IMG/VR virus record: IMGVR_UViG_3300044618_002075
Location: 2,482 to 66,481 of that record
Source of the DNA: a virus
DNA length: 64,000 nt
Direction: 5' to 3' (one strand)
Of the stretch, positions 1 through 64,000 are shown piece by piece. The position numbers and the translations under genes are program-made. The notes beneath the pieces were generated by a model. It did not search any database. It saw nothing but the letters and a program-made list of their open reading frames with translations, and was not told the DNA's origin. Numbering within the stretch: the stretch's first letter is position 1; the number at the start of each line of letters is the position of its first letter.

Positions 1-338
1 AGTTGATCAACGACACGCACCTCTCCAACCTGTGCGCCATCGCCACGCGCAACCCGCGCACGTCCTTCGCCCTGTGGACCAAGCGCAACGACATCGTGTC
101 CAAGCACTTCCGCGGCAACCCCAAACCGGTCAACCTCATCCTGATCTACAGCAACCCCAAGATCAGCAACATCATGCGCAAACCGCCGCGCTACTTCGAC
201 CGCACGTTCAACAACGTGCTGGAGCATGAGCACGTGGAGCAGCAGAACTGCACCGGACAGAAGTGCGCCGACTGCCTGCTGTGCTACACCCCCGGTAATG
301 GGGTGACGACCATCGTCGAGAAGGTCAAGAAGTACTGA
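1..338 (+). CDS. GP88-like / radical-SAM-related phage protein, C-terminal part (5' truncated by window)
   Basis: Open from window start; FALWTKR motif and C-terminal C-x4-C-x2-C-x2-C cluster resemble phage GP88-like proteins. Confidence 0.55.
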   Translation, partial: LINDTHLSNLCAIATRNPRTSFALWTKRNDIVSKHFRGNPKPVNLILIYSNPKISNIMRKPPRYFDRTFNNVLEHEHVEQQNCTGQKCADCLLCYTPGNGVTTIVEKVKKY

Positions 339-360
339 AGGAACAGTCATCCCCTACGGC

Positions 361-383
361 AACTAGGACACGGCGTCCTAGTT
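361..383. repeat. 23-bp palindrome, copy at window start
   Basis: AACTAGGAC-ACGGC-GTCCTAGTT; same motif as seven copies at 60204-63342. Confidence 0.95.
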
Positions 384-410
384 GTCTTTTTACTATCAAC
401 AATCCCGCAG

Positions 411-421
411 TGTGTTACACT
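411..421 (+). promoter_or_regulatory. putative extended -10 sigma70 promoter
   Basis: TGTG-T-TACACT about 45 nt upstream of ATG 466, inside inverted repeat GCAGTGT/ACACTGC (407-423). Confidence 0.5.
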
Positions 422-465
422 GCAGCCGCGCCTCGGGTTTCAGGGGCATTTTCAGGAGAAAGCAA

Positions 466-1458
466 ATGGCTCACCAAATCGACACCACCTCCCGCGCTAC
501 CGCTTCCTACGCTTCCACTCAGCGCGAGTGGCACGGCCTGGGGCAGCTCATGCCCGCAGGCGCGGACATCGAGACCTGGGCAGCAGCCGCAGGCATGGAC
601 TACAAGGTCCAGCGTGCGGTCATCCGCTACGCCACCGAGCGCCTGTCCAGCTACGCGCCCGTGAACAACCTCAAGACCATCGACGACAAGGTCGTGCTGT
701 TCCGCTCGGACACCCACGCTCCCCTGGGCGTGGTCTCGGACGGCTACAAGGTCGTGCAGCCCCGTGAGGTGCTGGACTTCTTCCGCGAGTGGGCGGCAGC
801 CGGCGGGCTGACCATCGAGAGCGCCGGGGTTCTCTTCGGCGGCAAGCGCTACTTCGCCACGGCCAAGCTGGCCGAGGGCGTGTGCGTGGACGGCTCCAGG
901 GACAAGCTCGTGCCCTACGCCCTGCTCAGCACCTCCGCTGATGGCTCCCTGGCCACCGAGGGGCGCTGGACGACAGTGCGGGTGGTGTGCAACAACACCC
1001 TGGGCATGGCACGCAAGGGCGCGACTGCCTTCCGCGTGACGCACCGCTCGGAGTGGAAGCCCGAGAAGTTCCAGGCCGTCATCGAGACGGCCCAGGCCGA
1101 GTTCGGCTCCTTCATGGAGACGTCGCGCAAGCTCGCCGCCATCCGGGTCGAGTCCAGGCTCGCAGAAGAGATGACCGTGGCGCTGTTCAAGAAGGGCACC
1201 CCTGCCGCAGCCGATGACGACAAGGTGCGCGAGTCCCGTGGCTTTGCCTCTGTCATGTCCCTGTTCGCAGGGGCAGGCAAGGGCGCCATGTTGGAGACGT
1301 CGCGCGGCACAGCCTGGGGGTGGCTGAACGCAGTGACGGAGCACGTGGACCATCACGTGTGTGCCCGCAACGACGAGAACCGCACCGCCAGCGCCCTGTG
1401 GGGTCCGGGCGACAACCTCAAGCAGCAGGCTGTGGAGATCGCCCTCGCCGCTGCATAA
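466..1458 (+). CDS. DUF932-family (phage/plasmid-like) protein
   Basis: WHGLG, VSDGYKVVQP, TTVRVVCNNTL and GTAWGWLNAVTEHVDH motifs; RBS AGGAGA before ATG 466. Confidence 0.85.
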   Translation: MAHQIDTTSRATASYASTQREWHGLGQLMPAGADIETWAAAAGMDYKVQRAVIRYATERLSSYAPVNNLKTIDDKVVLFRSDTHAPLGVVSDGYKVVQPREVLDFFREWAAAGGLTIESAGVLFGGKRYFATAKLAEGVCVDGSRDKLVPYALLSTSADGSLATEGRWTTVRVVCNNTLGMARKGATAFRVTHRSEWKPEKFQAVIETAQAEFGSFMETSRKLAAIRVESRLAEEMTVALFKKGTPAAADDDKVRESRGFASVMSLFAGAGKGAMLETSRGTAWGWLNAVTEHVDHHVCARNDENRTASALWGPGDNLKQQAVEIALAAA

Positions 1459-1475
1459 GCGCAGTTGTCAACCCC

Positions 1476-1504
1476 TTGACAGCATGAAACGGGAGGCCCA
1501 CAAT
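1476..1504 (+). promoter_or_regulatory. sigma70-type promoter
   Basis: TTGACA (1476-1481), 17 bp, CACAAT (1499-1504). Confidence 0.65.
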
Positions 1505-1535
1505 CGGGCCTCCCTCAACTACCTTGGAGTCTTAC

Positions 1536-1808
1536 ATGACCTTCCAGATCGAGTCCGGTATCCCCATGCCCAAGCGTGCCTCTGTCGGTCGGCGCGGCAC
1601 TGAATTCCCCTTCGCTGAAATGGAAGTCGGCGATAGCTTCCTGATGCCCTGCAACGTCAGCGAAGAGAAGAACATCGTCAACTGGCGTCGCAAGCTGGCT
1701 GCGGCCCGCAAGCGCTTCGAGGCCAAGAGCGACTACGACATCGACCTGCGCACCGCCGTCGTCGCCGACGACAAGGGCACCGGTGTCCGCGTCTGGCGCA
1801 CCGCCTGA
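1536..1808 (+). CDS. small phage protein, probably DNA-binding
   Basis: IESGIPMP...FPFAEMEVGDSF...GVRVWRT pattern; GGAG RBS. Confidence 0.75.
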   Translation: MTFQIESGIPMPKRASVGRRGTEFPFAEMEVGDSFLMPCNVSEEKNIVNWRRKLAAARKRFEAKSDYDIDLRTAVVADDKGTGVRVWRTA

Positions 1809-1831
1809 CAACCGACCGACAACCACCACTC

Positions 1832-1910
1832 AACGCTCTGCAAATGCAGGGCGTTTTTCATGGCCGAACGCTTTACACCCCGCAGGGGCAGGGCGTTTTT
1901 CATGGCCGAA
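1832..1910 (+). terminator. tandem intrinsic terminators with a 23-bp direct repeat
   Basis: GCAGGGCGTTTTTCATGGCCGAA at 1846-1868 and 1888-1910; each pairs with an upstream AACGCT and ends in a T5 tract. Confidence 0.6.
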
Positions 1911-1926
1911 AGGAAAGGAGTAGCAA

Positions 1927-2286
1927 GTGCATATCAAGCATCTGACCTTCGACAAGGCGCTCAATCTCTTGCGCGTGCTCAACGCCAAGTTCATCGTCGT
2001 CGATGCCGACGGCAAGACGCACACACACGGCGACCTGCGCCTCGCAGAGCCGCCCTCGGAGCGCAAGCGCAAGCAGATCGTCCCGATGGGGACGTACCAC
2101 AGCATCTACTACACCATGGTCAAGGACATCAAGGCTGGAGAGGGCGTCAGCATCACCCTGCCGGAAGGCATGGACCCCGAGGGGTTCCGCTCGTCAATGG
2201 GCGCGTGGTGCAGCAAGCACTGGGGGGCTGGTTCCTACCTCACCCAGATCGAAGGCCGCATCGTTGAAGTACTGCGCGTGGAGTGA
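1927..2286 (+). CDS. hypothetical protein
   Basis: GTG start after AAAGGAG; phage-like codon usage. Confidence 0.75.
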   Translation: MHIKHLTFDKALNLLRVLNAKFIVVDADGKTHTHGDLRLAEPPSERKRKQIVPMGTYHSIYYTMVKDIKAGEGVSITLPEGMDPEGFRSSMGAWCSKHWGAGSYLTQIEGRIVEVLRVE

Positions 2287-2516
2287 ACATGGACAAGCAA
2301 CACGACCCCGTCAACCACCCCAAACACTACACCGAGCACCCATCGGGCGTGGAGTGCATCCAGATCACCGAGCACATGAGTTTCTGCTTGGGCAACGCGG
2401 TGAAGTATGTATGGCGTGCTGGTTTGAAGAGCGACAGCCCGGTGGAGGATCTGCGCAAGGCGCGGTGGTACATCGACCGTGAAATACAGCGCTTGATGCG
2501 CGGGAGCGATGCATGA
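2283..2516 (+). CDS. DUF3310 / SaV-like protein (T7 gp1.7 nucleotide-kinase-related)
   Basis: DPVNHPKHY...ECI...FCLGNAVKYVWRAGLK...EDLRKARWY signature. Confidence 0.85.
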   Translation: MNMDKQHDPVNHPKHYTEHPSGVECIQITEHMSFCLGNAVKYVWRAGLKSDSPVEDLRKARWYIDREIQRLMRGSDA

Positions 2517-2668
2517 AGACCAAGATGCTCAAGAAGGCCCGCGCCCTGTGGAACACGGGCGACAGGCGCCTGGACAGGCGCAACCAGAGGGCCTGGGTGC
2601 AGGCCATCCGCAGGCTGGGCGACAAGTGGCTGCTCGCCACGCATGTGCAGAGGAAGGAGCAGGTATGA
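2513..2668 (+). CDS. hypothetical protein (51 aa, MKTKMLKKARALW...LGDKWLLA), not in ORF track
   Basis: Manual translation; ATGA overlaps at both ends. Confidence 0.7.
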   Translation: MKTKMLKKARALWNTGDRRLDRRNQRAWVQAIRRLGDKWLLATHVQRKEQV

Positions 2669-2916
2669 ACGAAGACGTTTGCAAGCCGTCCGAGAAGGGC
2701 ACGCACGAGTGGCGGGCGTACATGTCTGGTGGATACAAGTGTGTCTACTGTGGCACGGAGTGGCTCCCCGCCGAGCCCTGCGTCGATCCCGACGAGATCG
2801 AGGCGCACAAGTACATCGAGCCCCAGCCCGAGCCGCTGTGGCCGAAGGTTGTGGGCGTGGTTATTGCCATCATCCTGATTGGTCTGGTGTTCGGTCCTGT
2901 GGGGGTGATCAAGTGA
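2665..2916 (+). CDS. small membrane-anchored protein with CxxC
   Basis: CVYC and hydrophobic C-terminus; AAGGAG RBS. Confidence 0.65.
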   Translation: MNEDVCKPSEKGTHEWRAYMSGGYKCVYCGTEWLPAEPCVDPDEIEAHKYIEPQPEPLWPKVVGVVIAIILIGLVFGPVGVIK

Positions 2917-3137
2917 AACTCATCCTCTTAACAACGGTGCTGCTCATTGCAGGCTGCGCGCCCACAGGGTTTTACGAGTCGGAGACAACACCAAAAGGGT
3001 GGCGTGTGATTACTACACCCGGTAACCACTTCTCCTATATCGTGCCTGTGGTTATGGACGATGGAACCCGTTGCATTGTGCTGTCCAGCAATAGCAGCGG
3101 CAGAGGCGGCATAACCTGCGATTGGGGGAAGAAATGA
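2913..3137 (+). CDS. putative lipoprotein
   Basis: GTG start, K + hydrophobic stretch + lipobox IAGC. Confidence 0.65.
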   Translation: MKLILLTTVLLIAGCAPTGFYESETTPKGWRVITTPGNHFSYIVPVVMDDGTRCIVLSSNSSGRGGITCDWGKK

Positions 3138-3772
3138 CCACCATCACCGTACCCCGCGCAGTGCTGGAGCAGGTGCTGGAGGCGCTGATCCACATGTGCC
3201 ACAACACCTTGGCCGACAAAGGATACGACGGCCAACTCGTTCAAGACGCCATCGACAACCTCCGCGCCGCGCAGCAGGAGCAGGAGCCGGTGGCGTACAC
3301 CGGCGACGTAGCCCGCAGGATGCGTGAGGCGGGAATGACGTTCCATCTTGGGATGCCGCACGCCGTTGTGATGGAGCAGATGACTCGGTTTCACGACATT
3401 GTGTGCGCAGAGGCAAGCATCAAAGCTGCGGCGGCGTTTGCACACCCACCCCGCCGCGAGACGGAGCAGGAACCGGTGGCGTGGACAGATCGAGAGCTTC
3501 AACTGATCGACGGGATGATTGAAGTCCAACTGCGCCACGCCTCGCAGTGCGACGGCATTGCAAACCGCACGATGGCTGAGAAACAGAAGGGCTGGGACAT
3601 GGAGCGGGTGGCCCTGCTGCAAAAGATCAAGAGCAACCCACCCCGCCGCGAGTGGCAGTCGTTGAGCGAGGAGGAGATCAACGAGTTGTCGCACACGATG
3701 GTCAAAGGGCACAAGTCAGTGAACTGGCTTGCCCGCGCCATCGAGGCCAAGCTGAAGGAGAAGAACCAATGA
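3134..3772 (+). CDS. modular hypothetical protein with EQEPVA / PPRRE linker repeats
   Basis: ATGA-coupled; duplicated linkers visible in protein and DNA. Confidence 0.75.
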   Translation: MTTITVPRAVLEQVLEALIHMCHNTLADKGYDGQLVQDAIDNLRAAQQEQEPVAYTGDVARRMREAGMTFHLGMPHAVVMEQMTRFHDIVCAEASIKAAAAFAHPPRRETEQEPVAWTDRELQLIDGMIEVQLRHASQCDGIANRTMAEKQKGWDMERVALLQKIKSNPPRREWQSLSEEEINELSHTMVKGHKSVNWLARAIEAKLKEKNQ

Positions 3773-3948
3773 TCCCGACAAACAAGCCGCGCTTCGTTGT
3801 GCGCAAAGAAATCGACCACTGGAACTCATCTGACGAATGGATTGCTACACGCCCTGTTCGCATCCTTCAGCAGTGGTGGGAATTTGAAACAACGGAGGAC
3901 GCATCTGGAGAATGGCGTGATGTGACTGTGGAGGAAGAAAATGGCTGA
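3769..3948 (+). CDS. hypothetical protein
   Basis: ATGA overlap; RILQQWW...GEWRDV. Confidence 0.7.
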   Translation: MIPTNKPRFVVRKEIDHWNSSDEWIATRPVRILQQWWEFETTEDASGEWRDVTVEEENG

Positions 3949-4159
3949 CAAACCCGAAGCCCTGCGGATGGCTGATTCGCTGGATAAGTTCAGCAACCCG
4001 TGGGACAAAGAAATCGCTTCAGAACTGCGCCGGCTGGTTGCGGTGAATCAGGAACTGCTGGAGTCGTTGAAGGACTTGACCACTGCGCAGGATTTAAACG
4101 CATACGGTATGGCTTTGCATAACGCCCGCGCCGCCATCGCCAAAGCGGAGGTGAAGTAA
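3941..4159 (+). CDS. hypothetical protein
   Basis: PEALRMAD...ELLESLK...ARAAIAKA pattern typical of small phage accessory proteins. Confidence 0.7.
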   Translation: MADKPEALRMADSLDKFSNPWDKEIASELRRLVAVNQELLESLKDLTTAQDLNAYGMALHNARAAIAKAEVK

Positions 4160-4272
4160 TGGGAGAGTACGCACGAATTCAGATGGCCGAAGACGCCCGA
4201 CGCATGTTTGGCGGCAACTGGGAGCCAGACATCTTTGCAGCGACCTACGAGCCGGTGGGGGAGCAAGCATGA
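4159..4272 (+). CDS. hypothetical protein (37 aa, ends PDIFAATYEPVGEQA)
   Basis: Manual translation; TAATG coupling, GGAGG RBS. Confidence 0.5.
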   Translation: MGEYARIQMAEDARRMFGGNWEPDIFAATYEPVGEQA

Positions 4273-4442
4273 CCTACACCCTAATCGCTTGTTTTGCTTT
4301 CAACGGCTTTTTTGGGGCTTGTGGCCGGTACATTGAGGTTGATTACCAGACGCTTGCCGAGTGTCGTGCAACGCTGGATGACTTGAAGATTCAGCCTGCG
4401 TTTTCGTACGGGCTTTGCAAGCCGAGGAAGGAGCAGAAATGA
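4269..4442 (+). CDS. hypothetical Cys-rich protein (57 aa)
   Basis: Manual translation MTYTLIACFAFNG...; ATGA overlaps at both ends. Confidence 0.55.
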   Translation: MTYTLIACFAFNGFFGACGRYIEVDYQTLAECRATLDDLKIQPAFSYGLCKPRKEQK

Positions 4443-4633
4443 AAGACACCGGAGGACCGGCGTTTCCGCATAGCCGTCTCGGCAGCGACGCTGACGGAAT
4501 GACCCTGCGCGATTACTTCGCGGCGATGGCGATGCAAGCACTGCTGACTCGGATAGAGATGTCTGGGGCTGAAAGGGCGCGGGATGCTTACATCATTGCC
4601 GACGCCATGCTGGCACAGAGGAACAAGGTATGA
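4439..4633 (+). CDS. conserved small phage protein (GGPAFP / GMTLRDYFAA family)
   Basis: Motifs GGPAFP, GMTLRDYFAA, AYxxADAML. Confidence 0.8.
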   Translation: MKDTGGPAFPHSRLGSDADGMTLRDYFAAMAMQALLTRIEMSGAERARDAYIIADAMLAQRNKV

Positions 4634-4713
4634 AACTCCGCGCCTTTCTGCGCGGCTTCGTCAATGGACTAGCACTGCTGCCGCTGTGGCGGTGGCTCAG
4701 GAGCAGGACATGA
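4630..4713 (+). CDS. very small hypothetical protein (27 aa)
   Basis: MKLRAFLRGFVNGLALLPLWRWLRSRT; fills the gap with ATGA overlaps. Confidence 0.5.
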   Translation: MKLRAFLRGFVNGLALLPLWRWLRSRT

Positions 4714-4937
4714 CCACATGGCACAAAAGCCCGCCGCCTTCTGTCGGCTGGTGGCCAGCGAGCCGCCGCCGTAACCCAGACCTCCTGCGTTGGTGGAATG
4801 GTAGGAAATGGAGCCAGCCGGTGCATATCAGGATGACAGCCGAGGAAGCGGCAGAATCTGCATATGTCGAAAGTTTTTTGGACGACATTGAATGGACCGA
4901 CAGGCCCGCATCGTGGCCGGAAAGGAGCAGGACATGA
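4710..4937 (+). CDS. Trp-rich hypothetical protein, tandem paralogue 1
   Basis: MTTWHKSPPPSVGWWPAS...DIEWTDRPASWPERSRT. Confidence 0.8.
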   Translation: MTTWHKSPPPSVGWWPASRRRNPDLLRWWNGRKWSQPVHIRMTAEEAAESAYVESFLDDIEWTDRPASWPERSRT

Positions 4938-5164
4938 CCACATGGCACAAAGGCCCGCCGCCTTCTGTCGGCTGGTGGCCGGCGAGTACAACGCGTAGTC
5001 CAAATATGCTACGGTGGTGGAATGGAAAGTGGTGGAGTTGCGGTTGTGTTGAGCGCTATTCGGCGCAAACTGTGGCAAAAGTTGCCACGGAGAAATCTCG
5101 GTATCAAAACGACATCGAATGGACCGACAGGCCCGCATCGTGGCCGGAAAGGAGTAGGACATGA
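4934..5164 (+). CDS. Trp-rich hypothetical protein, tandem paralogue 2
   Basis: MTTWHKGPPPSVGWWPAS...DIEWTDRPASWPERSRT. Confidence 0.8.
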   Translation: MTTWHKGPPPSVGWWPASTTRSPNMLRWWNGKWWSCGCVERYSAQTVAKVATEKSRYQNDIEWTDRPASWPERSRT

Positions 5165-5523
5165 CCCAAGAAGACATCATCCGCATGGCGCGGGAGGCTG
5201 GCTTAGGCGCCTCACTGTGCCACAACAGCATCGAGGGCGATCGAATTTGGATTGAGGGCGCCGATTGGCACGATGAGGTTGAACGCTTCGCCGCCATCGT
5301 CGCCGCAGCAGAACGCGAGAAACTCACCAACTGGATGTGGAGCCTGGGCTACGCCACCGGCCACGGCGACACGATAGAGGATCTGCTGGACCACCTTGGC
5401 ACGCAGATTGCTGAGGGGCTGCTGACGGAGCGCACCGCCTGTGCCGACATCTGCGACCAGCGCGCCAGCATCGAGGGCATCGCGCAGCGGTGTGCGGCAG
5501 AAATCAGAGCGAGGAACACATGA
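5161..5523 (+). CDS. hypothetical protein
   Basis: DIIRMAREAG...AAAERE...YATGHGDTIEDLL...ERxACAxIC pattern. Confidence 0.75.
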   Translation: MTQEDIIRMAREAGLGASLCHNSIEGDRIWIEGADWHDEVERFAAIVAAAEREKLTNWMWSLGYATGHGDTIEDLLDHLGTQIAEGLLTERTACADICDQRASIEGIAQRCAAEIRARNT

Positions 5524-5615
5524 CCATCATCTACTACTGGTGCCCGCTGCATCGAGCGTATGTGCAACGGACAGTGCCAACGGAGTTGGCGTTTAGATTG
5601 GCGGGGTTGGCATGA
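5520..5615 (+). CDS. very small hypothetical protein (31 aa)
   Basis: Manual translation MTIIYYWCPLH...; ATGA overlaps at both ends. Confidence 0.5.
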   Translation: MTIIYYWCPLHRAYVQRTVPTELAFRLAGLA

Positions 5616-5794
5616 ACTACCTACCCAATGATGTGGCCCGTTGCGCCGGGGCACACAAGCCCGAATGCGAGGACTGCCTGAGAAACATCAAGGTCAGCCC
5701 GCTGCATCCTGCAGCCATCCGCTCTGTCTGGATCGGCCCGTGGGTACTTGACGAACCCTGTATTTCCAAGCTGACCAAGGAGGAACCGAAATGA
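5612..5794 (+). CDS. Cys-containing hypothetical protein
   Basis: LPNDVARC...CEDCLR. Confidence 0.7.
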   Translation: MNYLPNDVARCAGAHKPECEDCLRNIKVSPLHPAAIRSVWIGPWVLDEPCISKLTKEEPK

Positions 5795-6051
5795 AACACG
5801 TAGTCCCAGTACGCAATCAAAAAACGAGGGAAGCGTTTGAACAGCTTAATAAAGTCATCAAGCAAGAGCGTGCCGAGCGTGCGCGTGATGCATGGTTTCA
5901 CGGTGCGCTGTGGGTGCTACTTAAACTGCCTGCGCATGAAGCAGAAGGAATGGCGGCAGAAATTGCCAAAATACAGCCCGACAGAGCAGACACTTTGGCG
6001 AATCTACTATCTGACGGAGGAGTTGGGTTGTTTTTGAAGGAACCGAAATGA
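5791..6051 (+). CDS. hypothetical protein flanked by 15-bp direct repeats
   Basis: AT-richer than its neighbours; AGGAACCGAAATGAA at 5781 and 6038. Confidence 0.7.
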   Translation: MKHVVPVRNQKTREAFEQLNKVIKQERAERARDAWFHGALWVLLKLPAHEAEGMAAEIAKIQPDRADTLANLLSDGGVGLFLKEPK

Positions 6052-6194
6052 ACGAACCCATGCACCCCTCGGGCCTGACGCTTGCTCGCTGGCTGTGGCC
6101 TTTCAAGACGGACGAGGAGCGCGTTCTCGTTGCCCGGTGGTTCGCCAAGCAGGCCCGCGCTGAGCGGGGCCAGGGTGAGGAGGCGCTCTTCTGA
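6048..6194 (+). CDS. hypothetical protein (48 aa, ends EEALF)
   Basis: Manual translation; overlapping start/stop at both ends. Confidence 0.55.
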   Translation: MNEPMHPSGLTLARWLWPFKTDEERVLVARWFAKQARAERGQGEEALF

Positions 6195-6589
6195 TGGCCT
6201 TGAACACGCACCTCAGCAACACCACAGCCTACGCGGCGGTGGTCGAGGCCCTGGTCCGCATGGGCGGCACGCCGAAAGAGCTTCACGAGATCTCGGGTCT
6301 GGCGGCCAACACCACGCGCAAGTTCATCCGCGCCCTGCGCAACCGGCAGCTGGTCCGCGTAGCGCTGTGGCGCCAGGACACCATGGGCCGCTACACAATC
6401 GCCGTGTGGGGGTGGGGCAGTCCACTCTACGACGCCAAGCGCCCGCCGAGGATGACCTCGACCCAACGGTCTGCACGACGGAGGATGAAGAACCGTGAGA
6501 TGTCCGCACTGCAACAAGGAAGGCAAAGCGACGGTGCTGGAAAGCCGCCCACTGGACGGGCAGGTCTGGCGCAGGCGCATGTGCCCTAA
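6194..6589 (+). CDS. winged-HTH-like protein
   Basis: TPKELHEISGLAANTTRKFIRALRNRQLV resembles a wHTH. Confidence 0.6.
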   Translation: MALNTHLSNTTAYAAVVEALVRMGGTPKELHEISGLAANTTRKFIRALRNRQLVRVALWRQDTMGRYTIAVWGWGSPLYDAKRPPRMTSTQRSARRRMKNREMSALQQGRQSDGAGKPPTGRAGLAQAHVP

Positions 6590-6725
6590 GTGCCTCAAGT
6601 CGTTCGTCTCCTGCGAGACGGCGACACCCGGCATGACAATGCCTACAATGACACAATCAAGACATCGGTTGAAAGATCGCAAGATCAAACCGGAACAGCA
6701 CAACCTCAGATGGGGAAGTTTTTGA
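6495..6725 (+). CDS. NrdR N-terminal-like zinc-ribbon protein
   Basis: MRCPHC...VLESR...RRRMCPKCLKSF; no ATP-cone domain. Confidence 0.75.
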   Translation: MRCPHCNKEGKATVLESRPLDGQVWRRRMCPKCLKSFVSCETATPGMTMPTMTQSRHRLKDRKIKPEQHNLRWGSF

Positions 6726-6874
6726 TGAGCGGTGGCAGTTGCTACATGAGCGTTTTATCCTCGCAGATGTGACGCGCTTATGTACCGTTCACGCAGCCGC
6801 TCATCCTACTATGCGTGAACGGACCTCCGTAGACTAGAACCCGCGGGAGGCTAGTAATCTGCGTCTCCTCCCGC
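6724..6874 (+). ncRNA. candidate structured RNA with two tandem pseudoknots
   Basis: Five 8-11 bp helices in 150 nt, two of them loop pairings (see findings). Confidence 0.5.
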
Positions 6875-6893
6875 ACCTAACACCAACAAACCA

Positions 6894-7193
6894 ATGGCAA
6901 AAACACCTGAGAAAAAAGTCAAGGACATGTGCATCGAGATCCTCAAGGACTTCCGTGCATACTACTTCTTCCCTGTCATGGGCGGTTACGGTCGCTCAGG
7001 GATTCCCGACATCATCGTCTGCTACAGGGGGCAATTCATAGCCGTCGAGTGCAAAGCAGGCTTTAACAAAACCACCCCATTGCAGGACAAGGAGCTTGCT
7101 GCAATTTCCACCGCTGGTGGCATCACCCTCGTTATTCGCGAGGATACAATCGAACTGCTCCAACAGGAGCTAAGGAGAATCAAGCATGCATAA
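6894..7193 (+). CDS. VRR-NUC family nuclease (Holliday junction resolvase-like)
   Basis: TPE...GIPDII...AVECKA...TPLQ PD-(D/E)XK motif. Confidence 0.85.
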   Translation: MAKTPEKKVKDMCIEILKDFRAYYFFPVMGGYGRSGIPDIIVCYRGQFIAVECKAGFNKTTPLQDKELAAISTAGGITLVIREDTIELLQQELRRIKHA

Positions 7194-7497
7194 ACAGATC
7201 GATATCGAAGCCGCGCTTTTGAAGATGCGCGAACTACTGGAGATGATCAACAGAGGCGACACTGAGCGGCGCGACGCCATGCTCAGCGCGTTGCAGGCCA
7301 TCCTGCAGGCAATGATCAATATCGACGACGGGGCTGCCGTCGTCGTGCTGGCTACCGACTTCAAGGGCTCGATGGGGGTGTACACCCTCAACGCAGGCGA
7401 AGAGACCGTCGTCGGGCTTGCACGGACGCTGCTGGCGCGGTTGGACGACACCTGCCTGGACAACATCCCTGTGGAGCAGATGGGAGCCGTGCAATGA
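7186..7497 (+). CDS. hypothetical protein
   Basis: AAGGAG RBS, operon-coupled. Confidence 0.7.
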   Translation: MHKQIDIEAALLKMRELLEMINRGDTERRDAMLSALQAILQAMINIDDGAAVVVLATDFKGSMGVYTLNAGEETVVGLARTLLARLDDTCLDNIPVEQMGAVQ

Positions 7498-9479
7498 AGG
7501 CACCTTTTGACAAGATCATCGTGCTCGACTTCGAGACCTCCTGGGGCAGGCAAGTGAAGCTCGGGTTCTCCTGCCAGACCAACGAGGAGTACATCCGCGA
7601 CCCGCGCTTCAAGGCGTGGGGGCTGTCGTGGAAGACCGTGGGCACCGACGAGCGCCCCGTGTGGGTGCGGCATGACCGCATCAAGCGCTGGGCTGCGGGG
7701 ATCGACTGGTCCCGCACCGCCATCGTCTGTCAGAACACCCAGTTCGACGGCACCATCCTGTCGTGGCTGTACGGTGTGCAGCCGTGCTTCATGTTCGACA
7801 CCCTGTCCATGGGCCGCGCCCTGTACGGCGTCGAGGTGGGCAACAGTCTCAAGGCCCTGGCGGAACGGTTTGAGCTACCGCCCAAGGGCGACGGGCTCAG
7901 CCCGTCCGAGAACATCCTCGATGAGCTGCCCTTCCACGTGGAGCAGACGCTGGCGGACTACTGTAAGCACGACACGTGGCTGTGCGAGCAGATCTTCCTG
8001 CGCATGCTGCCGCAGTTCCCCGCCAAGGAGCTACGCCTCATCGACATGACGCTGCGCATGTACACGCGCCCCCTGCTGCGCCTGGACCGTGCGATGTTGG
8101 GGGAGGCCATCGAGGATGAGCGCGAGACCCGGGAAGGACTGCTGCACCGCCTGGGCGTGGCCGAGACGGCCCTCGCGTCGAACGACCAGTTCGCTGAAGT
8201 GCTGACGGCACTGGGCGTCGAGCCCCCGACGAAGACAAGCAAGACCACCGGGGAGAAGACGTTCGCGTTCGCCAAGAACGACGCGCTGTTCCAGGCGCTG
8301 GTGAACTCCGACAACGAGGAGGTTGCTCTGCTGTGCGAGGCGCGGCTGAAGGTCAAGTCCACCACCGAGCGCACGCGTGCGCAGCGGTTCCTCGACATCT
8401 CCTCGCGGGGCAACCTGCCGGTGCCCTTGAGCTACTACGGCGCAGCCACGGGGCGCTGGACGGCCAGCAAGGGCAGCGCGATCAACATGCAGAACCTCAA
8501 GCGCGGGAGCTTCCTGCGCAAGGCCATCATGGCCCCCGAGGGGCATGTGCTGGTGGTGGGCGACCTGTCGCAAATCGAGCCGCGCGTGCTGGCGTGGCTG
8601 TCGGACTACGACGACCTGCTCAACATCTTCCGCGCTGGCGGCGACCCCTACGCGCAGTTCGGGGCGCCCATGTTCGGCATCCCGGGCATGACCAAGGACA
8701 GCCATCCGACGCAGCGCCAGAGCGCCAAGTCGGCCCTGCTGGGGGCAGGCTACCAGCTAGGCTGGGCGAGCTTCGCTGCGCAGTTGCTGACCGGCTTCCT
8801 GGGCGCTCCGCCCAAGCGCTACACCCGTGACGAGGCCAAGCAGTTGGGCGTGTCCGGTGCCGACGTGCAGAAGTTCCTGGGCTGGGAGGAGAACCTCAAG
8901 ACCATGGCGGACATCCCGCACACGTGCTCCGAGCTTGAGCTTGCGATCCACTGCCTCGCGGCCAAGGCCATCATCGACAAGTACCGCGCGACGGCGGTGC
9001 CGGTGGTGGCGTTCTGGAACCTGCTCGGGGAACTGATCGAGCACGCGCTCTACAAGGGCAACGAGTACCAGCACAAGTGCCTGACCTTCCGCAAGGAAGA
9101 GATCGTGTTGCCGAGCGGCATGAGTTTGAGGTATCCTGACCTCAAGCCAGAGGACGGACCGAAGGGTCGCGTTCAGTGGACCTATGCCGACGGGCGCAAC
9201 GGCAAACGCTCCAAGCTCTACCCCGGCAAGATCTGCAACAACGTGACTCAAGGCACGGCACGCTGCGTGATGACGGACGGCATGCTCCGCGTCGCGAAGC
9301 GCTACCCTGTGGTGGGCACGGTACACGACGAACAACTCGCCGTGGCACCTGCAGCAGAGAAGGACGAGGCCAAAACGTGGGTTTTGGCCCAGATGATCAC
9401 GACCCCGTCATACCTGCCGGGGATACCACTCAACGCAGACGTTGGAGCGAATGAAAGATATGGACTTGCAAAAGGATGA
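7494..9479 (+). CDS. family A DNA polymerase with 3'-5' exonuclease domain
   Basis: Exo I DFET, Exo III YCKHD, motif A DLSQIEPR, motif B RQSAKSALLGAGY, motif C VHDE. Confidence 0.95.
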   Translation: MKAPFDKIIVLDFETSWGRQVKLGFSCQTNEEYIRDPRFKAWGLSWKTVGTDERPVWVRHDRIKRWAAGIDWSRTAIVCQNTQFDGTILSWLYGVQPCFMFDTLSMGRALYGVEVGNSLKALAERFELPPKGDGLSPSENILDELPFHVEQTLADYCKHDTWLCEQIFLRMLPQFPAKELRLIDMTLRMYTRPLLRLDRAMLGEAIEDERETREGLLHRLGVAETALASNDQFAEVLTALGVEPPTKTSKTTGEKTFAFAKNDALFQALVNSDNEEVALLCEARLKVKSTTERTRAQRFLDISSRGNLPVPLSYYGAATGRWTASKGSAINMQNLKRGSFLRKAIMAPEGHVLVVGDLSQIEPRVLAWLSDYDDLLNIFRAGGDPYAQFGAPMFGIPGMTKDSHPTQRQSAKSALLGAGYQLGWASFAAQLLTGFLGAPPKRYTRDEAKQLGVSGADVQKFLGWEENLKTMADIPHTCSELELAIHCLAAKAIIDKYRATAVPVVAFWNLLGELIEHALYKGNEYQHKCLTFRKEEIVLPSGMSLRYPDLKPEDGPKGRVQWTYADGRNGKRSKLYPGKICNNVTQGTARCVMTDGMLRVAKRYPVVGTVHDEQLAVAPAAEKDEAKTWVLAQMITTPSYLPGIPLNADVGANERYGLAKG

Positions 9480-9708
9480 CATAATTGACTACGCTATGCC
9501 CTTGCTCAATATCGAGAGCATGGCAAGAGAGATCCACGACTTGTGCCTTGAGCACAAGTATGGAGAAGCCCAGGAGGTCGCACGCCGCCTGAACGCAGAA
9601 ACGCGTGTGCTCGTGCATACGCTACACATCATGGAAGAAAAGGAGCAGCATGCATATCCCAAAATCGTTCAAGCTCAGCAACATCCCGTATCAGGTCAAG
9701 CTGACTGA
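9460..9708 (+). CDS. hypothetical protein
   Basis: In-operon ORF; start uncertain. Confidence 0.6.
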   Translation: MDLQKDDIIDYAMPLLNIESMAREIHDLCLEHKYGEAQEVARRLNAETRVLVHTLHIMEEKEQHAYPKIVQAQQHPVSGQAD

Positions 9709-9952
9709 GCACATCCGAGGCCCGCGTGGCGTGATCGGTCGCGTTGACTACGTGGCCCGCAACATCAAGATCGCTACCGTCAACTACTGGACCGGCAAGC
9801 CATTGCCGACGAAGGAGATGAGCGATACGTTCTGGCATGAGGTCACGCACGCCATCTTGAACGACATGAACAGCCCGCTGTGCAGCGACGAGACCTTCGT
9901 CACTGCGTTCGCCAACCGACTCAACGAGGTGGTGCTAACCGCCAAGCTCTAA
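9650..9952 (+). CDS. small HEXXH (zincin-like) protein
   Basis: TFWHEVTHAIL...E; AAGGAG RBS. Confidence 0.7.
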   Translation: MHIPKSFKLSNIPYQVKLTEHIRGPRGVIGRVDYVARNIKIATVNYWTGKPLPTKEMSDTFWHEVTHAILNDMNSPLCSDETFVTAFANRLNEVVLTAKL

Positions 9953-10620
9953 TGGACATCAAGCCCATCACGTGGTCACACTCTGCGCTCAAGAAATACG
10001 AGCAGTGCCCGCGCCAGTATCACGAAGCAATCGTGCTGAAGAAGTATCCGTTCAAGGATACGGCCCAGACGATCTACGGCAAAGACCTACACAAAGCGGT
10101 GGAGCTTTACGGCAGGGACAACACCCCCATGCCGCCACAGTTCGCGTTCGTCCAGCCGGTGGTGGACGCGCTGCTCGCAAAGCCTGGGCGCAAATTGTTC
10201 GAGCACGAGATGGGCATCACGCCTGATCTGCGGCCCTGCGCCTTCGACTCCAAGGAGCGCTGGGTGCGGGGCATCGCAGACCTGCTGATCATCGACGACG
10301 ACAACCTCACGGCCCGGGTCGTGGACTGGAAGTCGGGGAGCCACAAGTACCCTGACTACGATCAACTCCGGCTGATGTCGCTGATGGTCTTCGTGCATTT
10401 CCCGCACATCAGGCGTGTGAATTCCGCGCTCATGTTCGTCGTCAAGAACCACATGGCCAAGCACCGCATGGACCGCGACGAAGCAGATGCAGCGTGGCAG
10501 GACTATCGCGAGCGTGTGGCCAAGCTGGAGGGCAGTTTCGCGCACAGCGTTTGGAACCCGAAGCAGTCGCCGCTGTGCGGCTGGTGTCCGGTGCGAGAGT
10601 GTTCGTTTCATCCCAACTGA
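9952..10620 (+). CDS. PD-(D/E)XK exonuclease, Cas4/AddB-like
   Basis: WSHS...QCPRQY, GIADL...VDWKSG, C-terminal CGWCPVREC. Confidence 0.88.
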   Translation: MDIKPITWSHSALKKYEQCPRQYHEAIVLKKYPFKDTAQTIYGKDLHKAVELYGRDNTPMPPQFAFVQPVVDALLAKPGRKLFEHEMGITPDLRPCAFDSKERWVRGIADLLIIDDDNLTARVVDWKSGSHKYPDYDQLRLMSLMVFVHFPHIRRVNSALMFVVKNHMAKHRMDRDEADAAWQDYRERVAKLEGSFAHSVWNPKQSPLCGWCPVRECSFHPN

Positions 10621-10628
10621 GGTACATC

Positions 10629-10859
10629 ATGGCACGAGACTACAAGCGCGAGTACGAACTGTTCCAAGGCAAGCCCGAGCAGATCAAGAACCGGGCCGAG
10701 CGCGTCAAGGCGCGTCGCATGATGGAGAAGGTAGGCGCAGCGAAGAAAGGTGACGGCAAGGATGTGGACCACATCCGCCCCCTGAAGAGTGGCGGAACGT
10801 CTACGCGAAGCAACCTGCGCATGCGCAGCAGGAGCGCCAATAGAAGCGACAAGAGTTGA
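10629..10859 (+). CDS. small HNH-like protein
   Basis: GDGKDVDHIRPL...NLR...NRS. Confidence 0.75.
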   Translation: MARDYKREYELFQGKPEQIKNRAERVKARRMMEKVGAAKKGDGKDVDHIRPLKSGGTSTRSNLRMRSRSANRSDKS

Positions 10860-10876
10860 ACAACATCGGAGCAAGC

Positions 10877-12466
10877 ATGGAAATAGTAGAAAACAAACTG
10901 CTGGTATTTAAAACCAGACACCCGCATCGCTACAGCCTGATCCCCAAGAGCAAGGCCATCCCGAGAGCTACCGGCGGCTACGACGTCGCCGTGTACTGGG
11001 GCCTGGACGAAGTCCGGGTGCTGCGGAACCTGGGCGTCAAGGACGTCCCCTCGCCCATCTACGGGCGCTACGACTGGCCGGGGCGATACACGCCCATGGC
11101 TCACCAGAAGGAGACCGCGTCCTTCCTCACGCTCAACCGGCGTGCGTTCGTGCTCAACGACCCCGGCACCGGCAAGACCATGGCCGCGCTGTGGGCGGCG
11201 GACTACCTGATGAAGCGCGGAGAGGTTCGGCGCTGCCTGATCCTGTGCCCGCTGTCGATCATGCACACGGCCTGGATGCAGGACATTGGCAACTCGATCA
11301 TCCACAGGAGCGCGGTGGTCTGCCATCACTCGCAGGCGGCACGCCGCATCGAGCTGGTCCAGCAGGACTTCGAGTTCGTCATCTCGAACTACGAGGGGGT
11401 CGAGATCATCGCTGACGAGATCCGCAACGACGGCAGGTTCGACCTGATCATCGTTGACGAAGCGAACGCGTACAAGAACCCGCAGACCTCACGGTGGAAG
11501 AAGCTGGCCGCGATCATCCGGCCAGAGACGCACCTGTGGATGATGACGGGCACGCCCGCTGCGCAGTCTCCCCTGGACGCGTACGGTCTGGCCAAGCTCG
11601 TGAACCCGAAGAACGTGCCCGCGTTCTACACCGCATGGCGCGACATGGTCATGCAGAAGGTCACGATGTTCAAGTGGGCGCCCAAGCGCGACGCGCCTGA
11701 CAAAGTCTTCAGCGCCCTGCAGCCCGCGATCCGCTACACCAAAGCCCAGTGCATGGACCTCCCGCCCGTTGTCACGGCCACACGCGAGGTGCCGCTGACA
11801 CCGCAGCAGGCCAAGTACTACAACGCGCTCAAGACCGCGATGGTGGCGCAGGCCGCAGGCGAGACGATCACCGCAGTCAACGCAGCCGCTGCGCTCAACA
11901 AGCTGCTCCAGATCAGTTGCGGCGTGGCCTACACCGACAACCACGAGACGGTCGAGTTCGACGCCACGCCCCGGCTGAATGTGCTGCTGGAGGCCCTGGA
12001 GCAGACGGAGCGCAAGGTCATCGTGTTCGCGCTGTTCCGCGCAGCCATCTCTACTATCAACAACTTCCTCAACAAGCGCGGCTACGCTTGCGAGGAAATC
12101 CACGGCGGGGTCACGGCTGGCCAGCGGGCGGACATCATCAAGCGCTTCCAGACCATGCCAGAACCACGCGTGCTGGTCATGCAGCCCCAGGCCGCAGCGC
12201 ACGGGATCACGCTGACAGCGGCGGACACGGTGGTCTTCTACGGCCCCCTGATGAGCGTCGAGCAGTACACCCAGGCCATCGCCCGGGCCGACCGCAAGGG
12301 GCAGGACTCGGACAAGGTGACCGTCATCCACATCCAGGGCTCGCCCGTGGAGCGCAAGATGTTCGCGGCCCTGGCAGGCAAGGTCGATGACGCCCGCCTG
12401 CTCGTGGACCTGTTCAACGAAGAACTCAAGGAAAGGGGGTTGCCAGACGCCAAAGGCCGTGTGTAA
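10877..12466 (+). CDS. SNF2-family (SF2) helicase
   Basis: PGTGKT, IVDEA, MTGTP, HGITLT, QAIARADRKGQ. Confidence 0.93.
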   Translation: MEIVENKLLVFKTRHPHRYSLIPKSKAIPRATGGYDVAVYWGLDEVRVLRNLGVKDVPSPIYGRYDWPGRYTPMAHQKETASFLTLNRRAFVLNDPGTGKTMAALWAADYLMKRGEVRRCLILCPLSIMHTAWMQDIGNSIIHRSAVVCHHSQAARRIELVQQDFEFVISNYEGVEIIADEIRNDGRFDLIIVDEANAYKNPQTSRWKKLAAIIRPETHLWMMTGTPAAQSPLDAYGLAKLVNPKNVPAFYTAWRDMVMQKVTMFKWAPKRDAPDKVFSALQPAIRYTKAQCMDLPPVVTATREVPLTPQQAKYYNALKTAMVAQAAGETITAVNAAAALNKLLQISCGVAYTDNHETVEFDATPRLNVLLEALEQTERKVIVFALFRAAISTINNFLNKRGYACEEIHGGVTAGQRADIIKRFQTMPEPRVLVMQPQAAAHGITLTAADTVVFYGPLMSVEQYTQAIARADRKGQDSDKVTVIHIQGSPVERKMFAALAGKVDDARLLVDLFNEELKERGLPDAKGRV

Positions 12467-12514
12467 AATCTTTGACAAGCGGGCTAAGTGACCCGTGACA
12501 CGAAAGGAGTAAGC

Positions 12515-12919
12515 ATGGATCAGAACGAAGAAGCGGACGCCGTGCCGCTGGACAAGTTGGTTCGCATCTACATGAAGATGCGTGCGAAGCTGTCGGAACT
12601 CGACGCAGAAGTCGAGATCATCAAAGAGCAACAGCAGTTGATCAAGAACGAGATCAAGGACCGCATGCGTAGCGTCGGCGCCAAGTCGATGAAGACTGCA
12701 CACGGTACGGTCTCGCTCACCGAGAAGACGCGCTACTACACCCAAGACTGGGACTCGTTCAAGCGCTTCGTCATCGAGAACGATGCTGTTGACCTGTTGG
12801 AGAAGCGCATCGCGCAGACCAACATGAAGTTGTTCTTGCAAGAGAACCCTGCAATGGTTCCCCCGGGATTGAACTCGGACACGGAACTCGACGTTTCCAT
12901 CCGCAAAGCTGCGGCGTAA
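12515..12919 (+). CDS. conserved coiled-coil protein of the replication module
   Basis: Strong RBS GAAAGGAG; lies between helicase and SSB-like gene. Confidence 0.75.
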   Translation: MDQNEEADAVPLDKLVRIYMKMRAKLSELDAEVEIIKEQQQLIKNEIKDRMRSVGAKSMKTAHGTVSLTEKTRYYTQDWDSFKRFVIENDAVDLLEKRIAQTNMKLFLQENPAMVPPGLNSDTELDVSIRKAAA

Positions 12920-12931
12920 GGAGCTATTCAC

Positions 12932-13951
12932 GTGAGCAATGTTGCACTTTTCTCCCCCTCCAATGTCCCTGCATTCGCCAAGAAGCAGGAACTGTCGGCA
13001 CTGGCCAAGTCGCTCGCGGGCGGCGGCGCTGGTGGCGGCAAGCGCGTGTCCATCAAGGGCGGCGTGTTCCGTCTGCTGGTGGACGGCAAGGAGATCGCGG
13101 CCATCGAGGAGCGCTACCTCGACGTCGTGCTGGTGGACGCCGCACCCAAGATCGGGCGCACGTTCTACATGAAGCAGTACGACGGCGACACGCCGAGCGC
13201 CCCGGACTGCTGGAGCGCCGACGGCGAGAAGCCCGATGCGACCGCAGCGAACCCGCAAGCGTCGAACTGCGCAAGCTGCCCGCAGAACGCCAAGGGCTCG
13301 GGGCAAGGCGACAGCCGCGCCTGCCGGTTCAGCCAGCGTCTGGCTGTGGTGCTGGCCAACGACATCGAGGGCGACGTGCTGATGCTGCAGGCCCCTGCGG
13401 CGTCGATCTTCGGCAAGGCCGAGGGCGAGAACATGCCGCTCCAGGCATACGCCCGGTTCTTGGCCGCGCAGAGCGTGTCCCCCGAGACGGTGGTCACGCG
13501 GATGAAGTTCGACACCAAGGCCGAGTCGCCCAAGCTGTTCTTCAAGGCCATGCGCTGGCTCACCGAGGAGGAGTACGCCATCGCTGTGGAGAAGGGCCAA
13601 AGCCCCGAGGCCAAGCAGGCGATCACGATGACCGTGGCGCAGATGGACAAGGTGCCCGCGCCGATGACGCTGGAGGGCACGCCCCCCAAGGCTGCGATGA
13701 AGCCTGCACCGACCCCTGCACCGGCACCTGAGCCCGCGCCTGCTCCCGCTGCTGTCGATGATGGTGACGAGGCGCCGCCGCCTGCTCCGCGCCGTGGCCG
13801 TCCGCCCAAGGCGGTTGTGGAAGCCCGCAAGGCCGCAGAAGCCGCCGCAGAGGAGCCGCCCGAGCCGGTCGTCCAGCGCACGCCAGCCCCGCCCCGTCCC
13901 GCGATGCCGACGCAGCTTGCCAAGCTCGCGGAAGATTGGGATGATGAGTGA
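12932..13951 (+). CDS. putative ssDNA-binding / annealing protein
   Basis: Cys motif CWS...CASCPQN...ACR, Pro/Ala linker, acidic tail EDWDDE; replication context. Confidence 0.65.
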   Translation: MSNVALFSPSNVPAFAKKQELSALAKSLAGGGAGGGKRVSIKGGVFRLLVDGKEIAAIEERYLDVVLVDAAPKIGRTFYMKQYDGDTPSAPDCWSADGEKPDATAANPQASNCASCPQNAKGSGQGDSRACRFSQRLAVVLANDIEGDVLMLQAPAASIFGKAEGENMPLQAYARFLAAQSVSPETVVTRMKFDTKAESPKLFFKAMRWLTEEEYAIAVEKGQSPEAKQAITMTVAQMDKVPAPMTLEGTPPKAAMKPAPTPAPAPEPAPAPAAVDDGDEAPPPAPRRGRPPKAVVEARKAAEAAAEEPPEPVVQRTPAPPRPAMPTQLAKLAEDWDDE

Positions 13952-13957
13952 GTAACT

Positions 13958-13980
13958 GGGGGCGGCATTGCCGCCCCCTT
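13958..13980 (+). terminator. GC-rich hairpin, possible terminator
   Basis: GGGGGCGGC-ATT-GCCGCCCCC then TT. Confidence 0.45.
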
Positions 13981-13986
13981 CGCAAT

Positions 13987-14265
13987 ATGCCGTACTCAAT
14001 CGACACCATCCACCGCATCAGGAAAGGACCGCGCAACCTGGGCAACACGCTCGGGCGCATCGCGGTCGATCTTGATTTCTCCGTTCAGCGTATCGCGAAG
14101 GCCACCAACGCTACGCGTCAGACCGTCTACAACTGGATGGCTGGTGGCGAAGTGATGGGCGCCTACCGCCCGGTCGTTGAGCGCTTGATCAATATACTGC
14201 AGCAAGCACAGACTGCAGACAAAGCATGGGAAGCAGCATGTCAGGAATTCAACCTTCGAGCTTGA
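13987..14265 (+). CDS. Cro-like HTH protein
   Basis: SVQRIAKATNATRQTVYNWMAG. Confidence 0.75.
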   Translation: MPYSIDTIHRIRKGPRNLGNTLGRIAVDLDFSVQRIAKATNATRQTVYNWMAGGEVMGAYRPVVERLINILQQAQTADKAWEAACQEFNLRA

Positions 14266-14420
14266 CACCTAGCGAGTTGGTGCGTTACGCGGAATTGGCC
14301 AACGTCAACGGCCTGCCAAAGCATTGGTGCCAGGAACTCATTGCCGTGCTCGACGCATACGTCACCAAGTACGGCGACGAAGCGGTAGCAAAGCGCCCAG
14401 AGCAAGCACCCCTTTTCTGA
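14238..14420 (+). CDS. small protein with C-terminal QxxLF motif
   Basis: Ends PEQAPLF. Confidence 0.65.
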   Translation: MSGIQPSSLTPSELVRYAELANVNGLPKHWCQELIAVLDAYVTKYGDEAVAKRPEQAPLF

Positions 14421-14434
14421 GGGGGCCGCTCTTC

Positions 14435-17314
14435 ATGGAACCGCAAGAGTTTCTTGCGGCGGTATTGCCGCCGCCAGGGCACGGCTATTACTGCGCCGTC
14501 GCGCTGCCAAGCAGAGTACAGAAGTTCAGCGAAGACATCAGCTACGTCAATGCATACGCCCAACGCTGGGCAGAACAAGGCAAGGACGCGTACTTCGCGC
14601 TGGCTACATTCAGGGAGGAGGGCTCCCGCGAAGCGGTGAACGCCGCATTCATCAAGTCCGTGTTCATCGACATGGACGGCTACGCCTCCAAGAAGGAGGC
14701 GGCATCTGCACTGAGCGCTTTCCTTGAGCGCACCGGTCTCGACGCGTTCGGCACGCCGTGGGTGGTGGCCTCGGGCGGCGGGCTGCACTGTTACTGGGCG
14801 CTGGAGGCGCCGGTTGAGATTGCGCAGTGGAAGCCCGTGGGCGAAGCGCTGAAGCGCCTGTGCAAGCAGGAGTCTCTGGCCATCGACATGACCGTGCCTG
14901 CCGACGCAGCCCGCGTGCTGCGCGTCCCGGGGACACGGAACTTCAAGCCCAAGTACCCCGAGCCCCGGCCCGTCAAGCTGCTGGTCGAGGGCTGCACGGT
15001 GCCGTTCGAGGCGTTCTCGCAGCACATCTTCTCCCTGGTTGGCGAGCCCGAGCCCGCCATGCCAACCCTGTCCCTGCCGGGAACACGCCCCACGGCCACA
15101 GCGACAGGCGTGAAGCTCGTGGAGAACAGCGCCGTCCGGTTCAAGACCATCCTGATGCGCACCAAGGACGGCGACGGCTGCGCCCAGCTTGCGCACTACG
15201 TCAACAACGCCAAGGACGAGGGCATGGAGCCGCTGTGGCGCGGCTGGCTGTCCCAGGCCAAGTACTGTGCGGACGGTGATCGCGCCGCGAAATGGCTGAG
15301 CGACCTGCATCCCTACGATGCGCAGCGCATGCAGACCAAGCTGCGGGAGATCAAGGGGCCGTACCCCTGTCTCAAGTTCGACAGCGAGAACCCGGGCGTG
15401 TGCCAGAAGTGCCCGCACTTCGGCAAGATCACGAACCCCCTGGCGCTTGGCAGAGAGCTTGTGGCCGACAACGCGCCCAAGGAAATCGAGATCACGCCTG
15501 CGGACCCTGACGATCCAGAAGCGCCGCCCATCACGGTCGTGCGCCCCACGCCGCCCAAGGGGTACAGCTACGGCGCCAACGGCGGCGTGTACGTGGACAA
15601 GATGGTGGAGGAGGCCGACGGCACCAAGCGCAAGAAGCAGGTGCTCGTGCTGCCCTACGATCTGTTCGTCGTGGACCTGCTGAACAAGGAGGGCGAGCAC
15701 ACCGTCCACATGGTGGCCAACCGCCCCAACAAGGCCATCGACATCCTCATGCCGCAGCGCTACGCGGTCAGCAAGGACGAATGCGTCAAGGCCCTGGCGC
15801 AGCAGAACATCATCGCGGCGTTCGGCCCGGGCAACGACGTCAATCTCTACGAGTACATCCGGGCGTGCGTGGTGGACGCCAGCACATCCAAGCAGCCCAT
15901 CATCGTGCCGCAACAGTACGGCTGGCAGGAGGACGGCTCGTTCGTCTACAGCGGGCGCGTGTTCCGCCCCGACGGCACCTCCCGCACGGTGCCCATGCCT
16001 GACCTAGCCAACCTGACCCGCAACACGCGGTCCCAGGGCACGCTGGAGGGCTGGCGCAAGCTGCCGCAGATGCTGATCAAGCGCAAGCTGTACGACCATC
16101 TGGCCATCGCCAGCATCGCCTTCGGCGCCCCGCTGATGCGCTTCACCCAGATGAGCGCGTTGACGTTTCATGCAGGCTCGACCGACTCGGGCACCGGCAA
16201 GTCGCTGGCCCTGTCCCTGCTGAACTCCGTGTGGGGGCATCCGATCAGGTATCGCACCGGCAAGTCCACCTCGCCTGTGACCATGCAGCAGCGCATGGGC
16301 AACCTCAACAGCCTGCCGTTCACGAGCGACGAGATCACGCACAAGTCGCGTCAGGACATGGAGTGGTTCCCGGGGTTCATCTTCGACGCGTCCGAGGGCC
16401 AGGGCAAGGAGAAGAGCGAGGTCCACCACAACCGCGAGCGCATCAACAACGTCTCGTGGTTCACGCTGCTGCTCCTGACCTCCAACACGCACATGCACGA
16501 CTACATGTCGGGCGCGCGCAACCATACGTCGCAGGGCGAACTGCTGCGCATGCTGGAGTGGACGCCGGAAGTCAAGCTGGAGTGGTCCCCCGAGGAGGAA
16601 GACCTCCTGAAGTCGCTGAGCAACCACTACGGGGTCGCAGGCGAGCGCTACGTCAAGTGGCTCGTGCAAAACCAAGAGCTTGCACGGAGCATCACGCTCA
16701 AGGTCATCGCCAAGATCAAGGTGGACTGGCAGATGGGCGGGGACGAGCGCTTCTGGGCAGCCGGTTGTGGGTGCGTGATTGCCGGTGCGATCTTGGCGTC
16801 CAGCAAGTATGCGGACATCATTGACCTGCCGGTTGACGGCATCATTGACAGCCTGCACAAGATGGTGATCAAGGCCCGCAAGATCGTGAAGAGCGGCGCC
16901 CGCACCGCCGAGGATGTGCTGAACGCTTTCACCCGCGAGCACTTCGGCTCGTTCGTCGTCCTGCGCATGAGCAACGGGTCGCTGCTGGCGGCACTGGGTA
17001 ACGGGCAGGAGATCGACCAGACCCTGACGCGCAGCAAGGTCATGGGGCGTGTGGAGCACGAGATAGCCAAGCGGGGCTACGTCGAGTACTGCATCGAGGA
17101 GCAGGTGCTCAAGGCGCACTGCGTGTCGATGTCGTTCGGCTACGAAGCGTTCAAGCGCAACATCCAGGGCATACGCGGCTACGTCGTGCAGTTCATCCGC
17201 AAGGACATGATGGCACGCACCCGAGGCCCGCAGATGCGCGTGCGGGCAATCAGCATCAGCCGCCCTATCGAGGACGACCCCCATGCGGAAGTGCTTTCCG
17301 TGGGACCGGCTTGA
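14435..17314 (+). CDS. primase-polymerase (RepB-like) fused to DUF927 helicase
   Basis: FIDMD, SGGGLHCYW, ARVLRVPGT, Cys cluster, YGWQ, Walker A SGTGKS, Walker B DE. Confidence 0.85.
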   Translation: MEPQEFLAAVLPPPGHGYYCAVALPSRVQKFSEDISYVNAYAQRWAEQGKDAYFALATFREEGSREAVNAAFIKSVFIDMDGYASKKEAASALSAFLERTGLDAFGTPWVVASGGGLHCYWALEAPVEIAQWKPVGEALKRLCKQESLAIDMTVPADAARVLRVPGTRNFKPKYPEPRPVKLLVEGCTVPFEAFSQHIFSLVGEPEPAMPTLSLPGTRPTATATGVKLVENSAVRFKTILMRTKDGDGCAQLAHYVNNAKDEGMEPLWRGWLSQAKYCADGDRAAKWLSDLHPYDAQRMQTKLREIKGPYPCLKFDSENPGVCQKCPHFGKITNPLALGRELVADNAPKEIEITPADPDDPEAPPITVVRPTPPKGYSYGANGGVYVDKMVEEADGTKRKKQVLVLPYDLFVVDLLNKEGEHTVHMVANRPNKAIDILMPQRYAVSKDECVKALAQQNIIAAFGPGNDVNLYEYIRACVVDASTSKQPIIVPQQYGWQEDGSFVYSGRVFRPDGTSRTVPMPDLANLTRNTRSQGTLEGWRKLPQMLIKRKLYDHLAIASIAFGAPLMRFTQMSALTFHAGSTDSGTGKSLALSLLNSVWGHPIRYRTGKSTSPVTMQQRMGNLNSLPFTSDEITHKSRQDMEWFPGFIFDASEGQGKEKSEVHHNRERINNVSWFTLLLLTSNTHMHDYMSGARNHTSQGELLRMLEWTPEVKLEWSPEEEDLLKSLSNHYGVAGERYVKWLVQNQELARSITLKVIAKIKVDWQMGGDERFWAAGCGCVIAGAILASSKYADIIDLPVDGIIDSLHKMVIKARKIVKSGARTAEDVLNAFTREHFGSFVVLRMSNGSLLAALGNGQEIDQTLTRSKVMGRVEHEIAKRGYVEYCIEEQVLKAHCVSMSFGYEAFKRNIQGIRGYVVQFIRKDMMARTRGPQMRVRAISISRPIEDDPHAEVLSVGPA

Positions 17315-17489
17315 GCGGGGTCAGGGCTTCTTCGTCCCCGCCCTGGACCTAGAGGCTGTGCGAGAGGCGGGACTGCTGGCTGCAGTCCCGCTCCGCTTGA
17401 AAGACGCTCGTGCGATGTACGCTATCAGGCAGGGGCGGCTTGGGGTGTTCTTCTACCGGACATGGCCTGCACCGTCTTCGAGAGCGTGA
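17283..17489 (+). CDS. small protein resembling the 1536-1808 product
   Basis: FPWDRLERGQGFFVP...GVFFYRT. Confidence 0.6.
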   Translation: MRKCFPWDRLERGQGFFVPALDLEAVREAGLLAAVPLRLKDARAMYAIRQGRLGVFFYRTWPAPSSRA

Positions 17490-20400
17490 TCTTCGCCTGG
17501 ATCGCCCGGTCAAGCTCCTCGCGCTTCCTCTCAGGTGACAGGTTGGACGCCCGCACCCTGCGCTCGTAGTCGGTGATCTCTCCCATCTGCTGCCTGAAGG
17601 CCCCGGCCACGGACGCCAGCGAAAGCTCGTCGGCCTTCTCCTTGGCGTACTGCGCGGCCTTCTCGGACTTGCCCTCCGAGACGAAGCGCTCGTAGGTCTC
17701 CTGCGCCTGACGGACCTTGTTCATGCGCTCGTAGACGAGGTCAACGATGCCGCTGGCGTCCTTGGGCTGGAACAAGGTGCCGATCAGCGGGAGGTCCGAG
17801 TAGCGCTTGGTGGCGGGCGCAGGCCCCTCGCCAGCACCGGCAAAGGGCGCGCTGAGCGCCGCGATGGCGGCCATGCCCATCTGACCCGTGTAGCCCCGGA
17901 TCAGGAACTCCAGCTTGATGGGGGAGAAGCCCGTCATCTCGCCGACCGCCTTGGCAAGCTCCGTGGTGCTGGACTGCGTGCGATACCCCGGCTCCACGCT
18001 TTGTTCCCGGGCAGGTTCGATGTCGCGCCCGGTGTAGATCGATGAACCGAAGGCCACCTCCAGCGCAGGCTTGACGGCCTGCGGGATGAAGAAGTTCGAC
18101 AGCCCGGGGACTATCTGCTGGCCGATGTGCTTGAGCGCTTTCTGTGCCTCTTCTGCACCCTTCTCGTTCACGGCGATGTTCACAATCGCCTCAGGCAGCG
18201 CCTTGAAGATGTAGCCAAGTTCAAACGGAATCGGCAGACGCAGCGGTTCCTTGATACCGAACATGTCAAGCGGCACGAACCAGTTGCCGTACTTGTCTTC
18301 AGGCTTGGCGTTCTTGTACGCCTCGTCGTCCTGCATGGCCAGGGCGTATGCGAAGCTCAGGCCGAACAACATCGCGCCCCGAACAAGGAGCTTCCTGCGC
18401 ACATTCAAGCGCTCGTTCATCGGCATCTTGCCACGGAACGACCGGTACAGGACATCGAGGCCCTGGATCTGCGTGTTGAAGAAGGGGATCAACGCGCTGG
18501 CCATGTGGATGCTGGGCGACAGCCCACGCCTGCTGAAGTTCATCGACTCCAGCGCCATGTACGTGGCCTCCATCTCCGACAGACCTTGCTGCAGGTAGCT
18601 CTCGTACTGAGAGCGGCGGGTAAGCGCATCGGCCTGGGCGGCCTTGCTCTCCAGCCATGCCAGCCCGTTGTTGAAGCTGATCTTGCCCGCCTGCATGTCC
18701 TTGATCATCCGGGACATGTCCTCCGGCATGCCGGTGAAGACTTGACCACCCGTGATGCCGCGCTTCTCCAGAACGTCGGTCTTGCCGATCTGCTTGAGGG
18801 CGCTCAGCAGGGGGATCGTGTTTGCACCGCTGGCGATGGAGGCCCCGAGGGAGTCGCGGAACAACTGCCGAGCCATGTAGACCGGGCTGGCCACGATCAA
18901 GCGGCGCAAGAAACGTGCGGGCATGCCCATGACGCGGACCATGGTCGGGAACATCGTCGGGATGCCCGCCAGCCCCTTGACCAGCAGGTCGCTGCTGATG
19001 CCCAGCATCTCGGTGTCAACCACGCCGTAGTGCTCAACACCGTCCACCTTGAAGGTGACCGCGCCTTCCGGCGCTTTGCCGCCCTTGGTCTTGCCGATGG
19101 TGGCGAGGCCGACATCCCGGAACTCGAACATCAGGTTCCGCATGGCGAGGTTGTGCGTCGCCATGTCGATCAGCATCGAGGTGTTCTGGATGCTGCTGGT
19201 GATGAAGTCCATGACGGGCTCGTCACCACCAACAAGCTCCTGCAGATGCGGGCTGTCTTTCAAGTTGCCGATGCGAATGGGCGTCTCTTTGCCAATCAGC
19301 AGTTCAGCAACGCCGTCGCGCACGCGGTAGTAGGGGATGTAGTCGCTCTCCTGCAGCAGCTTGTTGGCAAGCTCCCTGCTTATGGCGCCTGTCTGCACGT
19401 TGAAGTTCAGCAGGTCGCGGTTGTACTGGTTGTAGATATCGCGCACCTCATTGAAGGCTTCGCGCAGCACCGGGTTGGCATCGATCTCGGCCTTGGCGGC
19501 TTTGATGTCTGCTGGCGACGGCATGGAGTCCAGGCGCTTCGACAGGCGGTCTTTGCGCTTGGTCAAGTTGGTCCGCTGCTCAGCGGACAGCTTCGGCGAC
19601 TTGAGTTCGCCCTCGATGCGTGCGATCTCCGCGCTGGCCCAGGCGCGACCGAAGTTCAGCGTGTCGTAGCCCACGCGCTCGCCACGGATCGCCGCCATGT
19701 AGAGCGTCACGAGCTTGTTGGCCGCGTCGGCGCTGCCCGCTTCCTTGACCACATCCTTGCGCTTGAGGATGTCGAACGCCTGATTCAGGTTGGCGCCATC
19801 CTTGGCCTCGATCAAGAACTCCTTGGTGCCGTCACGACGCGTCTTCTCCACACGTTCAGGCACACCCACGGTAGCCGCCTGGGAGGTTAAGTGCATGCGC
19901 TGGTCGTGCATCCGCAGGTAGTACATCGCCTGCATCGCATCCTTGTCGCTGACACCCCCGCGCTTGAGCGCCTCTTCGGTCGGGAAGAGCTTGTCGATGT
20001 ACTGCGTACGAAAGCCCATGCCGAGGAAGTTGTCGCGCAGCTTGTCAACGAAGCCCTTCTGCTCACCGACGAGGTTGCTTGCTACGCGGCTTGCGGTGGG
20101 GAGGTTGCGGGAGAAGAGGATCTCGCCTGCTTCCGCCGGCTGCGGAGCCGATGCGCTGGCCACCGCAGGCTGCATCTCCACCTTGGCTGCACCGTAGGCG
20201 GTGTTCACGAGGTCGCGCAGGCTGATGCCCTTGGGCTCCATGCCGAAGAACTTGCGCACAGCGGCCTCCATGCGCTGCACGATGCGGCCCAGCCACTGGC
20301 CCAGCGGGCTCTTGGTCTGTGGCGTGATCCCCGCGTTGACGGCTTCCTCGACGGCGTAGGCCAGCAGTTCATCGCGCTGCTGGCTCTCGGGGGTCTCAGC

Positions 20401-23400
20401 GGCCTCCACACGCGCCTGGGCGGCCCGCGCAACGCGGCCTTCAGCCGAGGTGGCCGGGGCCTTCTGCCAGCGCTCCACGGCGTTCACGAAGGCGTTGTAC
20501 TGGGCGTCGCCCAGGAGGTTCTTCATCCCGATGTGGGCGCCGACCTCGTGCAGCAGGACGCTCAGCGCCTGCCCCTGGTTGATGTTCCCGGCGATCAGGA
20601 ACGCCTTGTTGCCCGCACGGTCAACGAAGCCACGCGCGTCGTCAGGGATGCGCCCTTCGTACTGCGGGTTGGCCTTGACAAGCGCCTCGACCGAGTCGTA
20701 GATCTGCACCCGGCCCAGGTCCGGGAAGTGCGTCTTGAGTTCCGTGCGGACGCTGTCGGTAGTGGACGGGTTGGCGGTAGCGCCACGGGAGAAATTGATA
20801 CGCTTACCGCCAACGTCGATAAATTCTTCTTGCTCAAAAACACCGCCGCTAGGTGTCGCAGCAAACCACGGGGCCGCTTGTGTAGTTTCTTTGGCGGTCT
20901 TTTCACGCCGCATACCTTCGGCAGCAGCCTCAAGCGCTTTACGATACCCCGTACGCAGCGGCCTTTGCCGTGCCAATCCCGCCCCGCTAATGACCGTAGC
21001 AGGGCCTTTCTTACGGGGTTTGGTTTCACCCAGCGCTTCAAGCTGTCCCTTAGCCAGCGTCAAGTCTTTGTTTAGCGTGTCGATGGTAGTTTGCAAACGT
21101 GCTTTGCTAGCAGGCGTGCGGGCACGCTTTTGCGCAGCTTCGGCACTCTCCACCTGTGCGGTCAGGTCGGTAACCTTCTGCTCCAGCTCTTCGCGCTCTT
21201 CATCACGCGCGGCCTTGGCCGCCGCCGTCTCTTGGCGGGATTGCTGCCGGCGTTCTTCGGCCTCAGCCCGCTTCTGTTCAGCAGTCTGCTCCGGCTCAAT
21301 TGGCGTGACCTTGCCGGCTTCGCGACGAACACCCGGCAAGCCCAGGCCCTGCTGCGCTGCACGCATTCGCGCGGCTTCAGCAGCCTTCTCTTCCCCCTTG
21401 AGGTTCTGCAGCCGCGCCGTTTCCGCACGCCGCAGCGCGGTCTGCTGTTGCGCCAAAGCGCTAACTGTCTGCGGAGTCCTATCAGCTTCCAACGCTTTTT
21501 GCGCCTGATCCAACGCACCGCGCTCAAACGCTACCCACTTGTTGGCCTGCGCCAGCGGCAAGAACTCTGCGGCCTCCACTACCGAGTCGAACTGCGTGAC
21601 GAGGTCGTCAGCCTGCTGCCGCAGTGCCGATAGACGGTCAAGAGTCTCCTTGTTCAACCCCTCGATGCCACCTGAACGAATGGCGTCAATTTCAGTCTTC
21701 AGCCCTTTGAGCTTGTCCTTCTGAATGATGCGACGGGCAGCGACAATACTGTCCTTGGCTTTCTTGACGGCGGATTGCCACGCACTTTGCAGAGCGTCTC
21801 GGCGCTCCTCAACACGCGCCTCAAGCGCCTGCTGGCGCTCGGTGTCGATGCGCTCAAGCTCGCGCTTGATGTCTTGCGTGAGCTTCTCGCCACGAGCAGC
21901 GGCAGCATCGGCACGCTGCTGCTTGGCTGCAGCCTTCGCACGCACGGCCTCAAAAGCTGCAGGTTTCTCACGGATGGTGCCCAAGGCTCCTCGCTCAGCT
22001 TTTGGCGCGAGCGCACGGCGCTCTTCAGCCGGAAACAACTCACGCTGACCCTCGCGCTCGCCTGCCACCTCGGCTTCGCCTGGGCGCATGGCCGCTGCAC
22101 GAATCTCGTCACGCAAGGTAACCAGATCGCTGCGCTCAATGTTCTGCCCCCGCAGAATGCGAGAAGCGATGTTCTCTGCGGCGTCAAGAAAGCTGTTGGT
22201 AGCGTTGGAGATGAAGTCCTGCGCCCGTGTCAGCAGCATCTTCGCGATGCCCGGAACCTTGCGCGTCTGGAGCGCTTGGTCGATCAATCCGCTAACGTAG
22301 TCGCGCCTGCGGCGCAGAGCCCCCTCCAACGTCTTGGCGGTTTCACCGCTGGCCTCAGCAACCTTGGCGGCTTCGGTCTCAGGGAACTGCATCTTGAGCG
22401 TCGGCTCAACACGCCGGGGCGCACGCGGCACTTCCTTGAGATTGGCGGCAATCCCTTGCAGTTGCTCTTGCAACACGGCAGTAGCGGCACGATACGCGCC
22501 AAACCTACGCTCCTCCAACGGGCGCGGATCCGTGCTTTGTTCAAGCGCCTTCTTTTGCGCAGTCTTCAGCAGCCGGTCAAAGTCAACCGATGCTTTGCTC
22601 TGAATGGCCCTGCGGGTGTCTTCCGGCAGCTCAGTTTCGGCACCTTTAAGTTCGGCAGTGCCTTTGGCAATTTCCTCCATGCGCTGCCGCCCAAGCCGTT
22701 GCATTAGGGCAGTATTTATTTGCGCACGGATGAAGTCTTGCTTCATCGCCTGCACCCACGGTGCGCCGCTGAGGTCTTTGCCTGCCACCGCCTTCTCTGC
22801 CTGCATTTGCGCAAGCATCTGGTCTACCCAGTTTACAGCTTCGGCGGGCTGCGCCATGCTACGAGTGACCCACTCGTTGAACACGTCGCGCATCTGCTTG
22901 GCAGCCGTCTCCGCTTCTTCCTGAGTCAAGGCTTTTGCAAACAGTCTGCGTGTGGCAGCAGCTTCCTGCACCGCAGCCGTGATAAATGCATCACGCTGCT
23001 TATTGAGCTGGTTGATGAGCGTCTGCGGCGTAGATGAGGCAGTGCCGGCCTCGGGACCGCCCAAAGTGCGTCCGACACGCAGATCATCCGCCAACTGGGC
23101 GGCGTCCATCAGCGCTGCATCTTGTGCTTTGCGCAGCGCCAGCAGAGCCCGTCCCGGGCCTTTAGTTTGCTCCAGATTGTTCAGCGCTGTCTGTGCAGTT
23201 TCCCGCTCCTGGGATTTTTTGACTCCAAGTTCCTTGTTGCCCGCAGCAAAAGCAGTGTCGGCGTCTTTGGCGGCTTGCTCTCGCGCAGCAATCAACTCGT
23301 CCAGACGGCGTAGCAGCACATCGGGGTTTTGCATCGGCGTAATACCGGGAGCAACCGCTACCGTCGCGGGGCCGCTAGGGCGCAGCGTCTCAAAGTTGGG

Positions 23401-25113
23401 GCGCAGCAGTTCCTCAGCAGCCTGCGTTTCTGTCTCTTCGACAGAAGCCTTCCACATCGCCAACGGGTCTTTTTCTGCTGGCAGTTGCTGCGCTTTGAGG
23501 TCAGCTTGCCGCTGCTGCAGTTCTTTCTCCGTGGCCAAACGCGCCTGTTTGGCGCGATCCTCAAGCTGCAACTTCAGCCCATCGAGGATCGCGTCGCTCT
23601 CCTTCTTGGATACGCCGGGAATGGCCGTCTTGGTGTCAACCAAACGCTGTGCCACCACCGGATCCTGCATCAGATAGTCAGCGTAGTCCTTTGGTGTAGC
23701 CGCACCAAAAGTCTGTTCAGTAGCTAGCGCTGTACGTTCCTGTGCGTACGCGGCCAACTTAGAAGGTGCAGGCTGTTTAACGGCTTCAAGCGCCGCTTCC
23801 TCCATGCTGCTCGGTGCCGCAGTTGGCGTAACCTTCACTTCGGGAATGCCGAGTTGCTCAAGAAACGCGTCTTGCGGCGTAATTCCGGCGAGCCGCTGTT
23901 GCTCCTTCAGCGCAGCGACCTCTTTCTCGCGCGTGACGTACTCACGCGCTACTTCTGCCATCTCCTTCTTGGCAAACGCATCTCTTTCGCGCACCGCGTC
24001 ACGGTATGCGATCATGGCCGCCGGATCAGCGCCTGTTGGCGGCTTCTTTGCCGCTGCTGCGTCAAGCTCCGCTTTCTTGGCCACTGCCGCCTTGTACCGC
24101 TTGTCAAGGTCAAGCAGGTACTCCGGCGACTGCTTCTTGGCCTCCTCGGCCTCACGCTCAGCCTTGCGCTTCTCGGCCTCCTGCGCACCCAACAACTCGC
24201 GGGCTTTGCCCTGCGCATCACTGCGCTCCAAGTAGCGCCCGGGGACGGCCAGCGTGCCGCCCAAGACGGCGCCGCCAATGAAGCTGTCGAAGTACTCGTC
24301 TCGGGCCTTGGGGTCGGTCAGGGACAGCCCTGCCTGCGCACGCTCCAGCACCTGCTGCGTAGCCTCTGTGAGGCCCTCCACGCCCATGGTCTTGCCGGTG
24401 GCAGCGGTGTAGTCGATGAGCGTCTTCTTGAGCGCCTGCTCCGCAATCTCCTTGGCCGTCTCCGGTGTGACCTTGATGCCCGCTTGGCCGAAGATGCGCC
24501 CGATGCCCGGGATCAACCGCAGGGCTGCGGTATCGAGCACCGCCATGGGCACCGCCGCCAGGGCGGCATACCCGAGGTCCGTGTCCGCGAGCTTCTTGCC
24601 CTCCTCCATCTGGCGCGAGAGGTTCGTCGCCGTGAACTGCGCCGCCGAGGTCAAGCCCGCTGCACCCAGCGCGGTGCCCGCCGCCAAGGTGCCGGTCAAC
24701 GGAAGCGCGGCTGCTGCCGCCCCTGCCGCCAGGGGCGCCGCCATGTAGGGGATGGAGCCGCCAAGAAGCTCAAGACCCTTGGTCAGGCCCCACTCTTCGG
24801 TGGGCGCGAAGATCTCCCTGGAGCGTTTCTGCGCGGCGTCGAACTCGGCCTGTGCCGTGGCCTCGTCCTTGAGCCCCAGCTTGCCAAGAAGAGCGGAGAT
24901 GCCGCCGCCAAGCTCCGTAGCGCCCGAACGCAGCGCAGGGAAGAAACCAGACTCAGGCTTGGCCGCAGGGGCGGCGGGCGCCGGAGGTTGCGCCGCTTGA
25001 CTCTCCTCAAGCGCAGCTTCCTGATACGCCCGCAGCACCGTTGCGTAGTTCGGCGTGCCGCGCTTGTTCTGGTTGTTGCGCAGCCAGTTGGCGTAATCAG
25101 CAGAAGTTGCCAT
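17425..25113 (-). CDS. 2562-aa polyvalent internal virion / ejection protein (zincin-like motif, LPD38-like C-terminus)
   Basis: Last late gene; TEGxTE-type N-terminal motif, long coiled coil, LLHEVGAH, IPFFNxxIQG and LRLPIPFELG. Confidence 0.8.
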   Translation of the reverse strand: MATSADYANWLRNNQNKRGTPNYATVLRAYQEAALEESQAAQPPAPAAPAAKPESGFFPALRSGATELGGGISALLGKLGLKDEATAQAEFDAAQKRSREIFAPTEEWGLTKGLELLGGSIPYMAAPLAAGAAAAALPLTGTLAAGTALGAAGLTSAAQFTATNLSRQMEEGKKLADTDLGYAALAAVPMAVLDTAALRLIPGIGRIFGQAGIKVTPETAKEIAEQALKKTLIDYTAATGKTMGVEGLTEATQQVLERAQAGLSLTDPKARDEYFDSFIGGAVLGGTLAVPGRYLERSDAQGKARELLGAQEAEKRKAEREAEEAKKQSPEYLLDLDKRYKAAVAKKAELDAAAAKKPPTGADPAAMIAYRDAVRERDAFAKKEMAEVAREYVTREKEVAALKEQQRLAGITPQDAFLEQLGIPEVKVTPTAAPSSMEEAALEAVKQPAPSKLAAYAQERTALATEQTFGAATPKDYADYLMQDPVVAQRLVDTKTAIPGVSKKESDAILDGLKLQLEDRAKQARLATEKELQQRQADLKAQQLPAEKDPLAMWKASVEETETQAAEELLRPNFETLRPSGPATVAVAPGITPMQNPDVLLRRLDELIAAREQAAKDADTAFAAGNKELGVKKSQERETAQTALNNLEQTKGPGRALLALRKAQDAALMDAAQLADDLRVGRTLGGPEAGTASSTPQTLINQLNKQRDAFITAAVQEAAATRRLFAKALTQEEAETAAKQMRDVFNEWVTRSMAQPAEAVNWVDQMLAQMQAEKAVAGKDLSGAPWVQAMKQDFIRAQINTALMQRLGRQRMEEIAKGTAELKGAETELPEDTRRAIQSKASVDFDRLLKTAQKKALEQSTDPRPLEERRFGAYRAATAVLQEQLQGIAANLKEVPRAPRRVEPTLKMQFPETEAAKVAEASGETAKTLEGALRRRRDYVSGLIDQALQTRKVPGIAKMLLTRAQDFISNATNSFLDAAENIASRILRGQNIERSDLVTLRDEIRAAAMRPGEAEVAGEREGQRELFPAEERRALAPKAERGALGTIREKPAAFEAVRAKAAAKQQRADAAAARGEKLTQDIKRELERIDTERQQALEARVEERRDALQSAWQSAVKKAKDSIVAARRIIQKDKLKGLKTEIDAIRSGGIEGLNKETLDRLSALRQQADDLVTQFDSVVEAAEFLPLAQANKWVAFERGALDQAQKALEADRTPQTVSALAQQQTALRRAETARLQNLKGEEKAAEAARMRAAQQGLGLPGVRREAGKVTPIEPEQTAEQKRAEAEERRQQSRQETAAAKAARDEEREELEQKVTDLTAQVESAEAAQKRARTPASKARLQTTIDTLNKDLTLAKGQLEALGETKPRKKGPATVISGAGLARQRPLRTGYRKALEAAAEGMRREKTAKETTQAAPWFAATPSGGVFEQEEFIDVGGKRINFSRGATANPSTTDSVRTELKTHFPDLGRVQIYDSVEALVKANPQYEGRIPDDARGFVDRAGNKAFLIAGNINQGQALSVLLHEVGAHIGMKNLLGDAQYNAFVNAVERWQKAPATSAEGRVARAAQARVEAAETPESQQRDELLAYAVEEAVNAGITPQTKSPLGQWLGRIVQRMEAAVRKFFGMEPKGISLRDLVNTAYGAAKVEMQPAVASASAPQPAEAGEILFSRNLPTASRVASNLVGEQKGFVDKLRDNFLGMGFRTQYIDKLFPTEEALKRGGVSDKDAMQAMYYLRMHDQRMHLTSQAATVGVPERVEKTRRDGTKEFLIEAKDGANLNQAFDILKRKDVVKEAGSADAANKLVTLYMAAIRGERVGYDTLNFGRAWASAEIARIEGELKSPKLSAEQRTNLTKRKDRLSKRLDSMPSPADIKAAKAEIDANPVLREAFNEVRDIYNQYNRDLLNFNVQTGAISRELANKLLQESDYIPYYRVRDGVAELLIGKETPIRIGNLKDSPHLQELVGGDEPVMDFITSSIQNTSMLIDMATHNLAMRNLMFEFRDVGLATIGKTKGGKAPEGAVTFKVDGVEHYGVVDTEMLGISSDLLVKGLAGIPTMFPTMVRVMGMPARFLRRLIVASPVYMARQLFRDSLGASIASGANTIPLLSALKQIGKTDVLEKRGITGGQVFTGMPEDMSRMIKDMQAGKISFNNGLAWLESKAAQADALTRRSQYESYLQQGLSEMEATYMALESMNFSRRGLSPSIHMASALIPFFNTQIQGLDVLYRSFRGKMPMNERLNVRRKLLVRGAMLFGLSFAYALAMQDDEAYKNAKPEDKYGNWFVPLDMFGIKEPLRLPIPFELGYIFKALPEAIVNIAVNEKGAEEAQKALKHIGQQIVPGLSNFFIPQAVKPALEVAFGSSIYTGRDIEPAREQSVEPGYRTQSSTTELAKAVGEMTGFSPIKLEFLIRGYTGQMGMAAIAALSAPFAGAGEGPAPATKRYSDLPLIGTLFQPKDASGIVDLVYERMNKVRQAQETYERFVSEGKSEKAAQYAKEKADELSLASVAGAFRQQMGEITDYERRVRASNLSPERKREELDRAIQAKITLSKTVQAMSGRRTPQAAPA

Positions 25114-25115
25114 TG

Positions 25116-26708
25116 TCAGTTCCTACCAATAATTGCGTCGGCGGCTGCACGGGCGTTGGAGGCCCCCGCAGATCTTCCAGCGGTGCCAAGCGCTTCCAAT
25201 TCAGGCGCGTACTGCAAACGGAGTTCTTTTTCGCGAGCCTTCATCAGCGCCAAAAGTGCCGCTTGATCTTCAGCCGAAATCAGCCCTTCAAGCCGTTTGC
25301 GATAGGCCTGCATGATCGGATCGTTGTTGAGCGCGGAAACCAAACGTGCCGTAGTAGCCTGTGCTGCAGCTTCCGAACGCGAAGGAACAGCAGACATGGC
25401 GGCATTTGCCGCCGTTTCTTTGGCCGTAGCTTCGCGCCCTTTGATCGCCAGTTCTGCCTTGTCGTTCTCGTACTTGTAGCGCAGCGCCGCGAGCTTCTCT
25501 GCAGACTCCCGTGCCGTCTTGAGGTCGTTTTCTTTCAAGGCCGCGTCGTACTTGGCACTTTCGATCTGCATCTGACGGTAGGTGTTGTTCAGTTGCCGCA
25601 CCTTGTCAGCTTCGGTGGCACGGTACTGCGCAAGCTCCTTACGCGCCTTCTCTTCTTCGATGTCGATGGCAGCAATGCCTTTGGCAAGCGAGCCAAAAAA
25701 CTGCCCCTTCTTGGGGTTGATGTAGCTTGCAAGCAGTGCCGGGCGCTCAGCGCTCTCAAAGAAAGGCTGATTCGCACGCGCCTCTCTGCGTGCAATTTCT
25801 TTGTCAGCCTCTCCCCGCATCTGCGTTGCGTCCTGCTGCACTTGCTGTGTGTACAGGTCTTGCAGATCCGCGACTCTTTTTCGCTGCGCAAGCAGTTCAG
25901 GAGGAACCGTAGGCGGTGTGTACGCCTGCGTCATCGCCGCAAAAGCCTGCGCAATCGGGTCGTTTGCCGCAGGCCGCTGTTCTCGGGCAGCAGGCGTGGG
26001 AGCCGGTGCAGGAGCCGGCGAAGGTGCAGGTGGGCGAGGAGCCGGTGCAGGAGCCGCCGGAGCCGGTGCAGGAGCCGCCGGAGCAGGTGCAGGAGCCGCC
26101 GGAGCAGGTGCCGGGACAGGCGGGCGCGCAGCAGAGGCAGGAGCAGGCGCGGCTTGTTGAGCACGCACGAGCTGCTCATACCGCCGCTTGATGTCGGCGG
26201 CTTCTCTGTCCCATTTTTCTGCAGCCGCACGGGCTTCCTGCGTGCCTGTTCGGGGGTGAAAAGTAGGGCGCGCACCCAACAGCGCTTCTACACCGCCAAA
26301 AACACCGCTTCGACGGTAGGCTTCGCGCAGTTGTTCGTCAGAAAAACGCGCGGTCGCCCCGCCCCCGCTAAGGGCCACAATGCCACCTGTGGCCATGCCA
26401 CGAGCGGGGGCCATACCGGCGGTTTGTGCTGCACTGGCCAGTATCTGGTCATTCAACGACTGCGGTCCCTGCTGCTGGGACTGCTGCACAGCAAGCTGGC
26501 GTTGCACCGCTTGCTGTGCTTCCAGCTTTTTGCGCACTTCATCAATGTGCGCCAGCAACGGAATCGACGGATCCCGCTGCTGCATGGCGATAAGCGTAGG
26601 CAGATCTTGGATCTGCTTAAAGTTCTGCACTTTTGCTGAGGGCGTACCTACGGCTTGCTGCGGCGCGAACTGGAAGCCCTGCGCCTGTCCCGGCATAGAT
26701 GTCTGCAT
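25116..26708 (-). CDS. putative internal virion / ejection protein
   Basis: Ala/Gln-rich, MATGGIV motif, Pro-Ala linker; position. Confidence 0.7.
   Translation of the reverse strand: MQTSMPGQAQGFQFAPQQAVGTPSAKVQNFKQIQDLPTLIAMQQRDPSIPLLAHIDEVRKKLEAQQAVQRQLAVQQSQQQGPQSLNDQILASAAQTAGMAPARGMATGGIVALSGGGATARFSDEQLREAYRRSGVFGGVEALLGARPTFHPRTGTQEARAAAEKWDREAADIKRRYEQLVRAQQAAPAPASAARPPVPAPAPAAPAPAPAAPAPAPAAPAPAPRPPAPSPAPAPAPTPAAREQRPAANDPIAQAFAAMTQAYTPPTVPPELLAQRKRVADLQDLYTQQVQQDATQMRGEADKEIARREARANQPFFESAERPALLASYINPKKGQFFGSLAKGIAAIDIEEEKARKELAQYRATEADKVRQLNNTYRQMQIESAKYDAALKENDLKTARESAEKLAALRYKYENDKAELAIKGREATAKETAANAAMSAVPSRSEAAAQATTARLVSALNNDPIMQAYRKRLEGLISAEDQAALLALMKAREKELRLQYAPELEALGTAGRSAGASNARAAADAIIGRN
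26038..26111. repeat. 21-bp tandem repeat (about 3.5 copies) encoding PAPAPAA
   Basis: GGAGC(C/A)GGTGCAGGAGCCGCC units at 26038, 26059, 26080 and a partial unit at 26101. Confidence 0.9.
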
Positions 26709-26720
26709 TACAGCCTGCCT

Positions 26721-27554
26721 TTAGCCAAACAGCTTGTTGTACAGCGACAGCGTGGACAACCCGCCGACAACTCCGCTGCCAAAACCAGAGTCAGGTGGAG
26801 AATACGCAGGTGCTTGGATTGGCATGCCGCCAATCATGTTGCTCATGAAGCCGAGCTGCTTGTACGGCCAGTTCATGGACTCCGTCCAATCCTTGTACCC
26901 GATGTCCAGAGGCGCCTGCTCGATCCCACGCTGGATGGTGCCAGCCTTCATCTGCTCACCGATGGTCTCAAGGTCTTGCTTGGCGCCGAACTGCCGCGAG
27001 GCTTCGCCCAGACGTTGGCCTTCGAGCCCGAGGGTCGCCTCTCCGAGGCGCTGCTTCTGGGCCTGCTCGAACGCAGCCATGAGACCCTTGGCCTGGATGT
27101 CACCGATCTGGGTGCCCAGGTTGCGCTGGCGCTCAGCCTCCATGATGGCCTGCCTGCTGCCGCCGTAGGCCCCGGCCTGGGCAAGGCGAGCCTGCTCGGT
27201 GTTGCGGCTGATGTCAGCGGCCCTACGGGCTTCCCGAGCCTGGATGTCAACGACATTCTGCAGGTACGGGTTCATGTAGTCCTGAACGGACCCGACCGGA
27301 CCAAGGCCCGTGTTGAACTGCCCGGGCGTGTAGGCGCCGAGGCTGCCCAGGCCGGTGAAGGCCTTTTGCTCCAGCGGGGAGTACCCTGCCTTGACCTGTC
27401 CCGTCGTGGGATCCGTGGTCTCAAAGGCGGTGCGCTGTCCGGTGTAGGGCGTGTAGCCTTCCTTCGCCAGCCCCCACGACCGGTTGAGCATGTCGGTGAG
27501 ATAGCCCTCAAAGCCAGGAGCGACGGTGCCGCTCGGATCGATTTCACCCATCAT
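26721..27554 (-). CDS. putative DNA ejection / pilot protein
   Basis: YMNPY...AGAYGGSRQAI...Gly-rich amphipathic tail. Confidence 0.7.
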   Translation of the reverse strand: MMGEIDPSGTVAPGFEGYLTDMLNRSWGLAKEGYTPYTGQRTAFETTDPTTGQVKAGYSPLEQKAFTGLGSLGAYTPGQFNTGLGPVGSVQDYMNPYLQNVVDIQAREARRAADISRNTEQARLAQAGAYGGSRQAIMEAERQRNLGTQIGDIQAKGLMAAFEQAQKQRLGEATLGLEGQRLGEASRQFGAKQDLETIGEQMKAGTIQRGIEQAPLDIGYKDWTESMNWPYKQLGFMSNMIGGMPIQAPAYSPPDSGFGSGVVGGLSTLSLYNKLFG

Positions 27555-28231
27555 GCGCTCCTTTCGAGTTGCCGCATCAGTGCGTAAAGAGCCTGTGCGC
27601 CGCCTGCGGCATCAACCTGAGCCTTGGGGACATACATCTCTCCGTTGGACACGCGGGCAGGAGTTTTGCCGGCGATTGTCGCAGGGATGTGGTCACTTGT
27701 ACCAGTCCCCGGGCCACGGATCATTTGGGCTTCCGGAAGAAGCTGGCGGATACCGTGCGGGGTGCCGTTTTCTACCGCCTTGGCGGTCAGCACGAAGCCC
27801 CCGTCCTCCATAGGAAGCGGGTTCTGCTTGGTGCCTGTAAGCACGCCACCGGTAGCGTACGCGTGCATGAGCCCGCCGTCAGCCGCGTACTCCGTCATGG
27901 AGACGGGGCCGTACCTGCCTTGAACGACCTGCTTTTTGACCTTGGACGGGGACAGGTTCAAGCGCACCCCTCCCCGCCCCTGCTTGTCGCGGTCGAGGTA
28001 GCCCGCAAGCAAACCAGCAAGACCGAACAGGCCGCGCGGCGACATCAGCCCGCTGCCCATCGATGCAATGCTCTTGCTGAGCGTGTCCAAGAAGTTGTTG
28101 CTGCCGCTTCCGGGACGCCAACTGGGGTCGCCGTAGCTGGGGTCGAATACACTTTCTACTGCCTCTACGCGTGGCAAATTATCTTGTTCGTAATACTCTG
28201 GGTAGTAATCTGAATAGGCTTCGTTTGCCAT
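27551..28231 (-). CDS. putative virion protein
   Basis: GPGTGTSDHIPA...RVSNGEMYVP and several GG motifs. Confidence 0.7.
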   Translation of the reverse strand: MANEAYSDYYPEYYEQDNLPRVEAVESVFDPSYGDPSWRPGSGSNNFLDTLSKSIASMGSGLMSPRGLFGLAGLLAGYLDRDKQGRGGVRLNLSPSKVKKQVVQGRYGPVSMTEYAADGGLMHAYATGGVLTGTKQNPLPMEDGGFVLTAKAVENGTPHGIRQLLPEAQMIRGPGTGTSDHIPATIAGKTPARVSNGEMYVPKAQVDAAGGAQALYALMRQLERSA

Positions 28232-28232
28232 A

Positions 28233-29111
28233 TCACGCTCCAAACTGGTAGTCCATCAGGGGGCCGTAGCGTCCTGCAGTCATCTGTGAGGACCACTCGG
28301 GCTGCTTGGGTTCTTGCGCTGCCTGCTCTATCGCTGCCAGGACAGAATAGGCGTCTGCGTTGATACCTGCGTCGCCGTAGGTGTTGCCTGTGGGAGATGA
28401 CCCCTGGGACGGTGCCGAAGACAGACCGAGGGCTGCGCCCAAACCACCAGCCTTCGACCCGCCTACAGCTTCTGACGCTGCCCTGTTGACTGCGGGGCCA
28501 AGCGTTGAGCTTGCCAGAGCACCGGCCAATGGGTTACCCGTGATGCCGCTTACGAGAGCGCCAAGCCCTGCTTGCGCACCGGAGCCTACGGCTTTGCCAA
28601 GATCGTTAGTGAAAATACCTTCGAGGATGCCGGAAGGAATCCCCGTCCTCGCACCGATCAATCCCGCAGCCAGTCCCGGCACGACTTCCTCAGCGCTCAG
28701 CCTGCCAGTCATCAGGCCGTGGATGTTTGCAATGCCCTTGCCAAGCGCGGACACCGTGCCGTAGCCAGGAACCAGACTGGCGAGCGCGGGAGCAGCGTAG
28801 TTGAGGACGTTGTGGACGTTCTGTGCGGCGAGGGCTTGCTCTACGTTTTGATTGAACCCCGGGACGCCCGTTTTTCCAAAACCCGCATCCTGCAACCCCG
28901 CCAACGTGCCGTAGCTGACCCCTGGCGAATGAAAGCCCCTACCTGTTGCAGCGCCCTCGCCAAGAGGCGTGCCCAACATGTCCGCAATTGCTTGCGCTAC
29001 GTCTTGAGAGTATGGGCCGGCAGAAAGCCCAGATGCTCCGCTGGGGTCGTTGTAGTCCCCAAAGTTTTCGCCGCTAAGATCTGAGCCGCCAGGGCCTTGG
29101 TCACCGTACAT
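28233..29111 (-). CDS. Gly/Ala-rich putative ejection protein
   Basis: Composition and position. Confidence 0.6.
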   Translation of the reverse strand: MYGDQGPGGSDLSGENFGDYNDPSGASGLSAGPYSQDVAQAIADMLGTPLGEGAATGRGFHSPGVSYGTLAGLQDAGFGKTGVPGFNQNVEQALAAQNVHNVLNYAAPALASLVPGYGTVSALGKGIANIHGLMTGRLSAEEVVPGLAAGLIGARTGIPSGILEGIFTNDLGKAVGSGAQAGLGALVSGITGNPLAGALASSTLGPAVNRAASEAVGGSKAGGLGAALGLSSAPSQGSSPTGNTYGDAGINADAYSVLAAIEQAAQEPKQPEWSSQMTAGRYGPLMDYQFGA

Positions 29112-29131
29112 CTCTACCTCACTGAGTCAAA

Positions 29132-30511
29132 TTACCGGCTGATCTCTTCCCAGTCCATCGAGGCATGAACCTGATCTCCATTCGCCGCCGCTGTGCATAT
29201 AAGCGAAAGCTCGTAGGGCGTGGCGGTGAACGGGTTCCGTTCAAGTTGGAAAGAGAACAAGGCCTCCTTCAAGATGTCAATGGTGCTGGACCCTTGATTT
29301 GATCCCTGAAAGTAGCCTGAAGCCAGGATGCGCCCGCCTGCTATTGCAGTGCCTGTGATGTTGTAGTCCACAGCCGAACTCGTCCCCGCACTCACCCATG
29401 TACCCCCAGTAGTCGTACCTGACGCCACCACGCGCCACTGATAGTTAGCGTTGTTGGTGATGCCCATGATGGACAGCGCGGTCAAGATGACAATGCCGTC
29501 CAAGCGGGTAGACTTGAGTCGAATTGAGATAACAGGGTACAAGGTGCCTGCGGTCGTCAGCGTTCTTGGTGTCAAAATATCTGTGCCGATAGCTTGCTGC
29601 AGCCCTCGAAGCTCGTAACCTCCTTCAGAGATCACGGTAGAGCAGACCTGCTTCATCGTGCTTGACGAAGAAGTGCCCGCCACGTTTTCAATCTCGTAGC
29701 GCAGGGGCAGAGAAGCGGTGGTGATGTACGTCGTTGTGATCAGGTTCGCGTGGTTGAAGTTGTGCGCCGGAACAAACACGCCGTCAATGATGAACCCCAA
29801 GCGGCAAGTGCCCAGACCCAGCCACTCTATGTCGATGTAAAGAATCTGTGCTTTTGACAGATCGAGCGTGATACCTGATGGACCCGTGCCATTAAGCGGA
29901 TCTTGGTTCCAGTTCGCTTGTGCAACAAGAGTGTCCGTGGTTACGCCGGTTACAAAACTTCTCTCGACAAAATATACACTGCTGCCGTTTTGTTCAAGGT
30001 AGAGTCCGTTTGAAGCCCCAAAGTAGCCTACACGTTGGCGCAGGTTAGTTTTTGTTTGGGCCATCACAAACGTGGACATTACCAGCAGGCTTTTTCCAGG
30101 CTGGTAAGAGAAAACTTTCGTCGTCTCGCGGATGATCTTGCTGCCGCTTGCCGTATCGATTGTGAGATCCACAAGACCTTGGGCGGCATTGAACGCTACG
30201 GTGAAGGTTCCGGCGGCTGAAGTGTCGTTTACCCAAAGGTTGTTGTCCGAAAAACGGTGCGACGAATCAAACAGCGTCAGCGGGCTGCTGGTGCGCAGAC
30301 GGCCAAACGCATCAACGTTGGTGCCGCCGATTGATACCGGAATAGGGTTTGCAGTGGTTGCCACGATTTGATTCAGCAGGTTGTCTAGCTGGTTGAAGTA
30401 GATCCGCAGAATGCTCAGTAGCTGGTTGAAGTAGTCCGGATCGTAGCCTCTTGTAGGGAACGGAAGCGCGGGGGCTTTGAACCGCTTGATGATCGTGCTG
30501 ATGATGCTCAC
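29132..30511 (-). CDS. putative tail / structural protein
   Basis: DAFGRLRTS...YQPGK, beta-rich body. Confidence 0.65.
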   Translation of the reverse strand: MSIISTIIKRFKAPALPFPTRGYDPDYFNQLLSILRIYFNQLDNLLNQIVATTANPIPVSIGGTNVDAFGRLRTSSPLTLFDSSHRFSDNNLWVNDTSAAGTFTVAFNAAQGLVDLTIDTASGSKIIRETTKVFSYQPGKSLLVMSTFVMAQTKTNLRQRVGYFGASNGLYLEQNGSSVYFVERSFVTGVTTDTLVAQANWNQDPLNGTGPSGITLDLSKAQILYIDIEWLGLGTCRLGFIIDGVFVPAHNFNHANLITTTYITTASLPLRYEIENVAGTSSSSTMKQVCSTVISEGGYELRGLQQAIGTDILTPRTLTTAGTLYPVISIRLKSTRLDGIVILTALSIMGITNNANYQWRVVASGTTTGGTWVSAGTSSAVDYNITGTAIAGGRILASGYFQGSNQGSSTIDILKEALFSFQLERNPFTATPYELSLICTAAANGDQVHASMDWEEISR

Positions 30512-32436
30512 GATTTACGCCCGTCCGACCTAATGTCGATTCTCGGCACCCCAAGTTGCCATTGCACACCCAGTCCATCAGAAGCCACCTTGATAGCCAT
30601 CTGGCGTGCCCGAACGCGAATGTTGACCTGCTCGGTGAAGCGCTCGACCGTAGTCGTGGCCGCCCTGGCGACGGGGAAGGAGTTGCTCCCCGCAACGGAC
30701 ATGTCAGACGCATCCGTGGCCACAGGGTCCACGCCGCGCGTGTAGCCAGAGCCCGAGTTCTGCAGGGTCAGGAGAGACAGCTCAACGCTGGGCTGCGCCG
30801 GGAGCGGCGTAGTAGACCCCGTGAATGTGATGTCCGGAAGCACGCGCCAGACGAAGCCAAAGTTGTAGCCGTCGTCGATGTCAAACTCTGAGGACGTGAT
30901 GTAAGCCTCGAAGCCGACAGGCGTGGACGTGGAACCGTCATCACAGCCCGTCTCATGCACCAGAAGTCTGTTGTTGTAATCCGTTGCCATCGGTACATCC
31001 TGCACAACACTTGCGTCCACCCACGCGGTGCGGGCCATCGTGCCGTAGTACCAGATCTTCTCTGCGTAGTTGTAGACCACGTAGCGGTCTATGGTCGTGG
31101 ACCCTGCAGAGCAGTAGAACCACCACACTTCGCTGAACTGCTCTACGGTAGACGCAAAAACCTGCAGCGGCTGGCCGTAGTTGAAGTCGTTGAAGATGTA
31201 CTGGCGCAGGTCGCAGTTGAGCGTCTGCACGCGCCCGTCGAAGGCGTAGAACTTCTCGTAGCCCATCCAGTAGGTGACGCCTGCGGCGGTTGCCCAGGCG
31301 CGGTCACTGACGATGGAGACGTTGTCCGCGAGGATCTGTGAGCCCCACACGATGGGCGGGCCGAGGTACTGGAGCGAGTACAGCGACGTGTCTGTCCAGA
31401 CCAGAATCTCCTGGCGCACTTGCGCGACCGCTTCGATGGCTGAACCGTGGGACAGGCGCAGGCTGCCTGCTTGGGTGGTGGCCGCAGGCGTCCAATTTGC
31501 CGCCGTCTCCTGATCCGACCACCGGATCAGCATAGGGTCCAGATCGGTTGAGCCGTAGTCCGTCGTGCCGAAGGCCAGAACGAAGCGTGAGGCGTCGGAG
31601 ACGACGATGTAGTTCGCCTTGCTGGGCGTGTCGCTTGCCCCTGGGAGCGTCGAGATGTTGACCGCCCGTGTGCCCGTGCCAATCGTGGTCGCCGTCCAGT
31701 AGTAGATGCCCCCGCCCTTGGGGTTGATCAGCAGGTCGTTGCCGAAGTTGTAGGCGGTCCAAATGCCGATGTTCAAAGGGGTGAAGGGCGTCGAACTGCC
31801 ACCCCACACGCCGCTGCCCCAGCCGCCGCTGCCCCAGCCCGTGCCCGAAGCAGGCGGGTACTGGATCGTGGACCCGACGTTGACCTGATAGGCGGCAACC
31901 ACCGCAGCGCCCCCGCCCGAGCCGGCTGCGAGAGCGGCGGCATTCGGGATGACAGGAAGCTGGATGGTGTAACTGTTGACGTCAACAACTGTGACTTGGT
32001 ACTCTTGGTTGAGCACAGCCGCAGTGATGTTGGTGCCCGCACCGCCGATATCCACCGCACCGCTGAAGGTGACAAAGTCTCCGGTAAAGCAGCCGTGCGC
32101 AGTGTCGGTCACCGTGCAGGTAAGGGACGCCGTCAACGCAAAAGGATTGTTGTTGATTGTGCTTGTGGCACGCAGCGGCGTGATGTCGTAATAGGCGCCG
32201 TACTGGATGTAGTACTTGAGGTTCGTGCCGACACCGACGTACTGCGTCCAAGGCCAGAGAGACCGACAGACACCCAGGAATTGATCGGGCAAGAGCTGCT
32301 GCCACCCGCCAATCTTCTCAGGCTGGCCTGAGCGAAAGCGCACCTTCTCGCAGAAGTACCATCCACGGTCTTCCGAGGCATAGCGGGTGTTCTCGCGGAA
32401 CACCCCCGGACGAATGCGGACGGCCTTCAGCGGCAT
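30508..32436 (-). CDS. tail nozzle / stabilisation protein (tail tubular B-like)
   Basis: RFRSGQPEKIGGW, PMLIRWSDQE, EVWWFY, RVRARQ; size and position. Confidence 0.75.
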   Translation of the reverse strand: MPLKAVRIRPGVFRENTRYASEDRGWYFCEKVRFRSGQPEKIGGWQQLLPDQFLGVCRSLWPWTQYVGVGTNLKYYIQYGAYYDITPLRATSTINNNPFALTASLTCTVTDTAHGCFTGDFVTFSGAVDIGGAGTNITAAVLNQEYQVTVVDVNSYTIQLPVIPNAAALAAGSGGGAAVVAAYQVNVGSTIQYPPASGTGWGSGGWGSGVWGGSSTPFTPLNIGIWTAYNFGNDLLINPKGGGIYYWTATTIGTGTRAVNISTLPGASDTPSKANYIVVSDASRFVLAFGTTDYGSTDLDPMLIRWSDQETAANWTPAATTQAGSLRLSHGSAIEAVAQVRQEILVWTDTSLYSLQYLGPPIVWGSQILADNVSIVSDRAWATAAGVTYWMGYEKFYAFDGRVQTLNCDLRQYIFNDFNYGQPLQVFASTVEQFSEVWWFYCSAGSTTIDRYVVYNYAEKIWYYGTMARTAWVDASVVQDVPMATDYNNRLLVHETGCDDGSTSTPVGFEAYITSSEFDIDDGYNFGFVWRVLPDITFTGSTTPLPAQPSVELSLLTLQNSGSGYTRGVDPVATDASDMSVAGSNSFPVARAATTTVERFTEQVNIRVRARQMAIKVASDGLGVQWQLGVPRIDIRSDGRKS

Positions 32437-32440
32437 ACGA

Positions 32441-32944
32441 TTACCTCAGAAACAGCGCGCGCTCATCTCTGCGCCGCTTGACAAGACCCGGAAGTTCTTT
32501 GCCGCCAGCCTTGGTCCACTGCATGAACGCGTCTGCGGCTCCCTCGATGTCATCGCGGTTGGCCTTCATGCGGATCTGGCTGCGCTGCAGGTTGCCTAGA
32601 CCGGCGTTGTACGCAAAAGAGACCAGAGCGTCGAAGCGCCCTTGATGACCAGCACAGCCGGGAACCAGACGAAGAACACCTCGTTCAAAAGCAGCGACGT
32701 CCACCGCGAATAGTCTCTCGATCTCTTCCTTGGACCAGACACGGTTGTGCTCCGGACGTAGCGGGTAGTTCATGCGGATGAACCCAGTGTAGCCCTCTTT
32801 GCGAACCATGGGCAGTTGGATCTGGTCCTGATACAGGACGTGCCCGTATCCGACGGTCCAGATGTGCGCAGGGCACAGGTAGGGCCGGGTTCTGTAGCCC
32901 TCATACCTGTGCATCAGCGCAGCGCCCTCGGGGCTGAGCTTCAC
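32441..32944 (-). CDS. endolysin, GH24 phage lysozyme
   Basis: E-8X-C-5X-T triad, FDALVSFAYNAG, GLVKRR; GTG start overlaps upstream stop. Confidence 0.92.
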   Translation of the reverse strand: MKLSPEGAALMHRYEGYRTRPYLCPAHIWTVGYGHVLYQDQIQLPMVRKEGYTGFIRMNYPLRPEHNRVWSKEEIERLFAVDVAAFERGVLRLVPGCAGHQGRFDALVSFAYNAGLGNLQRSQIRMKANRDDIEGAADAFMQWTKAGGKELPGLVKRRRDERALFLR

Positions 32945-33444
32945 TTCTTGCTCCACTGCCTGCTGCCGAACCAGAACCCAATGATCCCGCCCAGCATGGC
33001 CATTTCATCTTCGCTGAAGATGATCGCGGTAACGCGAATCAGGTCGTCAACCGACTGAATCAGACCCGGATGCTTCCAGACGTACAACGTCAAGGCCGCA
33101 TTGATCAGCACCAACTCGATGATGAAAATATAGGTCACCGTCGGGCGCACCGTGCCGACGTAGTTGGCAACCCAGCGGCTGGCTTTCTCCAGCACCTTCT
33201 CGTCGTGCCTGAGCGCCGCCTCGGTCATCTGCGCCTCGGTCTGCATCGCAACCTGTTCGACGCGGATCTCCTCCATCTTGGCCTGGGAGGCGTACCCCTG
33301 GGCCGCAAGCTGGAGTTCACGCTCGGTCTGAAGCCGTGCCAGAGCGATCTCGTGCTTCTGGTCGCTCTTGTTCTGGAAGAACTCCAGCAGCTTGGGCAGG
33401 CCGCTGATCAGCAGACCACCGAGGGTAGAAAGCAGAGAGAGCAT
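32941..33444 (-). CDS. putative holin-like membrane protein
   Basis: VRPTVTY, TM segments, GFWFGSR, basic end; directly upstream of lysozyme. Confidence 0.65.
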   Translation of the reverse strand: MLSLLSTLGGLLISGLPKLLEFFQNKSDQKHEIALARLQTERELQLAAQGYASQAKMEEIRVEQVAMQTEAQMTEAALRHDEKVLEKASRWVANYVGTVRPTVTYIFIIELVLINAALTLYVWKHPGLIQSVDDLIRVTAIIFSEDEMAMLGGIIGFWFGSRQWSKK

Positions 33445-33446
33445 GT

Positions 33447-33857
33447 TTACCCCTTGGTGGAGATGACATCATCACCGCGCTGGACGGTGACCTTGTCGCC
33501 TTCGACGCTGACCTTCATGGACGCTTCCTGACGCTCAGGCTTGTCCAGGCGCCCGATCAACTCCTTGATGATCGTGATCTCGGGCTTCTCTTCCTTCTTG
33601 GTCTCGTTGACGATGCCGTTGACCATCTGGATCAGTGCCATCGTGGCGGTTGCCACCAGACCAATGACAGCAGGAAGCGCTTCGGTGTTCAGGAAAGCCG
33701 ACGACACAACACCCACCAGCACCAGCAGGAAGATCCAGATGATGGCCGTCTTGCCGATGGCCTTGGCAGCGACTTCCTTGGCGGTGGCCTGAGCCTCCAG
33801 CCGTTTGAGTTCAACTGCGGCCTGGGCCTTCAGGGTGTTCAGGTCAATCGGTTCCAT
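33447..33857 (-). CDS. two-TM membrane protein, possibly lysis-related
   Basis: Two hydrophobic segments. Confidence 0.6.
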   Translation of the reverse strand: MEPIDLNTLKAQAAVELKRLEAQATAKEVAAKAIGKTAIIWIFLLVLVGVVSSAFLNTEALPAVIGLVATATMALIQMVNGIVNETKKEEKPEITIIKELIGRLDKPERQEASMKVSVEGDKVTVQRGDDVISTKG

Positions 33858-33871
33858 GATGGCTCCTTAGT

Positions 33872-34147
33872 TCATGGCTGTTGGGGCGCTGGCTTGGGGG
33901 GCTTGGGCGCGTTTGTGACACATGCCGTGCCATTCCAACTGAAACCGATCTGGCCTTGCCCTACAACGTCAGTAAGCACAAAGTCTTGTGCTGTTTCGTC
34001 GTAAAGCCAAAGTAGCGAAGAGGCTGTCGCTTGGACCAACGCAAAGTAACCTGAAGGAGGTGCCCACGTATCTTGATTACCGTCCCAAAGACATACGTTA
34101 TCCACAGTGTTTGTGGCAATACTGATCAGCAGGTAGTTTTGGATCAT
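33872..34147 (-). CDS. putative tail-fibre-associated small protein
   Basis: VDNVCLWDG...IGFSWNG; follows fibre gene. Confidence 0.6.
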   Translation of the reverse strand: MIQNYLLISIATNTVDNVCLWDGNQDTWAPPSGYFALVQATASSLLWLYDETAQDFVLTDVVGQGQIGFSWNGTACVTNAPKPPKPAPQQP

Positions 34148-34155
34148 GTCCTACC

Positions 34156-35484
34156 TCACCATTCAAAAATGACGATACCTGCGGCACCCGCCACACCTGA
34201 CGAGGACGAGCCTGCTCCCCCCACCCTACCACCCCCGCCACCGCCAATAGCGTTACCGGCTACATGTGAATACACAGGAGTAGAGAATATCGAAAAACCC
34301 GCAATTGCAGAGGTTGTCCCAGAACTTCCAGACATGTTTAGGTCTCCGTTGGTAGCGGTGCCACCACTCCCCGGAGAACCTACACCAGAAACACCGCCAC
34401 CGGCGCCTCCGTTAGCCGTTACAGTAGTAATACTTTGCGTACCACTTGCTATGCTACTGTTCCCGCCCGCTCCACCGGCAACGCCCGAACTACCGCTCGC
34501 AGTTCCGCCACTACCAACAGTAACGGAAATCGTATTCCCAGAAGTAAGGCTTGTAAGCCATTTGATTGCTGTAGCACCCCCTCCACCAGCCAATACCTCA
34601 CCGTTAGTAGGCGCTCCGGCAGTACCGCCACCGCCCCCCACAAGCGTTACTTTTACCTTGGTGATACCAGAAGGTATGGTGAACGTGCCGTTAGAGGAAA
34701 AAACTTGTGTCGTTGGGCCAACATATCCCGCCGCAGGAGCCGTACTTTGCCAAGTAGTCCCGTTGGAAGTGAGGACGTTCCCCGCCGTACCCGGCGCTAC
34801 CGTCTGAACAGCAGAGGTGTCGTTGCCCAGCAAGACGTTGTTCGCAGCCAGGGTAGCAGCGCCAGTACCCCCAGACGCCACAGGAAGCGTGGTCGTCCAC
34901 GAAGGAATGCCCGCAGCGACCGTCAGGACAGCGTTGGTTGCGCCCACCGTCAGCTTGCTGATCGCCGTGGTGCTGGAGGCGTACAGCAGGTCTCCAACCG
35001 CGTAGCTGGACTGCCCAGTGCCGCCAGAGGTCGCGGGCAGCGCCGTACCAAGCGTCAGGGAGAATGCGTAGTTCACCGCCTCGTAGACCCCGGCGCTCGT
35101 CACACGCAAGAGCATGGACTTGCCGTTGGGCACCGCCACGCTGGCGCCCCCTGACGTCTCGACCGTGACCGTGCCGCCCGCGCTGTTCGTGACGGAGTAC
35201 AGCTTGGCGATGCCGGAGACCGTGGCAGGGACACGCACCGTGGCCGTCTGTACGCTGGTCAGCGAGCCGGTGATGACCAGCGTCATGTTCCGGGCGTCGG
35301 AGGATGCGCCGTCTGCAATCGCAGGCAGCGTGGTGGTGCCCCCAGAAGTCACGGCCACATCGACCGAGCCCACCACCGCCTGATCCACAAGGTCCGTCAA
35401 GCGGTCGTTGACCGTGGTGCCCCAGCCTGCGTCGTTCAGCCCGGGCTTCGCCAGCTTCAGGCCCGTGGTGTAGGTATTCGCCAT
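34156..35484 (-). CDS. tail fibre protein, Gly-rich C-terminus
   Basis: LPxxxGGTG repeats, GTFTIPSGITKVKVTLVGGGGG. Confidence 0.75.
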   Translation of the reverse strand: MANTYTTGLKLAKPGLNDAGWGTTVNDRLTDLVDQAVVGSVDVAVTSGGTTTLPAIADGASSDARNMTLVITGSLTSVQTATVRVPATVSGIAKLYSVTNSAGGTVTVETSGGASVAVPNGKSMLLRVTSAGVYEAVNYAFSLTLGTALPATSGGTGQSSYAVGDLLYASSTTAISKLTVGATNAVLTVAAGIPSWTTTLPVASGGTGAATLAANNVLLGNDTSAVQTVAPGTAGNVLTSNGTTWQSTAPAAGYVGPTTQVFSSNGTFTIPSGITKVKVTLVGGGGGTAGAPTNGEVLAGGGGATAIKWLTSLTSGNTISVTVGSGGTASGSSGVAGGAGGNSSIASGTQSITTVTANGGAGGGVSGVGSPGSGGTATNGDLNMSGSSGTTSAIAGFSIFSTPVYSHVAGNAIGGGGGGRVGGAGSSSSGVAGAAGIVIFEW

Positions 35485-35492
35485 GATGGCCC

Positions 35493-38400
35493 TCAAGTTT
35501 GGATTTCAACCCAGCCCGGGGACTGGGTATCGTTGATCTCGACCCAGGTCGTGGACGGCGCGGTCACAACATTTTGCCAGTTCGGGGTCTGGCTGTCATC
35601 TATTGGATTCCAGAGGTAGCTGCCCGCCACAAGGTCCGTGATAGCTCCGGCGTCGCTGAACGAGACATTGAACGTGCCGCCCGCAGTAGGCGTATCCAGT
35701 GCCTGCGCGGCATCAAGGATGCTTACGTTGAACGTGGACGCAGCAACCGCGGGCGTATCCGCCCCTGTGGCAGTGTCAGAAAATACCACGCTGAACGCGG
35801 CAGCGGCTGAAGTTGCGTCTGCACCTGTGGCCGTATCAGAGAAGAATGCTCCGAACGAGGCCCTGGCAGAGATCGCATCGGCGCCGGTAACCGTGTCAGA
35901 GAAAGAAGCGCTAGTAGAAAGCGCTCCCGAGATAGCATCGGTGCCGGTAGCTGTGTCAGAAAAAGATACCCCTATCGAAGCGGAAGCGGCTACGGTATCT
36001 GCACCTGTAGCAGTATCAGAAAAAGTTGCACTAAAGACAAAGTTCGATGTGACAGCATCCGAGCCTGTGGCTGTATCACTCAACGAAACGTTGAATGTTC
36101 CAGATGCCGCGAATGCATCTATACCGGTAGCCGTCTCACTGTAAGCTGCGCCAAAAATTGATGCCGCGACAGAAACTGCGTCTGCGCCAGTTGCTGTGTC
36201 GCTGAAAGATGCGCTGTATACCGTGCCCCCCGCTGCTTCAAAGTACCAGCCCAGTGACCCGTTGTTGGTCGAGTTGGCGCCCGCGTACCACGTTGTGGTC
36301 AGCGAGTAGGCGCGGATACCCGTGATCGTCAGGTAGTCCGGCGTGGTCACCGTACCGGAGGTCAGGACCAGTGTTGCAGGCGAAGCGGCAGAAGACCCCC
36401 TCAGCGTCAAGACCCTACCAGCTTCACCAGCAGCGGTGAAACTACCAACCGTCTGCGTTGTGGCATTGAAGTTGATGGTGGTGGCACCCGTGGCTTTGTA
36501 GGTGTTAGTGATGTTGGCAAAAGTGTTGTTGCCGGTGATACCCAGTTCGCTTGCGCTACCTTGATCAAGCGTAATACCTGAGTAGTTAGCACCGCCACCG
36601 CCAAAAGTTTTACCGGCAGATCGCGTCATGCTTATGATACCCGTGCCCGTAACGGTGAGGTTAGTAGCCACGACGCCGAAAGAAAATATAGCGAGTGTCC
36701 ACTTGCCTGAACCAAAAGCCATAGTTCTTGTATTTGAGCCAGACGTAGTAATGGTGGCACCTTCTCCAGAGAAAGTCACATTATATGTAGCGGCGTTAAA
36801 TTCTCCAGTTAGAAGGTTCAACGCCCCAGAGGCATTACTGTTTGATGAGAAAGCGTCTTGCAACGTCACCGATCCCCCGGGAGTGTCTACCGTGAACGCC
36901 TGCGTAAACGTCTTCCCCGCGCTGGTGATTGTCTGACTACCACGCCCAGCAAAAGTCATCGCCCCCGTGCCCGTCAGCGTAGTGCCTGTACCATTGATCC
37001 AATTACCATAGATAGCTGGTGTCTGGCTTCCCGTCGCCAGCGTCATCGTATTCGTCGTCCTAGCCGACATGTCGATGGTGCCAATGTTGAGGTCTAGATT
37101 GATGGTAACCGTTGCCCCGCTGTTCAGCCCAGTGGCTTCAAAGATGCATGTATCTTGAGCAAGAGGAAAAAAGTCATTGCTGGGCGTACCACCAGATGAA
37201 GAGGCCCATCCATTTGATGTCCAGTTGCCGCCACCAGCGAGGTTCCAATACACCGTCTTTGCGGCAGCAAACGTAATACTACTGTTACCCTTGCAGTCTC
37301 CGACTCGCGCACCAGAAGCAGGAGCAGCGGCGCCTGCAATGGTGATATCTCGGAAATCCGCGTCAGCCATAGACACGGCGGCGCAGGTCAGCGTACGCGT
37401 GGTGCCAAGCGTGTCCGACCGCACAAAGGTTCGGCCCCGCATGCTGCTAAGGTTTACACCTGCTGGCAGCGTCAACGTGCCGTTTACGGTTTGACTAGCA
37501 GCCAGCACCAACTGTCGAAAGTTGGACGAAGAAACAGACGCAGTAGAAAGATTGTTGAAGGTGTTGGCTCCGTTAATTGTGGCCGTCCCCGTCCCAGTAC
37601 CGGTGAAGGTGACGTTGTAGAACGTTTTGCCGTTGCCGGAGAAGGTTGGAGAAGTAGCGGAGCAGTTGACTTGGGACGTACTTGCTGTAACGGTCAAGTT
37701 GGCAGCGTTGGTTTCGGTCGTGCCAAAATTTATTGGTCCGCTTGCAGACAAAGCAACAGTTCCAGATCCAAGATCTAAAGTCCTAGAATGTGCGTTGTCG
37801 CTGGAAATAGAACTCGCCGTAAAATTGTACGTATCAAAATCAAACAACCCATTAATAATGGTTATTGTAGCATTTCCTATAGCAAGGGCGCTGCCTAGCG
37901 TCCATTCAGAACTGACACCGTTTACATCAATTGAGGACGCTAACGCAACTCCATTTGTCGTCAACACGTTGCCTGCGGTAGACCCAGAAAGCGTAATTAC
38001 CCCCGTGTACGTTCTCGTCAGCCCTGTCGCAGGCAGCGTCACGTTGCCGTGAATACCGACAATAGTTGTGCTGCCTGCCAGCGTCACGTTGCCCACCAAC
38101 GGGCCTGCAATGGTGAGAGACTTCATCCTGATGCCGCCAGTGACAGCGTTCACCGTGGCTGTGTAGGCTGTGGCGTTGGACAGGCTGTCGAAGACAACAG
38201 CATCATGGCTTCTCGGCACAGACGCGCCTGAGCCGCCACCAGACGACGTAGACCACCGCGCGGTGTCGCTCCAGTTGCCTGTGCCACCCACCCAGTAGCG
38301 CGTGCTGTCGGCAGGCTTGGCTGTGCGGTAGACAGGCGCTGCCGCCGTGCCTGTGCTGTTGGCACCGGCGTAGAACTCACCAGGGCTTGTGGCAGCAAAG

Positions 38401-41360
38401 CCAATCGAGCCCATCGCAAGGTAGTCAATGCTGTCTGTGCAGGCCCCAGCGAGGATGTGGGCAGTGCCTGTGCCGGTGAGGGTGACGACGTTGCCTGCTG
38501 TGCCCGTCACCGTCCATTTGCCGAAGGTCTGTGCCGTGCTGCCAAGGGCAATGGTATGGGCTACGGTTTTGGTGGAGGCAAGTTCTGTGAATTGGTTGTT
38601 TCCGGTGATGGTGAGAGTGGATGTGCCGGTGATGCCGCCGATGGTGAGTTTGTTGTAGGAAAGACCGCCGCCTTGAAATGTCCGAGCAGCGGTGCTGGTG
38701 TCTGACAAAACGATGTCGGCGGTGCCTTTGTAAAAGTTTAAGTTGGTTACTGTTGGAATTCCCCAAACGGTTCCTGTACCGGAAATGGTCCAAGTTCCAG
38801 AACCCATTTTAAGGGTTCGGCTTATTGAACCTTGAGAATCAAAAAGACCAACGGTAACACCGTAAGCCACAGCATCAAAAGTGCCGCTTACCACACCAAA
38901 AAACCGAGTTGCACCGATTATAAAAGCATCAGCAAGCTGGACAATGCCTGTAACGGCGTCAACCGTGATAGGACATCCAAACGTCACGCCATTGCTGGTG
39001 ATCGTCTGCGTGCCGCGCTTGGCAAACGTGATCGTACCCGCTGTACTAGACGACGTCACTCCTGTGCCAAACTTCCAGTCGCCGTAGACAAAAGGAGTGT
39101 TGCTTCCGGTGGAGAGCGTCATCGCGCTAGTACGCGCAGACGCATCAAACGTGCCAATGTTCCAAGCCTGATCTATCGTCACCGTCCCTGCGCTGCCCGT
39201 GTTGTCAAACACAGCCGTGTCCTGCGCCAGCGGGAAGTTGTTGATGTCGGGCGTACCGCCAGAAGACGGAGCCCAGGCCGTAGCAGACCAGTTCTGCGTG
39301 CCTGCGAGGTTCCAGTACACCGTCTTGGGCGAAGGGAAGGTGATGCCGCTGTTGCCGCCACAGTCGCCTGCACGGGTCGGAGAAGAGCCTGCTGCGGTGC
39401 CTGCAATGGTGATGTCGCGGAAGTCGCAGTCTGTGGCCGAAAGCGTGCCTACGGTGAGTGTTGCAGCAACGCCCCGATTGTCTGAGCGAACAAAGATGCG
39501 TCGGACAGGCGAAGCACCCGCTACAGTGAGAGTGCCGTTTATCTTGTCGTTGGCTACATCGTTAAAAAGAATAACGCTGGTGCCTGTGCCGAACGGGGGC
39601 GTTATGGTTATATTGTTGAACGTGCTTCCGCCAATAGGGCTCAAAATACTTGCAGTTGAGATTGCGGTACTTGTTAGTGAAACGTTGTAGAACGTCATCC
39701 CGCCCGGAGTCAACGCCGCTGCAGAAGAAGAACAGTTTATCTGCGACGTACCTGCATTGAATGTAAGATTTATAGACTGTGTAAACACCACAGGAGACGA
39801 GCCGCTCAACGTTACCGTACTCGACCCCAGCGTTATCGTCCTGATGTTAGCGTTTGTCGATGAAATCGCAGCGGCAGTGACGTTGTAGTTCTTGGTGTCA
39901 AAGGCGCCGCTGGTGACCGTGAGGGTGTTGGAGCCAATGTCCAACGCATCGGCAAGTTCGACAGAATTCCCATAGGCATCAACGATCAGAGGTTGAGTAA
40001 ACGTTTTACCCGCACTGGTGATTGTCTGCGTTTGTCTGCCGGTAAATGTAAGGGCGCCTGTACCAGAAATCGTCGTACCGGAACCGTTTGCCCAGTTCCC
40101 GTATATAAGCGGTGTTGTTGATCCTGTGGCGAAGGTCATCGCGTTTGTTCGCGTTGACATGCTCACCGTGCCTATATAGTTGAAAGCGCTATCAAGCGTC
40201 ACCGTAGCCGACGTATTCAGCCCCGTGTTCTCGATGACCGCCGTGTCCTGGGCCAACGGGAAGTTGTCCGTGCTGACCGCGCCGCCAGAGCTTGCAGCCC
40301 AGTTGTTGCCGCTCCAGTTCCCGCCAGCGGCTTGGTTCCAGTAGACGGTCTTTGGCGTGCTGAAGGTGATGCCTCTGCAGCCTCTCAAGTCTCCAACACG
40401 AGTACCGCTGATGGGCGCGGCTGTGCCAATGACGTAGAGGTCTCGGAAGTCTGCGTCTGTCAGGCTTGGTGTGGCATTGACGGTGAGGGTTTGGGCGATG
40501 CCGTAGGTGCTTGAACGAAACCAGACTCTGCGGTTGCCTGCGGTGCCTGTGGTGGAGAGGGTGCCGTTGATGGTTTGTCTTCCCCAAAACAGCACCGCAG
40601 TCACGCCTACCGCAGAACGCGCAGTTACAGAAAGGTTGTTAAAGGTATTTATTCCTTCAATTTCAATACTTGATGAAGTTGTCGAAGTAAACGCTACATT
40701 ATAAAACGTCACTCCCGACGTAAACGGAGTTGCCCCCGAAAAAATGGGACTTGTTGCGGTGCAACTTATTGAAGATGTGCCCGCGTTAAATGTCAAGTTT
40801 GTATTGATTGCAAAATTTACTGCTGGAGTGCTACTTAGCGTTACAGTAGATGACCCAAGATTGATAGTTCTAGTATTACTGTTAGTGGATCTCAGATTAG
40901 GAGATGTGACATTGTAGTTTGCGGTGGTAAAAGTTCCGCTAGTGATCTGGAGGTCGTTGGCGGCAATAGTAAGCGCATCCCCCAGCGTCACCGTTCCGCC
41001 CGGTGCGGCTATGGTTAAACCCTGTAAACTTTTTCCTGCGGTTGTTAGCGTTCCTGTGGCATTGATGGTAAAGATGTTGGTGTAGGTAAACCCCATCCCC
41101 GCCACAAGAGTGACGCTGCCAGACACGGTGATGGCTGCGCTACCCGCCAACGTCCCTGTAAACCCTGTGCAGTTGATGGACTTGGCGCCGGTGTTGCCGG
41201 TAGAGATGGTGCAGGTGCCGGTGGACAGATTCGTGAAGAAAACGTCGTCAGCACTGGTAGGAACACTTGCTCCTCCAGCACCACCAGACGTAGTGGCCCA
41301 CTTGGTCCCGGCAGTGCCGTCCCAGTTTGCTGTGCCGCCGACCCAGTACCTGTCCGCCAT
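35493..41360 (-). CDS. 1955-aa Thr/Gly-rich repetitive structural protein (adhesin / fibre-like)
   Basis: Five large repeats opening YW...NW...W..SSGG...P...D; ten about-17-aa FSDTATG repeats at the C-terminus. Confidence 0.75.
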   Translation of the reverse strand: MADRYWVGGTANWDGTAGTKWATTSGGAGGASVPTSADDVFFTNLSTGTCTISTGNTGAKSINCTGFTGTLAGSAAITVSGSVTLVAGMGFTYTNIFTINATGTLTTAGKSLQGLTIAAPGGTVTLGDALTIAANDLQITSGTFTTANYNVTSPNLRSTNSNTRTINLGSSTVTLSSTPAVNFAINTNLTFNAGTSSISCTATSPIFSGATPFTSGVTFYNVAFTSTTSSSIEIEGINTFNNLSVTARSAVGVTAVLFWGRQTINGTLSTTGTAGNRRVWFRSSTYGIAQTLTVNATPSLTDADFRDLYVIGTAAPISGTRVGDLRGCRGITFSTPKTVYWNQAAGGNWSGNNWAASSGGAVSTDNFPLAQDTAVIENTGLNTSATVTLDSAFNYIGTVSMSTRTNAMTFATGSTTPLIYGNWANGSGTTISGTGALTFTGRQTQTITSAGKTFTQPLIVDAYGNSVELADALDIGSNTLTVTSGAFDTKNYNVTAAAISSTNANIRTITLGSSTVTLSGSSPVVFTQSINLTFNAGTSQINCSSSAAALTPGGMTFYNVSLTSTAISTASILSPIGGSTFNNITITPPFGTGTSVILFNDVANDKINGTLTVAGASPVRRIFVRSDNRGVAATLTVGTLSATDCDFRDITIAGTAAGSSPTRAGDCGGNSGITFPSPKTVYWNLAGTQNWSATAWAPSSGGTPDINNFPLAQDTAVFDNTGSAGTVTIDQAWNIGTFDASARTSAMTLSTGSNTPFVYGDWKFGTGVTSSSTAGTITFAKRGTQTITSNGVTFGCPITVDAVTGIVQLADAFIIGATRFFGVVSGTFDAVAYGVTVGLFDSQGSISRTLKMGSGTWTISGTGTVWGIPTVTNLNFYKGTADIVLSDTSTAARTFQGGGLSYNKLTIGGITGTSTLTITGNNQFTELASTKTVAHTIALGSTAQTFGKWTVTGTAGNVVTLTGTGTAHILAGACTDSIDYLAMGSIGFAATSPGEFYAGANSTGTAAAPVYRTAKPADSTRYWVGGTGNWSDTARWSTSSGGGSGASVPRSHDAVVFDSLSNATAYTATVNAVTGGIRMKSLTIAGPLVGNVTLAGSTTIVGIHGNVTLPATGLTRTYTGVITLSGSTAGNVLTTNGVALASSIDVNGVSSEWTLGSALAIGNATITIINGLFDFDTYNFTASSISSDNAHSRTLDLGSGTVALSASGPINFGTTETNAANLTVTASTSQVNCSATSPTFSGNGKTFYNVTFTGTGTGTATINGANTFNNLSTASVSSSNFRQLVLAASQTVNGTLTLPAGVNLSSMRGRTFVRSDTLGTTRTLTCAAVSMADADFRDITIAGAAAPASGARVGDCKGNSSITFAAAKTVYWNLAGGGNWTSNGWASSSGGTPSNDFFPLAQDTCIFEATGLNSGATVTINLDLNIGTIDMSARTTNTMTLATGSQTPAIYGNWINGTGTTLTGTGAMTFAGRGSQTITSAGKTFTQAFTVDTPGGSVTLQDAFSSNSNASGALNLLTGEFNAATYNVTFSGEGATITTSGSNTRTMAFGSGKWTLAIFSFGVVATNLTVTGTGIISMTRSAGKTFGGGGANYSGITLDQGSASELGITGNNTFANITNTYKATGATTINFNATTQTVGSFTAAGEAGRVLTLRGSSAASPATLVLTSGTVTTPDYLTITGIRAYSLTTTWYAGANSTNNGSLGWYFEAAGGTVYSASFSDTATGADAVSVAASIFGAAYSETATGIDAFAASGTFNVSLSDTATGSDAVTSNFVFSATFSDTATGADTVAASASIGVSFSDTATGTDAISGALSTSASFSDTVTGADAISARASFGAFFSDTATGADATSAAAAFSVVFSDTATGADTPAVAASTFNVSILDAAQALDTPTAGGTFNVSFSDAGAITDLVAGSYLWNPIDDSQTPNWQNVVTAPSTTWVEINDTQSPGWVEIQT

Positions 41361-41362
41361 GA

Positions 41363-41572
41363 TTACGCCTTCACGTAACGAACGCCGTCGATCTCGATGT
41401 ACTCAGGCTCAGGCTCCGGTGCGGGCGGTGCTGTCACCACAGCGATCCAGTTGTCGCGCCGCTGCTCCTTCATCACCTCAATCTCAGCCTCTGTGAAGCC
41501 GTGATCGTCAGGCAGATGGAGAGCATCAGCAAACTTGCCGTGAGGGGTCTCGAATTGGAAGTCGATCTTCAT
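41363..41572 (-). CDS. small hypothetical protein
   Basis: FADALHLPDDH...MKEQRRDNW. Confidence 0.7.
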   Translation of the reverse strand: MKIDFQFETPHGKFADALHLPDDHGFTEAEIEVMKEQRRDNWIAVVTAPPAPEPEPEYIEIDGVRYVKA

Positions 41573-42129
41573 ACTACATCCTTAAAGATCCTGCCGTGAA
41601 CCACGTTCATTACAGTTTTCTTGGAAACCTTTAGCTCATTTGCAAGCATCTGTAGCGTTTTAACGGGGTAGCTGCTCCTGATAAACCTGACAGATTCTGT
41701 GTTCAGCTTGGAGTTTGGCCGTTCCGGTATTGGCATGGTGACGGCTTCCTTTTCCGTCATCCCATTTTTGATGCGGTTCAGGATTGCAGAAGGACTACAT
41801 CCAAGCAGCTTCGCCCACTGCGCCATAGCCAAGGTTTGCCCGTTGGCCGTGATCATCCTGTTGTTGCGCTTGTTCCGCGCCTGCTCTTCTCTGGTGGCCC
41901 AGCGGCAGTTTTCCGGCGAGTATGGTCCGTCGTTGTTTACTCGCTCTAGGGTGCCGCCCTCTGGGGGCGGACCCATGTCTCTCAGGAAGTTCTGAAAGCC
42001 TTCCGCGCCGTGCCAGCGCGGATCAACGCAGATGCCTCGACCACCGTAATTTTTAAACGATGCTTGGTTCGGCAAAGAACACCGATTGTGCATGCTGCGC
42101 CAGACACCAAGGATCTTGTTTTGTTTCAT
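41569..42129 (-). CDS. free-standing HNH homing endonuclease with C-terminal HTH
   Basis: YGGRGI, TLERVNNDGPYSPENCRWAT...Q..N; LANELKVSKKTV. Confidence 0.85.
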   Translation of the reverse strand: MKQNKILGVWRSMHNRCSLPNQASFKNYGGRGICVDPRWHGAEGFQNFLRDMGPPPEGGTLERVNNDGPYSPENCRWATREEQARNKRNNRMITANGQTLAMAQWAKLLGCSPSAILNRIKNGMTEKEAVTMPIPERPNSKLNTESVRFIRSSYPVKTLQMLANELKVSKKTVMNVVHGRIFKDVV

Positions 42130-42170
42130 CTTGATACACCCCTTGTTGGTAAAGGGTGTATCTTATCGCG

Positions 42171-42689
42171 TTACGCTGCATCGAGGGAAAAAGTATACGA
42201 TACGTTCAGCGTGTCACCGTTTGCCACCGTTCGATCACCGGGAGCAGAAAAGTCCGCTGCCGAGAACAGCGTCCCCGTTGTACCACCCTTGGTGTTGTTG
42301 GAGGTCAAAAAAGCCCCGCCAACAGTAGTAGACCCGTTGATATTGAACGCCGCAGGAGAAGCGCTATTTGTGATCACCGAGGGGTCCGCCGTGGTAGCCG
42401 TACCGAAGGTACACGTCGGACGCGTAGCGTTGCTGTAGGCCGTGACTTCCGTCCAGCCAATGTGGCTAGCCATCGTGTCGCCCGCAGCGGGGTTGTTGCT
42501 GGAAGCCGCCCCGTACAGCCCGATATACCACGTCGTGATCTGCGTGGCAGCAGAGAAGTACACCGCGTTCATGGACTGCAACCCCTGGTTCACCACGAGG
42601 TTGTGGGACTCCGCTTCCCACTTCAGATTGCCATCCTTGTCGATGCACTGGATCTTGAAGACGCCGCCAGCCTTAGACTTGTTCAGCAT
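42171..42689 (-). CDS. putative structural protein
   Basis: NLVVNQG, WYIGL, GDTLNVSY. Confidence 0.7.
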   Translation of the reverse strand: MLNKSKAGGVFKIQCIDKDGNLKWEAESHNLVVNQGLQSMNAVYFSAATQITTWYIGLYGAASSNNPAAGDTMASHIGWTEVTAYSNATRPTCTFGTATTADPSVITNSASPAAFNINGSTTVGGAFLTSNNTKGGTTGTLFSAADFSAPGDRTVANGDTLNVSYTFSLDAA

Positions 42690-42698
42690 GATGATTTC

Positions 42699-43121
42699 CT
42701 ATGCGAAGCGCAACAGCGCAGATGCGGCTGTTGCCGCTGGAAGTTGAATGGTGAATGTACCGGAGGCTGTCTTGTCAGCACCAAAATCCAGCACAGCAAT
42801 GGCACGGTTGGCCTTAGACGAGTTGTAGATCAAACCGCCACGGCAGGTGAAAGACGCGTTGGCAAATACAGGGTTGTTGAACGTCACGTAGGCAGTGGTG
42901 CCAGACAGAAGGACTTGGACGTTGGTAAGCGTCACACCACCCGCCACATAACCCGTACCAGAAGCCTGCCCCGGAGTTGAGACGCTGTACGCTGTAGTGG
43001 CCTGACTCAGGTCTGCCGACGCCGTGTAAAGCGCCAGCTTGATCGTATCCGCAGAAAGGTTGTGGATGCCTTGCCAAGACTCCTGTTTGAACGAGGAGCA
43101 CATTCCCTGGAGGATTGCCAT
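42699..43121 (-). CDS. putative structural protein
   Basis: KLALYT, GYVAGG, LIYN, VLDFG. Confidence 0.7.
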   Translation of the reverse strand: MAILQGMCSSFKQESWQGIHNLSADTIKLALYTASADLSQATTAYSVSTPGQASGTGYVAGGVTLTNVQVLLSGTTAYVTFNNPVFANASFTCRGGLIYNSSKANRAIAVLDFGADKTASGTFTIQLPAATAASALLRFA

Positions 43122-43122
43122 G

Positions 43123-43776
43123 TCACTTCACCGGGTTTCTGACCTGACCGCTGCGGTAGGCATCTTGACGGTTCTTGCCGTCGCCCAGGTTCTTCAGCAG
43201 CAGGATCGAATCGTTGAATTGGGTGGTGTACAACTGAACGATGTCCTGCTCAGCCTTCATGAACCGAGCGGCTTCCACCATGACCGCGTTAAACAACGCG
43301 CTGTCAAAGTTGTCGCCCAGCCACGTAGTGCCCGCCGTGACGATGCTCTGCGGGTAGTAGAAGTAGTGCAGTTCTGCGGTAAGCCCTGCTGACGGCGTCG
43401 GACCCAGGATGAACGTCAACTCAGTTGGCAGGTTGTACACCGGGCCAAACAACGCGTAGTACCGGGGTACACCTTGCGTCGTAGGGTTTGGATACGACTC
43501 TCTGATGAAGTTCACATCCTTGTTCAGGAGGTATGTGTAATCCCCACCAGCAGTGGGGAACACCGCCAAACTGAAGACCGACAAGAAGTCTCCGGGCGTG
43601 GTCAGGTATTGATTGCCTTGACTCAGCGTGCCCGTGACGTTCTTGCGTAGCGCTGGAAGCTGTACCGTGTTGTAGATCTTCTGCTCCGCCAGATCCGTCA
43701 TCGTGGCGAAGTCAGCCGCCGAGAACGTGTTCTCGGTGTAATCTTCAACAGCGGCCTTCAGTTCGGTGTAGTTCAC
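43123..43776 (-). CDS. head-tail adaptor-like protein
   Basis: MNYTELK, LLNKDVNFIRE, PRYYA, TWLGDN. Confidence 0.7.
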   Translation of the reverse strand: MNYTELKAAVEDYTENTFSAADFATMTDLAEQKIYNTVQLPALRKNVTGTLSQGNQYLTTPGDFLSVFSLAVFPTAGGDYTYLLNKDVNFIRESYPNPTTQGVPRYYALFGPVYNLPTELTFILGPTPSAGLTAELHYFYYPQSIVTAGTTWLGDNFDSALFNAVMVEAARFMKAEQDIVQLYTTQFNDSILLLKNLGDGKNRQDAYRSGQVRNPVK

Positions 43777-43949
43777 GCCATCGGTCCCCGAGCCATGAAG
43801 CCCTTGGTCTGCGCCTTGCCGCCACGAACCTTGATACCCGAGGTCTTGGCCGGGGACGTCGGAGCAGAGGCGATGTTGCCCACCACCATGCGCGGCATGG
43901 GCGCGTCAGCGTTCACGACCGGAGTCGGAACCGGCTTGGCCTTCAGCAT
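43773..43949 (-). CDS. small basic virion-associated protein (58 aa), not in ORF track
   Basis: Manual translation ...KTSGIKVRGGKAQTKGFMARGPMA. Confidence 0.7.
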   Translation of the reverse strand: MLKAKPVPTPVVNADAPMPRMVVGNIASAPTSPAKTSGIKVRGGKAQTKGFMARGPMA

Positions 43950-43950
43950 G

Positions 43951-44115
43951 TCACTTCCCCTTGCGCCCGACCGGGCCTTGGTTCGCCACGCGGGCCATGT
44001 TGCGACCCATCTTCTGGGACATCTTGGTGGTCACACCACCCTTGGCGAGCTTGGTCTTGGGCTTGCCCGGGTGCAGCGCGGCCTCGTGCTTGTGGACTGC
44101 TTCCTTGGGGGTCAT
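43951..44115 (-). CDS. small basic protein (54 aa), not in ORF track
   Basis: MTPKEAVHKHE...LAKGGVT...GRNMARVANQ; AAGGAG RBS. Confidence 0.7.
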   Translation of the reverse strand: MTPKEAVHKHEAALHPGKPKTKLAKGGVTTKMSQKMGRNMARVANQGPVGRKGK

Positions 44116-44151
44116 GTTCACTCCTTGGTTGGATCGAATGATATCGTCAGA

Positions 44152-45252
44152 TCAGTAATTGGGGAAGGGCGCTGTCGGCGGCGTGAAGTTTCCGCTGTAG
44201 CGGGCGACACCCACCGTGATACGGACCTCGTCTATGTTGCCGTTAAACGAAGTAGTTGAAGGGGCGGACACTTGCGCCATAGTGACCATTGGTTTATTTG
44301 TCTGACTGGCGACTTCCGTACCGTTAATATAGAGCCGCATAGCAGACGTAGACGGATCATTGACAACCGCAACAAAAACCCACTGACTTACTGTAATTGG
44401 ATACGAACTTGTAGATAGATTAGCGCCTGTTATTGGCCGCAGCAAAAAGTCAGCAGTGGTGACGCCGTCGTAAAAACCCAAAGAAAATTGACTGGCACTT
44501 GAGCTATTCCACCGAATGTTTGGCGTAGCGGCTGCGCTATACACCCACAACTCGGCTGTCCACGGATCCGTAACTGCGGCAGTTATAAACCCTTTGGTTG
44601 GGTAGTCTGTTTGCAGATAGTCGCCGCTACCGTCTGTGAGAAGACTTCCTGTACCAAACTTAAAGTTCGCCGTATCTACCTGCGCGTTACCAAACGCGGT
44701 CATCGTGTAGCCTATGGGAGAGTTGTCCACAAAAGTAGTAGACCCACTGGTTCCGTCCATGTGCAACAGCAGTCGCACATACGCATAGTACGGATCTCCT
44801 CCAGGCGGTGGGACGTAGGGCGTGTTGACGAACCCTGCAAACTGACCAACTTCACCCACGCCGACCAAGGTGTTTGGCGTGAGCACAGCGTCAAAGTCCC
44901 TGGCGCCACCGATAGGGTTCCATCCCCACTGGATGACCAACATGCCCTCGCCAGGAAAGCCCTCTTGCAAGGGGCCGGTGCCCGACACCGTGTCAGTTTG
45001 GAGGCCGTTCGTTCCGGACTGATACCACGTATTTGTGTCCGGGCGGGGGTCACGGAGGGCCTGGGGGTCCGAAATTTCATACATACCTAACTGTAGTTGC
45101 GGATGGTCCCTTGACCAACACTGGGGGCATGCACGAATTTGTGTTTGCTTTGTTTTTACAACCTCGTTTTTTAGTTTCTTTAACGGAAATCGAAAATTGC
45201 AATAATCACAAAAACCAAATGCTTTAGTGCCATTGGCAAACCTGTTAGCCAT
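44152..45252 (-). CDS. zinc-finger protein fused to LamG / concanavalin A-like domain
   Basis: CDYC and CPQC, DPQALRDPRPD; LLLHMDG...WVFVAVV...LYING...GNIDEVRIT. Confidence 0.75.
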   Translation of the reverse strand: MANRFANGTKAFGFCDYCNFRFPLKKLKNEVVKTKQTQIRACPQCWSRDHPQLQLGMYEISDPQALRDPRPDTNTWYQSGTNGLQTDTVSGTGPLQEGFPGEGMLVIQWGWNPIGGARDFDAVLTPNTLVGVGEVGQFAGFVNTPYVPPPGGDPYYAYVRLLLHMDGTSGSTTFVDNSPIGYTMTAFGNAQVDTANFKFGTGSLLTDGSGDYLQTDYPTKGFITAAVTDPWTAELWVYSAAATPNIRWNSSSASQFSLGFYDGVTTADFLLRPITGANLSTSSYPITVSQWVFVAVVNDPSTSAMRLYINGTEVASQTNKPMVTMAQVSAPSTTSFNGNIDEVRITVGVARYSGNFTPPTAPFPNY

Positions 45253-45829
45253 GCGTCACCTCAAACTTTTTGTGTTTGCGCACGTTTTCAACGCCGCGCA
45301 TTACTTGCAAATTTGAAGGCACATGAAGCCCAGAAACTAACGCTCCTTGTAGCGGAATAATATGATCCACATGCCACGGTTCGCCGTTGTGGCGCGTAAG
45401 CATTGCTGCTATAGAATAGATGCATCTAATCTTTAGCTTATCGTAAGCAGTTAGCCATTTTGGAGTGCGCTGCAATTTGGCCGCTTTTCTTTTAGCCACC
45501 GCAGCATTAATCACGTCTCTGTTGCGTTGCGCATACGCTTTCTTTGCCGACTTAATTTGGTCTGGCTTTTCTGCTCGTTTTTGCGCTGCTCGCTGTTTGT
45601 TGGCAAGTCGCACTGCTTCTATATTACGTTCGCGCCATTTTGCAGTACGCGCCCGCTGCTCTATTACAAGCGCCTCGCCTTTATTCTCTTTGTATTTTTT
45701 ATCATACTCAGCCATTTTTTCTTTATTAGCCGCTTTCCATGCCCTACGGTATGCGTTTAGTTCTTCGCGGCGAGCTTCTGCATACGCTTTTGCGTATGCT
45801 TTACGCGCTTCTGGATCTTTGTGAGGCAT
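45245..45829 (-). CDS. free-standing HNH endonuclease
   Basis: WHVDHIIPLQG...VSGLHVPSNLQ...EN; AT-rich. Confidence 0.88.
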   Translation of the reverse strand: MPHKDPEARKAYAKAYAEARREELNAYRRAWKAANKEKMAEYDKKYKENKGEALVIEQRARTAKWRERNIEAVRLANKQRAAQKRAEKPDQIKSAKKAYAQRNRDVINAAVAKRKAAKLQRTPKWLTAYDKLKIRCIYSIAAMLTRHNGEPWHVDHIIPLQGALVSGLHVPSNLQVMRGVENVRKHKKFEVTHG

Positions 45830-45831
45830 GA

Positions 45832-46572
45832 TCAGCTAATGAACATCTGCCGGGGTACGAACCGTACCGCAGCCTTCTCACGGTCTTCGCTCGATGCACG
45901 GTCCCAGTCTTCGTCGTACTGAGCCTTCAGAATCTGGAGCCGTTCCATGCCGCCCGGGAGCTTCATTGCGAGGTAGTACGCCAGACCGGAGACCAAGCAG
46001 GGGATGAAGCGGAAGGGGATGTCCTGCGTGGCTTCACCGCCAGCACCTGCATCTTGGATGCGCCGCAGATACCAGTAGACGAACTGGTAGACGCCCGTCT
46101 GATCAGGCGTGGGCCACACGGTGATGCTGGGCGCTGCCGTTGCGCCCGGGGAGTAGCTGCTCGCCGCCGGGTACGTCGCGTTGGAGTTCCGGTTGACCAG
46201 CACCTGAATCGGACGCGCCTGCTGCAGCTTGTTCGGGATGGACGAGTACGTGCTGACACTGATGCGCGTGATGGTCAGATCGACCTGGGTCGAGACGTTG
46301 CCCGCACCGGTGCGGATGACATGCTCAAGGAGGTCGACGGTGTCAGACGGGAGCGTGTAGGTGTTCGTGCCCTGCACCAAGGGGATCATGCCCTGGTTGA
46401 AGGTCCACATATTGACGCCACGGTTCGCCCAGTCTGCGAACAGCAGGTTCAGGGACCGCCGCGCAGTGCGCAGGTCGTAGCCCGTGCGAAGCTCTGCCCC
46501 GCAGCGTTCAAACGCCTCCTCGACCGCATCGTTGAGATCGAGGTTGAAGGTGGTGGTCCCTGATGTGGTCAT
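45832..46572 (-). CDS. head-tail adaptor / tail tubular A-like protein
   Basis: EEAFERCG, ARRSLNLLFADWANRG, VWPTP, GLAYYLA. Confidence 0.72.
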   Translation of the reverse strand: MTTSGTTTFNLDLNDAVEEAFERCGAELRTGYDLRTARRSLNLLFADWANRGVNMWTFNQGMIPLVQGTNTYTLPSDTVDLLEHVIRTGAGNVSTQVDLTITRISVSTYSSIPNKLQQARPIQVLVNRNSNATYPAASSYSPGATAAPSITVWPTPDQTGVYQFVYWYLRRIQDAGAGGEATQDIPFRFIPCLVSGLAYYLAMKLPGGMERLQILKAQYDEDWDRASSEDREKAAVRFVPRQMFIS

Positions 46573-46805
46573 CTAAATCTCGCTGTCTTCGATGCCACCT
46601 TTGGCGGTTGCTTCACAAACTGCTTGCCCGCAGCCTTTCCCTGACGCTTTGCCCGGGTCGTGGCCGCGTACTCAGCGGGAGACAGAGCGTTGATTGCAGC
46701 CTCGGGCAGATACCGCTCCCCGGTGTCGGAAGAGCGCTTCCCTGACTTGGTCCGCCATTTCTGAGCGGTCCAGTCCTTCAGAGACTGCTGCGGGGCCTTA
46801 GTCAC
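46569..46805 (-). CDS. small basic protein
   Basis: QQSLKDWTAQKWRT...GERYLP; GTG start. Confidence 0.7.
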   Translation of the reverse strand: MTKAPQQSLKDWTAQKWRTKSGKRSSDTGERYLPEAAINALSPAEYAATTRAKRQGKAAGKQFVKQPPKVASKTARFR

Positions 46806-47043
46806 GATACCCGCCGCCCTTGGACTTGTACTGCTTCGCCAGAAGCTGCGCCTTGCGGGCACTCCACTGGCCTGCCGCCGTGCCTTGCGTAGCCTGCCCC
46901 TTGATCTTCTCGAAGAGGCTCTTGCGCATCCCAGGCTTGGTGTAGTTGCCCGCCTCGTTCACGCGGCTCTCCCCGCCCTTGGCGTATACCTTGGGCTTCT
47001 TGAGTTCCGGGCGGATGCAGCCCATGCCGCGTGAGGCCTTCAT
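46798..47043 (-). CDS. small basic protein
   Basis: YAKGG, NYTKP, GQWSARKAQLL. Confidence 0.7.
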   Translation of the reverse strand: MKASRGMGCIRPELKKPKVYAKGGESRVNEAGNYTKPGMRKSLFEKIKGQATQGTAAGQWSARKAQLLAKQYKSKGGGYRD

Positions 47044-47705
47044 ACGTACTTCGTCTTCTTGGTGCGAGTCTCGCACCCGGTGCCCCGGCCCCGGGACGGG
47101 GCCTTGACCTTGCCGCCCTTCTTGAACGCAGGGATGTCTTCGGCTTCGCGCATCAAGGGATTGCGTGCGGCAGGCGCTGCACGCCCTGCCCCCATACGTC
47201 CAGCAAGCGCACGAAGGCCCACGTTGGCGCCTGCGCCACCAAGCAAACTGAGCGCAGCCATCGTGCGGTTCTTGGCTTCGTCTCGCTCTTCCTCAGGACT
47301 CTTCGTTCCTGGCAAACGCCGAAACCGTTCCGCAGCATCCTCTGCTGCAGGTGTGGCAGATTCTTTCGTTCCAAGAAGCGAGCGCAGCGACATGGGCGCT
47401 GGCGCCACATTCGCTCCCTGCACACCTCGCGCCGCAGGACTGGCCGCAGAAGGCCCACGCCCCTTGTCTGCGTTCAACAGATCCCGAAGCGTCTTGTCAG
47501 CACCGAACTTCTGACGAAAGTCCGCGAGCTCTTCTGCACTGACCAGCGCTTTGCCGTCCACCTTGGGGCGGTCGGCCATAGGACCGGACCACTTTTTGCG
47601 TGCCCGGGGAGTAGCTGCGTACGACTCGACAGCCCCGCGATTGCGAGACTGCAGCCGATTCAAAGCAGTCCTGGTCTCATCGTCGTAGCCCGAGTTCATC
47701 GCCAT
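47040..47705 (-). CDS. putative virion protein
   Basis: C-terminal FKKGGKV...RGTGC. Confidence 0.65.
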   Translation of the reverse strand: MAMNSGYDDETRTALNRLQSRNRGAVESYAATPRARKKWSGPMADRPKVDGKALVSAEELADFRQKFGADKTLRDLLNADKGRGPSAASPAARGVQGANVAPAPMSLRSLLGTKESATPAAEDAAERFRRLPGTKSPEEERDEAKNRTMAALSLLGGAGANVGLRALAGRMGAGRAAPAARNPLMREAEDIPAFKKGGKVKAPSRGRGTGCETRTKKTKYV

Positions 47706-47706
47706 A

Positions 47707-47949
47707 TCACACCATCTTGCCGCGCGTGTGGCCCTTGCTGACGCAGCCATCTGCGCGGGTGACTCCGCCCTTGGCGTACTTCTTGGTCATGCCGCCCATC
47801 GCCTTCTTGACCGGAGGCTTCGGCGGGTAGTCCTTCTTGGTCTGGGCTTCCGCCTTGCGCTCAGCGGCCTTGCGCTGCGCAGGGGACAGGGACGACGCCA
47901 TATCGATGTCAATCGGAGGCGGACCCATTTCCTTGGTGTACATAGCCAT
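47707..47949 (-). CDS. small basic protein
   Basis: YAKGGVTRADGCVSKGHTRGKMV; GAGGAG RBS. Confidence 0.7.
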   Translation of the reverse strand: MAMYTKEMGPPPIDIDMASSLSPAQRKAAERKAEAQTKKDYPPKPPVKKAMGGMTKKYAKGGVTRADGCVSKGHTRGKMV

Positions 47950-47960
47950 GTGTGTTCTCC

Positions 47961-48266
47961 TCAGCAGGCTTTGCCGCCGTATGCCATCTTCTTCGCCGCG
48001 CCACCCTTGGCGAACGGCTTGCCCTTGGGCGTGCCCTTGGCTTCCGCCTTCTCGTGCTTGATCATGGCCTTGGGCGCACCCTTAGCCTTCATGAAGGCGA
48101 GTTCCTTCTTGACCATCTTGGGGGATTCTTTCACGGAGCCTCCTTCGGCCTTATGGGCTTCGAACTTCAGGCCAACGGCCTGGGGGATGCCCACCTTCTT
48201 GGCGAAGCCTGGGCTGTGCGCGACGGCCCGCATGAGCCGCTCTTGCTTGGGAGAACTATACGGCAT
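47961..48266 (-). CDS. small basic protein
   Basis: SPKQERLMRAVAH...FAKKVGIPQ; three GG motifs. Confidence 0.7.
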   Translation of the reverse strand: MPYSSPKQERLMRAVAHSPGFAKKVGIPQAVGLKFEAHKAEGGSVKESPKMVKKELAFMKAKGAPKAMIKHEKAEAKGTPKGKPFAKGGAAKKMAYGGKAC

Positions 48267-48501
48267 GGGGCTTGCTTCGTAGATTGTCGATCTTCGACTC
48301 AATCCTGTCAAAGCGTTCGATCAACTCTTTCATGTCCTGCCGGAACTCTGAGCGGGTGATGTGATCCCGGGCCACTTCCTCTCGCGTTCTGTTGAGCAGA
48401 ATGCTGATACGGTCGAGTTCTTTGAACTTTGATGCCATGAAGAAGCCGACAATCGCTAAAAGAACCGTAAGGATGGCGTTCCATACCGCAACAAGATCCA
48501 T
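48256..48501 (-). CDS. single-TM coiled-coil protein
   Basis: N-terminal hydrophobic helix, LLNRTREE. Confidence 0.7.
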   Translation of the reverse strand: MDLVAVWNAILTVLLAIVGFFMASKFKELDRISILLNRTREEVARDHITRSEFRQDMKELIERFDRIESKIDNLRSKPHAV

Positions 48502-48511
48502 ACGTCACCAC

Positions 48512-48766
48512 TCAGCAGTTCCACGCCCGCAGGCTCTTGTTGATACGGGAATTCGGATCTTTTGCCGTCTTTTCTGACGTCAGCTTTGCCTTCATCCCTT
48601 TCATGCGGGCGCAAAACGAGTCACGACGGGGACCACCTTCCGGTTGCGGCGCTTTCAATCCGGGCTTTCCGGGGTTGGCTTTGTTGTAGCTGGCGCGGCC
48701 TTTGGCGTTGAGTCCGCCGGACTCAGACTTGCCCTCTTTGCGTTGCCATGCAGGGGTCTTAGCCAT
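48512..48766 (-). CDS. small basic conserved phage protein
   Basis: GGLNAKGRASYN...RRDSFCARM...RAWNC. Confidence 0.75.
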   Translation of the reverse strand: MAKTPAWQRKEGKSESGGLNAKGRASYNKANPGKPGLKAPQPEGGPRRDSFCARMKGMKAKLTSEKTAKDPNSRINKSLRAWNC

Positions 48767-48773
48767 GTTGACC

Positions 48774-48953
48774 TCAGTCCGTCAGACCCGCAGAGACAGG
48801 TTCCTGTGCCGCTTTGATTTGCGCTTCGCCCTGTTGCTTCAGCCGCATCCAGAGGTCAACGGTGGCCTCCAGCGGCAGCTTGCCCAGGCCCGCCATGATT
48901 AGGTTGACGTCGTTGACGGACAGGTCGGTCAGGGTGATCTTGATGTCGTTCAT
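48774..48953 (-). CDS. small protein (59 aa), likely fibre-associated; not in ORF track
   Basis: Manual translation MNDIKITLTDLSVNDVNLIMAGLGKLP... Confidence 0.65.
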   Translation of the reverse strand: MNDIKITLTDLSVNDVNLIMAGLGKLPLEATVDLWMRLKQQGEAQIKAAQEPVSAGLTD

Positions 48954-48954
48954 G

Positions 48955-49287
48955 TCAGGCTTGGGTAGTTGCCCACGGCAGCGGGGGCATGATGACCGGA
49001 GGGTTGATCTGGTTGTCGATCTGCTGCGCCACAGCGGCTTCAGTGGCGGCCTTGTTCACGCCCGAGCCCCAGCACCAGGACAGCACCTGCTCCTGCGTCA
49101 GGTCGGCGTAGGGCGTGAAAGAGCCGTCAGCCTCAGCGGCTTGGGTGAAAGAGCAGGTTGAGTACACCGTGCCGGTGTAGGCTCCGTCAGTGCCCGTGCA
49201 GCGCCAGCCGCATTCGATGACGTACTCCGGCGGGGTTGCGGTGGTGGGGGTGGTGCGAAGCCATTCGATGGTCCAGGTGATGTTCAT
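48955..49287 (-). CDS. fibre-associated hypothetical protein
   Basis: FTPYADLTQEQVLSW...PLPW. Confidence 0.7.
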   Translation of the reverse strand: MNITWTIEWLRTTPTTATPPEYVIECGWRCTGTDGAYTGTVYSTCSFTQAAEADGSFTPYADLTQEQVLSWCWGSGVNKAATEAAVAQQIDNQINPPVIMPPLPWATTQA

Positions 49288-49305
49288 GGTGTGGTCCTTT
49301 CAGTG

Positions 49306-50184
49306 TCAGGGGCCGGCGTCGCGCCATGCGCCACCGGAGTAAAAGTAAAGCTTGTTGTTCGTGGTGTCGACCACGATGGGGACGCGGCCCGTGTAGGCCG
49401 TTGGCGTTCCGGTGGGGGTTCCTGCGCAACCGGGGACGTAGAGAAAGCCGTCAGTTGCGTTGGTTGCAATAGCTGCGGTGCCGATCACCATGCCGCCAGC
49501 GGCGGGGATGCGGGCGCGTTCAGTGTCGTTGGTGCCAAATACCAGCGCCCTTGCACCGGTAGAGCCAATTGCAAAATCTGTCGCGCCGGCACCTGCAGCC
49601 ACACCAGCGCCATTGCCAACATAGCCCAGCGTCGTGGAGTTGTATTTCCAGCCCGTGTATGAACTTGCCGCACTCTCAGAGCCAAAAATTGCAGCCAGCC
49701 CAGCAGTAACGACTACGTCAAGTTTTGCATCAGGCGAACTCGTCCCAATCCCCAGCCCGGTGCTGGTGAGGCGCATTTGTTCGGCGGCTTGCACATAAAA
49801 CACTATCGGAGTGCCAGCAAGCCCCAAATGTGTTTCAGAACCCGCGTCGTTTATCCCGGCAATAGCATTGCTTCCATATCCCGCAATGCCATTAACAAGA
49901 ACTCTAAAGTTTGTGCCGTTTCTTACATCCAGCTTTCCAAAGCCGGTAGTCGAACCGCCGACCCCCAAATTCGTCCCATCAAACGTCAACCCACTCCCGC
50001 TAGTCACCACCTTGCTGCCGTTGAGGTAGAGCACGCCGTTGGCGGTGCCCGAAGGCACCGTGCCGGTCAGAAGTGCTGCTGCCGTCGTTTGCTTCGTTGT
50101 CGCGCCCTGGACAATAGGGACAAGCTCCGTACCCGCCAAAGGCGTGGTAGCTACGGGCAACTGGGAGATTTTGAGATCAGCCAT
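49306..50184 (-). CDS. short tail fibre / spike protein
   Basis: MADLKISQLP, GLGIGTSSP, TERARI repeats. Confidence 0.7.
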   Translation of the reverse strand: MADLKISQLPVATTPLAGTELVPIVQGATTKQTTAAALLTGTVPSGTANGVLYLNGSKVVTSGSGLTFDGTNLGVGGSTTGFGKLDVRNGTNFRVLVNGIAGYGSNAIAGINDAGSETHLGLAGTPIVFYVQAAEQMRLTSTGLGIGTSSPDAKLDVVVTAGLAAIFGSESAASSYTGWKYNSTTLGYVGNGAGVAAGAGATDFAIGSTGARALVFGTNDTERARIPAAGGMVIGTAAIATNATDGFLYVPGCAGTPTGTPTAYTGRVPIVVDTTNNKLYFYSGGAWRDAGP

Positions 50185-50326
50185 TGTTGGCCTCCAAACC
50201 GATCTTTGAACCGTCTTCTTGCAAGAGGAAACTACCATCCTCGATCAGCAAAAATGAATACGGGGGCGCGTAAGCCCCCGCTCTGTAGGTCCACGCAGGT
50301 AGTGTAAACCCGTAAGAGAAGGCCAT
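50177..50326 (-). CDS. small protein with LLxEDG repeats
   Basis: FLLIEDGSFLLQEDG. Confidence 0.6.
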   Translation of the reverse strand: MAFSYGFTLPAWTYRAGAYAPPYSFLLIEDGSFLLQEDGSKIGLEANNG

Positions 50327-50589
50327 TAAAACACTCGCACAAGGTTTGTTGCCGTAGTGCCAGTTGTCCAAACACGACGCACTTGCACCGGAATAACCGC
50401 CCCCGGCGGGACCCCTAGAAACGTGACCTCAGTGCCCTGAGCCGTGGTTACCTTCACCGCTCCCGTAGTGCCAAAAGCTCCTACGTAAATAATAGAGATT
50501 TCAGGCAGGTCTTGCGTATCACTGGTCGTGACAGCAGCCGCATCCCCGGGGAACATGGGGAAAGTGGGGGAGTAATGAGTCTTGGCCAT
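50326..50589 (-). CDS. putative capsid spike-base / decoration protein
   Basis: IYVG...VTF...PVQVRRVWTTGTTAT. Confidence 0.65.
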   Translation of the reverse strand: MAKTHYSPTFPMFPGDAAAVTTSDTQDLPEISIIYVGAFGTTGAVKVTTAQGTEVTFLGVPPGAVIPVQVRRVWTTGTTATNLVRVF

Positions 50590-50604
50590 GCGCGGCTCCT
50601 ACAA

Positions 50605-50626
50605 GAAGGGGGCCGAAGCCCCCTTC
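50605..50626 (-). terminator. cUUCGg hairpin, weak terminator
   Basis: GAAGGGGGC-TTCG-GCCCCCTTC on - strand, short T tract. Confidence 0.5.
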
Positions 50627-50627
50627 A

Positions 50628-51122
50628 TCAGTTCTGGAAGGTGGTCGGTGCTTGAGCGCCGTCGTCCGCACGTTGGATGTATTCCACCGTCACCACTACA
50701 GCACCAGCAGTGGGGTTACCGCCCGCCGCAGTGAACGTACCAGTCACCACCACATCAGTTGTACCAATGTTGTTGGTAGCCGAAGATACCAGCGCGGCGT
50801 CCAACGTGGCCCGAGCAGTCTGCGCCGTGGTCAAACCGATGTCAATCGTGGTCTGATACGCATTGGCAGTGCCGCTATTACCAAAGGTCGTGTTCACCGC
50901 ACTGACCGACCCGCCAGAAATGGCCGTCGTCTTCTCAACCGTGAAACGCAAGATCTTGGAACCTGCCGGGAGAGTGAACAGGTTTTGCGCCGTGGGCGAC
51001 CCGGTCATCACAGAGGAGGCAACGTTGGCTGATTGCGTCAGAACCGGCAGACCGGTGTTCGTGCCAGCACCGTAGCGTTGCGTGCCCGAGCGGAGCGGAC
51101 CAGAGAAAGTCGAGAAGCTCAT
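50628..51122 (-). CDS. putative capsid decoration protein
   Basis: STFSGPLRS, LPAGSKI, GAVVVTVEY; follows major capsid gene. Confidence 0.65.
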   Translation of the reverse strand: MSFSTFSGPLRSGTQRYGAGTNTGLPVLTQSANVASSVMTGSPTAQNLFTLPAGSKILRFTVEKTTAISGGSVSAVNTTFGNSGTANAYQTTIDIGLTTAQTARATLDAALVSSATNNIGTTDVVVTGTFTAAGGNPTAGAVVVTVEYIQRADDGAQAPTTFQN

Positions 51123-51240
51123 GGTTTTTCCTCAATCTGCACCCGCCGTCCTTGAGGGAGGTCTGCCGAGTCAGTCGGCGGGCTGTGATGGTTCTCGGGC
51201 GCCCGTTCGGGCTATGCCCGAGCCTAGCATATTGGAGAGC

Positions 51241-51269
51241 AAAAGAAAAGGCCCGCCGAAGCGGGCCTT
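51241..51269 (-). terminator. intrinsic terminator after major capsid gene
   Basis: AAGGCCCGC-TTCG-GCGGGCCTT-TTCTTTT. Confidence 0.85.
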
Positions 51270-51286
51270 GGACACGCACCTGGGTA

Positions 51287-52195
51287 TCAGGCGCCGGGGG
51301 AACCGAAGGCACCCAGCGGGTCGCTGACGCCGAAGCTGTAACGCTCACGGGCCTTGTAGCGGCTGTTGCCGGTGTCGAAGTCGGCGTCCATGCTGGTTGC
51401 CAGGGGCACCCGCACGAAGTGCTTCAGACCATTCGGAACGTCCGTCGTCAGGAACCACGCGTTGGTGTCCGTCAACCAGTGGTTGATGGTGTAGCCTTCG
51501 GGGACGCTGCCGTTGTTCTTCAGGGCGTTGATGTCGTTGTCGGTGGTGCCAACACGGAGGTTGGTCTCCAACAGACGCGTAGCAACGAACTGGAGCGCCG
51601 GGGGCACGATCAGCTTGCGGGGCTTGGCGGCGATGAGCAGACCACGCTCGTCCGTCCAACCAGCGATCTGGATCACAGCCGCTTCGAGGGACGTTTCGTT
51701 CAGGTCCGCACCCGTCGCGGGACGGTTGCTGTTGACGCCACCAGACACCAGCGGGTGCGCGGTGCTGAACAGAGGCTGACCGTCGCCGTAGGTCACGGCG
51801 CTGGCGAAACCGTTGTTCAGGATGGCGGCGGCCTTGACCTGCTTGGTGTACGCCATTGCCCGGGCGAGGGCCTTGGTGTACCGCCCCGACAGACTGTCGT
51901 ACAAGTTGTCTTCCATCGCCTCTTCGGTGATGGAGAAACCCATAGCGATGGTCTCGTGGTTGTAACGAGCGGTCCAGGCTTCCTGCGCGTTGTCGTAGGA
52001 GACGGCTTGGCCTTCGTTCTTCACCGGAGCGGCGCTGAAGCCGGAGAGCTTGGTCTCCTCTTCAAACGAGCGGTCGGAGGTCTCCGTTTCGTAGATCTCC
52101 TTGTGCTCTTCGCCGTAGCGCTTGTACTCCAGACCGAACAGGGCGTTGAGACCGGGGAGCAGTTCCTTGAGAAGCTGGGCACGAGAAATTGCCAT
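51287..52195 (-). CDS. major capsid protein (Mu gpT-like family)
   Basis: MAISRAQLLKELLPGLNALFG, ITEEAMEDNLY, YKARERYSFG; strong RBS and terminator. Confidence 0.9.
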   Translation of the reverse strand: MAISRAQLLKELLPGLNALFGLEYKRYGEEHKEIYETETSDRSFEEETKLSGFSAAPVKNEGQAVSYDNAQEAWTARYNHETIAMGFSITEEAMEDNLYDSLSGRYTKALARAMAYTKQVKAAAILNNGFASAVTYGDGQPLFSTAHPLVSGGVNSNRPATGADLNETSLEAAVIQIAGWTDERGLLIAAKPRKLIVPPALQFVATRLLETNLRVGTTDNDINALKNNGSVPEGYTINHWLTDTNAWFLTTDVPNGLKHFVRVPLATSMDADFDTGNSRYKARERYSFGVSDPLGAFGSPGA

Positions 52196-52210
52196 GATGG
52201 ATGCTCCTTA

Positions 52211-53140
52211 TCAGGCGATCTGGGTGGCGTTGTAGTACGAGTGGTAGCCGAAGTTCATCTTGACGAGAACCTCAGAGTACCCGACGAAAGCCACCGGCGA
52301 TCCGCTGGCAGCGGTGACACTGGCGGACACCGTCACAGCCGTCGAACTGGTAACCGCCGTCACGTAGGTGTACAGACCTTGAGCGCCGCCCGCCGTGGCC
52401 GCAGGGATGATGACCTGCATGCCCGGGAACACGCCCGTGGTAGACCCCACCGTCAGCGACGTAGACGACGCACCGGCAGTCAGCGCCGTGGTCACCGTGC
52501 TGGCGGTATCCGGCACCAGTTGAACGATGCGGAACGGCGCCGTGGTGCTGTTGTCCTTGCGGACGTTGCCCGTGCCGTTGCTTGCACCCGGGGTGTTGCC
52601 CGTGACGCCCGCCAGCGAGTTGCCCGTGGCCGTCGAACCGCCGTTGCCCGTAACGAAGTAGGCGTTGGTGCCCACGAACGCTTGCGACATGAAGCCGATG
52701 GTCGTGCCCGTGTTGGCGTTGGTTGCGCCGGTCTGGGTCAGGACAGCGGCCTTGAAGATCGCGTCGGGATCATCCAGCACGTAGGCCACGGCGTCTTGCG
52801 CCACCGTACCCGCAGGCCAGTACTGCTGACGGATCTTGCCGAAGATCGGACCCGAGGGCGGGCTGTATTCGCAGCCCAGGAAGACACCGACGGTGCCGGG
52901 AACCGCCGCCTGAGCCGCCTGCGAAGTGCTGGGGACCGTGGTGGAGGTGACGATTGCCGAACCGGCCACACCAGAAGCGGCGGTGGTGCCGGTGGCAAGT
53001 TGGACGAGGTCGCCGTTGAAGATCGACGTGTTGTAGCCCGACGTAATCGGCACCATGCGCGTCGAACCAGCGAAAACCTGACCACCGATCAGATTGACCG
53101 GCTCAAGGCCGTAGGGCCGATCAATAGTGGGGTAAGCCAT
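52211..53140 (-). CDS. putative minor capsid / cement protein
   Basis: PYGLEPV, IFNGDLV, GVFLGCEY, VLDDP; precedes major capsid gene. Confidence 0.7.
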   Translation of the reverse strand: MAYPTIDRPYGLEPVNLIGGQVFAGSTRMVPITSGYNTSIFNGDLVQLATGTTAASGVAGSAIVTSTTVPSTSQAAQAAVPGTVGVFLGCEYSPPSGPIFGKIRQQYWPAGTVAQDAVAYVLDDPDAIFKAAVLTQTGATNANTGTTIGFMSQAFVGTNAYFVTGNGGSTATGNSLAGVTGNTPGASNGTGNVRKDNSTTAPFRIVQLVPDTASTVTTALTAGASSTSLTVGSTTGVFPGMQVIIPAATAGGAQGLYTYVTAVTSSTAVTVSASVTAASGSPVAFVGYSEVLVKMNFGYHSYYNATQIA

Positions 53141-53154
53141 TTATGACTCCTGAA

Positions 53155-53604
53155 TCATTGACCGCGTCCGAACGACACTTCGGAACGACGCTGCTTGAAC
53201 AGCGGCATCCGGGGGTCATTCTCGCGCATGAAGGTGTTGTCCACAGACTCCATCTGCCCCGTCGCCTGACCGGTGTAGAAGGCATTCCGTTGATCAACGA
53301 GTTCTTTGGGGGTTCGGCAAAGAACCAGACCGCCGACTTCCAGCGTACCGGGGATGCGCGATTTCTCGTCGCACAGGTGCTGGAGTTCAGGATGGTCCGA
53401 GACCTTGACAGGCTCCCAGCCTTCGCGGAACTTGGAGGAAATGTTCCTCGGGTCGGCGGAGCCCAAGGTGCTGACGCGAATCCAACGGTACACGTACCCA
53501 GGCGCAGGCGTCGGGTCCGGTAGCAGTTCAGCGGGCTTCCATGTCTGGAGCCGCTCTGTCTTGGCGCGAGATTCCGCTTCGCGGGGGGTTCGTTGGTCAG
53601 CCAT
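53155..53604 (-). CDS. conserved head-module protein
   Basis: GYVYRWIR, REGWEPV, VGGLVLC. Confidence 0.75.
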   Translation of the reverse strand: MADQRTPREAESRAKTERLQTWKPAELLPDPTPAPGYVYRWIRVSTLGSADPRNISSKFREGWEPVKVSDHPELQHLCDEKSRIPGTLEVGGLVLCRTPKELVDQRNAFYTGQATGQMESVDNTFMRENDPRMPLFKQRRSEVSFGRGQ

Positions 53605-54532
53605 TGTCTTTCCTCATCTGGTCCGCTACGGCCCGGGCGTACTGCTCAGCAGTGAGCCCGAGACGCTTTGCAAGATTGACCTGGGTCTGCGTCAGCACGA
53701 TCTTTTTGGGCGCTGTGCTGCGCGTTGCAGGAGCTACGACGCTTGCAGTCTTGGCAGGCTTTGCGGAGGGGAACGCTTCCGGAAAAACCTTGCGCACTTC
53801 TGCGTTGATACGCGCGTAGTAGTCGTCGCTGGCGGTATCTACCCCGCTTTCGACCAACTCCTGATGCACTGCGAGTGCAAAACCGGTCATCCGCTTGTTC
53901 GACCCAAACCACGGATTGGCTTCTTGCCACGCACGGGCTTTGGGTTCGACCTGCGGCGTCGGTGGCGTTTGTACCGCATTTTGTTGCGGTTGTACAGGGG
54001 CTGCAGGCGGTTTGAAAGAATTCAGCCGCTCGCTCTTGTTGACTGCCTTGGCCAGTTCCTCCTGCGCAGCAACAATGCCGTCGGTATCAAAAGCCTCGTG
54101 CGCCTCCTTGAGCTTCTGCTTGGCGGCGGTCACTTCGGCAGATGCCGTTTGCTTGGCCTGCTCCAACAGCGCTTGCTGCCCTTGGCCCAGGGTGCCCTGC
54201 AGCTTCTTGTTCTCCTCCATGAGATTCTGAGCGAGCCGCAGGGCCTCCTCACGCTCCCGCAGTGCCGACTCTTTGGCCCTGCGCTCTTCGTGGTAGCCCT
54301 TGGAGAAGTGCTGGATACGCTGCTTGACGCCCTCGCTGTACTTGGCCAGCTCGTCGTCGGTGACATCTGCCGGAGCCTCCTTCATCGGAGCGCGGCCACG
54401 ATCCGCCTCGGGGGTATCGTCCACCACCTCGACCTCGGTGGCGTTGTCCTCGATCTCGAAATCGACCTTCTCTTCCTTGGTGTTCACCTGGACTTCGTCC
54501 GGGAACTTGAACTCTTCCTTGTCCATGTTCAT
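53597..54532 (-). CDS. putative scaffolding protein
   Basis: Acidic / coiled-coil, W..xNPWFG, LTQTQVNLAKRLG. Confidence 0.7.
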   Translation of the reverse strand: MNMDKEEFKFPDEVQVNTKEEKVDFEIEDNATEVEVVDDTPEADRGRAPMKEAPADVTDDELAKYSEGVKQRIQHFSKGYHEERRAKESALREREEALRLAQNLMEENKKLQGTLGQGQQALLEQAKQTASAEVTAAKQKLKEAHEAFDTDGIVAAQEELAKAVNKSERLNSFKPPAAPVQPQQNAVQTPPTPQVEPKARAWQEANPWFGSNKRMTGFALAVHQELVESGVDTASDDYYARINAEVRKVFPEAFPSAKPAKTASVVAPATRSTAPKKIVLTQTQVNLAKRLGLTAEQYARAVADQMRKDNG

Positions 54533-54927
54533 GCCCTCTGTACGCCGCGCGGGTCTTGAATGACCGCTTCGACGCTGTCGTCGTTGATGATGCGGAACTC
54601 CCGCCCGTGAATCTTCAGCCGCGTGCCGCTGTTGGGACGGACGAGAATGAAGTCGCCCACCTTGCAGGAGGGGCCGGAGGGGAAGCGGATCGGATCCTTG
54701 TAGCAGTCCGGACCCATCTTCACGACGAACAGCACGGGCGACAGCACTTCTTCAAAGTGCATCGTTTGTCCCGCTTTCAGCAGGCCGCTTTCGTACGACT
54801 GTTCAGCCTCCGGGAGCATGCACAGGAGGTGGTAAGTCGCCGGATCAGGCATTTGTCTTGCCTTCTCTTCAGCGGTTTCGGGGAGGACGGTCTCGTTTTG
54901 ACCGTCCGATAGGACAAGCTCAGACAT
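54529..54927 (-). CDS. groES: GroES-like co-chaperonin
   Basis: SGLL mobile loop, VVKMGP, CKVGD, GREFRIINDDSVEAVI. Confidence 0.8.
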   Translation of the reverse strand: MSELVLSDGQNETVLPETAEEKARQMPDPATYHLLCMLPEAEQSYESGLLKAGQTMHFEEVLSPVLFVVKMGPDCYKDPIRFPSGPSCKVGDFILVRPNSGTRLKIHGREFRIINDDSVEAVIQDPRGVQRA

Positions 54928-55117
54928 CTTCGGAAAACTCCAAGTTTCGCACGAGGTCGGTGATGATTGCATGTGCGTGTGAAAGACCCCGGATTTCTCC
55001 GCACATGTTTTGATATTCGGCAAAGTCTTTTGCCGAACCTCCCGCAAGAGCCTGCGTAATAACATCACGCCGCTCTGACAGTTCTTTCAAGACTACGTCA
55101 AACGCAGTAGTCGCCAT
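54920..55117 (-). CDS. small conserved protein
   Basis: DFAEYQNMCGEIRGL. Confidence 0.7.
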   Translation of the reverse strand: MATTAFDVVLKELSERRDVITQALAGGSAKDFAEYQNMCGEIRGLSHAHAIITDLVRNLEFSEDV

Positions 55118-55120
55118 ACA

Positions 55121-57610
55121 TTACTCCTTGGGTGCCGACGGGCGACGCGGCTGCTGTGCTGCCCGTTGCGCTTGCTGCGCCGCCTTCAGCATGCCTGCCT
55201 GGGCCTGCTGACGCATCCTCTGCTGGTGGGCCTGCTCCTTGTGCGTCAGCTCCTGCTGCGCCCGTGCGGCCTGCAACTGTGGGGACTCACCCTGGTTCTT
55301 TTGCGCTTCGAGCGCGAGGCGGGCTTGCTCAAGCTGCAGCTTGGCCTTGCCAAGCTCGAAGTCCCGCTGGCTGTCGGCGTCCTTGCGGTTGCTGTCGCGC
55401 TCCTTCAACTGCAGCTCCATCTGCTGCATCTGGAGCACCGGGTCCATGGCCTGCTGTTGAGCCTGCTGCTGTGCCGCCATCGCTTGGTTCTGCACCATGG
55501 TGCGCTGGGCGGCAGCGGCGATGAGGGGCGCGATGGCCTTCTCGTCCTCGGGGGCCACCGGGGTGTCGCCTGCCTCGTCGAGCGGGGGCAGGGGCACGCC
55601 AAGCTGCATCTCGATCTGTGCTCGGTACGCGAACGCGGTGTGCTCTGCGATGTGCGCCATGAGCGAGGCCATCATCTGCTGCGCCATCGGGTTCTGGCCC
55701 AGGACGGCGGCGATCTTCGGATCCTGCATGAACGCTTGGTGCGTGGCGATGTGTGCCTCATGGTCCTGATACGCGAAGGCCTTCAGGGGGCGCATGCGCA
55801 GGACGTCCATGTTCTCCGTGACGGGGTCACGGGGCTTCTGGTCCTCGGGCGTGGCCACGAGCCGCTCGGCGTTCTTGATCCCCAGCACCTCCAGCATCTG
55901 CCGGTGGAGGTAGGGCAGGTCGTAGATCTGCGGGGCGCCTTGCGCGAGCTGCAGCGCCGCTTGGTACTGCATGATCCGCTGGGCCATCGTGGCCGCGTTC
56001 GGATCGCTGACGGGGATGACCTCGACGACGTCGTAGTCCGCCTGCTTGGCTCGCCGGTTGCCGCCCTCGGGCGTGTACGGATAGTCGGCTGGCAGGTAGT
56101 CCTTGATGATGCGCTTGAGGAGCTTGAACTCGCGCTTCAGGCTGTCGTGGACCCGGGCCTGGACGGCTGACATTGTCTTGAGCTGGCGCTCCAGGATGGC
56201 AAGGGTCGTGCCCACGGGCGCCTGGGCGGACATGTCGCTGATCTTCAGATCTGCGATAGCTGCGAGCCTGCGGCCCTCCTCCGTGATGCGCTCCAGCAGC
56301 GCGGCCAGCACCTGCGACGGCTCCTTGTAGGGCAGCGGCATGATGTTGTCGCGCACAGCCCCTGCCGGGATGTCCACATCCCGCCATTCACCCGGAGCGA
56401 TGGGCGTGTCGTCGCCCTTGATGCGCAGACCTCGGGCCTTGAGCCCCCCGGGCAGGTTGCTCAGCGTGCCTGCGTCCACCAGTTGCCGGATGATGCTCGT
56501 GCCTGCCCGCGCGTAGCCGCCGACGAGGTGGATGAACCCGAGGCCGTAGGCCCCGAACCCGGGGACGTACGTGTACTGCACGAAGTGCTGGCGCTTCATG
56601 CGCAGTGCGTCGTCCTCTTCCCAGTTGCGCCGGATGGCCAGGACGTTGTTCGTACCGCGCTCGATGGTCACCACGTACGGCAGGGCCACGCCGTCTTCGT
56701 CCTCGTCCCCGGGCATCTCCCAGTCGATGTGGACCTCAAGGATCTGATACCGGTCGTCCTCCGTGAGGGAGAACCCCTGGTCCTCGGCCTTCTTCTTCTC
56801 GATGTCGGAGTGGAAGCGCACCGGTTCGCCCAGGTCGATGTCGCGGTAGAACCCCGCGACCTGCAAGCGCTTGAGGTCGTTCTTGGTCTTGCGCATGACG
56901 TGCGTCACGCGCTCAGCGGTGTACACGTTGGCCGCGCCGTAGGGAATGATCAGGTCTTCCGCAGGCACGTAGGGCGCGTCGGGCAGCTCCGTGGCGGGGT
57001 TCGGATACACCTTCTTGAACGCAGCGCCGATCAGGCCCAGGCTGAACAGCAGGCGCTCGTGCTCCGGGCGGTAGTCGATCATGCGCTCGGTGAGCGTGTA
57101 GTTCATGTCCTCCCTGACGCGCTCTGCGGCCTCCTCCTTGGGCTTGGTGATCTCGCCCACGATCTTGGTCTTCACCGGCCCCTGGGCCGGGAACGTCTCG
57201 GTGATCATCTCTGACTGGAACCTGACAGCGGCCTCGGTCAGGAGGGGGCTGTACACGCCGCAGGCGCCCGACCAAGGCTCCGTGCGCTCCTCGTACTTCA
57301 TCCCCAAGACCTCCAGCCCCTTGACGTACATCTCGACCCAGTCCTTGCGGCTGGTGATGTCCGCGTCCACCAGGGCCACGATGTCGCTGGCCAGCGTCTG
57401 CAGAGCGCTCTCGTCCATGGACTCCGCGAGGTTGTCACCGAACTCCTGCGGGCCTTCGCTCCCGGGCTCCAGGGTGATCTCCAGGCCGTCTACGCCGACC
57501 GTGACGCTGTCGGGGTTCTCGACCTCAATCTCGATGCCGCCCATTTCTTGGACGTCAGCTTCCAGCCCCACAGGGGCGGCATACAGCGCCTTGTCGATAT
57601 TCGTTGCCAT
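55121..57610 (-). CDS. portal protein
   Basis: 829 aa after terminase; PLLTEAAVRFQ, GAAFKKVY, YGLG, DAGTLSNLP, Gln-rich C-terminus. Confidence 0.88.
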   Translation of the reverse strand: MATNIDKALYAAPVGLEADVQEMGGIEIEVENPDSVTVGVDGLEITLEPGSEGPQEFGDNLAESMDESALQTLASDIVALVDADITSRKDWVEMYVKGLEVLGMKYEERTEPWSGACGVYSPLLTEAAVRFQSEMITETFPAQGPVKTKIVGEITKPKEEAAERVREDMNYTLTERMIDYRPEHERLLFSLGLIGAAFKKVYPNPATELPDAPYVPAEDLIIPYGAANVYTAERVTHVMRKTKNDLKRLQVAGFYRDIDLGEPVRFHSDIEKKKAEDQGFSLTEDDRYQILEVHIDWEMPGDEDEDGVALPYVVTIERGTNNVLAIRRNWEEDDALRMKRQHFVQYTYVPGFGAYGLGFIHLVGGYARAGTSIIRQLVDAGTLSNLPGGLKARGLRIKGDDTPIAPGEWRDVDIPAGAVRDNIMPLPYKEPSQVLAALLERITEEGRRLAAIADLKISDMSAQAPVGTTLAILERQLKTMSAVQARVHDSLKREFKLLKRIIKDYLPADYPYTPEGGNRRAKQADYDVVEVIPVSDPNAATMAQRIMQYQAALQLAQGAPQIYDLPYLHRQMLEVLGIKNAERLVATPEDQKPRDPVTENMDVLRMRPLKAFAYQDHEAHIATHQAFMQDPKIAAVLGQNPMAQQMMASLMAHIAEHTAFAYRAQIEMQLGVPLPPLDEAGDTPVAPEDEKAIAPLIAAAAQRTMVQNQAMAAQQQAQQQAMDPVLQMQQMELQLKERDSNRKDADSQRDFELGKAKLQLEQARLALEAQKNQGESPQLQAARAQQELTHKEQAHQQRMRQQAQAGMLKAAQQAQRAAQQPRRPSAPKE

Positions 57611-57619
57611 GATGTGTCC

Positions 57620-59173
57620 TTAGTAATACGCCGCCCTGCGGCTGCTGCGGAACTCGCGCGGCTCTTCAGGCTCGTCTGACGGCAGGCGGATGAAGCCGCC
57701 CTGGCGCACGCGCATGAGCGCCTGCGTGCAAGTATCGACGTAGTCGTCGTGTTCACCAGCGGGGAAGGCTGCGACCTCCTCGATGACCTCGCGTGCCCAG
57801 CGTGTGTCTGGCGCCCACACGCGCCCGGATGCGAACATGTCCGAGACCGCGTTCAACCGCACGACCTTGTCGTTAGACTGGTTGGCCTTGCCACGTGAGG
57901 GGCTGAACTCGCTGAGCGGTATGCCCAACGCACGCAGCTCCTGAATGAGCGGTGCGCCAGCGGCCTTCTTCTCGATCAGGCACGCGTCAGGCTCCCACTC
58001 ACTGTAGTACTCAATCGCGCGTTTCTTCAGGTCAGGGAACGCCCAGCGCCCCTTGATGGCGTCGAGCAGGATGATATGCGCGTTGTCGTTGTCCTCCTCG
58101 TTGAACCACACACCCCACGTTGTGCAGGCGCTGTAGTCAGCGGAGGTCTTCGTCTCGTGCGCAGTGTCCCACGACTGGATGATGTACTCGCACTTCGGCG
58201 GCTTCTCAGGCTCCCAGATACGCCAAGACTCGCGTTTGATGACCGCCGCGACCTCAGAGGTGGGGTTCTGTATGTACTGCGCCTGCCAGAAGCGCGGGTC
58301 CATGCCCGCACGTTTGGCTTGCAACTCGGCAAGCGGCCACTGCTCAGGCCACAAACTCTTCTCTTCAGGCGTGTGCTCGTTGAGGATGGCAGGAAGCTCG
58401 ACAATCTCCCACTTGTCAGCATCAGGATTCTTGATCTGATGCTTGATGAGCATGCCTGTCAGGTCAATCTCGCTCCACCTCGTCATGATGACGATGATCG
58501 CACCCCCTGGCATCAAGCGCTGGAGTGGACCGGTCTGAAACCAGTTCCACGCCGCATCAAAAGGCGTGCGTGTGCCCGCCTTGATGTCCTGTTCTGAGTG
58601 CGGATCGTCAATGACGAACAAGTCCGCGCCCCGGCCTGCGATGCTGCCACCTACACCGACCGCGTAGTACTGCCCACCCTCGGTCGTAGACCACTTTCCT
58701 GCCGCTTTTTGGTCCTCAGAAACCGCCGTTTTGGGAAAAATGGGCGTGTAGACGTCTGTTGCGATGAGGTTTTTGATCCGACGCCCGTAGTCCTCTGAAA
58801 GAGACGCAGTATGCGTTCCCATGATGACCTTTTTGTGCGGAAACTTGCCCAAAAAGTAGGCGGGAAACAGGTACGACGAGAACTCCGATTTGCCCATACG
58901 GGGCGCGATGTTAATAATTACGCGATGTTTGCGCCCGTTGACGATGTCGTCGAAGATTTTGCTCAGTACGCGGTGGTGGGCGCCTTCTTTGAACCCCGGA
59001 TAGACGCTATGCGCGAAGCCAACCACTGAATTTTGTGCGGCTTGCAGGCGGCTGCGCCTTTCCTTCTCTTCAAGAAGGTCAAAAAGCTCCATTTTTTCCT
59101 TGACGGACATGCGAGGAAGCGCTGCCGTGATGGCCTGTGCCTCTTGCGGGGTCAAGAAATCAGGTAGCTTCAT
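57620..59173 (-). CDS. terL: terminase large subunit
   Basis: APRMGKS, VIDDP, MTRW, SWDTA, HDDYVD. Confidence 0.95.
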   Translation of the reverse strand: MKLPDFLTPQEAQAITAALPRMSVKEKMELFDLLEEKERRSRLQAAQNSVVGFAHSVYPGFKEGAHHRVLSKIFDDIVNGRKHRVIINIAPRMGKSEFSSYLFPAYFLGKFPHKKVIMGTHTASLSEDYGRRIKNLIATDVYTPIFPKTAVSEDQKAAGKWSTTEGGQYYAVGVGGSIAGRGADLFVIDDPHSEQDIKAGTRTPFDAAWNWFQTGPLQRLMPGGAIIVIMTRWSEIDLTGMLIKHQIKNPDADKWEIVELPAILNEHTPEEKSLWPEQWPLAELQAKRAGMDPRFWQAQYIQNPTSEVAAVIKRESWRIWEPEKPPKCEYIIQSWDTAHETKTSADYSACTTWGVWFNEEDNDNAHIILLDAIKGRWAFPDLKKRAIEYYSEWEPDACLIEKKAAGAPLIQELRALGIPLSEFSPSRGKANQSNDKVVRLNAVSDMFASGRVWAPDTRWAREVIEEVAAFPAGEHDDYVDTCTQALMRVRQGGFIRLPSDEPEEPREFRSSRRAAYY

Positions 59174-59754
59174 GCTTGCGGCAACAAAACTGCGTCTGAG
59201 ACGGGCTGCGCGTCAACAACACCCATGAAGCGTGACAGCTTCTCCTTGATCTTGTCATCAAGTTCGGTGTCGGTGACGTTTGTCTTCTTGACCTCGACCC
59301 TGTCGGTAAAGAGCGCCACTTCAGTTACGCGTCCCAGTAGCTCCAATGCGCGCAGACGTATGCGTGCATCAGGGTGCTTGGTCTCTTCGACGATCTTGGC
59401 GACCGCGTAGCCACGGATCTCCTTGGCCTGCTCGACAAACTCCCAGTCGTAGGCGGTCAGCATCCCTGTCAGGTGCTGCACCGCAGCCGGGGTCTTCAGC
59501 GCCAGCAGGCGCTCCTTCTGGGCTTTCTCTGGCGTATCGGGCGCAACGACTGCAGCGAACGCACTCTGAGCCATTGCCGCAGCGTTCTGGGCCTCGGTAG
59601 AGGCTGCCGTGGGTGCCCCCAGGCTGGCCAGCCAGTCGGCGGTGCCGTGCTGCGCGTTGATGACCTGAACAGGCGTGGCTTTGTCCACATCCAACACGGC
59701 ACTGGGCGTGTGGGTCACTACCTCGGGTTCGAAGTCCAGTAGGTGTTCAAGCAT
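59170..59754 (-). CDS. putative terminase small subunit
   Basis: Directly upstream of terL with ATGA overlap; RLRALELLG. Confidence 0.65.
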   Translation of the reverse strand: MLEHLLDFEPEVVTHTPSAVLDVDKATPVQVINAQHGTADWLASLGAPTAASTEAQNAAAMAQSAFAAVVAPDTPEKAQKERLLALKTPAAVQHLTGMLTAYDWEFVEQAKEIRGYAVAKIVEETKHPDARIRLRALELLGRVTEVALFTDRVEVKKTNVTDTELDDKIKEKLSRFMGVVDAQPVSDAVLLPQA

Positions 59755-59813
59755 GTTTGTGCGCAAGGCGCAGAGAAACGGCGCCTGATGAGCGCGGAGT
59801 GTATACTTAGGTG

Positions 59814-59890
59814 GCTTGCTGCTGCAAGCATGCTTGTCTCCTTTCGCCGGGATGTCCCGGCTTGACCCGGGCTGGTGCCCGGGTTTTTTT
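59814..59890 (+). ncRNA. candidate anti-Shine-Dalgarno small RNA
   Basis: TATACT at 59802-59807; hairpin, 16-nt unpaired ATGCTTGTCTCCTTTC, hairpin, terminator hairpin + T7. Confidence 0.6.
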
Positions 59891-59900
59891 ATTTGTGCAT

Positions 59901-59953
59901 GTAAAGGATTTGACAAAACATATTTATTTTTTGTAGTAAAGGATTTGACAAAA
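59901..59953. repeat. 18-bp direct repeat in AT-rich intergenic region
   Basis: GTAAAGGATTTGACAAAA at 59901-59918 and 59936-59953. Confidence 0.9.
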
Positions 59954-60136
59954 TACCTTTGTATTTTGCAATTTTTGGTTGTGAAAAATTAAATGCGCTG
60001 CGGCGGCAGTTTGTAAAAAATGCGTAGTGTGGTTGTGGATCAGTGTTCATATAACCACGCTACCTCGCTGCACAGTTTGGGGCTCCCCGGGTAGGGTGGG
60101 TCTGCTGCCAGCCAATTACCGATGCCCAGATACCCT

Positions 60137-60147
60137 TGTGGTAAAAT
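60137..60147 (+). promoter_or_regulatory. putative extended -10 early promoter
   Basis: TGTG-G-TAAAAT upstream of the first early gene. Confidence 0.55.
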
Positions 60148-60237
60148 AGACGTGTCGGTTGGGGATTCGCCCATCGACGTTTCGCTGCAGTCGCAGCATC
60201 GTGAAGTAGGACACGTTGTCCTAGTTGGAGTAGCAAC

Positions 60238-60684
60238 ATGAAGACGCAACAATTCAAGGCCGCCCTCGCTCGTTTCGTGAAGAAGCAGGGTGATATCGTC
60301 GCAACGCTGCGGCAGGATGCCGTGGATGCGGGTTTCACCACCTGGGAAGCATGCAAGCCCGTGGTGCTGGCCTTCATCAGTGAGAAGTACGGATGCCCCA
60401 TCGTGACCAGCACGTCCAACAACAACCGTGGGCAGGAAGTGCTGGACAGCACGCACTCGAAGTACGAGGCAGCGCTGCAAGCGTTCAAACGCGTGAAGGA
60501 GTCGCTGTGCGGCGATGCGGACAAGCCCGTGCGCAGCTTCAAGCGGGTGCCTGCACCCGTGAGGGCGCGGGTCGTGAAGGACACGACGGCGACGATGGTT
60601 GCCGCCGCCATCGCGGCAGGCCTGACGAAGGCCGAGCTGGCCGAAGTCCTGAAGGCCGTCAAGGCCGGCATTTCCTTCGAGTGA
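60238..60684 (+). CDS. hypothetical early protein
   Basis: GGAG RBS abutting a palindrome; strong codon bias. Confidence 0.8.
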   Translation: MKTQQFKAALARFVKKQGDIVATLRQDAVDAGFTTWEACKPVVLAFISEKYGCPIVTSTSNNNRGQEVLDSTHSKYEAALQAFKRVKESLCGDADKPVRSFKRVPAPVRARVVKDTTATMVAAAIAAGLTKAELAEVLKAVKAGISFE

Positions 60685-60748
60685 GGGTTCAACTAGGACA
60701 CGTTGTCCTAGTTGCCGCTACGAGCGTAGCGGGCAGGCTTGTGCCTGC

Positions 60749-61177
60749 CCAGTGCGCTTGATGCCTGCGTCGCAGGCGGCGTGCTGTTGGAGAGTGTGAT
60801 GGAGCTGTTTCAAAAGGATACCCAGGCGTGGCGGACCTACCGCCGCTTCGCGCTGCAGGGCAGCGCTTGGCTGCGCGGCCTCAACCGCGCGGAGCAGAAC
60901 TTCGTTCTGGGAGGTGCGCTGTACGCGACCCCCGAAGAGGCGGTGAAACGCCTCGGCATCGAGGCCGGCAGACCGGCTCGCTTGGTGCGCACTGCGCACC
61001 GGCGCTGCAGCGCCACATGGGCCGCGCTAGGTGCGGCGTTCGTCGAGGCCACGACGCCAAAGACCTGACGAATGCAACTAGGACGGGTTGTCCTAGTTGA
61101 GCGCACTGGCCTGCCTTCGGGCAGGCCAGTGCGCTTGATGCCTGCGTCGCAGGCGGCGTGCTGTTGGAGAGTGTGAT
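60749..61177. repeat. 52-bp exact direct repeat (two copies) containing a hairpin and RBS
   Basis: 60749-60800 = 61126-61177. Confidence 0.9.
60799..61068 (+). CDS. hypothetical early protein
   Basis: GGAG RBS, bounded by palindromes. Confidence 0.6.
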   Translation: MELFQKDTQAWRTYRRFALQGSAWLRGLNRAEQNFVLGGALYATPEEAVKRLGIEAGRPARLVRTAHRRCSATWAALGAAFVEATTPKT

Positions 61178-61178
61178 C

Positions 61179-61460
61179 ATGCGTAAGTTTCGTGTCGTAG
61201 CCGTGCTGGACCCCCAGCACTTCACCCGCTGCTTCTCCATTCATGGGGCGCTGATGCGCCCCCATAAGGGGGAGATCTACCGCAGCCTCCGGGCTGCGGA
61301 GGCCTATGCCCAACAATGTGCATTGTCGGGATGGTGCGCCTTCATCGTGCGGCGCACCCGCACGGGCTGGGCGCCCGTAGTGACTGCTGCGCCCACCATC
61401 CTCGGCGAAGAGCAAGCCGTGGCGTGGAGCGACATGCGCCGCGCGCGAATGAGTTGGTGA
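61179..61460 (+). CDS. hypothetical early protein
   Basis: GGAG RBS, bounded by palindromes. Confidence 0.6.
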   Translation: MRKFRVVAVLDPQHFTRCFSIHGALMRPHKGEIYRSLRAAEAYAQQCALSGWCAFIVRRTRTGWAPVVTAAPTILGEEQAVAWSDMRRARMSW

Positions 61461-61986
61461 GCATGACCAACTAGGACAACCCGTCCTAGTTCCGCTACCG
61501 AGCGTAGCGGGCAGGCTTGTGCCTGCCCAGCGCGCTTGAAGTTCCACATCGTGGGAAATAATTTCACATTATGGAACGTGTGGTAGTTGTCCCGCACCTA
61601 GCGTGCGTTGGGTAGCACTTCGGACGCTGCAAGTCCTTGATCCGTAAAGCTTTCTTATTTATTATTGGATGAATGATGTCTTATATATACGTATATAGAG
61701 CTGGGAATTTTCTTTTTTGAAAATGCAAGCCGGAATTCCGGAAATCTTTTTCCAGTCCTGTCCTAAGAGATACACTCCTACAAAAGTAGACATCTGGCCA
61801 CGAATCGGATTTCTCAATGCTGACAACGCTACTTAGCGTCCAATGTTGCGTCCACTTCGTCGTGTGTCTGGGACATTCCCGGGTTTTGCTGGACGCAAAC
61901 CTTACACGAAACTTACGCCTGCCCAACTAGGACAGCCCGTCCTAGTTCAACCCCGGGGCACACGCCCCACAGAAAGGAGCTTTCCC

Positions 61987-62604
61987 GTGTACTACGAACG
62001 CTTTTTAACGAAGGCAGACTGCCCGCGCTGCGGGCAGGCACGCCCGCTGCACGAATTTCGGAAGTGGTGGGGACCGAAGCGCATGCTGCGCACGCTCTGC
62101 GTGCATTGCGAGCCCGAGAAATCCCTCGAGGAAATGTCCCCGGAGGAGCGCATCACTGCGCTCGACCAGCAGCGTGCCTACGTCACGCCTGTCCGTGTGG
62201 CGCGCCTCAATGAGGCGGACGCCATGGCGGCCAAGCAGCACCGGTCAACGGGGACGAGGCGGCGCCACGCTGCCGAGCGTGTGCGTGCGTGGTCTCCCAC
62301 GCTCAAGGTCTTGAGGGCTGAGCGCTTGTGGGCGCAGCAGCATGCTGCGGACCCGGCGTCGCCTGCCTGGGGGAGGTTCTTCGAGGCCTACGAGGCGGCC
62401 TTGACGGACGCCTTGCGGCGTGCTGTGGCTGCGCGTGGCAACGCGTCGCGCACGCCCTCGCGGATACAGCCCACGCCTGATCAGGCGGACCCCATGCACT
62501 GGCTGCATGACATCACTATCAACACGCTGCGGCGGCTCTACAGCGACTGCGCCCCTGTGCGTGGTCGCAAGCTGTACCGCGATCCACTGTTCTTGGCCAA
62601 CTAG
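61987..62604 (+). CDS. zinc-finger early protein
   Basis: GTG after GAAAGGAG; CPRC...CVHC; its TAG stop lies within the palindrome at 62599. Confidence 0.7.
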   Translation: MYYERFLTKADCPRCGQARPLHEFRKWWGPKRMLRTLCVHCEPEKSLEEMSPEERITALDQQRAYVTPVRVARLNEADAMAAKQHRSTGTRRRHAAERVRAWSPTLKVLRAERLWAQQHAADPASPAWGRFFEAYEAALTDALRRAVAARGNASRTPSRIQPTPDQADPMHWLHDITINTLRRLYSDCAPVRGRKLYRDPLFLAN

Positions 62605-62644
62605 GACGCGGTGTCCTAGTTAAACACTGAAGGAGAGAAGTGAA

Positions 62645-62998
62645 ATGGAAGTCTTGCATCTGGAGCAACGCGTCACCCACCGCTATGTGGGCACCTACAG
62701 CCACCTCGACGAATGGCAGGACGTCTGTTCCGCCCCGGTCATACTGACCCCTGGCAAACTGGTCAAACCCGGCAACGATTACGACGAGGGGAACACCTAC
62801 CTGCGCTGGGCTACGCTGCCGCGCCTGCCCCGGCGTGCTGACCGAACGCATGCTGCTGGCGCTCTGGAGGACATGCTCTCTAGCTGGGGCTGTCATCACG
62901 AGTACGACTGCTGTGGCTGCGCTTCGGTCAGCACCCGGGTGCTGCGTCGCAAAGGTCGGCGTGTGCTGCTGCGCACGACGGTTACTCGCAACTACTGA
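62645..62998 (+). CDS. hypothetical early protein
   Basis: GCHHEYDCCGC; repeated RBS. Confidence 0.75.
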   Translation: MEVLHLEQRVTHRYVGTYSHLDEWQDVCSAPVILTPGKLVKPGNDYDEGNTYLRWATLPRLPRRADRTHAAGALEDMLSSWGCHHEYDCCGCASVSTRVLRRKGRRVLLRTTVTRNY

Positions 62999-63012
62999 AG
63001 GAGAGAAGTGAA

Positions 63013-63195
63013 ATGACGGAAGTCTGGTACGTGCAGGGCGCAGACCCCGAGTCGCCCATGCCGGTGCTGTTCACCACCAAGCTGGCTGCAGAGATGTACG
63101 CTCGGCAAGTGTGGCCCGAAGCAGACCCCGACACGCGCTACGCGCGGATCTTCTACAGGTCCGTGTGGGAAGAGAAAGACCTGAAGCAGGCGTAG
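63013..63195 (+). CDS. hypothetical early protein
   Basis: Repeated RBS AAGGAGAGAAG. Confidence 0.7.
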   Translation: MTEVWYVQGADPESPMPVLFTTKLAAEMYARQVWPEADPDTRYARIFYRSVWEEKDLKQA

Positions 63196-63211
63196 CCTGG
63201 AAGGAACAGTC

Positions 63212-63292
63212 ATGAACATGCACCGTGACGACAAGCTGCTGCTCGCAGCATGCGCCATCCTTGCAGCACTGATGCTGCTGGGTATCATTTAA
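63212..63292 (+). CDS. 26-aa hydrophobic peptide
   Basis: MNMHRDDKLLLAACAILAALMLLGII after AAGGA. Confidence 0.55.
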   Translation: MNMHRDDKLLLAACAILAALMLLGII

Positions 63293-63356
63293 TTGAGGGG
63301 GCATCCCGCCCCCTGTTTCAACTAGGACATAATGTCCTACTTCAAGGAGAGAAGCA

Positions 63357-63581
63357 ATGAACGGACACAAGAACTGGAACCACTGGAACGTCAGCCTGTG
63401 GATCAACAACGACGCAGGGCTCCACAACGTAGCCCGCTACTTCGTGCGCAGCGCGGCCACCCGTGACATCGCAGCAAAGCGGATGCTTGAGCACCTGAAA
63501 ACGGAAGCAGGCACCACCCACACGCCTGATGGCGCACCGTACAGCGTAAGCAGCATCCGCGCTGCGATGGTCGACATGTAA
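63357..63581 (+). CDS. conserved early protein (NGxKNWxxWNVSLWINND family)
   Basis: Motif plus TPDG; repeated RBS. Confidence 0.75.
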   Translation: MNGHKNWNHWNVSLWINNDAGLHNVARYFVRSAATRDIAAKRMLEHLKTEAGTTHTPDGAPYSVSSIRAAMVDM

Positions 63582-63597
63582 TTCAAGGAGAGAAGCA

Positions 63598-63732
63598 ATG
63601 AGCGGAGTCCGCATCATCTACAACCGCATCCTCGGCGGTTGGTTCGTCGTGCGCGGAGCGCACCAGACGCCCCTCACCGGGCGCTTCGACACCAAGGCAG
63701 AAGCCATCGCATGGCTGTCCCGCAAGAACTGA
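63598..63732 (+). CDS. hypothetical early protein (44 aa)
   Basis: Manual translation; repeated RBS. Confidence 0.7.
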   Translation: MSGVRIIYNRILGGWFVVRGAHQTPLTGRFDTKAEAIAWLSRKN

Positions 63733-63745
63733 AAGGAGAGAAGCA

Positions 63746-63919
63746 ATGAACGGATACATCGCGTTTTACAAGGGTCGCAAGGCCGAAATCCATGCCGCTA
63801 CTGCCTACGAGGCGCAGCAAAAGGCAGCCGCGCTGTTCAAGGCGCGCAAGTCCTACGAGGTCACCGTAGTCCTGGCCGAGAAGAACGGCCAGCAGGTGAC
63901 GCATACACCGACGTTCTGA
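63746..63919 (+). CDS. hypothetical early protein (57 aa)
   Basis: Manual translation MNGYIAFYKG...YEAQQKA; repeated RBS. Confidence 0.7.
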   Translation: MNGYIAFYKGRKAEIHAATAYEAQQKAAALFKARKSYEVTVVLAEKNGQQVTHTPTF

Positions 63920-63941
63920 AACTGAAAGGAGTACCCCAACC

Positions 63942-64000
63942 ATGACCCGCAAGACCCAACCCATCACATCTATCGACTACGCGGGGCGTACCTGCGCCTT
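63942..64000 (+). CDS. 5' end of an early gene (truncated by window)
   Basis: GAAAGGAG then ATG, open to the window end. Confidence 0.55.
   Translation, partial: MTRKTQPITSIDYAGRTCA

What the first reader, a model, noticed from the sequence alone, without database searches (positions are those of the whole stretch)
59802..59890. Candidate phage sRNA whose seed matches a repeated early-gene ribosome-binding sequence (one-to-many translational shut-off)
Seen: TATACT (59802-59807) lies 6 nt before a compact + strand unit. It has hairpin GCTTGC/GCAAGC (59814-59829), an unpaired ATGCTTGTCTCCTTTC (59830-59845), hairpin GCCGGG/CCCGGC (59846-59861) and terminator ACCCGGGC/GCCCGGGT + T tract (59865-59890). 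The reverse complement of 59831-59845 is GAAAGGAGACAAGCA. This matches 14/15 at 63731-63745 and 12/13 at 63344-63356 and 63585-63597, and pairs with one mismatch plus G-U wobbles at 62630 and 62998. It matches AGGAGA-AAGCA (454-464, DUF932 gene) with one bulge, and CGAAAGGAG-T-AAGCATG (12501-12517) as 9+7 bp. Complementarity extends beyond the generic SD core into the AAGCA spacer. Inference: a trans-acting anti-SD RNA, made divergently from the late (terS) promoter, silences a regulon of early genes that share an extended RBS. Caveats: no good -35 element, and the same bases read as RBS+ATG of a 37-codon - strand ORF.
Basis: partly seen in the sequence, partly recalled or inferred. Interest (0 to 1): 0.85.

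Follow-up and report, generated by a model that had tools for sequence, protein, structure and literature searches.

The report
Conserved phage anti-Shine-Dalgarno small RNA
Between the packaging gene and the early genes of this uncultured phage lies what looks like a small RNA gene, kept in dozens of related phages, whose exposed bases could pair with the ribosome-binding sites of the phage's own early genes and switch their translation off.

Summary
All coordinates, hairpins and matches are as described.

The window is an uncultured IMG/VR phage. Upstream of terS, 47 distinct sequences from related phages (window clade included) keep the same unit on the strand opposite terS. It has a sigma-70-like promoter back-to-back with the terS promoter, stem-loop 1, an unpaired UCUCCU, stem-loop 2 and an intrinsic terminator with a U-tract.

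Stem-loop 1 carries G-U pairs and folds better on that strand in 45 of 47 distinct sequences. A covariance model from one clade finds the unit once, in place, in 45 of 52 sources.

The rival 37-codon ORF is not conserved. It runs 5-52 codons with unrelated peptides, and some lineages lack the start or the SD.

The seed pairs best with early or replication gene starts. In the window, 8 of 36 early starts reach -17 kcal/mol against 0 of 33 late starts, and 0 of 500 flank-shuffled seeds reach that count. Relatives show the same.

No expression data exist. The window's own clade has lost the -35. Trans-repression of early genes is inferred, not shown. I rate this a new variant of a known kind.

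The parts
59814..59890 (+). Predicted small RNA, about 77 nt. It runs from 7 nt after the -10 hexamer to the end of the U-tract.
   Evidence: Folds as SL1, 16 unpaired nt, SL2 and terminator at -42.1 kcal/mol. Homologous units of 72-130 nt lie at the same place in relatives. The 5' end is inferred, not mapped.
59802..59807 (+). -10 hexamer TATACT of the promoter for the small RNA (P_rev). This window has no -35.
   Evidence: In 58 anchored relatives the key T(-7) is kept in 57 of 58, and a TTG -35 at a 17-nt spacing is kept in 39-45 of 58. The window clade has ACGGCG at that position. The strict consensus scan found no promoter.
59798..59803 (-). -10 hexamer TACACT of the terS-strand promoter. 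It overlaps the + strand -10 by 2 bp inside the near-palindrome AGTGTATACT.
59822..59827 (-). -35 hexamer TTGCAG of the terS-strand promoter, with an 18-nt spacer. It lies inside SL1 of the small RNA.
   Evidence: TTGC is kept in 42-54 of 58.
59814..59829 (+). Stem-loop 1 (GCUUGC-UGCU-GCAAGC).
   Evidence: In sister clades the stem is kept while the loop varies (UUCG in L010, GGAU in L011).
59830..59845 (+). Single-stranded seed AUGCUUGUCUCCUUUC. The anti-SD core UCUCC is at 59837-59841.
   Evidence: Unpaired in the fold from the predicted 5' end. Core columns are kept in 35-43 of 45 aligned units.
59846..59861 (+). Stem-loop 2 (GCCGGG-AUGU-CCCGGC).
   Evidence: A hairpin of unrelated sequence sits at this position in other clades.
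59864..59890 (+). Intrinsic terminator: a 9-bp G+C-rich stem, a 4-nt loop and U7.
   Evidence: A hairpin plus a T-run of 5-11 on this strand is present in all 52 distinct units. Stem sequences differ between clades, with compensatory changes.
59718..59831 (-). 37-codon ORF with RBS GAAAGGAGACAAGC before its ATG. This is the rival reading of the same bases.
   Evidence: It is not conserved and has no Pfam family.
59170..59754 (-). terS-like gene (194 aa). It is the first gene of the - strand structural block and has no SD.
   Evidence: all 80 relatives align from residue 1. TerL lies next to it.
59901..59953 (+). Two 18-bp repeats GTAAAGGATTTGACAAAA (59901-59918 and 59936-59953), each holding TTGACA. 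They are probably early promoters or operators, starting right after the terminator.
   Evidence: Relatives carry 2-3 palindromes of the form TGTCAA-N4-TTGACA at the same place.
63731..63748 (+). Best predicted target: RBS and AUG of a 57-aa early gene.
   Evidence: Duplex -21.9 kcal/mol. Cofold gain -19.2 kcal/mol.
12501..12517 (+). Predicted target: RBS and AUG of a 134-aa gene (DUF7307, below the Pfam cut-off).
   Evidence: -19.8 kcal/mol, -18.7 kcal/mol. Pfam result.
63344..63359 (+). Predicted target: RBS and AUG of a 74-aa early gene.
   Evidence: -18.7 kcal/mol, -16.7 kcal/mol.
63585..63600 (+). Predicted target: RBS and AUG of a 44-aa early gene.
   Evidence: -18.7 kcal/mol, -16.3 kcal/mol.
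7169..7188 (+). Predicted target: RBS and AUG of a 103-aa gene just upstream of the DNA polymerase A gene.
   Evidence: -17.7 kcal/mol, -17.8 kcal/mol.

Best explanation
Bases 59814-59890 (+ strand) are a small RNA gene of a family kept in a large group of uncultured phages.

Inferred: host RNA polymerase starts at a sigma-70-type promoter that sits back-to-back with the terS promoter, so the two -10 hexamers share a near-palindrome. It stops about 77 nt later at an intrinsic terminator, just before the early promoters.

Shown by comparison: the RNA folds as stem-loop 1, an unpaired pyrimidine stretch with the core UCUCCU, stem-loop 2, and a terminator hairpin with a U-tail.

Inferred: the exposed stretch mimics the 3' end of 16S rRNA and pairs with Shine-Dalgarno sequences. 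Its flanks extend the pairing into the spacer and AUG (and in some clades upstream of the SD) of the phage's own early and replication genes. Many of these share an extended ribosome-binding sequence, AGGAGA(G/A)AAGCA(A)AUG.

Inferred: this blocks 30S binding and turns down a set of unrelated early genes at once, as the RegA protein does in T4. In this window the whole 16-nt seed is free. In most relatives the part facing the spacer and AUG is held in a G-U-rich stem-loop 1, which a fully matched target could displace from the SD toehold.
For: (1) Conserved architecture. I examined 59 distinct upstream regions from 81 (80 IMG/VR loci plus the window; TerS identity 100 to 53%). On the strand opposite terS they keep the order promoter, SL1, unpaired CUCC, SL2, hairpin plus T5-11. 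The six distinct L012-clade regions lack the CUCC.

(2) Strand.
- The T-run always follows the hairpin on this strand.
- SL1 is more stable on this strand in 45 of 47 distinct sequences, by 5.8 kcal/mol on average, with up to 6 G-U pairs that would be C-A on the terS strand.
- Against dinucleotide shuffles, SL1 has mean z -2.72 on this strand (35 of 47 below -2) and -1.01 on the terS strand (11 of 47).

(3) Family signal. A covariance model built from 7 sequences of one clade gives exactly one hit, at the expected place and strand, in 45 of 52 sources, with no hit elsewhere in 445 kb. On the model-fitted alignment:
- 91% of cells pair, against 66% in shuffles (0 of 500 reach it).
- 27 of 30 pairs show changes on both sides.
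- Slid controls give 40-51% paired.

(4) Promoter. In relatives the opposite-strand promoter reads TTGnnn-17-TA(T/C)A(C/T)T, with 8-9 of 12 matches in 31 of 59 (shuffles reach 8 or more in 8%). Its T(-7) is kept in 57 of 58 and its TTG in 39-45 of 58. SL1 begins at nt 1-3 of the predicted transcript in 46 of 47.

(5) The rival ORF is not conserved.

(6) Targets in the window.
- 8 of 36 early or replication starts reach -17 kcal/mol, against 0 of 33 late starts.
- Flank-shuffled seeds average 0.54, and 0 of 500 reach 8.
- In full-length cofolds the three hairpins persist and the 14 best partners are all early.

(7) Targets in relatives. In 18 of 21 relatives with at least 4 kb of early region, the own seed beats flank-shuffled seeds (control fraction 0.02 or less). 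The own 22-nt seed binds own early starts better than the mean of other clades' seeds in 19 of 22.

(8) The extended RBS GGAG-N0-3-AGCA1-3-NTG occurs 46 times on early strands (172 kb), 2 times on late strands (258 kb) and 0 times antisense. The window genes that carry it are unrelated proteins: no pair among 12 has E below 0.3.
Against: - No expression or 5'-end data. No RNA run was listed (this is not evidence either way).
- In this window and its clade the -35 of the small-RNA promoter is absent (ACGGCG). The strict consensus scan found no promoter on either strand in 59500-60400.
- In the window clade all three hairpins are perfect Watson-Crick palindromes, so the window cannot tell the strand by itself (whole unit z -5.26 against -6.39). 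Here the strand call rests on the T-tract and on homology.
- The strand comparison for SL2 plus terminator alone was mixed: 30 favour this strand and 22 the terS strand, of 53.
- RNAalifold on plain MAFFT alignments found no SL1. The covariation figures come from an alignment fitted to the model, in which some rows (the window clade and the L025 clade) are out of register.
- The sequences are related, perhaps a dozen clades, so counts over 47 are not independent.
- Complementarity to early starts, and its modest clade-wise covariation, would also arise if the element were a copy of an early RBS.
- The L012 clade lacks the CUCC seed, yet its early genes keep the extended RBS.
- On the terS strand the element is a formally good RBS. 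It is fused in frame to terS in 12 of 59.
- In one relative, two tRNA genes on the terS strand lie just upstream, so terS-strand transcripts may cross the unit there.
Confidence: 0.5

Rival explanations
1. The small RNA is real, but its exposed UCUCCU does not aim at the phage's early genes. It might mask Shine-Dalgarno sequences of host mRNAs in general, as a host shut-off that spares SD-poor late phage messages. It might instead bind or titrate a protein.
For: In most relatives only 6-10 nt around UCUCCU are unpaired, which is a generic anti-SD. Late-strand genes carry far fewer canonical SDs than early ones (AGGAG-N4-9-ATG: 50 in 258 kb against 215 in 172 kb), so they would escape. The L012 clade keeps the early RBS motif without the seed.
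Against: Seed flanks match early starts better than flank-shuffled seeds in the window and in 18 of 21 relatives. The match follows the clade in 19 of 22. The host is unknown, so host targets could not be scored; no relative was found in bacterial genomes.
Confidence: 0.17
2. The functional strand is the terS strand. On this reading the bases are a real ribosome-binding site and AUG for a leader ORF or an alternative, longer TerS start. The hairpins are then 5'-UTR structure.
For: GAAAGGAGACAAGC-ATG is a strong RBS, whereas the terS ATG has none. A start codon follows the SD-like element at proper spacing in 48 of 59. The ORF is fused in frame to terS in 12 of 59, in three clades. A few SL2 loop-closing G-U pairs favour this strand. 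In L050, tRNA genes on this strand lie just upstream.
Against: - The conserved terS-strand promoter lies downstream of the element.
- No conserved terS-strand promoter lies upstream of it; the A-run before the hairpin is the terminator's T-run on the other strand.
- ORF length runs 5-52 codons with unrelated peptides.
- The start is absent in 4-5 of 59 and the SD in 6 of 59.
- In the nearest clades the hairpin loop varies freely while the stem is kept, which gives non-synonymous changes.
- SL1 cannot form on this strand in most clades.
Confidence: 0.1
3. The promoter and terminator pair is a transcriptional device and the RNA is a by-product. RNA polymerase at the opposite-strand promoter occludes the overlapping terS promoter until late. 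The terminator merely insulates the early promoters that begin about 20 bp further on.
For: The two -10 hexamers overlap by 2 bp, and each -35 lies beyond the other's start site, so both cannot be occupied at once. The terminator abuts the early promoter repeats.
Against: A by-product would not keep SL1 through compensatory changes and paired indels. It would not keep an unpaired UCUCCU in 35-43 of 45 units, or flanks that match early starts. The two roles could coexist.
Confidence: 0.1
4. The RNA acts in cis as an antisense. It pairs with terS-strand read-through transcripts that cross the unit, as sar RNA does with ant mRNA in P22. It would block the upstream RBS or trigger processing.
For: It is perfectly complementary to the RBS-like element by construction. 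In L050, tRNA genes could feed such transcripts.
Against: In the window and most relatives nothing on the terS strand lies upstream except divergent early promoters. The upstream ORF it would control is not conserved.
Confidence: 0.06

Closest known systems
T4 RegA translational repressor (recalled, not looked up here)
   Same: One phage-made factor would bind the translation-start regions of many unrelated early messages and shut their translation off. This is the same logic proposed here.
   Different: RegA is a protein that recognises the region around the AUG. Here the factor would be an RNA of about 77 nt that pairs with the SD, spacer and AUG. No RegA-like gene was sought.
Phage antisense RNAs that occlude a ribosome-binding site: c4 of P1/P7 (passages of the review PMC12197685 seen) and sar of P22 (recalled)
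   Same: These are short, structured, phage-encoded RNAs whose exposed bases pair around an RBS and block translation.
   Different: c4 and sar each control one anti-repressor message, encoded nearby or overlapping, in temperate phages. This RNA overlaps no evident message and has many dispersed candidate targets. No integrase was looked for.
CU-rich double-hairpin 'toxic small RNAs' of Betaproteobacteria, Rfam RF02278 (passages of PMC5688073 seen)
   Same: These are short RNAs (57-92 nt) with hairpins and CU-rich unpaired stretches, ending in a terminator. The window gives a sub-threshold match on the + strand at 59835-59892.
   Different: The score is 23.7 bits against a gathering score of 50, and none of 7 relatives matched. 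It is therefore not a member. Those RNAs are chromosomal, not phage-borne.
Bidirectional bacterial promoters with symmetric -10 elements (recalled from Warman et al. 2021, not read here)
   Same: Two divergent sigma-70-type promoters share a near-palindromic -10 region.
   Different: Here the hexamers overlap by only 2 bp, and one arm yields a short terminated RNA. The activity of either arm is untested.

Membership tests
Trans-acting base-pairing small RNA (bacterial or phage sRNA) | Own promoter | tested here: inconclusive
   The window has a -10 TATACT but no -35, and the strict scan is negative. Relatives have TTGnnn-17-TAyAyT, with T(-7) kept in 57 of 58 and TTG in 39-45 of 58.
Trans-acting base-pairing small RNA (bacterial or phage sRNA) | Intrinsic terminator with U-tail on the same strand | tested here: met
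   9-bp stem plus U7. Present in all 52 distinct units.
Trans-acting base-pairing small RNA (bacterial or phage sRNA) | Conserved secondary structure with compensatory change, specific to the strand | tested here: met
   Caveats: the alignment is fitted to the model, the sequences are related, and the window clade itself is uninformative.
Trans-acting base-pairing small RNA (bacterial or phage sRNA) | Conserved single-stranded seed complementary to target translation starts beyond chance | tested here: met
Trans-acting base-pairing small RNA (bacterial or phage sRNA) | Transcript detected; regulation of targets shown | not testable with these tools
   No RNA run was listed. The host is unknown.
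Rfam RF02278 Betaproteobacteria toxic small RNA | Score at or above the family's gathering score (50 bits) | tested here: not met
   23.7 bits. 0 of 7 relatives matched. No family reached gathering score in the window.
Small protein-coding gene (the 37-codon - strand ORF) | ORF length and peptide conserved among relatives | tested here: not met
   5-52 codons with unrelated peptides, start or SD missing in some, fused to terS in 12 of 59. No Pfam family.
Cis-antisense RNA of the sar/OOP type | An overlapping sense transcript on the other strand | tested here: inconclusive
   No conserved terS-strand promoter lies upstream. tRNA genes lie upstream in one relative. There is no RNA data.

The most novel reading that the evidence does not exclude
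A widespread group of uncultured phages encodes an RNA mimic of the 16S rRNA 3' end. It acts as a toehold-gated, one-to-many translational repressor of the phage's own early genes. The exposed UCUCCU docks on any SD. Only messages carrying the shared extended RBS can displace the G-U-weakened stem-loop 1 and form a 14-17 bp duplex. This would be an RNA counterpart of T4 RegA. Because its promoter is physically interlocked with the promoter of the packaging operon, early shut-off and late onset would be coupled.
Probability: 0.3. Interest if true: 0.85.

Novelty: new variant of a known kind. Interest (0 to 1): 0.68.

Why it matters
Temporal shut-off of early genes is well understood in only a few model phages, and there it is done by proteins.

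If this reading holds, a small RNA with a regulon of its own phage's early messages would be a new way to time a lytic cycle. It would also explain why unrelated early genes in these phages keep an almost identical ribosome-binding sequence. The proposed toehold arrangement, in which a weak G-U stem is displaced only by fully matched targets, would be a natural analogue of engineered toehold switches.

The unit is short and sharply bounded, and it is present in many related genomes. Reporter tests with compensatory mutations are therefore straightforward, even without the unknown host.

Tried and rejected
- **Rfam.** No family reached gathering score in the window. The permissive scan gave only sub-threshold hits, largely over the terminator end of the unit. 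Seven relatives gave nothing relevant.
- **DNA and TerS searches of cultured phages.** No match. TerL reaches only about 49% identity, to Pelagibacter phage HTVC027P. There are therefore no cultured relatives and no published transcriptome to borrow.
- **Bacterial genomes.** No TerS relative was found, so the host is unknown and host targets were not scored.
- **Public RNA runs.** No RNA holder was listed.
- **RNAalifold on plain MAFFT alignments.** 47 sequences gave 0 pairs. 13 sequences gave only the terminator. The cause is paired indels that put SL1 out of register. I then built a model from one clade.
- **Strand test on SL2 plus terminator.** Mixed result, so I moved to SL1.
- **Conserved peptide in the 37-codon ORF.** Rejected.
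- **A terS-strand promoter upstream of the element.** Candidates end in AATAAA or ATAAAA without the final T and are absent in two clades (read). Rejected as unlikely.
- **Pairing of the RNA with the terS start.** An 8-nt match exists in the window clade only, seen by eye. It is not conserved and was dropped.
- **Replication primer or packaging site.** Considered, but no test was available and nothing specific supports either.
- **Gene calls.** The calls used for target tests are my own crude ORF, GC3 and SD heuristic. It missed or mis-started some genes: terS was mis-started and the 1955-aa ORF was missed. I kept only + strand calls in 1-17400 and 60200-64000 (36) and - strand calls in 17400-59760 (33), and dropped 26 wrong-strand or other calls.
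- **Literature.** Searches, plus passages of the review PMC12197685, turned up no phage sRNA described as repressing a set of its own early genes through an anti-SD seed. Supplementary tables of that review (38 sRNAs without known function) were not seen.

Full report
**Context.** The window is bases 2482-66481 of a 66.5-kb IMG/VR virus record that CheckV rates complete. It has 60% G+C.

The - strand from about 17.4 kb to 59.75 kb holds the structural block. It ends with a portal-sized ORF, a large terminase (Pfam Terminase_6C, E 2e-10) and a 194-aa terS-like gene whose ATG is at 59754.

The + strand genes at 60238-64000 and 1-17314 are small early genes and replication genes: DUF932, family A DNA polymerase, SNF2 helicase, PD-(D/E)XK nuclease and DUF927.

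The finding lies in the divergent gap between terS and the first early gene. There is no cultured relative. TerL reaches at most 49% identity, and neither TerS nor the DNA gives a match.

**Observation.** All coordinates, hairpins and quoted matches are correct.

The + strand folds at -45.3 kcal/mol with z -5.0, and the - strand folds about as well. The terminator scan finds a 9-bp stem plus T-run on the + strand only.

The simple 15-mer count is only mildly above chance (5 against 1.55 expected). With the TCTCC core held and the flanks shuffled, the real seed gives 8 of 36 early starts at -17 kcal/mol or better. The control mean is 0.54 and 0 of 500 controls reach 8.

**Relatives.** A TerS search of IMG/VR confirmed 209 relatives. 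The best 80 were fetched, at 100 to 53% identity, and all align from residue 1. With the window they give 59 distinct upstream regions.

Read on the terS strand, they share this order:
1. an A-run plus a G+C-rich hairpin
2. a second hairpin
3. AGGAGA(A)GCA(A)(A)TG
4. CTTGCA, 17-18 nt, TACACT
5. a leader of 30-60 nt
6. the terS ATG

The A-run is a T-run on the other strand, so the first hairpin is an intrinsic terminator that points away from terS. Right after it come 2-3 palindromes holding TTGACA, which are probably the early promoters.

**Two interlocked promoters.** Both strands carry a sigma-70-like promoter around the near-palindrome AGTGTA(C/T)ACT.
- Anchored on the terS-strand hexamer, the base that gives the other strand's T(-7) is kept in 57 of 58.
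- A TTG at a 17-nt spacing on that strand is kept in 39-45 of 58.
- The terS-strand TTGC is kept in 42-54 of 58.

The window clade alone has replaced the opposite-strand -35 with ACGGCG. The strict consensus scan finds no promoter in the window.

**The RNA.** I took the start as 7 nt after the opposite-strand hexamer and the end as the T-run. The units are then 72-130 nt long (47 nt in the L012 clade). They fold as SL1, an unpaired stretch with CUCC, SL2 and the terminator. SL1 begins at nt 1-3 in 46 of 47 and ends 0-1 nt before UCUCC in 35 of 47.

In the window SL1 is a short self-contained hairpin and 16 nt are free. In most relatives the 3' arm of SL1 is CAUU(U)GCU, the complement of the spacer plus AUG. 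It pairs with the 5' end GGUA(A)GUG through three G-U pairs. An extra U in one arm goes with an extra A in the other.

**Which strand.**
- SL1 is more stable on the small-RNA strand in 45 of 47 distinct sequences, by 5.8 kcal/mol on average.
- Against dinucleotide shuffles, SL1 has z -2.72 on that strand and -1.01 on the terS strand.
- SL2 plus terminator alone gave a mixed answer.
- The window clade, with perfect palindromes, is silent on strand.

**Family signal.** Plain alignments did not yield a consensus SL1. A covariance model from the 7 sequences of one clade found one hit per source, at the expected place and strand, in 45 of 52 sources. There was no hit elsewhere. The 7 misses are L011, L012, L014-L017 and L023.

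On the fitted alignment 91% of cells pair, against 66% in shuffles, and 27 of 30 pairs change on both sides. Slid controls give 40-51%. Some rows are out of register. The figures lean towards the model and the sequences are related.

**The rival ORF.** On the terS strand the element is a good RBS, but the ORF behind it is 5-52 codons with unrelated peptides in 36 of 59.
- It is fused in frame to terS in 12 (three clades).
- It lacks a start in 4-5.
- The SD is absent in 6.

In the nearest clades the hairpin loop varies freely while the stems stay, which changes the peptide. The conserved terS-strand promoter lies downstream of the element, so the terS message would not contain it.

**Targets.** Early and replication starts pair better with the seed than late starts (median -12.5 against -8.9 kcal/mol; Mann-Whitney p 0.002). 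With a generic 16S-like anti-SD the two groups barely differ (p 0.06). In full-length cofolds the RNA keeps its hairpins and the 14 best partners are all early.

The target genes are unrelated proteins.

Across relatives the extended RBS occurs 46 times on early strands, 2 times on late strands and 0 times antisense. Own seeds beat flank-shuffled seeds in 18 of 21 genomes. Own 22-nt seeds beat the mean of other clades' seeds in 19 of 22 (the 16-nt version is).

In some clades the predicted duplex opens SL1 and spans 14-17 bp. In the L027 clade it runs the other way, into CAUCAGGAGAA upstream of the SD.

All this fits trans pairing. It would also follow if the element descended from an early RBS, so it cannot alone prove function. 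The L012 clade keeps the early motif without the seed.

**Known kinds.** No Rfam family fits.

The nearest things are these:
- phage antisense RNAs that cover one RBS (c4: passages; sar: recalled)
- CU-rich double-hairpin RNAs of Betaproteobacteria (passages; the score is far below threshold)
- for the logic, T4 RegA (recalled)

My searches found no phage sRNA described as repressing a set of its own early genes.

I confirmed those sites.

**Verdict.** A conserved small-RNA gene is very likely (about 0.8). Its action as a one-to-many anti-RBS repressor of early genes is the best-fitting mechanism but is unproven, at about 0.5 for the whole statement. It is a new variant of a known kind.

Noticed in passing
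59901-59953; loci L010, L023, L027 and others just beyond the T-run: Two 18-bp repeats GTAAAGGATTTGACAAAA lie in the window. Relatives carry 2-3 palindromes TGTCAA-N4-TTGACA at the same place, directly after the small-RNA terminator. They are probably tandem early promoters, whose -35 sits in an operator-like palindrome reading TTGACA on both strands.
   Followed up: partly
59781-59795 (- strand): The terS leader of the window clade carries an extra segment of about 11 nt that relatives lack. It forms a 5-bp hairpin followed by CGTTTCTCTG, which the scan flagged as terminator-like. The same insertion removed the -35 of the opposite promoter.
   Followed up: partly
59752-59754 (- strand) and relatives: terS has no Shine-Dalgarno sequence in the window and only weak ones in relatives. 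Late-strand genes in general carry far fewer canonical SDs than early ones (50 in 258 kb against 215 in 172 kb).
   Followed up: partly
L012, L014-L016, L018, L020 (unit about 47 nt): One clade has a shortened unit without the CUCC seed. It still has a strong opposite-strand promoter (TTGCAA-17-TATACT) and a terminator. A GCUUGCUCC stretch sits inside its terminator hairpin.
   Followed up: no
L050:4647-4816: tRNA-Pro and tRNA-His genes on the terS strand end 5 nt before the small-RNA unit in one relative. None was found in 4 sister loci or in the window.
   Followed up: partly
17425-25113 and 35493-41360 (- strand): Two giant ORFs of 2562 and 1955 aa lie in the structural block. They were not examined.
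   Followed up: no
I did not test them.
   Followed up: no
62626-62647 and 62994-63015: A second shared early start sequence, TGAAGGAGAGAAGTGAAATG, is exact on two unrelated genes. It pairs with the seed less well (-16.9 kcal/mol) through G-U pairs.
   Followed up: partly

Follow-up and report, generated by a model that had tools for sequence, protein, structure and literature searches.

A lineage-specific palindrome at the early-gene boundaries of an uncultured freshwater phage: a possible recognition site for a phage-encoded symmetric factor

The early region of an uncultured freshwater phage is punctuated, at its gene boundaries, by copies of one 23-bp palindrome. We tentatively take this element, at slightly short of an even chance, for a recognition site whose reader is a symmetric factor encoded by the phage; this factor would act on DNA and possibly also on the hairpin in the transcript. 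The palindrome would be the lineage's private junction signal for the early operon, and its reader a sequence-specific, phage-encoded factor of two-fold symmetry, most likely a dimer. The early operon would be transcribed through the sites, each of which would also form a 9-bp RNA hairpin beside an RBS, so that the same factor could act on both DNA and mRNA: as a roadblock closing early transcription when bound to DNA, and as a control of translation or stability when bound to mRNA. The best candidate for this factor would be the product of the first early gene (E1), which would be expressed first and would then shut down its own cassette together with all the others by negative feedback. We infer the reading of the site by a protein, the identity of that protein, its target (DNA or RNA) and the effect of its binding. 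Dual DNA and RNA reading of inverted repeats next to an RBS is described for Aca1 and Aca2 (PMC13551039).

The palindrome array and its surroundings

A pattern scan of the window, meaning the whole stretch of 64,000 nt that was analysed, found eight copies of AACTAGGAC-N5-GTCCTAGTT (Table 1), compared with 0 matches in 100 dinucleotide-preserving shuffles. Six of the eight are perfect, and the other two (P1 and P7) carry one arm mismatch each. The positions are exactly those given by an earlier sequence-only reading of this DNA, which also had the eight spacers, the reverse-complementary pair P3 and P4 and the 385-721 bp spacing of the clustered copies right. A ninth copy was found in the 2.5 kb by which the record exceeds the window, and eight different spacers occur among the nine. 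The ends of the record, which stems from a lake-water phage, overlap by 144 bp, 140 of them identical. The assembly of this 66-kb phage record is therefore circular, and the early region thus extends from window position 59.9 kb across the window end and the record start to window position 383. All nine copies fall within about 6.6 kb of the record, which is this single early region. No further copy was found elsewhere in the 66-kb record by the pattern scan (the reversed-pattern control gave 0), in agreement with the earlier remark that the replication and late modules have none. That remark had gone with placing nearly all copies at gene boundaries; in fact, 9/9 are there, 6-22 nt past a stop codon and/or 11-41 nt ahead of a start codon, dividing the early region into eight blocks with 0-4 genes each. 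The array is real, non-random and confined to the early region.

Table 1. Features of the early region; positions refer to the window unless a contig is named.
Feature	Position	Strand	Context
P1, left-arm variant AAGTAGGAC	60204..60226	.	abuts the GGAG RBS of the first early gene
P2, perfect copy	60691..60713	.	6 nt past the stop of 60238-60684; GC hairpins next
P3, perfect copy	61076..61098	.	7 nt past the stop of 60799-61068
P4, perfect copy, exact reverse complement of P3	61469..61491	.	8 nt past the stop of 61179-61460
P5, perfect copy	61925..61947	.	end of the AT-rich non-coding island; 39 nt before the GTG of 61987-62604
P6, perfect copy	62599..62621	.	includes the TAG stop of 61987-62604; the ATG of 62645-62998 is 23 nt downstream
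P7, right-arm variant GTCCTACTT	63320..63342	.	14 nt before the ATG of 63357-63581
P8, ninth copy TACTAGGACATGTTGTCCTACTT	G000:C1:461-483		outside the window
P9 (361-383), stem extended to 12 pairs, then TTTTT	358..386	+	marks the end of the early cassette region
E1, first early gene, 148 aa	60238..60684	+	between P1 and P2
E4, 205 aa, four-cysteine zinc ribbon and long-helix domain	61987..62604	+
GC-rich hairpin and leader module after P2	60714..60790	+
Extended -10-like element TGGTAAAAT	60139..60147	+	about 55 nt upstream of P1; read by eye
Terminator-like hairpin (59864-59885, T-run), then two copies of AAAGGATTTGACAAAA	59864..59975	+
AT-rich non-coding island between P4 and P5	61492..61924	+	sigma-70-like site 61637-61665; palindrome TATATATACGTATATA

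The right arm of P1 (ending at 60226) directly precedes GGAG at 60227-60230, with the ATG at 60238. The extended -10-like element is possibly the early promoter, judged by eye; it is absent from the list of the promoter scan. P1 lies downstream of this likely promoter and not on it, an observation that weighs against the symmetric-factor reading. The sigma-70-like scan of 59500-64000 (4.5 kb) gave one site, that in the AT-rich island, away from the palindromes, with a shuffle mean of 1.1; by eye, promoter-like sequences were seen 3' of P9 and P4 only. Paralogues of the hairpin and leader module after P2 follow P3 (61099-61176) and P4 (61492-61540), and a 16-bp perfect hairpin with a UUCG loop lies 3' of P3. 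Taken alone, P6 has a centroid structure of about -12.6 kcal/mol. P9 is the only copy that scores as intrinsic-terminator-like: by the criterion of a GC-rich hairpin plus a U-tract, the T-run is absent 3' of the other 8/9 copies.

Lineage-specific palindromes in the relatives

Loci of relatives were fetched via the terminase. Close relatives carry the same array as this phage, and in more distant ones the corresponding places hold arrays of different palindromes, which settles the earlier caution that relatives might lack an analogous array. At least three perfect copies of one palindrome were present on 24/40 early sides, counting the loci with at least 3 kb on that side, compared with 0/45 late sides, where the maximum was one. 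At least 20 palindrome types were seen, among them GAGGAC-N5, GGGGAC-N5, TTGTTGACA-N3 and GGGACGGA-N2, and a complete relative of 66,422 bp has three sites, all within 1.8 kb. The 57 sites of nine lineages have a 7-N3-7 layout in which GAC...GTC is invariant (57/57), the outer bases are lineage-specific and the inner spacer positions are A/T in 47/57 and 45/57 sites. Such a layout resembles the operators of dimeric regulators. A palindrome likewise adjoins the RBS, in the 5' UTR of the first early gene, in relatives. Lineage-specific palindromes are a family-wide feature.

In two relatives (L091 and L092), the palindrome of the lineage precedes a AAGGATTTGTCAG motif, resembling the AAAGGATTTGACAAAA context of this phage. 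It occupies the place of the ordinary terminator hairpin at 59864, which stands before AAAGGATTTGACA here, and this placement speaks against the symmetric-factor reading. L092 holds two palindrome types together (4 copies and 3 copies), L081 and L087 each have a GAGGAC-type site next to one of their own type, and a foreign-type palindrome, GGGGGACGCCCGTCCCCC, occurs in the present genome at G000:C1:411-428. The persistence of foreign-type palindromes beside the resident type would be easier to accommodate without a single cognate binder.

An abundant host REP-type repeat, which the sequence-only reading had named as grounds for giving up its proposal, is rejected: a scan of one genome each of 185,579 species found 46 stretches, none with more than one exact copy. 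Terminases that are 84-94% identical belong to phages with different palindromes, which is hard to fit with one host factor. We thus regard it as extremely unlikely that the sites serve a host protein or a DNA-level function, such as parS-like loading, an injection stop on first-entering DNA or a defence decoy. The array does adjoin the terminase genes, the inferred place of the packaging end and of the first-injected DNA, and the sites are symmetric on double-stranded DNA; however, the assembly is circular, so the physical genome ends are not fixed by the record. The parS-like idea of the earlier reading also found no partner, as a six-frame search of the record detected no ParB N-terminal domain (control detected in 10/14 genomes).

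The lineage-specific sequence of the sites and their location upstream of RBSs, in the early region only, might also recall N4-like hairpin promoters, served by an RNA polymerase that is phage-specific or delivered with the virion, each lineage having a promoter sequence of its own. Two giant ORFs of the virion module, 2562 and 1955 aa long and of a function not assigned by search, are in favour of this view. Nevertheless, we consider it barely credible: neither giant gave an RNA polymerase family match or a DxDGD-type motif, the loop is variable and the element lacks polarity, a T-run lies directly 3' of P9, and host-type promoter-like sequences are found upstream. A genome-wide PF00940 search carries no weight here, as it missed its control.

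Arm sequence, pairing and cassette exchange

The core of the palindromes pairs by Watson-Crick rules in 999/1016 cases, and the 17 exceptions comprise 14 transversion mismatches, two A-C and one G-U. At the three pairs outside the core, G-U occurred 20 times and A-C 68 times, with no wobble bias on the sense strand. Across the 16 junction modules of the own clade, counted by eye, the arms are identical in 16/16. The next GC hairpin of these modules exists in three fully paired sequence variants (in 4, 3 and 6 modules, with 3 composite), and the third hairpin in two (4 and 2), again by eye. The GC hairpins beside the palindromes thus keep their structure as their sequence changes by compensatory substitutions, whereas the arm deviations of the palindromes are uncompensated transversions; no compensated arm variant was found within any one genome among the sites compared. 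Because the arms are invariant, the spacers vary and the neighbouring GC hairpins compensate, the arm sequence would seem to be read, and not the pairing alone. These comparisons argue that the arm sequence itself is constrained in addition to its pairing, and they strengthen the earlier preference for a dimeric protein over a bare hairpin. Furthermore, the spacers are nearly randomised, so the copies are not recent duplicates. That the lineages diverge symmetrically would suit a hairpin no less than a dimer site, which speaks against the symmetric-factor reading.

T-rich tails follow 23/116 sites across the lineages, and A-rich stretches precede 18/116. Few sites are terminator-like, about one in five outside P9, and these together with P9 speak against the symmetric-factor reading. 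The main rival, to which we give a minor but real chance, is that the sites are binder-free stem-loops, i.e. RNA (or transient ssDNA) hairpins at cassette ends, like the promoter-early stem-loop (PeSL) cassettes of T4-like phages (Arbiol et al., 2010, PMC2839356; Comeau et al., 2014, PMC4122927). The hairpins would attenuate or terminate read-through or cap the 5'/3' ends of processed early mRNAs, and copy-and-paste spread along with the cassettes, not a reader protein, would explain why the sites of one genome are uniform. Several observations are in line with this: transcription would pass through the sites, which adjoin stop codons and RBSs and fold as stable hairpins such as P6; P9 and the T-rich tails look like terminators, as does the placement in L091 and L092; the sites start or end homology blocks; cassettes carry foreign-type sites along; and many relatives have G-rich stems reminiscent of the polyG/polyC ones reported for PeSLs (PMC2839356). 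However, the T-tail is missing at about 80% of the sites and upstream A-rich stretches are almost as frequent, the single sigma-70-like site in 4.5 kb does not exceed the shuffles, and the sense strand has no G-U excess. Moreover, the arms stay fixed while the other hairpins of the same modules change by compensatory substitution, and the copies, although not recent duplicates by their spacers, show no compensated arm variant within a genome.

As described (PMC2839356; PMC4122927), PeSLs are, as here, short repeated stem-loop motifs that delimit, within plastic regions, small early genes without a known function, with indels and replacements between close relatives beginning and ending at the motifs, and with stems that are often G-runs and C-runs, as in several relatives of this phage. 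They differ in combining a strong sigma-70 promoter with a terminating stem-loop, whereas most sites here are without a promoter and about one in five has a T-tail; an invariant, exact palindrome per lineage with a variable spacer is a feature of the present phages that those descriptions do not report. By the marks of a PeSL, an intergenic motif at early-gene boundaries, a plastic region and breakpoints at the motif are all present in this phage, the strong sigma-70 promoter was not found in the scan of 59500-64000, and a terminator-like tail occurs at 1/9 copies, next to the 23/116 sites across lineages.

Homology between relatives breaks at the sites or just past them, with breakpoints at -1 to -8 nt relative to a site or 19-23 nt past one, and also within the RBS leader and hairpin modules. 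Phages that are 95-99% identical elsewhere differ in the cassettes between the sites, two site types stand side by side at some junctions, and one paralogous intergenic region lacks exactly the palindrome. The site plus RBS leader is the only sequence common to all junctions, which makes it also the place of cassette exchange by homologous recombination. Since homology breaks at or just after the sites, these comparisons support them as homologous crossover points for the cassettes. This much of the earlier idea of cassette recombination sites stands; the site-specific variant does not, since neither a tyrosine integrase or recombinase nor a serine recombinase was found in the phage (controls detected in 14/14 and 12/14 genomes). 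An integron attC or other site-specific recombination site is rejected for want of the cognate recombinase.

The same cassette differences, breakpoints, adjoining site types and missing palindrome could reflect dedicated recombination sites, at which a phage nuclease or recombinase recognises the palindrome or a cruciform and moves or exchanges cassettes. The candidates would be the Zn-ribbon protein E4, a PD-(D/E)XK nuclease (9880-10620) and a VRR-NUC-like ORF (6894-7193). E4 has weak PHROG matches to endonuclease VII families (E 7e-4 to 6e-3), but it retains only the four zinc cysteines, with no conserved catalytic His or Asn, and is not flanked by sites in other lineages. Together with the missing recombinases and with breakpoints in RBS leaders and hairpin modules, as ordinary homologous exchange predicts, this makes dedicated recombination sites very unlikely in our view.

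Candidate readers and known systems

For the symmetric factor that we favour, the first early protein is the best candidate. E1 belongs to an orphan family with a conserved N-terminal part of about 95 aa, and no Pfam, PHROG, PDB or fold match and no DNA-binding family was found for it. The structure model is moderately confident (pLDDT 69). Modelled as a homodimer, the C-terminus (residues 96-148) scored 0.34 compared with 0.01 for the best control, a mark that 21/30 proteins solved as pairs reached and 0/23 of those solved as single chains. Agreement between the runs is at least 93% of contacts, with a pLDDT of at least 69. In most of the 16 loci with an E1 homologue, the palindrome of the lineage lies 13-23 nt before the ATG and/or 2-6 nt after the stop, and by a strict rule the homologue is flanked on both sides in 8/16. 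The conserved linkage to the site and the predicted dimerising C-terminus thus point to E1 as a putative, unproven binder, and its role as the autoregulated binder, suggested by the sequence-only reading, is likewise unproven. One and the same palindrome accompanies two E1 alleles that are about 62% identical and have unrelated C-terminal halves, and some lineages have a different first-gene family instead; both facts speak against the symmetric-factor reading.

E4 is a second candidate: its cysteines C12, C15, C38 and C41 are invariant and the protein is 97-99% identical in all close relatives having it, with no fold match. A scan of E1 and nine other early proteins gave no HTH or RHH match, the Cro-like 13948-14265 protein has sub-threshold HTH matches only, and no repressor was found among 30 phage proteins scanned.

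If a phage protein reads the sites, the relatives would offer a natural series of cognate site-protein pairs with shifting specificity, usable to study the joint change of a regulator and all its sites. An unlikely but far-reaching extension is that each lineage of this large uncultured freshwater phage group has a private address code, made of its palindrome and a fast-evolving orphan early protein (E1 or the alternative first-gene family) that reads DNA and the RNA hairpin. The pair would silence all early host-takeover cassettes together and limit cassette exchange to phages sharing the code, so that a single 23-bp element would tie regulation to recombination compatibility, and E1 would be a new nucleic-acid-binding class. 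If no protein reads the sites, the PeSL principle of regulatory junctions as recombination points would extend from T4-like myoviruses to an unrelated phage group, and the question would arise how a perfect palindrome stays uniform. The palindromes also mark early genes, probably for host takeover or anti-defence, and show where these genes swap between phages. As such markers they resemble the conserved regulatory sequences that have served to find anti-defence genes in archaeal viruses (PMC11065993).

The sites were also compared with several known regulatory systems. Stoperators are spread over the whole genome of temperate phages. In Cluster A mycobacteriophages, as described (PMC9283540; PMC6550527), they are, like the present sites, many copies of one short sequence in short intergenic gaps of a phage operon, lineage-specific and expected to co-evolve with a phage protein, with a block of elongation proposed; they are, however, asymmetric, oriented to transcription and bound by a monomeric immunity repressor, whereas the present sites are symmetric, span 6.6 kb and occur with no integrase. 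Membership in this class, which the sequence-only reading had entertained, is rejected: the sites form perfect palindromes with spacers found in either orientation (P3/P4), and all nine copies lie in 6.6 kb, so the proposal fails on symmetry and on genome-wide spread.

The Aca autoregulators share with this phage an inverted repeat between promoter and RBS in an immediately-early operon of small counter-defence-type genes, and the published account reports a dimeric regulator that reads both the DNA repeat and the RNA hairpin, with regulation reaching neighbouring operons (PMC13551039). In that account, Aca proteins have a recognisable HTH or RHH, are usually last in the operon and have one to few sites. 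P1, too, is an inverted repeat or hairpin that adjoins the RBS within the 5' UTR; unlike for Aca, the candidate here is encoded first, lacks a recognisable DNA-binding domain and faces nine sites. In lambda N/nut (boxB), a lineage-specific hairpin is read by a small early protein, and hairpin and protein co-vary between related phages. As here, the hairpin occurs both in the first early gene's leader and immediately downstream of that gene; boxB recognition depends on a conserved loop and there are two sites per genome, whereas the nine sites of this phage combine a fixed stem with a free loop. The conserved inverted repeats of phiC31 and the 17-bp palindromes of Cluster O mycobacteriophages are regarded as regulator binding sites. 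They belong to other phage groups and are spread over much of the genome, but there too a single palindrome is repeated many times between genes, close to gene starts.

Distribution of the palindrome and its confinement to the early region

A pattern search of the window returned exactly the eight 23-bp copies that had been described from the sequence alone. Six of these are perfect AACTAGGAC-N5-GTCCTAGTT, and two carry a single arm change (AAGTAGGAC at P1, GTCCTACTT at P7); none of 100 dinucleotide-preserving shuffles held any match. P3 and P4 are indeed exact reverse complements of each other. A scan of the whole record added a ninth copy, P8 (TACTAGGACATGTTGTCCTACTT), beyond the window. All nine copies lie within an early region of about 6.6 kb that extends from about 59.9 kb of the window to its end and from the record start to window position 383, and the remaining genome has none, in agreement with the sequence-only reading; a reversed-pattern control gave zero matches. 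Counted singly, the half-sites TAGGAC and GTCCTA number 13 and 15 in the genome, nine of each lying within palindrome copies. The source record (66,481 bp, the window being its bases 2482-66481) is labelled linear. Since its two ends overlap by 144 bp (window 63857-64000 against record 1-144; 140 identical, the four mismatches near the end), it is a circular assembly, with a true genome length of about 66,337 bp.

Small early genes lie on the plus strand, with a DUF932 gene and the replication genes after them; the portal and further virion genes share the minus strand with the terminase. The early blocks are ordered P1, E1 (the first early gene), P2, E2, P3, E3, P4, a non-coding island, P5, E4, P6, three genes, P7, four genes, P8, four genes and P9. 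The sites are placed 6-22 nt past a stop codon and/or 11-41 nt ahead of a start codon, and gene junctions within blocks have only the conserved ribosome-binding site, without a palindrome. Record positions 400-505 and 1137-1210 are paralogous intergenic regions that both hold a G-rich palindrome, a GC hairpin and ...aacctgtac. P8 is present in the former only, as if 18 bp had been cleanly inserted or deleted between TAC repeats.

Features of the early region and genome (window coordinates unless stated)
Feature	Position	Strand	Remark
P1	60204-60226		abuts GGAG of E1
P2	60691		GC-rich hairpins and common leader immediately 3'
P3	61076		as P2
P4	61469		as P2
P5	61925		
P6	62599		E4 stop codon inside palindrome
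P7	63320		
P8	record 461-483		
P9	361		12-pair extended stem, then TTTTT; sole copy scored terminator-like
E1	60238-60684	+	148 aa; ATG at 60238
E4	61987-62604	+	205 aa
Terminator-like hairpin with T-run, then repeats	59864-59975	+	two direct repeats of AAAGGATTTGACAAAA at 59905-59960
Extended -10-like TGGTAAAAT	60139-60147		about 55 nt upstream of P1; read by eye
Stem-loop GTCGGTTGGGGATTCGCCCATCGAC	60155-60185		about 30 nt upstream of P1
Non-coding island	61492-61924		430 bp, AT-rich; contains palindrome TATATATACGTATATA
Sigma-70-like site	61637-61665		in the island
Ribosome-binding leader copies	62626-62647, 62994-63015, 63343-63359, 63584-63600, 63732-63748		
Paralogous ORFs	4584-4937, 4892-5164		adjacent
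Winged-helix-like	6194-6589		sub-threshold matches only
DNA polymerase	7494-9479	+	
Helicase	10856-12466	+	
HTH-like	13948-14265		sub-threshold matches only
Primase-helicase	14324-17314	+	
Virion-module ORF, 2562 aa	17425-25113	-	LPD38 domain close to C-terminus
Virion-module ORF, 1955 aa	35493-41360	-	
Terminase	57620-59173	-	

An exact-pattern scan of IMG/VR gave 20 stretches. Ten of them can be aligned with this genome, the best blocks reaching 90-99% identity. In these close relatives the palindrome of this phage recurs at corresponding junctions (a relaxed core pattern finds seven copies in L015, six in L020, nine in L029, five in L028, four in L025 and three each in L013 and L016), with the arms unchanged and the spacers differing at some orthologous sites. 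Analogous arrays had been expected in relatives, and they were found among loci fetched by their terminase (67-99% identity to that of this phage; 80 kept of at least 600), where every lineage has an array of a palindrome peculiar to it, placed on the terminase's early side. Examples have spacers of five bases (AAnGAGGAC-N5, GGGGAC-N5, GTGAGAC-N5), three (CAGGGACA-N3, TTTGGGACA-N3, GCGGACA-N3, TTGTTGACA-N3, TAGTGTCA-N3), two (GGGACGGA-N2, GGGGGAGA-N2, GGGGAAC-N2) or one (CGGGTCAC-N1). At least three perfect copies of one 7-bp-arm palindrome occur on 24 of 40 early sides, counting loci with at least 3 kb there, and on 0 of 45 late sides, where the maximum is one copy. A complete relative of 66,422 bp has three sites inside 1.8 kb and zero elsewhere. 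Lineage-own arrays are a general phenomenon among the terminase-fetched loci, and the array studied here is real and non-random; its position is conserved, its sequence specific to the lineage.

The palindrome is not a host repeat, a possibility raised by the sequence-only reading: one genome for each of 185,579 species yielded 46 stretches with at most one copy per stretch. Host or entry functions of the sites are, in our estimate, very improbable. Single copies in unrelated phages and bacteria (among L018-L027 and L030-L075) neighbour unrelated proteins and are treated as chance or independent operators, not as relatives. Two such chance copies of the same 21-bp palindrome stand in regulator contexts: that of L070 is ahead of a ribbon-helix-helix (RHH) antitoxin-like gene, with an extra TAGGACA half-site (6042-6341), and that of L026 is where a winged-helix gene ends, with two similar palindromes after it (5576-5990).

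Sequence constraint, pairing constraint and transcription signals

Of the 1016 core pairs at 152 sites in 27 loci, 999 are Watson-Crick, which leaves 17 exceptions: 14 transversion mismatches, two A-C and one G-U. The main rival reading, which we consider rather unlikely, takes the palindrome as a binder-free stem-loop resembling the promoter-early stem-loops (PeSLs) of T4-like phages. In the three pairs outside the core, A-C (68) exceeds G-U (20) on the sense strand, which is opposite to the expectation under selection for an mRNA stem, and this wobble test lends no support to a purely RNA reading. In the phage's own clade, every arm deviation affects the first or third position of the arm and none is compensated, while the spacer is nearly free (eight different sequences among nine copies). 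Across nine lineages (57 sites), GAC...GTC is invariant, the inner spacer positions are usually A and T (47/57 and 45/57), G/C stands beside the core in 43/57, and the outer three or four bases are lineage-specific; the effective layout is therefore 7-N3-7.

The best internal control is a comparison of the palindrome with its neighbours in the junction modules of the own clade. Its arms are identical in 16 of 16 modules. By contrast, by-eye counts gave three different, fully paired 8-bp stems for the next GC hairpin (four, three and six modules, with three composite) and two paired variants for the third hairpin (four and two modules). The neighbouring hairpins, under a purely structural constraint, thus evolve by compensatory change, whereas the palindrome does not, and this is the main reason why we think that its sequence is read by something. 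The best-supported reading, held tentatively and at somewhat less than an even chance, is that a symmetric factor encoded by the phage recognises the site by its sequence where early cassettes meet. The target of such a factor would be DNA, perhaps together with the transcribed hairpin beside the ribosome-binding site; cassette exchange has its crossover point in the same junction. Aca1 and Aca2 are reported to bind both DNA inverted repeats and 5'-UTR RNA motifs of their own operons (PMC13551039). By their defining features, the array lies outside the stoperator, PeSL, attC, parS and REP classes, although it works like parts of several of them.

T-rich tails follow 23 of 116 sites from 20 lineages, and A-rich stretches precede 18. 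Because T-tails are few and A-rich stretches nearly as frequent, most sites are not intrinsic terminators, and the T-tail test gives no support to a pure terminator reading. P9 and several sites in AT-richer relatives are probably intrinsic terminators, to judge by their sequence. In L091 and L092, the lineage's palindrome stands ahead of a motif, AAGGATTTGTCAG, similar to the repeats at 59905-59960, which speaks for some functional overlap with terminator stem-loops. The segment holding those repeats (59864-59975) sits between the divergent late and early gene blocks, perhaps as a region of promoters or one with a part in packaging.

That the hairpins themselves serve as promoters is a reading to which we assign hardly any probability. 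A sigma-70 scan of 4.5 kb found one promoter-like site, which lies in the AT-rich island and not beside a palindrome. The island, within an otherwise GC-rich early region, is 92-96% conserved in close relatives; it might act as another early promoter or as an origin, or encode a small RNA. (TA)n runs occur in the early regions of L091, L092 and L148. The stem-loop upstream of P1 possibly forms the hairpin at the 5' end of the early mRNA; L081, L085, L087 and L140 repeat its cggttgggga-like core ahead of their first site, with different pairing partners. At least five early genes have a near-identical ribosome-binding leader, (c/t)(a/g)AAGGAGAGAAG(t/c)(g/a)A(a)ATG. This second repeat at junctions stands without the palindrome. 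An Rfam search of 59500-64000 gave no match at gathering score, the best being PtaRNA1 (33.6 bits against 47), which falls on the GC hairpin after P3.

Cassette exchange at the junctions

L015 and this phage are 98.8% identical in their late genes and about 74% identical, over part of its length, in the E1 cassette; the P2-P4 cassettes are replaced. In unsegmented alignments, homology blocks begin 1-8 nt ahead of a palindrome, or stop 19-23 nt past one, through the ribosome-binding site and up to the start codon, or 70-87 nt past one, at the end of the hairpin/leader module. Foreign-type palindromes also occur. The early region of L092 (7472-9363, reverse strand) combines GGGGGACACGTGTCCCCC, in four copies, with GGGGGAGAATTTCTCCCCC, in three copies whose flanks match L091. 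L092 is a natural recombinant, and its mixed array is useful for tracing which gene accompanies which site type. L081 and L087 each have a GAGGAC-type site next to one of their own type, and this genome has a foreign-type GGGGGACGCCCGTCCCCC just ahead of P8 (record 411-428). The breakpoint positions and the foreign-type palindromes show the sites to travel with cassettes and to be crossover points.

That the palindromes are dedicated recombination sites is improbable. A six-frame search of the record, in which controls worked, found no tyrosine integrase, serine recombinase or ParB N-domain, and homologous exchange in the shared junction would be the simplest mechanism in a genome without a recombinase. 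Exchange of this kind was earlier proposed for PeSL cassettes of T4-like phages (PMC2839356; PMC4122927). When DNA contigs from four lake metagenomes were aligned to the region, they broke off close to the repeat modules; one joint (60059 to 60704) has only 29 nt on one side and is too weak to use.

Candidate reader proteins and genome setting

None of ten early proteins scanned has a recognisable DNA-binding domain. E1 belongs to an orphan family of 82 metagenomic proteins, in none of which a Pfam domain was found, and occurs in 34 of the loci from the exact-pattern scan and the terminase fetch. A conserved N-terminal part of about 95 residues is followed by a low-complexity linker and a helical C-terminus of two unrelated forms (predicted model pLDDT 69). 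Searches with the E1 and E4 folds, by Foldseek against PDB and by VIA wide, gave nothing above background, profile searches against PDB sequences nothing significant, and a search of the ESM Atlas with E1 only viral hypothetical proteins. Residues 96-148 of E1 were modelled as a symmetric homodimer with a score of 0.34 against 0.01 for the best control (contact agreement between runs at least 93%, pLDDT at least 69). Among proteins solved as pairs, 21 of 30 attained that mark; among those solved as single chains, 0 of 23 did. The sequence pattern of the C-terminus had suggested an RHH protein, a reading that neither Pfam nor comparison with the real RHH protein of L070 supported.

In most of 16 loci with E1 homologues, the lineage palindrome stands 13-23 nt before the E1 ATG and/or 2-6 nt past its stop, and on both sides in 8 of 16 by a strict script rule. 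Lineages with G-rich short-spacer palindromes (L081, L085, L091, L098 and L140) have a different first-gene family. The correlation of palindrome type with first-gene family is suggestive but confounded by phylogeny. Palindrome types also change on long branches of the E1 tree; phylogeny is a confounder there too, and we draw no claim from it. Counting against E1 as the candidate, two alleles about 62% identical, with unrelated C-termini, share the same palindrome. E4 has an invariant four-cysteine CxxC...CxxC zinc ribbon and confidently modelled long helices (pLDDT 87), resembles no known fold or family, and has homologues in 19 fetched loci; its cassette is the most conserved early one of the clade (97-99% identity) and is not site-flanked in other lineages. 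Its weak PHROG matches to endonuclease VII families rest on the zinc ribbon only.

A phage-database DNA search gave short matches to one small ORF only. Since the best terminase identity to a cultured phage is about 49%, no cultured close relative is available. The 1955-aa virion-module ORF had zero family matches, and its ESM Atlas search gave nothing usable. A sequencing-run search found near-identical DNA in lake-water metagenomes, with no RNA run among those listed. The two adjacent paralogous ORFs of the middle region are a tandem duplication, with MTTWHK-PPPSVGWWPAS...RWWNG and, at the C-terminus, DIEWTDRPASWPERSRT in common.
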